Shown here piece by piece: positions 1 through 64,000 of a DNA stretch of 64,000 bases (the stretch's first letter is position 1; the number at the start of each line of letters is the position of its first letter). Location of the stretch: assembly GCF_026571515.1 (NCBI RefSeq), contig NW_026867252.1, positions 1-64,000 on the forward strand, given 5' to 3'. The position numbers were made by a program, and so were the translations under genes. The notes below the pieces were generated by a model, which was not told where the DNA came from, did not search any database, and worked only from the letters and a program-made list of their open reading frames with translations. The stretch comes from Ruditapes philippinarum. Taxonomy: Eukaryota.

Positions 1-89
1 CTTTATAAATATAACCAATGCACTTTCAGCATTTGCACCACGTGATGTTTGATTAACAATCAGTTTTGAAAACAATCTTATCAATTTAG

Positions 90-270
90 CTTCGTTTTCA
101 TTTCCAGAGTGGAAAAAGCCATATCAAATTCATAAGACTCCCCTCATGGACTCGGTTTCATTTTCGGAGTCCGAAAGGTTCATATCATATCCATATCACA
201 CCCCATTTAGCCTCATTTTCATTTCCAGAGTCCAAAAGGTTCGCCTCGTTTTCATTTTTGAGAATCAAAA
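90..270 (+). repeat. Degenerate tandem repeat of about 61 bp
   Basis: Recurring (c)tcgttttcatttccagagt core near 91, 151, 211 and 245. Confidence 0.6.
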
Positions 271-2321
271 ATCCATATGAAATACTTATTATACTTGAAA
301 TAACAAAGCTCTGTCAAAATGTCAAATAATGTTCGTGTGAAATAACGAGGTCATTATAAATGTTTTAGAACAATACTGATGTTATTTGACTTGTGTACAG
401 CTGCGCAGTTACAAAACTTATATCAGACCAGGCTAGCGCCTCGTCTAATATGTTTTGACAGCTATGTACTCGTCTGATAGAGTTCAGTGTTGCACTCAAC
501 AATCAAGGATAACCTTATATTATCGCCATTCTTCAGTCAATGAATTAAGTGCTCAAATACCACGTTGAATTTTAGATATTGATATTTTTAGAGAAACAAA
601 TTCAATAATTTATGTAATTAATTGAATATATGTTTGCTGTTGTTCAAAAATCATCCTACTTCATTTAGTTACATTTACATGTATTGCAACACGCTGTTTA
701 GGACACTTACAGTTTTGTTAAGTCAAGGCTTCTAGTTTATCTGGAATGGCACAAAAATTAAAGATTCCATGGTAACTGTCGTAAGAACGTTCATGGTGCT
801 GATCAATTTATATTTCACCATTTTCATGTTTATTTTTGTTATTCTGCTTAAGTCGGTGCTAGCGGGTATTCTATACAAAATGCCCCATTTTGACGACAGG
901 GCGAGGGGTTGCTATAATTAATATGTCGTGTTTCTTCCGTAATATTGACAATAATGACAGTCGATGACGTCTAAATATGTTTAAAGGTCTAAAAGAGGTT
1001 CATACATTTGCTCATATAAGCACAAATACTAAAATTAATCCCCATCATACAAGTTGATTAAAACTCGAAAACCAGCTCGTCGACCCTATGTTACTTTCGC
1101 TTCAATGTTTTTGTTATCTTATTCTAAGATCATGCAAATTTGTTTTATACAATGTTCATTCCATGTATTATGTTACTTGTATCTATGGAACTGTAGGTTA
1201 CATCACGGTTTTTATTTTATTTTTCCATTATCTATCTAATCTTACAAAGTTATGTTTGAATCTTTAATTTCTTTTGATGTCGCTTTTGATTTAATTCTAA
1301 TGTGGGTTATAAAACCCTACTTAACTGGTATTATTTTCTGTTTACAAAATCGACAATTTGCATTTATTATAAACTAATTTTATGTCTTATAAAGCAAACT
1401 TTGTCAGCCTTTCAATTCATCAAAAATCTAATAAATGAAATAACCCTTTGGACTTCTCGCATATCCTTGTGCTTTGTCAATTCATGTTGATTACCAGAGC
1501 ATTGTCTGGCCGATTGCTTGTTATAGATTCCGATGTCCACATTGTATCCATTATTAATCGCAAAAAACCAACAATATTTCGAATATTCAGATATTGCTTG
1601 AAAATCATACAAAATCTTGGTAAAAAAGTAGATTTCATAATGTAATGTCATGATAGGATCGTTTGCTCGACGAAATATTTCTTATTAATTCAGGCCTTAA
1701 GACAGACAAATTCTAATCTATCAGCATTTTCAACAGGCAATATATACCTCCCGGAAAAATAAATAAACAAAATACTCCTGAAACAGACAAGGTCTGTTAC
1801 ATAATCATGTTCAAAGATTAGCTGTAAAATTACATTGCGTCTAGTAATGATGTTGACGTATTCTTTTTGATAAGCAACATGTTGGATTTGGCATTTTCAA
1901 TGTATCTGTCTAGTGTGAATTATAACTTGAGATAACCCTCTTATCTTCACGTCTGTCACTAATGTAGTTATATTGAAAAATATTGATGTCATCATAACAT
2001 TAAAGCAAGACAAACAACAATACACTATCATATTTTATTGAATAAAAGGTTGAAAGCCAAAACCATTTACTCGAAGTAGTCATCACATGTTTGAAGAAAA
2101 GCATGAACAATGTTGCTGTCAATTTCGATCCATCTAAACATTGCTGTATAACCAAAGAAAAAATGGCTTTATCAGTAATAATTCATCACAAAAATATTAT
2201 ATGAAATGAAACCATCAAAAAGTCAGTTAATAAGAAACTAGAAGATTCAAAATAACGGAGAATCTGACTTAATGTTTCCAAATTTAAATCGTATCTAGTA
2301 TAGTTCATTCTTACGTCATAA

Positions 2322-2531
2322 AATGAGCCGCGTCACGACAAAACCAACATAATGGGTTTGCGACCAGCATGGATCCAGACCACCAGCAGTCTGATCAGGA
2401 TCCATGCTGTTCGCTTACAAACCCTATAACAAGTAGAGAAACTGATAGCGAACAGCATGGATCCTGATCAGACTGCGCGGATGCGCAGGCTGGTCTGGAT
2501 CCATGCTGGTCGCAAACCCATTATGTTGGTT
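2322..2531. mobile_element. Palindromic MITE (foldback), right end truncated
   Basis: aaccaacataatgggtttgcgaccagcatggatccagacca..gcagtctgatcaggatccatgctgttcgct is inverted as agcgaacagcatggatcctgatcagactgc..tggtctggatccatgctggtcgcaaacccattatgttggtt. Confidence 0.85.
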
Positions 2532-2685
2532 CATTCTTACGATTGATATTGGCAAAAATAAGTTTAAATTTATATCAATGATTGTCTAGTCCTGACAAAA
2601 GTAATTCATGTAATTAATTAAGAATTAATTTTGAATAAAAGGCAAATACATACTGCTACAGCAGAATTGACCGTAGTAGGATGAA

Positions 2686-3717
2686 AACAAGAGCCGGTTG
2701 AACCGGGTGATGCTCCCCGAATAGGTTTTGGACACAGGAAGGTATACCTCTTGTAGTGTCAGAGTTATGTCACAAACAAAGTTCAAAGTGTAATAACAGC
2801 CCAAATGTTGCGCGCGACACATTGTCTCAATATGGTGATCATTTCTGTGAAATAGTTGTAAAATCCGACTTTAAATAACGAAGTTATGGGCTAGACACTA
2901 TTTTGCTGCAAGGTCATGCTGTGACCTTGACCTTCAAGATAGCGACCCAAATTTTGCATGCGACACTTCGATTTAATATGGTGATCATCTCTGTGAAATT
3001 GTTGTTAAATCCGACTTCAAGTAACGAAGTTATGGGCCGGTAACAATTTTGCTGCAAGGTCATGCTGTGACCTTGACCTTCAAGGTAGCGACCCAAATCT
3101 TGCTCGCGACACATTGTCTCAATATGGTGAGATATGGTGAGATATTCTGTGAAATAGTTTTATAATCTGACTTCAAATAACGAAGTAATGGGACGGACAC
3201 TATTTTGCTGCAAGGTCATGCTGTGACCTTGAACTTCAAGGTAACGACCTAAATGTTGCGCGCGATACGTCGTCTCAATATGTTGGTCTTTTCTGTGAAA
3301 TAGTTTTAAAATTCGACTTCAAATATTAATGTTATGGGCCGGAAACGATTTGGCTGCAAGGCCATGCTGTGACATTGACCTTCAAGGTAGCGACCTAAAT
3401 TTTTGCGCGCGACACGTATGTTAATATGATGATCATTTCGGTGAAATATTTTTAAAATCCGACTTCAAATAACGAAGTAATGGGCCGGACACGATTTTGC
3501 TGCAAGGTCATGCTGTGACCTTGACCTTCAAGGTAGCGACCAAAATGTTGCGCGCGACACGTCGTCTCAATATGGTGATCATTTCTGTGAAATAGTTTTA
3601 AAATCCGACTTCAAATAACAAAGTTATGGGCCGGACACGAATTCGGGACGTACGTACGTATGGACGGACGGACAACCCGGCGACTATATGCTCCCCCGAA
3701 ATTTTCCGGGGAGCATA
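2686..3717 (+). mobile_element. Non-autonomous Helentron-type (HINE/DINE-like) element with internal 146-bp tandem array
   Basis: aacaagag end with subterminal atgctcccc; about 6 units (gtgaccttgaccttcaagg at 2921, 3067, 3223, 3369, 3515); (GGAC)n microsatellite; terminal hairpin tatgctcccccg..cggggagcata. Confidence 0.8.
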
Positions 3718-5347
3718 ATTAATGTACCAGAGAGTACGTGTTTATACAAGGGTATCAATAAATAACTTCTAATCTAGTAGTACATCTGTGTGGATGGTTG
3801 GACTTCTTAAAGGCCTATTATGCTCCAGCATGCTTTTATCGTTATTCTTTTCAAAAGCTGATTAATTTTATTGTGCACTTTTATAGTATCCAAAGAGTTA
3901 CACATTGACCAATTACCAAAACCATCTTTTTCATCGGTTGCTTTTTGGCACTAAGTACAGTTATAGTTAATTAGTAGTTTGTAAGGCAGTCAAATTACTA
4001 CTTTGTTTACATTTTGCTACTTTTATAAGAAATTATATCACATTTACTTTCTTCTGGTAACAGGCATCTAACATTCATTAAAGCTATTATTATTTAAACG
4101 TTTGTCGTTTCTAAAGAAGAAAAAAAAATATTTGTTTCTAAGGCATTATGTGTCTTTACGATAAGCTCAGCAAACACCACAAAGCAATGTCGAATGAATC
4201 TCTTTTATTACATACAATTACGTAATACTAATAATTATTTCAAACATTAATTTATATTCTTAATATACAGAGACAAACGCAACAGAAAATAAATTCTACC
4301 TTGGCTATGGCCACAAAAAGCTGACAAACAATGCAAAGTAACAATTTTAAAGACCATTGAGCCAAAGAGTCGATCCACTAGCCTAATTGTTAGGTTGCAA
4401 TAATTGTAGGCGTGCACTAAACAGTAATACAATTAATATAAGTGTTATTTATAAACAAGTTCTAGAGAAAACAAAATTTCAGGTAAAGAATGAATGCATT
4501 GATTCCTGCGAAGAAGATTAAGTAAAACATATTCAAAGCGATTTTGCATAAAAGAGGTTTTAAAATTGTTTAAGTTTAATGCGATGAAAAACTGATTATA
4601 TTTCACTTGTTCCTCTTTTCTGTTGAAATAAACTACTATCGTATTAATCAGATAAAAACCTTAAATCCGAAGCAGACAACTGGAATTGCAATTCACTTTG
4701 TTCTTTCATAAATATTTGTAAGATTCAATTAAAATTAAGTAAATTCAAATGAAAATTTATGATCTGTAAGTGACTGAGGGACAATAAACACCGTGTCTGT
4801 TGTTTGGTTATTCAGCGGATAATTGCTGAGTCATCAAAATGTTCTTTCTCATTATATCGTAGTGCCCAATATCACGTATTACATTTGCACTTTACAATAT
4901 TGTTTTTTTTTTGTTTTTGATTTCTTTATGTTAAAGTGAATAAAATTCACAAAACAAAAATCGCTTTGCAACTTCAGACATATTTAAAATTATTCAACAT
5001 ATTCCAAATAAGATTATTGTTTTTCTTCCGTATTTCTGCGAGTAATAATCTTTTGATAGTCTTTTATTACTAATTATTTAATTAACAGTCTCTTTTTTAT
5101 AACTTTTCTGCTGAAATAATTTTTGATTGCTCATCCGATAATTATGACTGTTGTAATAGATAAATGTTAGATTCTCATTATAGTTGTCCGGAAAACTTAA
5201 AAGTACACAAGATTTGACAGTAAAATTAATCTTTATGGTTCTAACATTCATCATCACCTTCCTGTCAAAACAATAAATACAAACGAGCATTAATATTGTC
5301 CAAATGAAGGCTAAAAACGGTAATTATATAGGTGATTTAAACACTTT

Positions 5348-5466
5348 AAACGGGGTGTAATTGGTCGATGACTTAAAGCCACTTGCCCCTTACCGATGTG
5401 GGTTCGAATTCCGACAGGGACTTTGGATTCTTTCATGTAAGGAAGCTATCTAGCTATCTTATGGAA
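5348..5466 (+). mobile_element. tRNA-derived SINE fragment (Meta-type core)
   Basis: B-box ggttcgaattcc followed by gactttggattctttcatgtaaggaagctatc. Confidence 0.7.
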
Positions 5467-6769
5467 CATTTATCACCTTTCTGCCAAAATAATAAACACA
5501 GACGATCATGAAAATTGTCCATATATTGGCTGAAAGTGGTAATTCTATAAATGATTCTCTTCAAATAAATGTGTTTTTACAAAGAGCTTTTTTACAAATA
5601 AATACAATAATATCAAAACAAGTACCTTTGATTTTGTCATTAGTCATAAAAGTTCACTTTTTTATTTTCAATACAACTTTTATGAAATAGTATGGTAACA
5701 TTTTATATGTGTAAAGAGACACAATCTATATCTGCCTTTTCCCATAATGTTGAAAGGGTGATCTGCCCTTACTCTGATCATTCATTAGATAAATGTTATC
5801 GTACACGGGAAAGCCCTTTTAATCAACATTTTGTCTCTATAATGCCTTTAAAACTTTTAAAAAAATGTTTACATGAAATAAAAAAGACATTTTGATGACA
5901 ACAAGAAACTAGATTTCTTACATTATATTAATATAATTATTGTATATTAATATACACAATATCCCTTTTTCAACGTAGCACAAAATTATGATAAAAGACA
6001 CAAAAGCAAATTGAAAACAACTTATATTAAAAAAATGATTGTTGTTAATTTAAAAATGATTTTTTAAACTGTTTCATATAAAAAGAAAGAAAAATATCAA
6101 CAAATAACAACAAAAAAAAACCAAAAACGAACCCCATAAAAACACAACACAAATAATAGTTACTTCTTACAATTGTATGAATAATTTTTTGTGAAATATT
6201 AGAGACTGAGAATACATGACTCAAAATATGTTTCCGAGATGAGTGTACTATTTGATTCATGTCTGAATCGAAACTGATGTGCGTGCATATTTTCTTGTTT
6301 TTCAGAATGATTATTTTTATTGTACAAAATGACCAACCAAAAAAAAGAAAAAGAAAAAACAAACAAAAAAACCCCAACAACAACAACAAAGAAATAAAAA
6401 CATAATTAAATGAAAATTAATAGCGTAACAACGCTTTTCAATCAAATTTGTAACAATCGATTTTCAATTTAGTTCTGAGCCTGTTTCGTTTTTACCCTTG
6501 CTAATTTTATTCCATTTTATGTGCATCACTTGAACTAAATTCAAACTTTATGGGGCTTTTAAATTTTAGCCTTTTTAACCTCAGTGAAACTCCTTTAAAC
6601 TATAATACTGAACAGCAAATGTAACTACTCAAGTTATCTGTGGGTCTGCATATTTTATTATCATGGGTTAATTATACTAAGATGTAGAGAGGGAAGTAAA
6701 AGTAATACACCGTACCATATAATTTATTACACTGATACCGTTTGCTTACTTAAGCTCTCAACAAACCTG

Positions 6770-6787
6770 GTCACGTGTTTATAAGTA
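6770..6787 (+). promoter_or_regulatory. Proximal promoter E-box element (GTCACGTGT..AAGTA) of gene 1
   Basis: About 140 bp upstream of the ATG; 15/18 identical to the element upstream of the paralogue. Confidence 0.5.
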
Positions 6788-6913
6788 AACTGATGAACAG
6801 GGATCTTTAAGAATACATTAGCCAGTCGAGTAATATAGAACGTCTATAGTCTTATATTTGAGATGATTGATTTGTAAAGAAAAAAAAAACACGGATTAAC
6901 AAAAGAAACAAAA

Positions 6914-33068
<26,155 letters not shown>

Positions 33069-34971
33069 ACGTTATAGGACCGTTTATGTGACTTTCCAAG
33101 GGACCTTAATAAAATAGTCACATATGACAAGGAGTCTTTTAATATAGTCGCAAAGAAAATCAAAATTTTACAACCATCTATGTTCAATATTATTGTGATA
33201 CATTATATATATAATAGATGAATTCGTCATTAGATACTAATATCCAACTTATTTTTACATTTAATAAAGAAATGCTTACCTATGTTCTAAATAAATCTTT
33301 ATTTTTCCAACTTTTGAATTGCTTTTTGAATTGTTTTAAATTGCCATTGCTATTCAATTAAAAATGTACAACTGTTAACAATAGATATTCTCTGATATGA
33401 GCTCTACAAGACCATCCGGATTTTAACGATTGTCGTAATGTTTATACTTATTTGTAATGAACCTTACATGAGTGTACTAAGGGGCACAATGCATATGCGA
33501 ATATGTTATGAATGTTACATGCCTGTTCAGGGTTATATTGAGAGGCTCAATGTATATACAAATATGTTATGAACGGTGTTATGTTGATGTAAGATTTTGG
33601 CATAATGTATGTGACACATAACACGAACATAAGCACAAAAACCATGACATGCAACTCAACACCCGGGATAACACAAAGAAGGGTTTGCGGTTCCTAAGTG
33701 CTGGTGGCGTGACATAGAGAGGCTCTGATAATACTTGATGGGAACTGTCACAGAAAATATCACAAAAAAACAGTATCACACACAATTCATCACGTAATTT
33801 TTTTATATTGATATTATCATATAAAATCCAAAGTTGACTAGATTTAATTCTATAAAAGAAACAAACAAAACAAAACATTTATATCAACGATACGATAATT
33901 AATTACATTTGTATAGAAGTTACTCTCAGACTCTACCTAATAGTTCAGACATACTATCCAAAAAATTATATAAAGATTATTTTATAAAAGAAAATCGTCA
34001 TACATGACTCATGCCAAAATGTATAATAAAATGTTATTAGACTAGTAAGTCATAAAGTACCGTTTAATTAAATTTATCTAAAACGTACTGTTTCACAGCA
34101 AGTTTAAAAACAGGCAGAATTTTCATGTGAGTAAAACTGGCTGGTAAATTGTTTAACAGTGAACAGCCTTTGTAAGAAATGATTTTGATCCAAACCTTAT
34201 AACTTTAGAAATTGAATATGCCCACTTTTATAAAGGCGTGTGTTTTGACCATGAACAGTACCTTCAGGATAAAGTTATCACCCCAAGTTTAAAATTTGAC
34301 TTTAAAAATATGACATAAAATGATTTGTTCCACACGGTGTTTTTTAGTGTTTTGAATTGTTCTGCACTTATATGCGATCTACTGGTCAGAATAAATACAA
34401 ATCTCATTAACTTGTTTTGTGTTGTTTGGTGCTTATTGTTAAAACCTGTGTCAACCCATGATACCAGGTTGTACATGTATTGTCAAAATTACCAATGTAC
34501 CAAAAGACATAACCAGTAGTTTCTAGATATCCATTTGTCCGTAAAGAAACATTTACCTGTCATTTTCCTTTTGAAAAATGATTTGTGCCATGACCTCAAA
34601 AGATAGATTTGGATCAAGAGTTGCACCAAAATACTAAACAGAACATTTTTTATAACAGTACCAGTGACATGTGACCTGGGGGTTTGGATCCTGATTAAGT
34701 TTCAACTTGTACCCAAAAAGAAATGACCGACCCTGTCTTGCCAAGATGCACAGACAATTCATTGTCAATTAACCAGTCACTAATAAGACTCATGTCATAA
34801 GATAGAACTCTTCATTTTTAGATTTATATTTACCAGTTACAGGGATATCTGAGTCATCAGCATATAACAAGCTTATTGCTTATGACTGCAAACATGTCAT
34901 TGACATACGATATTTAAAATAAAAGAGAACATAAAATGGACCCCTGGGTGACACCACAAGTAATGGGAGCA

Positions 34972-35151
34972 CAGTGTCTATTCTAGGATTCGTCAAACGT
35001 GGATTTTTATCGAAAAGTGAGAATTTTTTACATCTGTTGATCTTTTTCCTTCTTTCTCTATGTGAAATTTTCCCCCTGCCTCTGAAAAATAGGGGGGAAT
35101 TCTAAAAAAATATGAGTGAATCCCCCATCCCCCTTCTTAGAATAGACACTG
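34972..35151. mobile_element. 180-bp MITE nested in the LINE, 14-bp TIRs
   Basis: cagtgtctattcta ... tagaatagacactg flanked by the direct repeat ggagca (34966-34971, 35152-35157). Confidence 0.85.
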
Positions 35152-35837
35152 GGAGCAGTGTTATGAGTACCAGTCAGCCACATTTACTAGCTGCTGTCTA
35201 TCAGAGTGATTAGACTTGAACCATGTAAGAATGTCATTACCTATGCCAGATACCTGAAGTTTTAATTATAGTATGTTTTGGTCAAGTTTATCAAATACCC
35301 TTTGTAGATCTAAAAGTATCATGCCTACAATATTGCCTTAGTCCATTTCATTACTATATCTATGATTAACATCAGGCAATTTTTCAACAAGCTTAGCTAC
35401 AACAGTGGTGTAAAAAGAATTGAAAGTTTCAGCTTTGACATTTTTATGAAAGCAATTATTTTCAACTTTTCCCAGGCCATTTTTAGCTTGTTTCTTGGAA
35501 ACAATCAAAGATCCTTAAGAGATATTTAGAGGAAGAAATATTTTTATTTTGTTCAAGTGTACCCACAAAGAAATTCTCTTTTCTTTTTTTTTTTTCGCAA
35601 TACATATGACTTCCTGTTGAGTATCATTTCTTATAGATTTGTTTTCAAAATTTTTATCAGTTTTATCCCATTTAAAACTATTAAAAGCTTTGTCTCTCTT
35701 ATATTATTAACTGTAAAATATCAGAATATTTCCATTGCGCCGTCCTTTGTTAAATGCGATTTTGATTGACAGGAGCAATGTTTTCAACATTTGACAATAA
35801 TACAAATTTAAAATTATTTCTTGCATCTCAGACAGGA

Positions 35838-36236
35838 TTATCTACCGTTTACACCGGTGCTAGAAAACTCTGTCTTACACCCCCCCCCATGTAAGACAAG
35901 TCGCGTGCTTCAAAAGACGTCATTGACGCGCGCCTTTTATAAATGAATCGCGTTCTTTGGATGACGTCATTTATCTGTTATGAATGAAGTTGTATGTTCA
36001 TACGCTACTATAAGAAAAAAGTGTGTAATGTCAGTTTTCATAATTTCTGTTCCGAAATAATTGACATGTAATATGCAAGAAAAAGAATCAAACACCGGCT
36101 GTTGGTGCAGACAGGAATATCTAGCTCTCGGGTAACTGTTTAGCGGAAACTCGGCAGAGCCTCGTTACCGCCGTAAACAGTTACCCTCGAGCTAGATTTC
36201 CGGTCTGTACCGGCAGCCGGTGTAAGATTCTTATAT
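35838..36236. mobile_element. MITE-like element with internal hairpin, nested in the LINE
   Basis: Inverted arms tctagctc.cgggtaactgttta..cgg / ccgtaaacagttaccctcgagctaga and acaccggctg / cagccggtgt. Confidence 0.6.
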
Positions 36237-38998
36237 TCTTGCATCAGAAACATTGTCATTTAACAAGACAAGACTCCAGTCATATGATAATAAGTTAGCT
36301 TGAAAGTCATCTTTATTATTTTTCTTTTCAACGAACGTTATTTCACAGTGAACGTAATTTCACAGCGTTTTGGGAACCAGTAGGTATTTTAGTAAGTTCT
36401 TTTGTACAAAAAACTAAACAATGGTCACGAAAACGTGTATTGATAACTCCTGACTGAGAAATTCTATCAATATTAGAAACTAAGACCAAATCAATGTCAG
36501 TACAGCTTTTGTTACAAATTCTTGTATATTCATAGATAAGTTGTTTAAAATCAAACACGTTAATTTAAGACTTCAAAGATGACAATAAAAGCGTATTTGT
36601 TTTTTTTTCATAAAACATCATTGTTATTTGTATGAACAAATACAAATTGTTTGTAATGCAAATTACCGCTCCGGGTTGTATTGAGAGCCACAATGTATAT
36701 ACAAATATATTATGAATGCGACCTGTTGAGAGTCATAATGTTCATGTAATAATATGCAAGTTTGTTATTAAAGAGATAGAGCAGCTTATGATTTTCTTTA
36801 GAGTACCAATAAATATGCAAACATGGACTCAAACCAAGACGTGAAAGGTCATAACGATATGAATATATCTTTAAGTTACTCACTTAGAAACAATTTAACT
36901 ATGTATGTATTAGCAATTATGATATATCAAACAGGTTAAGCAATGACATATTAATCTTTTTTTTTATCATTTTGGAAATTAGTTTAGACGTGTTTAATTT
37001 TGACAAGAATTTATTTTGAAGTTATAAAGTTATTCACTTTAAAAATACTTCATCATTTATGTATGATTCTACATAAATTTAATTTACTATTTGTATTGAG
37101 CATTTTCCATTATTGCATATTGACGGTGTTCAACCACATTCATTGTTATAAATCTATGTATAACTGTTTAACAAAAAAAATCAATGTGTGCATGTAATCT
37201 ATTGGTATAAAATTTAAAAGTATGTTACAAGTCCGCCTCTCTTAAAGCATCTTAAGATTTATCATTTAATTTATATCATCCGCATGCATACGTGATAGAC
37301 AACATATAATTGCAATAAGGCAATTATTTTTACATACAAAATAATCGATAACGAATCAAATGTTAAACATCCATCGTCAAGTGGAGCTAAAATGACTATA
37401 CATTCAAAACAAATGACTGGTTTGCGAGTATTGGTGATTATTGGGAAATGGTAAGGATAAAATAAGTCTGTTAAAATATAAAAACCGCCCTACCTTTTTT
37501 TATTTTATTTTTTTTATTTTTTTAAAGAGCATTCCTGTGGATATTTACAAAAAATAACTTAAGGTCACGTGAGTTATTAATTGTTCATGCGAAGTAAATT
37601 GTTAATTTAAAGGTATAATGACAAAATAGAAAACTTATTTTAACTTTAAACTGTTCACTCACTATATATCATTGGATAGGCATAATTTCACTAAGGTTTA
37701 AGGTTTTTACTAGTATTCAGGACAATAATCATCACATTCTATAAGGAATGGCAAACAATTAGAATTGATATAATTTATTATTTTTCATATGAAACGTCAT
37801 GACTGTCAAATTGGTAAAATAGAAATAATATAAAAAACGGATCGGAATCCCCCCCCCCAAAAAAAAAGCCCTAACAGACAATATGAAAAATGTTTGAAGA
37901 CTCAGTTTTATTGAGCCTTTCTAGGATGGTAGTGGTAAATGCAAGCAACCGTCCTCACAGATTGGCATCGCCTAAAACAGTATTTGCACGCAGTGTTTAT
38001 CATTTTTAAGTGCTGTCATAAAGAATTTAAGTATGAAGATTTTAATAACTTCAGTATCAGCTAGATTCAGTGATACAGAGTTGGCCAGTAAATCGGATAT
38101 AACCTGTTCATGTCTGATAGATGAAGAAACAACCACTGCAACAAAATCTCAACACATCACATTTAAGAAGAATTAAAATTTCAAGGTCAAATTTTGACAC
38201 GGATGTAGAATAATTTGATAATGTTGATGACACATTACAGTACACACTTACAGTGATTTGATGTTATGTTATTTAGGAAATATATATCAATTTTGAGTGC
38301 ATTGATGCTAAATCATGCACGGTTCTAGTTCAGATGCTTAGGAATATAATCACAAAGATCGATAGGCCTGAGTGTTTTATTAAAAAGCATTTGAATGATA
38401 AACCATACATTATTATATTACAATGCAAGAAAAATTAATTACCATTTTAACATACTAATAAAAAAGGTAAGTGATAAATTTTAAAAATATGCTGATCTAT
38501 ATTGAGCGTAGAATTTTTTTTGTTCCGACGTCCTTTGATTTAATGACGTGCACACATTCTTTTTTGTTGTTGTTTTTTGTTGCTGTTGTTGTTTTTGTGC
38601 TGTGTATATATCGTGCAATAATGAACATAAAAAGCCTGTCTATTTCATAGGGCGAGTTAGAAGTTGAAAAAAGTGTACAGCTGAATGAAAAAAGTTAACT
38701 GTTAAAGTTAATAAAAAAGATGATTAGAATAGCACGTATTGTCTAGAAATTCAATGATCCCTTCTACACAGTTAACATTTTTTCCTGTTATGCAAGGAGA
38801 CTGTTTCAATTTTTGTTCTCTTGCAAACATTCATATTAAGTTGAATGCGTGATTGTATAGACATAACATGTTAATATAGTTTCACAAACCGGTGTAGCAT
38901 ACTTTTATAGAGTACTGTGCAAAACTTTACCAAGCGGATTTTTATCAGGGCGGTATATATATATATATATATATATCTCCCACTTGCATTATATTATA

Positions 38999-39016
38999 GT
39001 CACGTGTAGACAAGTA
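38999..39016 (+). promoter_or_regulatory. Proximal promoter E-box element (GTCACGTGT..AAGTA) of gene 2
   Basis: About 95 bp upstream of ATG 39096; shared with the gene 1 promoter. Confidence 0.5.
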
Positions 39017-39095
39017 GCTTCTTCTGAATATGACAATTGAACATTATCTCTAATTTATCTTTTTAATGAAACATTTTGGTATTTATAATAACAAT

Positions 39096-42000
39096 ATGGA
39101 TATAAAGTTTAAATTCATTTTCCTAATTTTTGGAATGAAGTTTATTGGAACCGTTGTGTGTGGTAAGATTTACATTGCTTTCCTGCATTTAAGTTATACA
39201 TGATTGGTTGTTTGCCTGTGCTTCTAAGGACAAAATATTATACATCAATCTTTTTTATATCTTTTTGATGCTCAATTGATTGATAATGACGCAATTGTAT
39301 TTTTTTATTTCTACCTCTATAAAGACATTTTTACAGCTATCCTTATAAGTTTACTATTTTGTTGTTTGTTGACTTTACACGGAGGCGTATGTGTGTGTGG
39401 TTAAGTTGCCCCGTACGCTACTTTAGTGTTGTTATAGGGTTTGGTCGTTCAGGATGATTAATTCCTGCACTTTAAGTATTGAAGCCGGTGCTCGGGGGGG
39501 GGGGGGGGGGTGAGGGGTTTTACACGTTTTCATTATCCCTCATGCACAGATTTAATCAAACCGAGTTTAAATTTTTATGTGAATAATGCTTCCAATGGAT
39601 CACCTTTTTTCAAGATTTTATTGGCATGTTAATCTGATTTTATCTTAAAACCTAGCAGCAAGTTCACTCCTTAACAAACCTATTGCCATATAGCATTGTC
39701 TATACAAGTCTATGTAAGTATGTGTATACAGTGTGCACGAAACCACAACATTTGTCATCTAAACGTGACATTTGTTTGCCATAATCATTCTTGATACATC
39801 ATAAAACGAATTTCTAGGAATTAAAGTACAGGGAAACGATGGTATATAGTATATATAAATTCTGATGAATAATGCATCACAACATTTTTAAAGGTGTCAT
39901 TTAAAAGCAATTATAAAAATATATAACTGAGTAATATCTTAAATTTCTTTAATAAACGATTTAAAATGTAAACTGCTTTACATGAAACAGTTGTTTACGG
40001 ACAAACTCACGCGAGTTAAAACCGTTGTAAAATGTGATTTCATTATCAAACCAACTGGCAAATGACATCGCACTAGGACGTAAAAGCACGATTGTACAAA
40101 ATTATATAACTAATCGCAGAATTAACGAACCAAACGTATACTTTTTGCGGTTTTATATGCGGTTGCACATGCTGCTGCAGATGATAAAGCACGGCAAAAG
40201 GCGCTTTAACCCACTTTTATTGTGCCCTAAAGTATTTTACGCTTTTCAAAATGTGTCGCATGTAACTCAAAAAGTATTTGATCTAGTGTCATAAAACTGT
40301 ACAGGAATGTTGCTCAGCATGTGCAGCTGTGTACCTGGGTTGTTTTTGTGGATATATGTTGTATTTATAGAATTATTGCCCTTGACTTAGTGAAAATTTG
40401 CAATTTTCAACTTCTGTCGCACATATTTCAATAGTATTTGACCTGGAGTCATGAATCCTTTAAGAAATGTTGCACAGCATGTGAAGTTGTGCACCTGGGG
40501 TTTTGCTTGTGGATTTACTCTGTCTTGTTTTAGTTATTTTCATTGACTTCATAAAAATTTACAATTTTCAACTTGTGTCGCAGGTAACTCAAAAAGTATT
40601 TGACTTAGTGTCATGAAACTTTATAGAAATATTGATCAGCATGTATAGTTGTGCACCTGGGTATTTTTGTGTGAATATATGTAGTATTTTTAAAGTGATT
40701 GCCCTTGATTTAGTAACAATTTACGCTTTTCAACTTGTGTCGCACACAACTCAAAAAGTATTTGACCTAGTGTCATGAAACTTTTTAAAAATGTTGATCA
40801 GCATGGGAAGTTGTGCACCTGGGGTTGAGGTTGTGGATTTATTTCTGTTTTGTTAGAGTTATTGCCCTTGACTTAGCAAATATTTGCAATTTTCAACTTG
40901 TGTCACATGTAGCTCAATGTAGCTCAAAAGTATTTGACCTAGAGTCATAAAACTTTACAAGAATGTTAAGTTATTGCCATTGACTTCGATAAAATATAAG
41001 CTTTTCAACTTGTGTCACATGTAACTCAAAACGTATTTGATCCAGTGTCATGAAACTGTACAGGAATGTTGCTCAGCATGTGAAGTTGTGCACCTGGGTA
41101 TTTTTGTGTGGATATATTTTGTATTTTTGCCCTTGACTTAGCAAATATTTGCAATTTTCAACTTGTGTCACATGTAGCTCAAAAGTATTTGACCAAGAGT
41201 CATGAATCCTTACAGGAATGTTGTTGAGCATGTTAAGTTGTGCACGTGGGGTTTTGCTTGTGGATTTATTCTGTTTTGTCTTAACTTAGTGAAAACCGTT
41301 TTATTATGCTGTGTTATTTGTTCCTCGAGTGCTTGAGTTAGAATTAACTAACTTTACAGGAATACTGATCAACATCACTGTGAAGCTATGCACCTGGGGT
41401 TTTGCATGTGGATTTTCATTTTTGTTAGAGTTATTGCCCTTGACTTAGTATAGATTTGCACTTTTCAACTTGTTCATGCATGACTCAAAAAATAATGTTG
41501 GTCAGCCATATACTCATGCACCTTGGGGTTTGCTTGTGGATTTCATTTGTATTTGTAAAGTTCTTGCCCTTGAATTAGTAAAAGAATTTTAGTTTTCAAT
41601 TTGTGGCACACGTAGCCCAAAAAATATTTGACTTAAAGTCATAAGATTTACAAAACAGTGGAGTGTGGGGGCACCCGCGTCCTATGGACACATTTCTATT
41701 TATCTTTTAATCCATTCCCTTTTATTTAATGGTTACAAACTTTATTCATGAATCAGTAAAATGAACATTCAAATACTTCAATAAAAGTTTATGTTATTGC
41801 TGTTTAATCAGTTATGGGTTAACTCAATGTAATGTGTCATATTTTTGTTAAGGTAACTGCCTTGAGTTTGAGGGTTTTAGTAGTGTTGTCCCGATTGTCT
41901 CTGAAAATCGATAACTAATCGGACCACCCCATAATCGGCAACAATCGATAGTCCTTTTTAAAAATCGATTATTTTAATGTTCTACCACGGCTGAATTGCC

Positions 42001-45000
42001 TATGGTGTAATTTTTTTACATGCAGTCGAAAAGAAGTTTCCCAACCGAATTCCGGACAATTCTAACGTATTTTTTGTATTCAAAACCTATTTAACATGGT
42101 TTATACTACTTTAGAAAATTATAGTGTGTAGTAACATAACATTATAAACATATATATCTACTGTAGTTAAATTAGTGATCTACAATACTACTCATTGATA
42201 TTTTGACATGCTGACTAGTACTAATATTGAATGCCATAAAGTTGTATTTTACAAAAATTTACTGTCACAAAGTAGTATTTAGGTATTTGTGTTGTTTGCT
42301 TTGAATTCAAAGAGCAAATCATACTAAAGAAAAAAGGGCCATTATAAGTGCGAAACTCGATGGTACTATCGGCAGACAATCGATTGTGATGGTCCGATTA
42401 TCGATAGTGATTTTTGAGTCCGATACCCAACACTAGGTTTTAGCCCTACTCATCTCGCGACCATGTGTCCACATGTGAAACCGATGTAAGTTGTTAGAAC
42501 TAATTACACAAACTAGCTAAAATGAATATTTTTAAATTGAAACTTACAAATTATGATCTCTTTGTTTCATTATTTTGTTCAAATTGCCTTTCAAGCAGCA
42601 TGCATTTAGATGCATTATAACTTTTATAAAAAAATGAAAATGTATTAAAAGTAAAAAAGGAGTTAACATATTGCAAACGGCACTTGCAATCCACGTAAAT
42701 TACCTGCTAAAAAGAGGTCAAAATATACAATAATAGTTCTTACTACGTAAGTCATGCAGTAGAATTATGATGATAAATATTGCAAAATCAGTCATCAATC
42801 GCTAGTTACATGTAAATTATTTCTTTGATATTGAATCGTTAACCTATTTCTTACAATCTTAATACATTTTATTTACGTTTGATTTCTTTAAATATTATGG
42901 CTAATCGGGAGGGATTGAACTTTTAAAACATAATTATTTATTTCATTTTTTTGACATTGTGTACAATTAACTTTACCCTTGGATTGTTCAATTAGACAGC
43001 ATTGCGAAATTGCTAATGCAGTAACACTTTTGGTAATATTTCTGCTCGTTTCGGATAATAAAAATATAACAAGAGTTTATTTAAATAGATACTATGCTCA
43101 AATTTGAAATAAGAAAATAATGATTGCTTCACAGTCTCTTTGTAAATATAAAAACTATTTTTTTACTTCGCCGAAAAAGATATTTTGTGTTTAAAACTCT
43201 AAACGTTGTAGGCGGTTACAATATGAATATATAGTGTCATTGAAAATTGGCAGTGTTTTTAAGAACAGACCAACTTTACTTGACCTGTAATAGGGAACAC
43301 AGCTTCCCATACATAGTTTATTATTTCTTTTACTCAAATTGGACTTATTCAGTAAGAATTTCATAGATTATAATACATTTCTGTGATTGAAATAATTTAC
43401 TCAAGGATGACCATATTATATCTTTAAAGTATACTCACAATATAGGCCGTCACATTACAAGACCACAATTTATCTAGAGTTGTTTTATCTTATGTCTGAT
43501 GCATTAATTAATGATTGTTGATGGCAATGATTCAGTTAAACAATATTTGTTTTGTAATCTTTTCATTTACATAAAAAATATATAAATATTAATTTACGTA
43601 TTGAGTCGGAAGCTTAAACAACAATGATAAGGTGGCATTTATGCTATTCCTGAGGTTTTAAACATTTGTTCAGCTCAGAATATGTAATGTGAATACCTAA
43701 CCTTTAATCAATTAAAAGTGTTAAACGAGTTAAAGTGCTTTAAAAAGAAGTTATACTCAACTCTTTCCAAAGCATCTTTAAATCAGAGAAAAAGCCTTTA
43801 CAATCCACACTGATACATTGTGAAATGAAATAATAAAATATACAAAATGTACGCGAGAATGAAATAACAAATATACAAGAGAGTAATTTTGACAACAAAT
43901 GCATGTTACACAAAGCAAAATGGACGTGATAATCGATATAAGTGTGGGCTAATAAAATACGCGAAGAGTGTTTCTCAACTTTCATCGTTTATTTGTTCTT
44001 TTTTATTCTTTAACAACCAAGTTCTTGTTTTTTTTTGTCTAGCCGGAAATCAAACATAGGTCTAACACCCTTAAAAACAAAACTTCTTTTACCATGGCTA
44101 CTTCGATTGTACTCTATAGAACGCGAAGGGTACGTCCGCTATGAAACATTTAAACTGTTATTTTCACATCAAGTTTTATACAACAAAGTTTGCTTCTTTG
44201 CAATACAACATTGAGACAATACACATGTTATAATAAAAGACCTTTTAAATCGTCAATGTATATCAAATGTAATAAATTATTTCGGCTTAGAAATGATCAT
44301 ATAAAATTTGAAAAGTTTAAAGGTAAACTCAGTACATTGTAAATGCCTAATTTATTTAAATATTATCAAAACCAATTACGAAATAAATAATGCTAAATTA
44401 CTGTTAAAGAAAAACGGTCCTAATGGTAAAGGTTGTAATATTAATTAAAATTTCTTAGATATATAATTATGAATTTATCTTTTATAGCTGAACTTAAAAC
44501 TTCCACTCAATTTGACGGACGATAACTGAAAATTAAAGTTGTGGAATTACGTGTCAATTTTACAAAATAATTGATCGAATGCAGGAATATCAAGAGGGTG
44601 CTCAGAAGAAAAAAAATGGCAATCAATGAATAAAAAGCATTTATTGCAGACCGAAAGATTTTGATTCCACTCCATCAGTAGTAGTAGTTATATATAAGGG
44701 ATTATAACCACTGCACATTTTGGAATATGGATACAATCGGGAATATGCATCCAACCTTGACCAAATGCGATTGGACGACGAGAATTCACGAAGCGATTCG
44801 TTAGCGTTCGTGATCGGTTTTTGGTAAAGGTAGGTAGTAAAGTGTACTATGTGTTTACTCGCGATGCAAGCGATTTATATATTATTATATAGGCCGTAAT
44901 TTTCCTTTAAACAGAGAGATACGTAGTTTTTGCTTTAAACAGACGACATGTCGTTGTGACAGGTATTAGCCTAAGGGTAGTTGTGTATTAACCTGTATCA

Positions 45001-48000
45001 CGCAGAAGTTATATAGAAAAATCTCACTGTTGAAACATTTAGCATCAGAGCAAAACATCGAACGTTACAGTTTCTTGAATATAGAAAATAAATTTCAAAA
45101 GTATTGATAGAGGATCATGGCTCAGAAACGCTCAGCAGAAGTTACGAGGACTTAAGGAGTCAAAATTTTTGAAAAAGATAGAAGAAAGCGAAAACGATGT
45201 GAAACTAGACAGCTCTGTTTTATCGTCCGGTTTTAAAAGTTTTCTCGAGTATGATTTTGTGTTGAAAACATTTTCAGTTACACTAGAAAAGGAGCGCGAG
45301 AATGGAAATAGGTGGGTTTGCTTTGGGGAGGAAAAAAACTGAAAACATCATAAAACTTCTGCCGGCGATAGAAAAGCTCGTTGATAGGTATACTTGTAAG
45401 AGATCTTCCAAGAATATAGACATACCGTTTGAGGCTTGTCGCGGTAACATCGGTGACTTGATTACTGTTGTTTCTTTGAAGGAGAACAATTACAAGAGAG
45501 GTCATTTCGATGTAGACATTCGAAAATGCGTGAAGATGGAAGAGGGATCATACAGATATACATCAGAGGGTGTGCGATTTACTCAGTCACTGATAGCAGT
45601 TTTAAACGAAACTCTTCTCGGTTACAAATCTACCATCACTCAAATAACAGACCGGACTTCGGAGGTGATTTCGATGACCACGGCATTTGTTATTATACGA
45701 GAAATCAACGAACTTGCAGACCCTCGACAAAATTGTCAAGGTTGTAAATCACAACATCCTTCTCAGAAACAGCATATGGTTGAAGGTGGCTGTTTGTCTA
45801 CTGATCAGCCGACATGGGAAGAGACCTGCAACAAATTCTGGCAAGTAGGGAAAAGTTTGATCAAAGACGAAGATGTTCAAGACCTTGCAGTAAGAGCTGT
45901 ATCACGTATCCCAGAAATGCAGGTATGTAATAGTAGTATTTCTCTTCTTCTTACAATAATAATGAAAATAATAATAATAATAATAATTATAAAAGTTATT
46001 GATTTTATTATATTGATAACATTTTTGAGGTTTCATAACTTTAAAACTAACTCGTGTAAGTATTAGGCTTTACATGTACATGTGAAATCATTTGTTCTTT
46101 ACTGTTAAACCTTGCTTTCCATATATTTCAGAAACAATTCATACCAGGACTCGTTCCAATGGAGCACACGCAAGACAGTGACTTGAAGGATTACGTTTTA
46201 AGAAAAGATGAATTGAAGGATAGTCCGAAGAAAACAAATATTATGTCATTATTTAGATAATTAGTGTGTGTTGATTTTTTTTTGTTATTCTTGGTGACAT
46301 GGTTTATTTCGTTTATATGTAAAAAGTTCTTTTATAGCTTTCTAATAAAATATGTTTGGTTTCCAGAATATGAATATATACATATAGAAATAATATATAT
46401 ATAAGTATGGAATGATGTTGTTGTTGTTTATTATTTGCATAGAAGTAACCAATAGAATCCGATATTTTCCGGTAGAAACCGGAATTTTCCGGTTAGAAAA
46501 ACAGTTGACCTCCTTTTCTTTAGGTTTATATCATTCGTTCAAAACACCTACTTCTAGCATGGCACAAGCACATGTTAACATTTGTACATCGGCGAGTAAT
46601 GACACAATGGGGTCTATACTGTATGAAAATGATTCGAGTAACATTACTAGCGAACTAAATACAGTAAATAGTAACAAGCGTAAAGTTAGCTTGAATCTGG
46701 ATGGATGTCACCATGTGTCTGTGTTTCAAAATGAGGAGGCTCGAGTGGTTATAAATATAAGAAAAGGAACGAGATCGGTTAATATTTCAAAAGAAGTTCT
46801 GATTCAGTTATGTGGTTTACAACAAGTGATTTTACAATGTTGTGAATTTATACAGTCATAATAATTTATCATGAATTTTCGAGAATATTTAAAATCTCTT
46901 TACTTTGATGTAAGCAGTCCGGTGTCCTTTAGCGGTGCAGAAAAACTGTATCAAGTTATCAAGAAACAAGGGAAATATAAAATTTCGAGAAATAAAATAA
47001 AACAATGGTTGCAGGAACAAGACGTATATACTCTTCACAAAGACTTAAGTAGAAAATTTAAAAGGAGGCAAATAATAACTTCAGGTGTAGACATACAGTT
47101 GGGCGTTGATTTAGCCAGCGTTGCGAACACTGCAAAATTCAACGACGGCATAAATTATTTACTGATAGTAATCGACGTATTTTCAAAGTATTTATTCGTT
47201 CAACATGTTAAGACTAAACGAGCTAAAGATGTTTTAGAAGCGTTTGAACTTATCTTACGTCAAGGACGCAAACCTCAAATAGTCTATTCAGACAAGGGCG
47301 GAGAATTTAATAACAAGTTGTTCAAGACATTTCTACTGAAAAGAGGTATTAAATATTTCACGACTCAAAACGAAAGCATAAAGGTTTCTCCGGTCGACAG
47401 ACTTATTCGTACGCTTAGAAATAAGATGCACAAACTCTTTCAAACCACCAGATCATACAGATACATAGAACACTTGCAAAGTCTTGCAAACAGTTACAAT
47501 GCGACTCCTCATCGCAGTTTACCTGAGCAGATGGCTCCATCAGAAGTCAATAAGGAGAATGAAGCCGAGGTCTGGGATTACATGTATACTCGAAATACGC
47601 ACAAAGGCAAAAAACTCCGTGTAGGAACACACAAACCCGAGCTTAAATATAAAGTAGGAGACTTTGTTCGTCTTGCGTATAGCAAACATACATTCCAGAG
47701 AGATTATCAACAAAAATGGACATCCGAGATATTTAAAATTCATGATCGATTTGTAAAACAAAATATTTCTGTTTATAAAGTTGCAGACTTCGATGGAGAT
47801 GTAATAGTCGGAACATTTTATGAACAAGAATTACAGAATTACATAAAAACGAAGACGCTGTATGGATTATTGAATTGATCCTCAAGAAAAGAAAACGGAG
47901 AGGCACTGATGAATACCTTGTTAAATATGAAGGGTGGCCTAATAAATTCAATTCGTGGGTGAAAAAAGATGATATTCAAAACGTAAACTGATAGAAAATG

Positions 48001-51000
48001 TCGTATTACATGATTTTTCGAAGCGACCAGGATCTCGATTATTATCCAAATAATAAACCTTATTGTTTTAAAATCAAGTTGCGGCAAAATATAGAATTAA
48101 ATGGAGACTGGGAAATTGCGTTGGCAGAAATAACTCTTAGAGAAGCGATCAAAAAGGAAGATATTTTGTATATCTACTCGGATATATGTGGAGAGAGCTT
48201 TATTAATGGAGTGAATGCTACTTTGTTGAGACGAGTGGTTGTAAATAATAACGAAAACGCCGCATTTTCCTCTTTTTATTATGTACCGTTGATAAAATCG
48301 GAAATTAATGAGAAAGAATTTAGAATTACTAACTATCAAGGGGTTACAGCAAAACATTTAAAAAATCCTGTTACTCTAGTGGTACATTTAAGATCACACA
48401 GATCATAAGGATATTAAAAAAATGAATGACAATCACCAATACGTACCTAATTATGAAAAATGGATACAATTTTATTAATCTGTTGGAAGATCAGAACATC
48501 CTATTTATTTTCACCCGGGAAAAATCTCTGATAAAAAGATAAATGGAACTATTAACAAAATTGAACAAAACCGAATAATTCCAATTGAAACACGTGATCA
48601 GAAATGCACAGATAAAACACCAGGATTGAAAGTTGAATTCGTTTCTCCGGCTCAGCAGATAGTAGAACAAGCAACCAGTGAAATAAAACGTGAAATGGAG
48701 ATACACCGACTAAAAATCAGTCTCGCAAAAGCACTCATCGGGATAAGAAGAAGAAGAAGAGGAAGAATACTAGAGTGAAGGGAGAATATGTCGGCAATCA
48801 ATTCTGATTATTTAGTTGAGGGACAACCTAGCGAACTGGAAATATTTAGCATAAATCCTACCCAAACAGCAGTAGACAAGTTATATTTTCAACAAGTACT
48901 ACCATTTGGACAAATAACGGATACTTCTCCGATACAATTTACAGTTAGTGGTCAGAATGGCATGGAGTACATAGACACAAAACGAAGTTTCATGAGTATT
49001 AAAGCAAGGATTGTACATCAAGATGGAAAAGCGCTAGAATCTGGTGAAATTATCGGTCCAGTCAATCTTCTTGCCCATGCATTATTCGATCAAGTTGATG
49101 TTACGATACAAGGAAAGTTTATAACTTCATCAACAGGTAATTATCCATTCAAGGCATACATACAGACTTTACTACAGTACGGTAATGATGCAAAGTCTTA
49201 TTATTATCAATTATCTACTCAGTGTTATTATCAAGACACACCCGGACATTTGGACGATAACGATGGGAAAACAGGTGCGAATGAAGGTTTCAAATTCAGG
49301 ACAGAACTTTTTTCTGAGAGCAAGAAAGTTCATATGTTCGCGCCGATTATACACGACGTGTTTCAACTGAATAGATACATTCTTAATCAGTCAGCGATGA
49401 ACATAAAATTCTACGGATCTAAACCTGAGTTTTACTTGATGACAGACGCTTTAATGCAGGCTTACAAAGTAGTCATCGACGAAATGGTGCTAAATATATG
49501 CAAAACACAAGTCAACCCTGCTGTCGTATACGCTCATAGTCAGCAATTAGAAAAAACTAATGCCAAATATCCGTATGTTAAAACGGAAGTGAGGTTAGCC
49601 GCAATTTCTCAAGGACAGGTTAATTTTAACATAGATAATGTATGTCAAGGGATAAGACCGAACAAGATTGTGGTGGCATTTGCTAATAGTCAGTCAGTTT
49701 CAGGTTCGTACCAGACCTCACCATGGAACTTTCAAGGATTCGGACTAACAGAACTAACGGTATCAATTGATAACATCCCATGTTTAGGTAACCCCGTGAG
49801 ATTAAATTTTGATGCAACGAACGGAGTAGATACAACGGAAGCTTTTCATTGGTTGTTTGAAAGTAGTAAGAAATGGCTAAGGATGAAGGCAATCAAATCA
49901 CTCAGACCGATTTTGCAAAAGGATTTGCTGTGTACGCGTTTGACATCGAACCGGCTTATCAGGACAGAAATTATTTAACTTCAGTAAAACAGGGAATCGT
50001 TAGAATAAGTGCAAATTTTGCAAGTCCGCTACCGTCTCCAATTACCTGTATTATCTACACAGAAGGGGTCGGTTACTTTGAAATTAATAAAGCGAGGGAT
50101 GTAATTGTGTACCAGTGAACTTAAACCGTGAATACATATTCAAATTCTGTAATTTATAACCAATAACTATTTTATTTTTAATCATTTATAATTGTTATAG
50201 CTGTGTATATGTATAATACATGTAAAATTTACGAATATCTCTATTTAATAAACATTTTGTTAACTAATGAGTGTGAACAATTAAGAAACGTTAAGAGTTT
50301 GTACAACAGTCAATCTGTCAACAACGTAAATATCATTTCTTTTTAAACTAGAATTCAGTATTGATATCGTTATTGGTGTTTAAGTAGTCATATTAGGAGG
50401 GATAAAAAAAGGTTCATTCTTTCCTGTAGTTTATTCGATTCTCTGACGTTTATAGCTGCTAGAATCAACCATGACTTCATTACAAAGTAGTCCTCAAGAC
50501 TCAACCGAAGATACTGTCACAACTAAAATAATGGAATCTTTTACTGAAGAAAATGTATTTCACATGGAATCGAGAAATTTAAAATGTCACTTAAATGTTA
50601 TTAAATGGATTGGTGTTGTAGTTTTACTTTTCGTTTACACATCTATACCTGGAATAATAATTCTAAATGATCAGAAAGCGCGTTCAGTCGATGTTTTGGA
50701 TTACAAAATTGAGATGCAACAACAAAACGAGACTGCATGTGTCTTTATTAAGCAGTATGATATTTATCACGATACATACGTCACAGTGTGTAATAGGTAT
50801 GGAGTTGTCGTGCTAGATATAAGACGATTTTTCAACGACACAGCATCCATTATCGGAATACAAATCAGTGAGAGACAGTGGATTAAACTAAAACAAGTTA
50901 CACCTTTAGTAGATAAAGCAATTTCTGAAGCTCGAACATATTGGAAAGACTTGAAAATTTTGAAATACAAAAACGAAAAGTAGACTCAAATATGTGAGAC

Positions 51001-54000
51001 ATATCGTTCAATACATAAATCAGCTTGCTATGGCGTGGTAAGAAACACAGTCATTGTTACCGCTAGAAAGTCCGTGTACATTAACATTGATTTCTGCTTC
51101 CAACGGAGGAAAAACATTTTTTGTAGAAAGACTTCTCAGAAATTCAAATGGAATGTTTACTGAAGATATTTCGACTATTGTTTATTGTCACGGTAGTTCT
51201 TGGCAACGAATATTTGATGACATGCTTGAAAGCAAACCTAATATAGTTTTTAAAGAAGGAATGCCGACAGAGAACGAGCTCGAGTTGTTATTAAAAGATC
51301 CCGGTCACTCTTGTCTTATTTTAGATGACTTGATGACAGAAATAAATAAAGACAAAACAATGGAAAAACTTTGGACAGTTCATTCACACCACTATAAAAT
51401 GTCGATTATTTATTTGACTCACAATATGTATCAGAGGACCCCATCGGCTAGAACGATAAGTCTAAACACGCAATATTACGTTCTGTTTAAAAACCATAGA
51501 GACATTCAACAAATTCAGCATTTTGGTAGACAAATTTATGGAAATAAAAGCGGGTTTTTTAACAGAGCATATCAGTTAGCAACTAGTCGAGCGTGGGGGT
51601 ACTTGTTAGTCGATTTACACAGTCATTCGGATGATAAATATAGACTCAGAACTAATATATTTCCAAATGAGGATTGCATCGTCTATACTCCGGAGTAAAA
51701 CAGATGAAAAATGACCGACGTGTTGAAAAAGGAAGCTACATTTCTTCAATACTTTGTTAAACTTAGCGATAGTGAAAAGAAATCAATATCCAAGCATCTG
51801 ACAAAATCTCAAACATCAGCAATAAGTCAGATTTTGTTCAACGCTATTAAAGGTACGTTTCAGTTGAACAAATCGCAAACATCGGAGTAAAAAAGGTACA
51901 GAACTTCTCTTTATACTATTGCTGACAAGAAAACGTCTTTACAACTAAAAAGGAATTTGGTTTCAAGGAGAATTCGTCAAGTAACCCTAATATTGAAAGC
52001 AGGGTTGAAGTGGATACCAGACAATCGCTGAAGCTATGTCAGCGAAGGAACTTGTACTTCTATCGAAACAAAAATACAATCTTTTAACAGACAAGCATTC
52101 TGTGGAGAGCGTGTCTGTGCATACGCAAACGCTCGATGAGAAAATTCTTGAAAAAAGTGTAGAGAATGAAGAAACTTCAAGCGAGCTACGTGACAACAGG
52201 GCTTAACAAAGTAATAATACCACAAAAGCTGTTCGGATGTCATCATGGGGGAATGTGCCTGGAATTCGGAAGAAAGAAATAAAAACTAAACCAAAGAAAT
52301 ATGTCAGATGGATTCCTTATTGAAAATGTTTAAAAGGGGAAAAAAACAACAAGTAAAATTCAGGAAAACAGGAATTTTATTTACAATATGTTTCATTTCA
52401 AATCTCGCTGTTAAAGCACAATAGATAATACACACATAATAATAATAATTTCTATCTCATATTTTGTGTAATATACATTTTTTTTATAATAATGATATTG
52501 TACGATTTGAATAAAAGTTAAACATAAGTCTGATATTGTATTCTCTCTCTCTCTCTCCAACATTTTACTAATTTCAGAAGGTAAACAAACTTTTACAGGT
52601 TGAAAGAGTCTAGTAAACGTTGTACCTCATCTTCTTCCTCCTTTTGTTTTTGTTTGTATTTGTTAATTGAATAGAACAATATCCAGCGGTTTGATGTGAA
52701 TTCCGTCTTGTAAAACAACCCTTTTACAATAAAAGTAGTAAAATGTCTGCTTTGGTTGAGAGTATGTAAAAACAGAATTATTAAAAGTTCTTATACCCCT
52801 GTTTATAGCTGTAACAGGATTTCTTGTTCTCATTACTTCTTCAAACTGATTTAAGGGATTGAAGAATTGTTTATTCACGCCTTTTAAACTGTATTTAACA
52901 TTCGTTATTCCTCCTGCAACAGCGTTTACTCCTACGTAAGATTTTGAACAAAGGCCTATAAATTTAGTCCCCTTAAATTCTAATTTCATTAAACCTGGAG
53001 TTCTTGAATCATACTTATTGTGATGTTCACAGCATTCTCTGGGAAGCCAAATGTTTTCAAAACAATCACCAGTAAAATCATCTCTACAGTTTTCGTGAAG
53101 TGAAGACAAAACTTATTGGCGCTTCTCGGGTTTGACCGCATCCGGTAATGATTCACTTGATAGAGCAAAATAACACGAGTCGGTGTCCATTTCAACCATT
53201 TCAAAGTTTTCCCTTTCTGTATATCTATCTAAAAAGTCGTAATAAAAAGAAAGCATGTGTAATTTTGCATACTGTAAAATCGTGAATCCTAAATAAACCG
53301 GAGAATCTATGGATATATTCGCATTCGCAAATTCAGATTCAAAAATCATGTCTCCAAGTTCGTTTAATTGACGAATTATTAATCTAGGATTATTTACAGC
53401 AAAGCAGGCCTTTTTAAAACCTTCTACATACTTAACCCTGAGAAATTTTTCTTTATTTATGATGGTTCCACCAAAAGCTGAATTTCCAATTAATTTTGAT
53501 AACGCGCTCCTCAGCTCTTGAGATTTATTGACATCACCTGCACGTCTATCTCGTGTAATACTATCACCAAAGTCTTTAAAACACGACAGTTTATTAAATT
53601 CTACCACTTGGTGGATTCTTGTTATTTCTAGTCCGTGTTTTAAGTACCACTTTAACAACGGAGAGGACAACAACAGTCTTTCAGCTTTCATTCCATTAAC
53701 CAACAGGGTACGCGGTTCCTTTGAAAGTCCGTACTGCTCCACGTGGCTTTGCATATGCTCCCCAAAACACTCAAAAGGCACCTCTGTTGTACAAAACAAG
53801 GGACTCATTTCTTCGAAATACTCGTAAGGAGAAAGGCAAGTGTTTGGTTTGTAGAAAACATCATTCCAAGATGTAGGTACGCGAATATCAACCTCAATGA
53901 ATCCAAAAAGTGTCTCATCAATAACCGACTTGAGAATCGCCGACTCTTCAACAGCACCTTTATTACTGTTATAAAAAGAAGGATAGCGGTGCTCTACAAA

Positions 54001-57000
54001 TTTTCTCATTTCACTATTTTCCTTAAGTTGCTGTCGGTATTCGCACTCCCAAATTGACACGACATTATATCCTTGGTATTTTAAGTATGCTATTCTATGT
54101 TTGGTTCGAGAATACCGTTCTGTTTGTATTTGTTGATCAGTAGATACTACACAACTATGTCCGTGAAAATAGCAACCAAGAAATTCGTACGCAGTGTTAG
54201 TCGTACAATCATATCCGTCGAGTAAGTATGGTCCTACTCTTGTTTCCACTCCGTTGTTCATTTTATGTTTAATTTTAACGTGACGACTGTAATTAAGCCA
54301 TTCCATCCAGTCGTACATCACCTGATATCTGTTTGTAGACCTAACAGGACGAAATCCATGTTCTCGTTTCCGTCGAATGTAATTTCCACATGGCATTGGT
54401 TGACAAATACAGTATAAATATAAAGCATTAGCATCGTATCCTACAATAGACTTGCATGGATACTGTTCATTCCCTCTTATATTTGTAATGTCTGCCTCTT
54501 GCATTCTTGAAAATATCACGGATGGACCTCCAATTATATTTGCTTTCAATACATGGTACAAGTCTTCGTCATTTCTATCAATCAACGGAAAATTAGCCCC
54601 TTTTCCTAATCCTGACTGAAACATACTTTTTCTTGCGGCACAGGGAACAGATAAACAGTTTTTAAATATGTCTATACCCTTATCTACAAAGTGTAATCTA
54701 TACTTCTCTATTCCTTCCACCATCGGCAAAGTGTCTAGATTATTGTAATATTTCAAAAAGTCAAAAAATGTTTTCATGTTGTTTTGACGCCAGATTTTTA
54801 GTAAAGATTCATATCTTTCATCTATTTTCGATATAGGTGGAGATTCTAACTTTAAATGCTCCAAAGCCTCTTTCTCTGATTTATTATCGTTTCTAGTAAG
54901 TTTTTCAAAGTCTATCCTGGTTGCGTCTTCCAGAGTGTTACATTGTTTTAATGTGGAAAAGAAAGTCTCTTTTGGTGGAAGGGATGGCTCGTCTAACACC
55001 GATAAGTTAGTGAAGTACTCATCAGGAAAGTAACTTTTTCTGTGTTTAACATCAAATGTTTGCAAAAACTTGTCATACGACGTACCTGGTGGGAGATAAT
55101 TTATCATATCCAAGAAACGAAGGTTGTTGTTCGACAAATATATTAAGCATTATTTTTCTTTACCACAAACTTTTGTTGATTGGGTTTATGAAGTTTTAAA
55201 AGTTTTGCTAACTTATTTTTTACCAAATTTAAGTCATACTTGGCAGAATTATATCCAATAACGGGAATTTGTTTACAGTATGTTTCAAAACGTTCGCAAA
55301 TGCGAAGAATTGATTTGAACATTAATTTCGAAGTTTCAGGAAANNNNNNNNNNNNNNNNNNNNNNNNNNNNNNNNNNNNNNNNNNNNNNNNNNNNNNNNN
55401 NNNNNNNNNNNNNNNNNNNNNNNNNNNNNNNNNNNNNNNNNNNNNNNNNNNNNNNNNNNNNNNNNNNNNNNNNNNNNNNNNATCATTTTCGTCATCATCA
55501 TCATCATCATCGTTGTCATCACTCTCGATTCGTGTAGAGTTTAAGGCATGAAAAGGTTGAATAAAGTCATCATCATCATCATCATCATCAACATCATCAT
55601 CAACAACAGCAGCAGCAGCAGCAGCAGCGGCATCACCTACATAACCATTATCATCATTTTCGTCATCATCATCATCGTTGTCATCACTCTCGATTCGTCT
55701 ATGGTTTAAGGCATGAACAGGTTGAATAAAATCATCATCATCATCATCGAAATCACTTTCCATTCTTATAGTAGTCCTCGCATTCAGTGCACGAATAGGT
55801 AAAGTAGAATCAACAGAATCGAAATCATCAAGATTTGTACCTATGTTGCTAGCACACTCCGTACTGTTGCTGATGGAGGAGGTGGAACTGAGGTTGCTGT
55901 CACTCTCCCAGTTGTTATATTGCACTTGAAATGTACCTGAAGACTCGAGGTTTTTCAAACATTTATAGAAAACATTTTCTTTGCTCGTGGCGTATAGAAA
56001 TTCATTCGAAAGCGGCTCATACTCCTTACTTTCTTTTGCTTGATTCTCATCATCATCATCATCATCATCGTCATCAGAGCTACCCAAATTAATGTCGTCT
56101 TTCATGTTCCACTGACTCTGTAATCTGTCTAAACTCGTAAACACATCTCTCCACCTGACTTTTGCTAACGCATACGCTCTATCAGATATGTCATTCATGT
56201 ACGATATCATTTTATTCAGTAAGATGTCTGGGTCGGATTCAAGTAAGAACTAAGGATTTTCAAAACTATCAACATTACTGCAGACACTGACCGATACTGG
56301 CTGGTGAAGCTGTGTTTTGGTAAGTCTGTCTTCCGAATTTTCGCTAACTGTTTTAAGCATGGCTTCGAAATCAAATGTAACAAACCAAGGATAATTCTGT
56401 AAAGATGTATTCACACAAACCCCAAGGTCTTTTAGTTGATCGAAGATAGATTTCGGTGGAGTGTAGTAACCACCGCGGAATCTTAATTTTGTTGCGTTCT
56501 GACATGTTTTCTGGTGTTGAAGTAGATTATCTTTGCGATTAAATAGCTTGTCACACAATCTACATTGGAATTTTAAGGCGTACGATGAAAATGTTGATAC
56601 ATAACTGAGATGGTCTTCAAATAGATTTAAATTCATTGTTTTATTTGTCTCACCAGAGAAGACTTCTCTGGATCTGTATAGCACCTGAACAGTCTTATCT
56701 TCACTAAGTTCATAAACATTTATATTTGTTTCAAAACATTGCTCTAAATCGCACATTCTATTTAGTGTAACGTCTGTCAGTTTTAATTTCTTTGTGGAGC
56801 AATACTGTATCCAAGTATTATGAAATTCTTTAGTTAAAGTTTCGCATTGAATATTCTTTATTTTGTGATAAGACAAACAGCGAAAAAAGCATAAATTATC
56901 CGCGTATAATCTCTTGGTATATGGATTCTTCTGAAAGGATACTATACTCTTCGAGTGTAAGATATATTTCGGTAATGGTTGACTTAAACCGAGAGGAAAG

Positions 57001-58358
57001 CTCGTATTGTTCACATTATATAGTACATTTGAAATGAACACCGGGCGCCATTTTGAATTTGGCTTTTGTTTGTGAAAATAATTAGGAATATCCAGTTTAG
57101 ATAACCGCAAAAGTAACATTTCAATGTCTTTTCTATTATTAATAAGCTGTGGGAATAAAAATATTTTATCGGTGTAATGCGCAGAAAAGTATCTGTATTC
57201 TTCCGACTCAACATGCTGTAAAATGAGTCCAAATGAAATATTAATTTTAAAAGCAGTTTGACTTCTTTCAAAAATATAATTAATTTGATCTTCCAACTGT
57301 TCCATTGTATTTAAATTTGGAACTGGAAAATTGTATGTACTCCTCACATCACCTTCTCTCACCCTTTCTCCCAAAATCAAATGTCTATGTTCTATGTAAA
57401 CCCGCTTCATTCTATCATTTATACTCCCGTCGGCATTCTCCCATGGAGGACTTTCATTCCTCTCATCCCAAGGATAAAGTTGTAAATTCGAAGCAGTCGG
57501 TTGATTATGCACTAACATTCTGTGACGGTACAAATCTTTGTAGTCCGTAAAGCACTTGTCACATCGTCGACATTTAGGCTGAACGTGACTATTCTGGGAC
57601 GTTCGCTGTTTTCCATTAGTCTCACTCTCTACGTTTTTAGTAGTGTTATTAATACAGCTTTTATTCTCAGTACTACTTCCCCCGGCTTGGTTATGCTTTA
57701 AACTGAATTCATGTTTTACTAAAAGTCCATGGGAAGCGAATATCGCGCCACAGGTTTTACACTGAAAACCTTTATTCTCCTTGACAGATTGATTCTTTTC
57801 ATTTTTGCTTCTACAAAGTTTTTCATGTTTGAGTCGACCTCTGTAGTTTGTGAATTGCTTCCTGCATATCCCACATAGGGTATTATCCGTTTTTTTCACT
57901 AAACGCCCAGCACATTTCTTTTCATGTTTGTTTAGATTAAACTTTGTGGAAAATTGTTTTTCACATTTAGAACATATTGGTATCTCTTTATTTTTGTTGT
58001 TGTTGATACTAAAATTACTGTTGGTTCCATTGTTATTCTGGTGGTTAACAGTATGTCTGCTGGTAGAGTTCCTGAAATTTTAATAAAATAAAGATAACAT
58101 TAGTATACGATTTGAGCATACGTACTGTGCAGTTGATGTTGACAAGACTTTACAGTTATATTGACTGAAAGACCTTTATCGAGTTCATTGTGGAATGATC
58201 AACAAACAAACAAGCATCCTGAACGAAATACCTGTCATAGTTCTCGTTGTTCTTTTGACGTTTCGCTAGTTTTCTATCATTGTCTTGGGTACTACGACGC
58301 TCCTCCTGCAAAATATATATATTTTATTATTACTTCAAAACAACAAAGTTGTCATCAC

Positions 58359-58391
<33 letters not shown>

Positions 58392-61300
58392 AATCGACAT
58401 ATAGAATTTGTACCTGAATTGTAGTACCGGTTCTTCATGCTTTCTCATTCTTTAGTTTTCTATTTCATGTGATAGATATCTATATTTAAATTCTTTATAG
58501 AAGTAAATAAATTATATTATTATATTATTATAATTACCCATTATATTGTTTTTTTATGACGCGGCTCATTTGCTATTTCATTTGTTTGTTTGTTTGACAA
58601 CAGACCCATTCAATTACTTCAACGTGTCAGACTAAATACTCTATATAATATTGTGTTTGTAAGCGTGATAGTACTCTCCTGCGCATCGGTCGAATGTTTC
58701 AATATCGCTCACTGTCTGAAGTAACGTGAGGTATTCCATGAGCTGCAAAGGGAGCGTAGCGTGAAAGATGTTGCACTTTTCAGTTTCAAGCGTGCGATTT
58801 TCACTTTTATTCGTTTTATGGCTACTTCCTTTCTTCAGAAAATATACACCATACTGCTTGTTGTACTGTCGTCAACCATCCTGCATATTTAATTACATAT
58901 ACACATATAGTATGTTAATTTAAGTAAAGTATTGAATTTAACTTCCGTTTGTACTTAAACCGTTACTTCAATCATTATTAAAGCGTCATTTTAAAATCAA
59001 GCAAACAATGCACACATATTGAATCATTTGACAGGAAACAAAACTAATATTAAATTTATTGTTCAAGTTTCAAGTTGAATCGTTTGAGGATGAGTTTCAA
59101 AGGAAACAAATTATCTGCACAATCTTTCAAATTCACTTTGTGCAAACATTCTGATCAGTGTAATCAAGATTACAGTTTGGTAATATATTGTATCGAATCA
59201 CTACCTTGAAAATGCTGATACATAGCTTTTTTTCTTGCCTGGTCAATTTCATAATATCAGACAATCGTTTGGTATTCTATTAAGTATGTGTTCAATTTTA
59301 ATATGCGCTTATTTCTTTAAATTTCAAATGAAACAAAAATACTGTCAAGAACCTGTCCAGTTCATTCCACGCTCAGTAATATACCAAAGGTCATATCTTT
59401 TAGAAAAATTCCCAAATGTTTTTTTTTGTCAAATGTAAGACAGACTTCAAAATCCAAAAATAAATTCGATTTAAAGTTAATCAATTTAATATGTTCACCT
59501 ATTTGGAGATAAAATATTACATTTTCTTCATTTTATTTCAATATATATTGATGAACTGTCTGATAAAACTGAGGGTGACTCATAAAGCTAAATTTATCAG
59601 GCATAAACTTTAATTTAATGACATGGTAAAGTAATATCTATAATGTACTAGTAACTCAAACTGATTGCAGGAGTATGGCATAACATTATGAGCTTCTTTA
59701 GATAGGATATTTTTCCCCATCTTTCTTTGACCGCCTCTAATTATAATGGGCTTGTAATTTTCTATTATAAATATTTTTTTAACATTAAAATTTTAATTTT
59801 CAGCATGTCCGTCAACAGTACATAAGGATGTCAAAGGGTTTGGACCAGATTGTAAATACAGATGTAATTGTAAGAATAATGACCAATGTGATGAAAATGG
59901 AATATGCCCGCAAGGTTGTTTGTATGGATGGATGGGACCAGCTTGCCAATACCGTATGTCAGTTTGACATAAATAATCGTATACAAATGAAAGGAGTAGC
60001 TTCCATGTATTTATTAGATTCTGGATATAATAATTTCTTTAGGTCAAATATTTCAATTCAATATTTTTGAGATTATTAAAGAATCTGCATACCGGCGGGT
60101 ATGGTGAAGATTATTTATTTAATGTAAAACTTGATATAATATATTTTCTCTATTTCATCAAAATATTCTATAATTTATGTGCAGATATTTGTTTGTACTT
60201 TAAACTGAATATATAAATGCACAAGAATTCAAATCTGAACGAAAATATCAAATAACTGACATATTCATGAAATCTAAGTATTTATACAATGATGATTTAT
60301 GTTTAGTTAATCATGCATTAACATCAAAGCAAGCTATGCAGAGTGGAAATAGTCCCTTTTTGGGACACTTCGCAATAGATGGTGATGCAAGTTCATGTAG
60401 TAGGACAAATCCAACAGTATCAGAACAATTATGGTGGAGGGTCGAGCTAAATTACAAGCTTTATATAACTGGCCTTGTTCTCAATATACCAGGTTCAGCA
60501 ACAGGTGTGTTAATTCTATATTAAGTTCTAAATTTGTAACTACAGTCAAATTGCAAGATTATTTCTTCATTGTGGCGGCGTTGCCGAGTGGTTAACGTCT
60601 GACTAGTAATCTAAGTATTGCTAGACGCGTGGGATATGGACAAGCCCTTGTTTCCCTGAGCAAAGAACTTTAAACTCATTTTTTTACTGATTTGTTCCTG
60701 GAACGGATTCGAGAGAGTTTCAATAAACTTATACATGTAGCTTCCAACACAATCGAACTAACAAAAAAATAGTATAAACCAAATTGAAAGTTTTCTTTAT
60801 CTTATTCGTAACCTGATGTGAATCAACGCAGGGCATTTGGTTACTTATTTTTCTTACCGATACATGATTTCACTCGGGTGTCTAAAGATAATACAAAGAT
60901 ATAGATTAGTTCAAAACAACTTGCCATGAGGTTATTTCGTGATATGAGTTTGGGTCATTTGACAACGATTGAGACTAAAAAAAGATTGAAGCATTACACT
61001 AAATACCGTACTCCGGTATATACTGGATAAGGCGCTTGAATGATAAAATGCTAAAATCGTGTCCTTTTACCCAACGAAATGAACTTTAAAAGGTCTAATT
61101 CATCGATTGATGTATGATTATAAATTAAAAAATGTAATAATCGGAGAAATAAACGATATTTGTCTATTTATTGATCATGATTTCTGCAAGCGTCTAGAGG
61201 TACTGCTCCAGTCCTTTAATTGCTTTTGAGAATTTTTCTTGTATTAAGACTATTATTGAATTAGAGTATTATTGAAAATAAGAGTTTTAAGTGATCAAAC

Positions 61301-61881
61301 AGTAATCTATATTCTGTAATTCCGTAATCATTTAAACAATTCAAAGACATTAAATATATATCTATATAAACACTTTTATTTTGTTGTAAAGTTTCAGTTT
61401 TTATAGCACTACGTACTTCTATATAGGAATGCCTAATTCTGCATTTAATAAACATGTGCATACCTCTTCATTTGGACAATTAACATTATCTTGCGTCAAG
61501 CATGTATAACTGATACTGTACTGTTTCCATCCGTCACATTTGTATTATTTTATACCTCCGTCAAAATTCATTGGGCTATTTTTCCCTGAATTGATTTATT
61601 TCTTCTGAAATCCGTTCATTCGCGTTTGTCGCAATCGTGAAGTCTTCTACCATAATGATCAGATAAATTCCTTTTTTTTTCAGAGAAGTATAGAGGTTTT
61701 ACTATAGAGATAGGAAACGGCACGGATGTAAAAGACTTATGTTATCAACATGGAACTGACAGTAACGGAAGTAGGAAAATGACAATCTACTGTGAAAAAG
61801 AGATAATTGGTAATGTGGTGGAAATTAAACTCGCTAAAAATGTAGACAAGCTAACTCTATGTGAGGTTCAAATATTTGGAG
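39096..61881 (+). CDS. Tandem paralogue of the EGF/FTLD receptor (partial; exons 1-4, presumably continues beyond the window)
   Basis: Exon 1 39096-39162 (MDIKFKFIFLIFGMKFIGTVVC signal peptide, G|GTAAG phase 1). Exon 2 59804-59953 (CKYRCNC..DQC..GC..GWMGPACQY versus gene 1 CQYRCHC..DQC..GC..GWMGPGCQY). Exon 3 60307-60504 (AIDGD..CSRT..WWRVEL). Exon 4 61684-61881 (CYQH..LTLCEVQIFG). Intron phases match gene 1, and exon 4 is 198 bp in both. Confidence 0.85.
40240..41700 (-). mobile_element. Older Helentron-type element / satellite-like array of roughly 160-bp diverged units
   Basis: Recurring aaaagtatttgacctag.gtcatgaaact..gttgtgcacctggg..gcccttgacttag..ttttcaacttgtgtc units (about 9); ends gggggcacccgcgtcctatggacacatttctattt. 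Confidence 0.75.
41881..42435. mobile_element. hAT-type MITE with 8-bp TSD
   Basis: TIRs tagtgttg ... caacacta with subterminal atcgat/atcgg repeats; perfect TSD ggttttag at 41873-41880 and 42436-42443. Confidence 0.9.
45117..46260 (+). pseudogene. Polinton accessory gene: PC4-like region plus Cys/His motif (CQGCKSQHPSQKQHMVEGGCL); two 5' frameshifts; one intron 45923-46131
   Basis: ATG at 45117 with shifted frames leading into ORF 45302-45922. FDVDIRKCVKMEEGSYRYTSEGVRFT resembles PC4 IDIRE..GE.KPG.KGISL. Donor CAG|GTATGT and acceptor TTTCAG|AAA give an in-frame 42-codon last exon ending TAA at 46260, followed by AATAAA. Confidence 0.7.
46559..46861 (+). CDS. Small Polinton protein (about 100 aa), possible PC4-like fold
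   Basis: ORF 46412-46861, likely start at ATG 46559. C-terminal LNLDGCHHVSVFQNEEARVVINIRKGTRSVNISKEVLIQL follows the PC4 strand/helix pattern. Stop lies 10 bp before the integrase ATG. Confidence 0.55.
   Translation: MAQAHVNICTSASNDTMGSILYENDSSNITSELNTVNSNKRKVSLNLDGCHHVSVFQNEEARVVINIRKGTRSVNISKEVLIQLCGLQQVILQCCEFIQS
46871..47991 (+). pseudogene. Retroviral-type (rve, DDE) Polinton integrase with C-terminal chromodomain, frameshifted near 47838
   Basis: YTLHK, GVDLA, LIVIDVFSKY, SDKGGEF, VDRLIRTLR (third acidic residue is D rather than E), YNATPHRS, FYEQELQ. The -1 frame continues WIIELILKKRKRRGTDEYLVKYEGWPNKFNSWV (chromodomain), stop at 47989-47991. Confidence 0.93.
47998..48408 (+). CDS. 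Polinton minor capsid protein (penton, single jelly-roll), 136 aa
   Basis: YPNNKPYCFKIKL..IELNGDWEIALAEI..LYIYSDI..LLRRV..YVPL..VTLVVHLR matches the Polinton penton motif order. Confidence 0.85.
   Translation: MSYYMIFRSDQDLDYYPNNKPYCFKIKLRQNIELNGDWEIALAEITLREAIKKEDILYIYSDICGESFINGVNATLLRRVVVNNNENAAFSSFYYVPLIKSEINEKEFRITNYQGVTAKHLKNPVTLVVHLRSHRS
48422..48778 (+). pseudogene. Small basic-tailed Polinton protein (putative DNA-binding core protein), premature TAA at 48476
   Basis: MNDNHQYVPNYEKWIQFY*..KVEFVSPAQQIVEQATSEIKRE..RRRRRGR. Single frame that exactly fills the gap between penton and MCP. Confidence 0.65.
48788..50118 (+). pseudogene. Polinton double jelly-roll major capsid protein, frameshifted near 49875
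   Basis: SELEIFS..PTQTAV..SPIQFTV..YIDTKRS..GPVNLLAHALFDQVDV..YPFKAYIQTLL; ORF 49873-50118 supplies the C-terminus DFAKGFAVYAFDIEP..FEINKARDV. Confidence 0.92.
50471..50983 (+). CDS. PC4/Sub1-like ssDNA-binding-fold protein with N-terminal hydrophobic (TM-like) segment, 170 aa
   Basis: YDIYHDTYVTVCNRYGVVVLDIRRFF..IGIQISERQWIKLKQV aligns by eye to the PC4 pattern [42 protein letters not shown]. Hydrophobic stretch VIKWIGVVVLLFVYTSIPGIIIL lies upstream. Confidence 0.75.
   Translation: MTSLQSSPQDSTEDTVTTKIMESFTEENVFHMESRNLKCHLNVIKWIGVVVLLFVYTSIPGIIILNDQKARSVDVLDYKIEMQQQNETACVFIKQYDIYHDTYVTVCNRYGVVVLDIRRFFNDTASIIGIQISERQWIKLKQVTPLVDKAISEARTYWKDLKILKYKNEK
51030..51698 (+). pseudogene. A32/FtsK-like genome packaging ATPase; premature TAA at codon 4
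   Basis: Walker A variant SASNGGKT, Walker B LILDDLM, SHH..SIIYLTHN, RTISLN..YYVLFKN.RD, GYLLVDL, RLRTNIFP. The in-frame ATG at 51030 is followed by TAA at 51039. Confidence 0.9.
51711..52031 (+). pseudogene. Conserved small basic Polinton protein (core-like), premature TAA at 51888
   Basis: MTDVLKKEATFLQYF..KKSISKHLTKSQTSAISQILFNAIKGTFQLNKSQTSE*KRYRTSLYTIADKKTSLQLKRNLV resembles the small basic ORF that usually follows the ATPase (I..I..N.L.G...L..L..LA.KK.S). Confidence 0.65.
52036..52323 (+). pseudogene. Small Polinton protein (MSAKELVLL..YNLL..PG..RWIPY), premature TAA at 52204
   Basis: One frame 52036-52323. N-terminal K.LVL....Y..L and C-terminal PG...W..Y motifs are typical of a conserved Polinton accessory ORF. 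Confidence 0.55.
55344..55481. other. Assembly gap (138 N) within the PolB acidic repeat
   Basis: Run of N adjoining (TCA)n tandem repeats. Confidence 1.
55482..55800 (-). repeat. Coding tandem repeat (DDDFIQP.HALN..RIESDDNDDDD units) with (GAT)n and (GCT)n microsatellites
   Basis: Two near-identical units (55483-55590, 55651-55750) plus a degenerate third (LPIRALNARTTIRMESD). Confidence 0.9.
58536..58570. repeat. 35-bp terminal remnant of the palindromic MITE family seen at 2322-2531
   Basis: acccattatattgtttttttatgacgcggctcatt versus the reverse complement of 2322-2357, acccattatgttggttttgtcgtgacgcggctcatt. Confidence 0.7.
60574..60760 (+). mobile_element. tRNA-derived CORE-type SINE, degenerate
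   Basis: A-box-like ggcggcgttgccgagtggttaa, then gtttccctgagcaaagaactttaaactcatt (CORE-like) and ggaacggattcgag. Confidence 0.65.
60996..61215 (+). repeat. Interspersed repeat, copy of 13285-13530
   Basis: Colinear similarity over about 200 bp. Confidence 0.8.
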
Positions 61882-64000
61882 GTAAACAATTTATTAATTG
61901 GATCTATTCCTATTAGGTATTGTTGTTACTTTTGATATAAATATACAAATATGATTTTATTAGCTGGTGAATATAGTATGATCTGGACTTCTGGACGCCT
62001 CGGTCAATATTTATTTTTCAGTACATATCACATCATATTTACCAGCTAAAGTCCGTATCTGTTTAGTTTTATAATCCATAAATTACTTTCACATTGCTTA
62101 TCAAATCTACGTATGAATACGACTTAATTTGACATTTCTTCTAAATGTTACTCTTTCTATAATTGGGTCCAATCCTTTACAAGAACGCACAGAATTGCTA
62201 AATTCGTAATATTCCTAATTATTTACATGCTTCCCAGTGGTCAGTGAAATCATATTTTTATCATTTTAAAGTGAAATTATAAAATGTAATTTTCACAGTA
62301 CCGAACTATTTCTGAATGTGAATAAAAGGTATATTACTTAAACAAGTGGAAATATTGTAGTCTGAAATACAGTCCAGAAGCACATCAATATTTTGCACAT
62401 ATTATTTTAAAAATATAACAAAATTCGTAAAATTTTAAAGAATTATTTTTCATCAAGACAATTATGACGTCATGGTTTGATGTTACGCGGCAATTGTCTC
62501 GGTCAATATCATTATTTTTTCAGTACATATCTAAATATATCATCTCAGTCAATATTTTTTCCAGTACATTATAATCACACAATATTCACCACCTGAAAAG
62601 ACCATATTTGTATACTACTTAAACATTTCGGTATCGTTTCTTCAAAATAATGACAGCTAAACGGATGTGAAGAGTTGGTTGAAAAAAATAAGAAGAAGAA
62701 AGAAAAGGCGAAGATTTATTCGTCGTTGTTGTTTTTTCTTTTTTCCCTCTAAAATCGATTTTCTGCAAATCCGCCAAAGGTTACGAAAATATTAATTGAG
62801 TTCACGCCTGGTTTGTTATCATTTCGAAGAAACAGTCTATTTCAGTTGGCTCCGTTATGCTTATTTAGGAATATTAATTATGTTAAAAGACAAGTACCAA
62901 TCATTGTCACATTTTTTTTTTCAGTAATAATATCACATCATATTCTTCATCTATAAAATACCATATTTGTTTAATGCATGACACAGCTTTAATTGCCACT
63001 TTGGGAAGCCGAGGAGTTTCCTAGAATTTAGATGCTCTTTAATTTAAGAAAATAGACATCAATTTTGAGCGCATTGTTTAGGAAATAAATATCAATTTTG
63101 AGTGCATTATTGCAAATTATGCACGATTCTTGTTCAAATGCGCAAGAATATAACCACGAAGGCTATTAGCACTGAGTGATTAATTGCAAATCATTTTAAC
63201 AATAAACCGTGCATACTACAACGAAAAAAAAAAAATCTATTTCCATTCTACATGTCACATGCTAATAAAAATAAGATTTGATTAAAATGTATTGAACTAT
63301 ATCATGCGGAAAAAGTAATTTTCCTGACGTCATTTGGTTTATTCAATTTATCACGCAAAACATAAAAACACTTTACTTTAAAATTTACTATTCTTTTCTA
63401 TTGGTTTGTACAAATGACATCACGTTAAAAATAGACAAGCCATGCAATACTGTTTAAAATAGTCGCTAAAACGGACGGGTATATGAAAAGCAAATAATGA
63501 TATTTTCTAATGGTACTTAAATTAGTCCACAAGTTAATAACACTGTTTGTTAATCTGAAATCATATTTGTATGTGTGTCTAAATCTGACATATTCATATC
63601 TTACATAAAAACAAGACATGCTTTAAAGTTTTAGTAGTAAAAATAATGGTCAAGATAGTAATTTCATTTTCGATACAAGGCATTATGTTACATATATGTT
63701 TATGTATACATTTTTAGGAGGTTAGTAATACCAAACATTATAAATAGTTATATATGAGCATATTATGATAAAACAAGTAAACATTTATAACCATTCATGT
63801 TTAGTAAAAAGAACACATACAGAACAAGGTAATGAACCAAATAATCAAAGAGATAAATATGTATGAAATTATAATTGATATGAATTAAATTGTAACAACT
63901 GACATCATAATGTTTTGATAATATATGAATGTAAGAATATGTTGAAAGTGAGTAATATTATTATTCAATGTCCGTCATTGCATTGTAATGTATTGGGTCA

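Follow-up and report, generated by a model that had tools for sequence, protein, structure and literature searches.

Background

The case that Polintons form virions depends mainly on the conservation of four genes, those for the MCP, penton protein, ATPase and protease (PMC4028283, PMC10748475). The first of these studies gives a protease frequency of 74% among Polintons, and its Table S1 includes Polinton-1_DGr, Polinton-N1_NV, Polinton-N1A_NV and Polinton1_SM as protease-less and capsid-complete (Krupovic et al. 2014; PMC4028283). Such elements have been tabulated since 2014, and many PLVs are also without a protease. PLVs and tectiviruses have a double jelly-roll capsid module (MCP, mCP and ATPase) and no maturation protease (PMC4642659).

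The window analyzed here is a stretch of 64,000 nucleotides from Ruditapes philippinarum (NW_026867252.1, positions 1 to 64,000). Positions 44677-58536 are a Polinton with integrase, penton, core, capsid, ATPase and protein-primed polymerase genes and no adenain/Ulp1 gene (Table 1). Because adenain is absent, the element is filed as a Polinton; a protease is typical of Polintons, not universal.

Table 1. Coordinates of features of the element in the window
Feature	Position	Strand	Evidence or remarks
Left terminus, (AGT)n repeat and TIR of about 290 bp	44677..44974	+	TIR matches; empty-site junction at 44677
orf0/orf1 upstream region	45085..46220	+	Homologues in C11455, C13841, C15139, C5480
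orf2, small conserved ORF ahead of integrase	46559..46861	+	47% to L060 ORF 960-1220
rve integrase with C-terminal chromodomain	46871..47991	+	PF00665 E 1e-9, PF00385 E 7e-10
Probable penton (minor capsid protein); frame open	47998..48408	+	Position and homology to relatives
core1, basic core-like protein	48422..48778	+	One stop and one frameshift
MCP	48788..50118	+	78% to 441-aa L060 protein
AT-rich spacer, slot of relatives' protease	50119..50470		No protease remnant
Predicted type II membrane glycoprotein (PC4-like), open frame	50471..50983	+	AF2, Foldseek and family statistics
A32/FtsK-type packaging ATPase	51030..51698	+	76% to L060; stop at codon 4
core2, conserved basic helical ORF	51711..52031	+	Internal stop
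Small ORF	52036..52320	+	Internal stop; without the QxGG motif of protease-positive relatives
Protein-primed DNA polymerase B (PolB)	52663..58079	-	Several stops or frameshifts, one N stretch
Last element-derived DNA before deletion	58104..58536		77% to C1855:33517-33944

Results

The element is a decayed Polinton

A preliminary description of this sequence gave a gene order that our analysis bears out. After the terminus at 44677, two upstream ORF regions are followed by the integrase, penton-position ORF, basic core, MCP, PC4-like gene, ATPase, core2 and small ORF. This plus-strand block runs from the AGT-repeat terminus to the small ORF, and the pPolB converges on it from the minus strand. 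The genes are as tightly packed as described, with most intergenic gaps at 4-13 bp. One correction is that this copy is decayed, with frameshifts or stops in the integrase, core1, MCP, ATPase, core2, small ORF and PolB.

The right end had been called truncated, and comparison with a paralogous empty site agrees. Host DNA matches the empty site up to 44677 and resumes from 58549; the right end is therefore the product of a deletion after insertion, which removed about 2.56 kb of flanking host DNA along with the right TIR. The left TIR shows an 84% match to the right TIR of C1855; C15351 and C6900 match it at both of their ends, at 95-98%. The AGT-ended TIRs and target duplication (5-8 bp) of Polintons are represented by the left TIR in the window and by C11455, which has both TIRs (80%, 290 bp), a 6-bp duplication and internal deletions. 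From one RNA run, of which about 4% was read, 21 reads fitted in part; all lay in the flank or TIR rather than in genes, which speaks neither for nor against expression. Contigs from three other runs are collinear with parts of the element, and none covers the whole MCP spacer.

The rve integrase was identified by PF00665 above cut-off. It has a frameshift near 47830, and its L060 counterpart is a single 372-aa ORF. Both the MCP and the packaging ATPase of Polintons are present. The MCP is frameshifted near 49880, and its bivalve homologues carry names such as capsid protein or F54H12.2-like; the ATPase matched PF04665 weakly, below cut-off (E 6e-4). The penton-position ORF had no Pfam match and shows 41-70% identity among relatives. 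The "penton" and "core" labels are putative, given by position and by homology to relatives. Homologues of core2 occur in protease-positive and protease-less elements alike, and those of orf2 also in C13841, C11455 and C15139. The orf0/orf1 region is broken, likely spliced, bears a Cys/His motif and had no match in a Pfam search. To the eye, orf1 and orf2 looked like PC4 homologues, a resemblance that the domain profile did not support.

The PolB contains what we take to be C2H2 fingers, a likely terminal-protein domain, a vOTU with Cys and His motifs, an acidic insert, an exonuclease, a VSR-like insert (presumed from a visible VSR-like motif) and a palm. These labels were drawn partly from PMC11161782 and PMC10748475. 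Assignment as a protein-primed PolB with vOTU is by homology to other Polinton PolBs, and the vOTU Cys/His residues were recognized by pattern. Pfam PolB profiles gave no match to the PolB; PF03175, the Alpha-type PolB class, gave none in the window or C13841 PolB pieces, with L005 as the control (E 1e-44). Close PolB relatives are confined to the clade loci and C5480. The mollusc VSR-bearing pPolB2 (Jeong et al., PMC10748475) is the likely candidate match for this non-PF03175, "Beta"-like pPolB.

Sampled members of the clade have no protease gene

The spacer after the MCP was described as AT-rich and protease-free, and it is: 352 bp at 26% GC, with one AATAAA and a longest stop-free stretch of 54 codons over six frames. 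A protease lies directly 3' of the MCP in L080, C8727, C9746, C12520, C13927b and C7741. A PF00770 genome search returned no matches, controls included, so a native protease query and our own profile, built from seven proteases, were used instead. This profile was run on 38 regions in six frames, with X at stops. It scored at most 0.5 bits on window positions 44001-64000 and matched none of nine clade regions (best 1.7 bits), among them a copy complete from TIR to TIR with its 6-bp target duplication and a metagenome contig whose ORFs are unbroken. It did match 21 of 23 capsid-bearing regions outside the clade, six of the 21 having supplied a seed. The two misses were C9026, whose contig stops at the MCP, and C1829, a rearranged copy with a 98%-identical sister that does carry the gene.

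The slot between MCP and ATPase is readable and empty in the window, C13841, C11455, L060 and C15139. A protease was also looked for in the DNA of C1855, C11455 and C13841 that lies beyond the window's truncation point, and none was found. The absence is, as the preliminary description had suggested it might be, a trait of the lineage, with no sister copy seen to carry a protease in the slot or past the right end. In the MCP tree the clade has an SH-aLRT of 98 (27 rows), and the elements around it share its gene order and are protease-positive; this was a quick, midpoint-rooted IQ-TREE search without bootstrap, with gene context known for five of the 27 rows and C15785 a fragment. A further 21 rows are unlabelled proteins (P0013-P0033), one of them the Mactra antiquata gene ACF0H5_017279. 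The clade evidence is pooled from imperfect copies rather than one pristine full-length element: C11455 has lost internal stretches, C13841 has its left end missing, and L060 is a metagenome contig with unbroken ORFs and no PolB on it. Being fragments, C15785, C9026 and C5480 are uninformative about the protease.

Capsid genes are under selection and most cleavage motifs are eroded

The MCP, penton, ATPase and core2 are under purifying selection between members with near-saturated synonymous sites. Across three members set side by side, conservation was highest in the MCP (dN 0.10-0.13, dS 1.6 to saturated). The ATPase had a dN of 0.13-0.15 between clade members, and the penton-position ORF a dN of 0.17-0.28 against a dS that was 1.2 or saturated.

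Adenain-type cleavage motifs were scored as (M/I/L/N/Q)xGG or xGxG (PMC6048507). By analogy with adenovirus and mavirus, these would be Polinton cleavage sites. Pooled over core1, small ORF and PolB, the motif was present in 3/17 rows from protease-less elements vs 13/13 from protease-positive ones, where rows are not independent and several negatives are partial or decayed. By protein, the counts for protease-positive and protease-less elements were 5/5 and 1/6 for core1, 4/4 and 1/5 for the small ORF, and 4/4 and 1/6 for the PolB N-terminus or linker, the last not like-for-like since PolB types differ between the clade and its sisters. In the window, core1 was searched and has no motif, and PolB keeps one QAGG. 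Core1 of C13841 keeps QTGG, and L060 has the near-motif VTGG at the same place. Given these leftovers in core1 and PolB, some cleavage may persist in the clade. The ORF at 51711 had been offered as lacking a QxGG tail. That is correct, but it says nothing about a protease because protease-positive elements lack the motif there too (0/12 scored elements have it).

The PC4-like gene encodes a predicted membrane protein

The PC4-like ORF consists of an N-terminal tail, a predicted TM helix (about residues 47-65) and a PC4-fold domain that carries two sequons for N-glycosylation and a pair of near-invariant Cys. The TM helix went unmentioned in the earlier account. A first fold model (13 sequences, pLDDT 60) gave weak PC4 matches, and a wide search with it no useful match. 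The AF2 model (pLDDT 82.6) matched human PC4 (1pcf) in Foldseek (prob 1.0, TM 0.83, rmsd 1.3, E 2e-3), and the top 10 rows were all PC4/MoSub1, which assigns the predicted structure to the PC4/Sub1 fold. PF02229 did not match the window protein itself; the relatives P0178, P0238, P0250, P0291 and P0310 were above its cut-off. No usable match came from the ESM Atlas, and neither the TM-PC4 alignment nor the MCP, each run against viral contigs, found relatives.

From the sequence, the TM helix, sequons and two Cys suggest that the domain faces the lumen or the cell exterior, and the predicted luminal topology argues against nuclear ssDNA binding. A membrane-anchored, likely glycosylated PC4 domain would put a nuclear fold to an unusual use. 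Our searches of papers found no description of one, though annotation files and supplements may mention it. The gene does sit in the protease slot, as proposed; a role as protease substitute was rejected. C15139 is protease-less and has no such gene (about 280 bp separates its MCP from its ATPase), and in a satellite family the PC4-like gene adjoins a protease. A bolder and quite unlikely suggestion is that this mollusc clade has exchanged adenovirus-like particles matured by a protease for a protease-free particle that passes membranes on its way out of or into cells, aided by a PC4 ssDNA-binding domain turned surface glycoprotein; the glycoprotein would then define an undescribed, widespread family of viral membrane proteins (317 clusters at 50% identity).

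Discussion

Probable loss of maturation cleavage and its alternatives

With confidence slightly better than even, we read the window as a dead copy from a clade that lost adenain/Ulp1 before its sampled members diverged, kept a selected capsid module and likely needs no adenain-type cleavage. The gene would have been lost in the common ancestor of the sampled members, and the motifs in core1, small ORF and PolB linker would be former protease targets. With them the cleavage step itself would have gone, leaving the clade in the same state as PLVs and tectiviruses, whose capsids are of the same type and which have no protease. Freeing the terminal protein would remain the task of the vOTU, a role proposed for it in every Polinton. 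The membrane-anchored protein with the PC4 fold probably reached the vacated slot afterward, unless C15139 has lost it. It probably works at a membrane, whether in egress, in attachment or in excluding other elements, and not as a nuclear ssDNA binder.

The clade might instead still need cleavage and borrow it in trans, from proteases of co-resident Polintons or from host SENP/Ulp1; we consider this possible but unlikely. SENP/Ulp1 enzymes cut after QTGG-like ends, such as the SUMO end. The genome has at least 75 protease loci, 55 without an MCP match within 5 kb, and in core1, even with dS saturated, C13841 retains the site and L060 comes close to doing so. However, core1 lacks the motif in five of six clade members and the small ORF lacks it in four of five. 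Stand-alone proteases are abundant, and those examined are distantly related and have another core motif. In addition, mavirus has to package its protease while particles assemble (PMC6048507).

That the clade makes no infectious particles, being an intragenomic transposon whose capsid genes have an intracellular role or are slowly decaying, is quite unlikely. Every genomic copy seen here is broken, and short non-autonomous elements at 95-98% to the window TIR show recent transposition; in two of them the 6-bp target duplication is perfect or nearly so. Against this, L060 and database homologues have unbroken ORFs, and the constraint on the MCP extends to the penton, ATPase and core2.

A takeover of virion maturation by the PolB vOTU is improbable. 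Its Cys and His motifs are kept in the window, C13841 and C11455, selection on this stretch is purifying (dN 0.27, dS saturated), and vOTUs process viral polyproteins (PMC11161782). However, structural proteins show no new conserved cleavage motif, and protease-positive L080 keeps the vOTU motifs equally, so terminal-protein release explains their retention. The preliminary description was right to suspect a trait of the lineage; the substitutes it proposed (vOTU, helper or host) are not favored because most cleavage motifs are eroded, which favors a clade with no need of cleavage.

Loss in a single copy, or a protease hidden past the deleted right end, has a parallel in the same genome (C1829 vs C12301) and is already largely refuted, and most improbable, given an empty slot common to five members with near-saturated synonymous divergence and the protease-free right ends noted above.

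Comparison with known systems

The clade resembles Polintons/Mavericks, equivalent to adintoviruses (Polintoviricetes), in its AGT termini, TIR, 6-bp duplication, rve integrase, pPolB with vOTU, MCP, penton-position ORF and ATPase. Its gene order is that of the protease-positive, bivalve-type L080; the sisters share the order integrase, penton, core, MCP, protease, ATPase, core2 and small ORF. It differs in having no adenain/vUlp1 in any sampled member, eroded cleavage motifs and a membrane-anchored PC4-fold gene. Compared with L080 and C8727, it also has another type of PolB, encoded on the opposite strand. Adintoviruses sensu Starrett et al. were found by adenain search, and here there is no adenain to find; adenain-seeded surveys (PMC8502044) miss whole lineages.

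The PC4-like protein has the same fold as the PC4/Sub1 family, including the "MOSUB" of a lancelet adintovirus, the label that the published map gives to PC4 genes. Soluble PC4 genes are present in other Polintons of the same genome; the window version adds the TM helix, the sequons and the two near-invariant Cys.

The four 2014 entries likewise have MCP, penton and ATPase and no protease; in the table they are listed singly, without clade-level, selection or substrate analysis, and the likeness is one of gene content. Identity as a PLV was rejected, with an rve integrase present and the MCP nested among animal Polinton MCPs in a tree built without a PLV MCP. In PLVs and tectiviruses, most without an rve integrase, the absence of a protease may be ancestral, whereas in the clade it is a derived loss within an integrase-bearing, protease-positive group. 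With the protease and most of its presumed target motifs gone and the capsid under strong selection, the clade offers a natural experiment on whether animal double-jelly-roll viruses can do without maturation cleavage, with syntenic protease-positive sisters as ready controls.

Condition of the window copy

The genes listed in the preliminary description are present, and in the order claimed, across the element. Stops or frameshifts were found in each of the integrase, core1, MCP, ATPase, core2, small ORF and PolB, with open frames in the penton-position ORF and the 50471 ORF, and this copy is dead. The window matches a paralogous empty site on contig C12781 up to 44677 and again from 58549, and ~2.56 kb of empty-site sequence between these junctions is absent from the window; the right TIR was thus removed by a later deletion. 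Named MCP homologues come from clams, oysters, mussels and scallops, which points to a bivalve as the likely host. Other features of the window are included in the table. The element possibly lies in an intron within a duplicated cluster of host genes whose paralogues are on C12781, and the tandem repeat probably belongs to a host satellite or is of Helitron type.

Features of the window and of related loci
Feature	Location	Strand	Description
Polinton copy	window 44677-58536		
Acidic insert in PolB	window 55480-56090	minus	long poly-Asp/poly-Ala, 165-bp duplication, exonuclease region; shorter acidic inserts at same place in C13841 and C4543
Exon-like pieces	window 11073-12354, 32237-32644, 59828-61880		flank element; by eye, presumably fucolectin/F5-8 domains and tyrosine-phosphatase C-terminus
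Tandem repeat	window 40207-41660		~nine copies, roughly 162 bp
Clade copy, TIR to TIR	C11455:9400-22413		6-bp target duplication
Satellite element	C5835:27813-36218 (L049-L050)		
Satellite element	C4347:55964-66020 (L055-L056)		
Satellite element	C6486:33886-45851 (L052-L054)		further loci in genome (G000)
Non-autonomous element	C15351:66353-71176 (L040)		
Non-autonomous element	C1376:17495-22700 (L041)		
Non-autonomous element	C6900:198599-203218 (L042)		
Non-autonomous element	C2228:644228-644529 (L043)		
Inverted repeat of L060	95-508 and 8495-8900		73%, near both ends of the 9.2-kb contig
TBP-like and BIR/IAP-like ORFs	L006:5359-5901, 7306-7752; L028:4046-4459		other Polinton families; labels presumed, by eye

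Protease absence across the lineage

The 1.4-Gb assembly was searched with the ATPase, which gave 150 scored matches, and the neighbourhoods of the closest ones were fetched, as were those of further MCP, TIR and PC4 matches. In other Polinton families of the genome, a clear adenain-like ORF lies directly 3' of MCP. The same holds for L080 (PF00770, E 1e-3), an element with the window's gene order and an MCP 49% identical to it. A profile built from seven adenain-like proteases was run in six frames on 38 regions and matched 24. The 14 regions without a match were the window, in agreement with the earlier claim of a capsid-bearing element with no visible maturation protease, eight further regions of its clade (C13841, C11455, C1069, C1855, L060, C15139, C15785 and C4543, with C1069, C1855 and C4543 assigned by ATPase, PolB or DNA identity rather than by tree), three short non-autonomous elements, C9026, where the contig ends, and C1829. 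The last is a rearranged copy, and its sister, 98% identical, does carry the protease.

The clade thus has the protease in 0/9 regions, compared with 21 of the 23 capsid-bearing regions outside it, which upholds the proposal of a streamlined lineage rather than a one-copy loss. Five clade members have a readable interval between MCP and ATPase, and none holds a protease there. The stretch gone from the window's right end, as kept in C1855, C11455 and C13841, has none either; the outcome among sister copies that would have refuted the proposal was not observed. C11455 also has internal deletions. In L060, a metagenome contig of independent origin, orf2 through the small ORF form an uninterrupted series of eight intact ORFs; neither protease nor PolB was seen in this contig. 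Loss of the protease at the level of the lineage is very probable.

A quick IQ-TREE analysis, midpoint rooted and without bootstrap, was conducted on 78 MCP rows (20 from loci and 58 of 120 listed database proteins). Six protease-less rows fall together in a clade of 27 rows, supported by an SH-aLRT of 98 and nested among rows that have the protease; 21 rows of the clade come without genomic context. The seventh, C1829, lies outside and represents a separate loss on this tree. Among the window, C13841 and L060, dS is near saturation (1.2 to infinite), and dN per gene is as follows: MCP 0.10-0.13, ATPase 0.13-0.15, core2 0.15-0.20, penton 0.17-0.28 and PC4-fold gene 0.17-0.26. By these values the clade has long persisted with a constrained capsid module and without a protease. 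PolB relatives close to the window's (at least 43%) were found in the genome only at clade loci and in one orphan fragment, and PolB of protease-positive sisters is ~22% similar. An exchange of polymerase may therefore have coincided with protease loss.

The PC4-fold gene

Ten close homologues of the 50471 ORF (170 aa) were found in the database, and its family forms 317 clusters at 50% identity. A fold model from an 88-row alignment, its rows picked for length and coverage, had a pLDDT of 82.6, and its C-terminal domain matched human PC4 (1pcf; probability 1.0, TM 0.83 over target, rmsd 1.3, E 2e-3). Several relatives score above the PF02229 cut-off. A hydrophobic 19-mer is present in 82 of the 88 chosen rows and in 119/149 among the new matches listed. 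In these 82 rows, the part C-terminal to this helix contains 2.2 N-glycosylation sequons on average (shuffles, 1.0), with at least one in 81/82; basic residues are commoner before the helix in 71/82 and after it in 5/82. Two cysteines are almost invariant across the family. We infer a type II membrane glycoprotein with its PC4 domain outside the cytosol. The domain profile also picks up the soluble PC4 genes that other Polintons of the genome carry (E about 1e-11), a plausible source of the membrane-anchored version.

The preliminary description was right about the position of a PC4-like gene, but not about its standing in for the protease. That role is ruled out because C15139 lacks both genes and because, at nine of 17 other loci of the PC4-fold gene, a protease lies no more than 4 kb away, these loci being satellite elements that lack a capsid.

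Possible modes of particle maturation

Adenain cleaves at (M/I/L/N/Q)xGG↓x and (M/I/L/N/Q)xGx↓G and the mavirus protease at GG↓x, according to the accessible text of PMC6048507. In syntenic protease-positive elements, motifs are present in core1 (5/5), the small ORF (4/4) and the PolB N-terminal region (4/4). The counts for protease-less members are 1/6, 1/5 (at another position) and 1/6. No scorable core1 or small-ORF match came from C7741 and C2707. When core1 and the small ORF are shuffled, the probability that a motif arises is 0.01-0.29 per protein. Since decayed protease-positive copies still hold motifs, decay alone explains the loss weakly. The 51711 ORF does lack a QxGG tail, as had been described, but this is not diagnostic, since none of 12 elements has the motif there.

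The pattern of motifs points to a relaxed need for cleavage in the clade. The best mechanism, which we somewhat favour, is that these elements would mature without an adenain-type step. Against it, core1 retains QTGG in C13841 and VTGG in L060, and at least 75 protease loci were counted across the genome, 55 of them without an MCP match within 5 kb. Cleavage in trans by a helper or host protease, as earlier proposed, is therefore conceivable but rather unlikely, the motifs being eroded in most protease-less members. A particle-free transposon is improbable. A maturation role for the PolB vOTU, also put forward before, is very improbable; three clade members retain its Cys and His motifs, but so does the protease-positive L080, and this retention is expected from terminal-protein release, the role proposed in the available part of PMC11161782, and does not signal a new function. 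Protease loss from a single copy is scarcely credible.

Related and non-autonomous elements

The satellite family is multi-copy, and its members are 8-12 kb long, end in AGTAGT and have long inverted repeats. The genes comprise TM-PC4, a fusion of zinc finger and ATPase, a protease and a core gene, whereas those for capsid, integrase and polymerase are lacking. The TIRs match those of the autonomous C4304-type family at 93-96% identity, and these elements are likely satellites with their own packaging and maturation kit. The non-autonomous elements L040-L043 (4.6-5.2 kb) have a terminus 95-98% identical to the window's, fold-back arms that reach 1.7 kb at 95-99% identity and a central C2H2-finger ORF of ~205 aa, and two of them show 6-bp target duplications; they are evidence of recent mobilisation by the window's family. 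L060 is possibly an element without polymerase and protease, or its repeat is a host repeat. L080 (JBEVXT010000217.1) is a complete-looking animal-type Polinton binned with a bacterial MAG under the name Sedimenticola sp., a placement that host contamination of the bin probably explains; P0147, from an Escarpia endosymbiont bin, is a similar case.

Comparison with known elements

The accessible texts of 10.1101/341131, 10.1101/2023.10.06.561300 and 10.64898/2026.10.13.758929 describe no such clade. Searches of the available full-text literature listed neither a protease-less animal Polinton clade nor a membrane-anchored PC4 protein. A mollusc pPolB2 bearing a VSR insert is described in the accessible part of PMC10748475. 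Adintoviruses were assembled as a set through adenain searches, as far as the available text of PMC8502044 states; a PC4-like gene, "MOSUB", appears on one published adintovirus map and likewise in a BFVD row.

The window element is identified as a Polinton by its integrase and pPolB, by TIR and target duplication, and by MCP and ATPase. The protease is typical yet not universal for these, since the accessible text of PMC4028283 reports it in 74% of 72 Polintons, and among the elements in its Table S1 are four that combine MCP, penton and ATPase with no protease. The first-described PLVs and the tectiviruses are without protease in the available portion of PMC4642659, and they have this absence in common with the window's clade.
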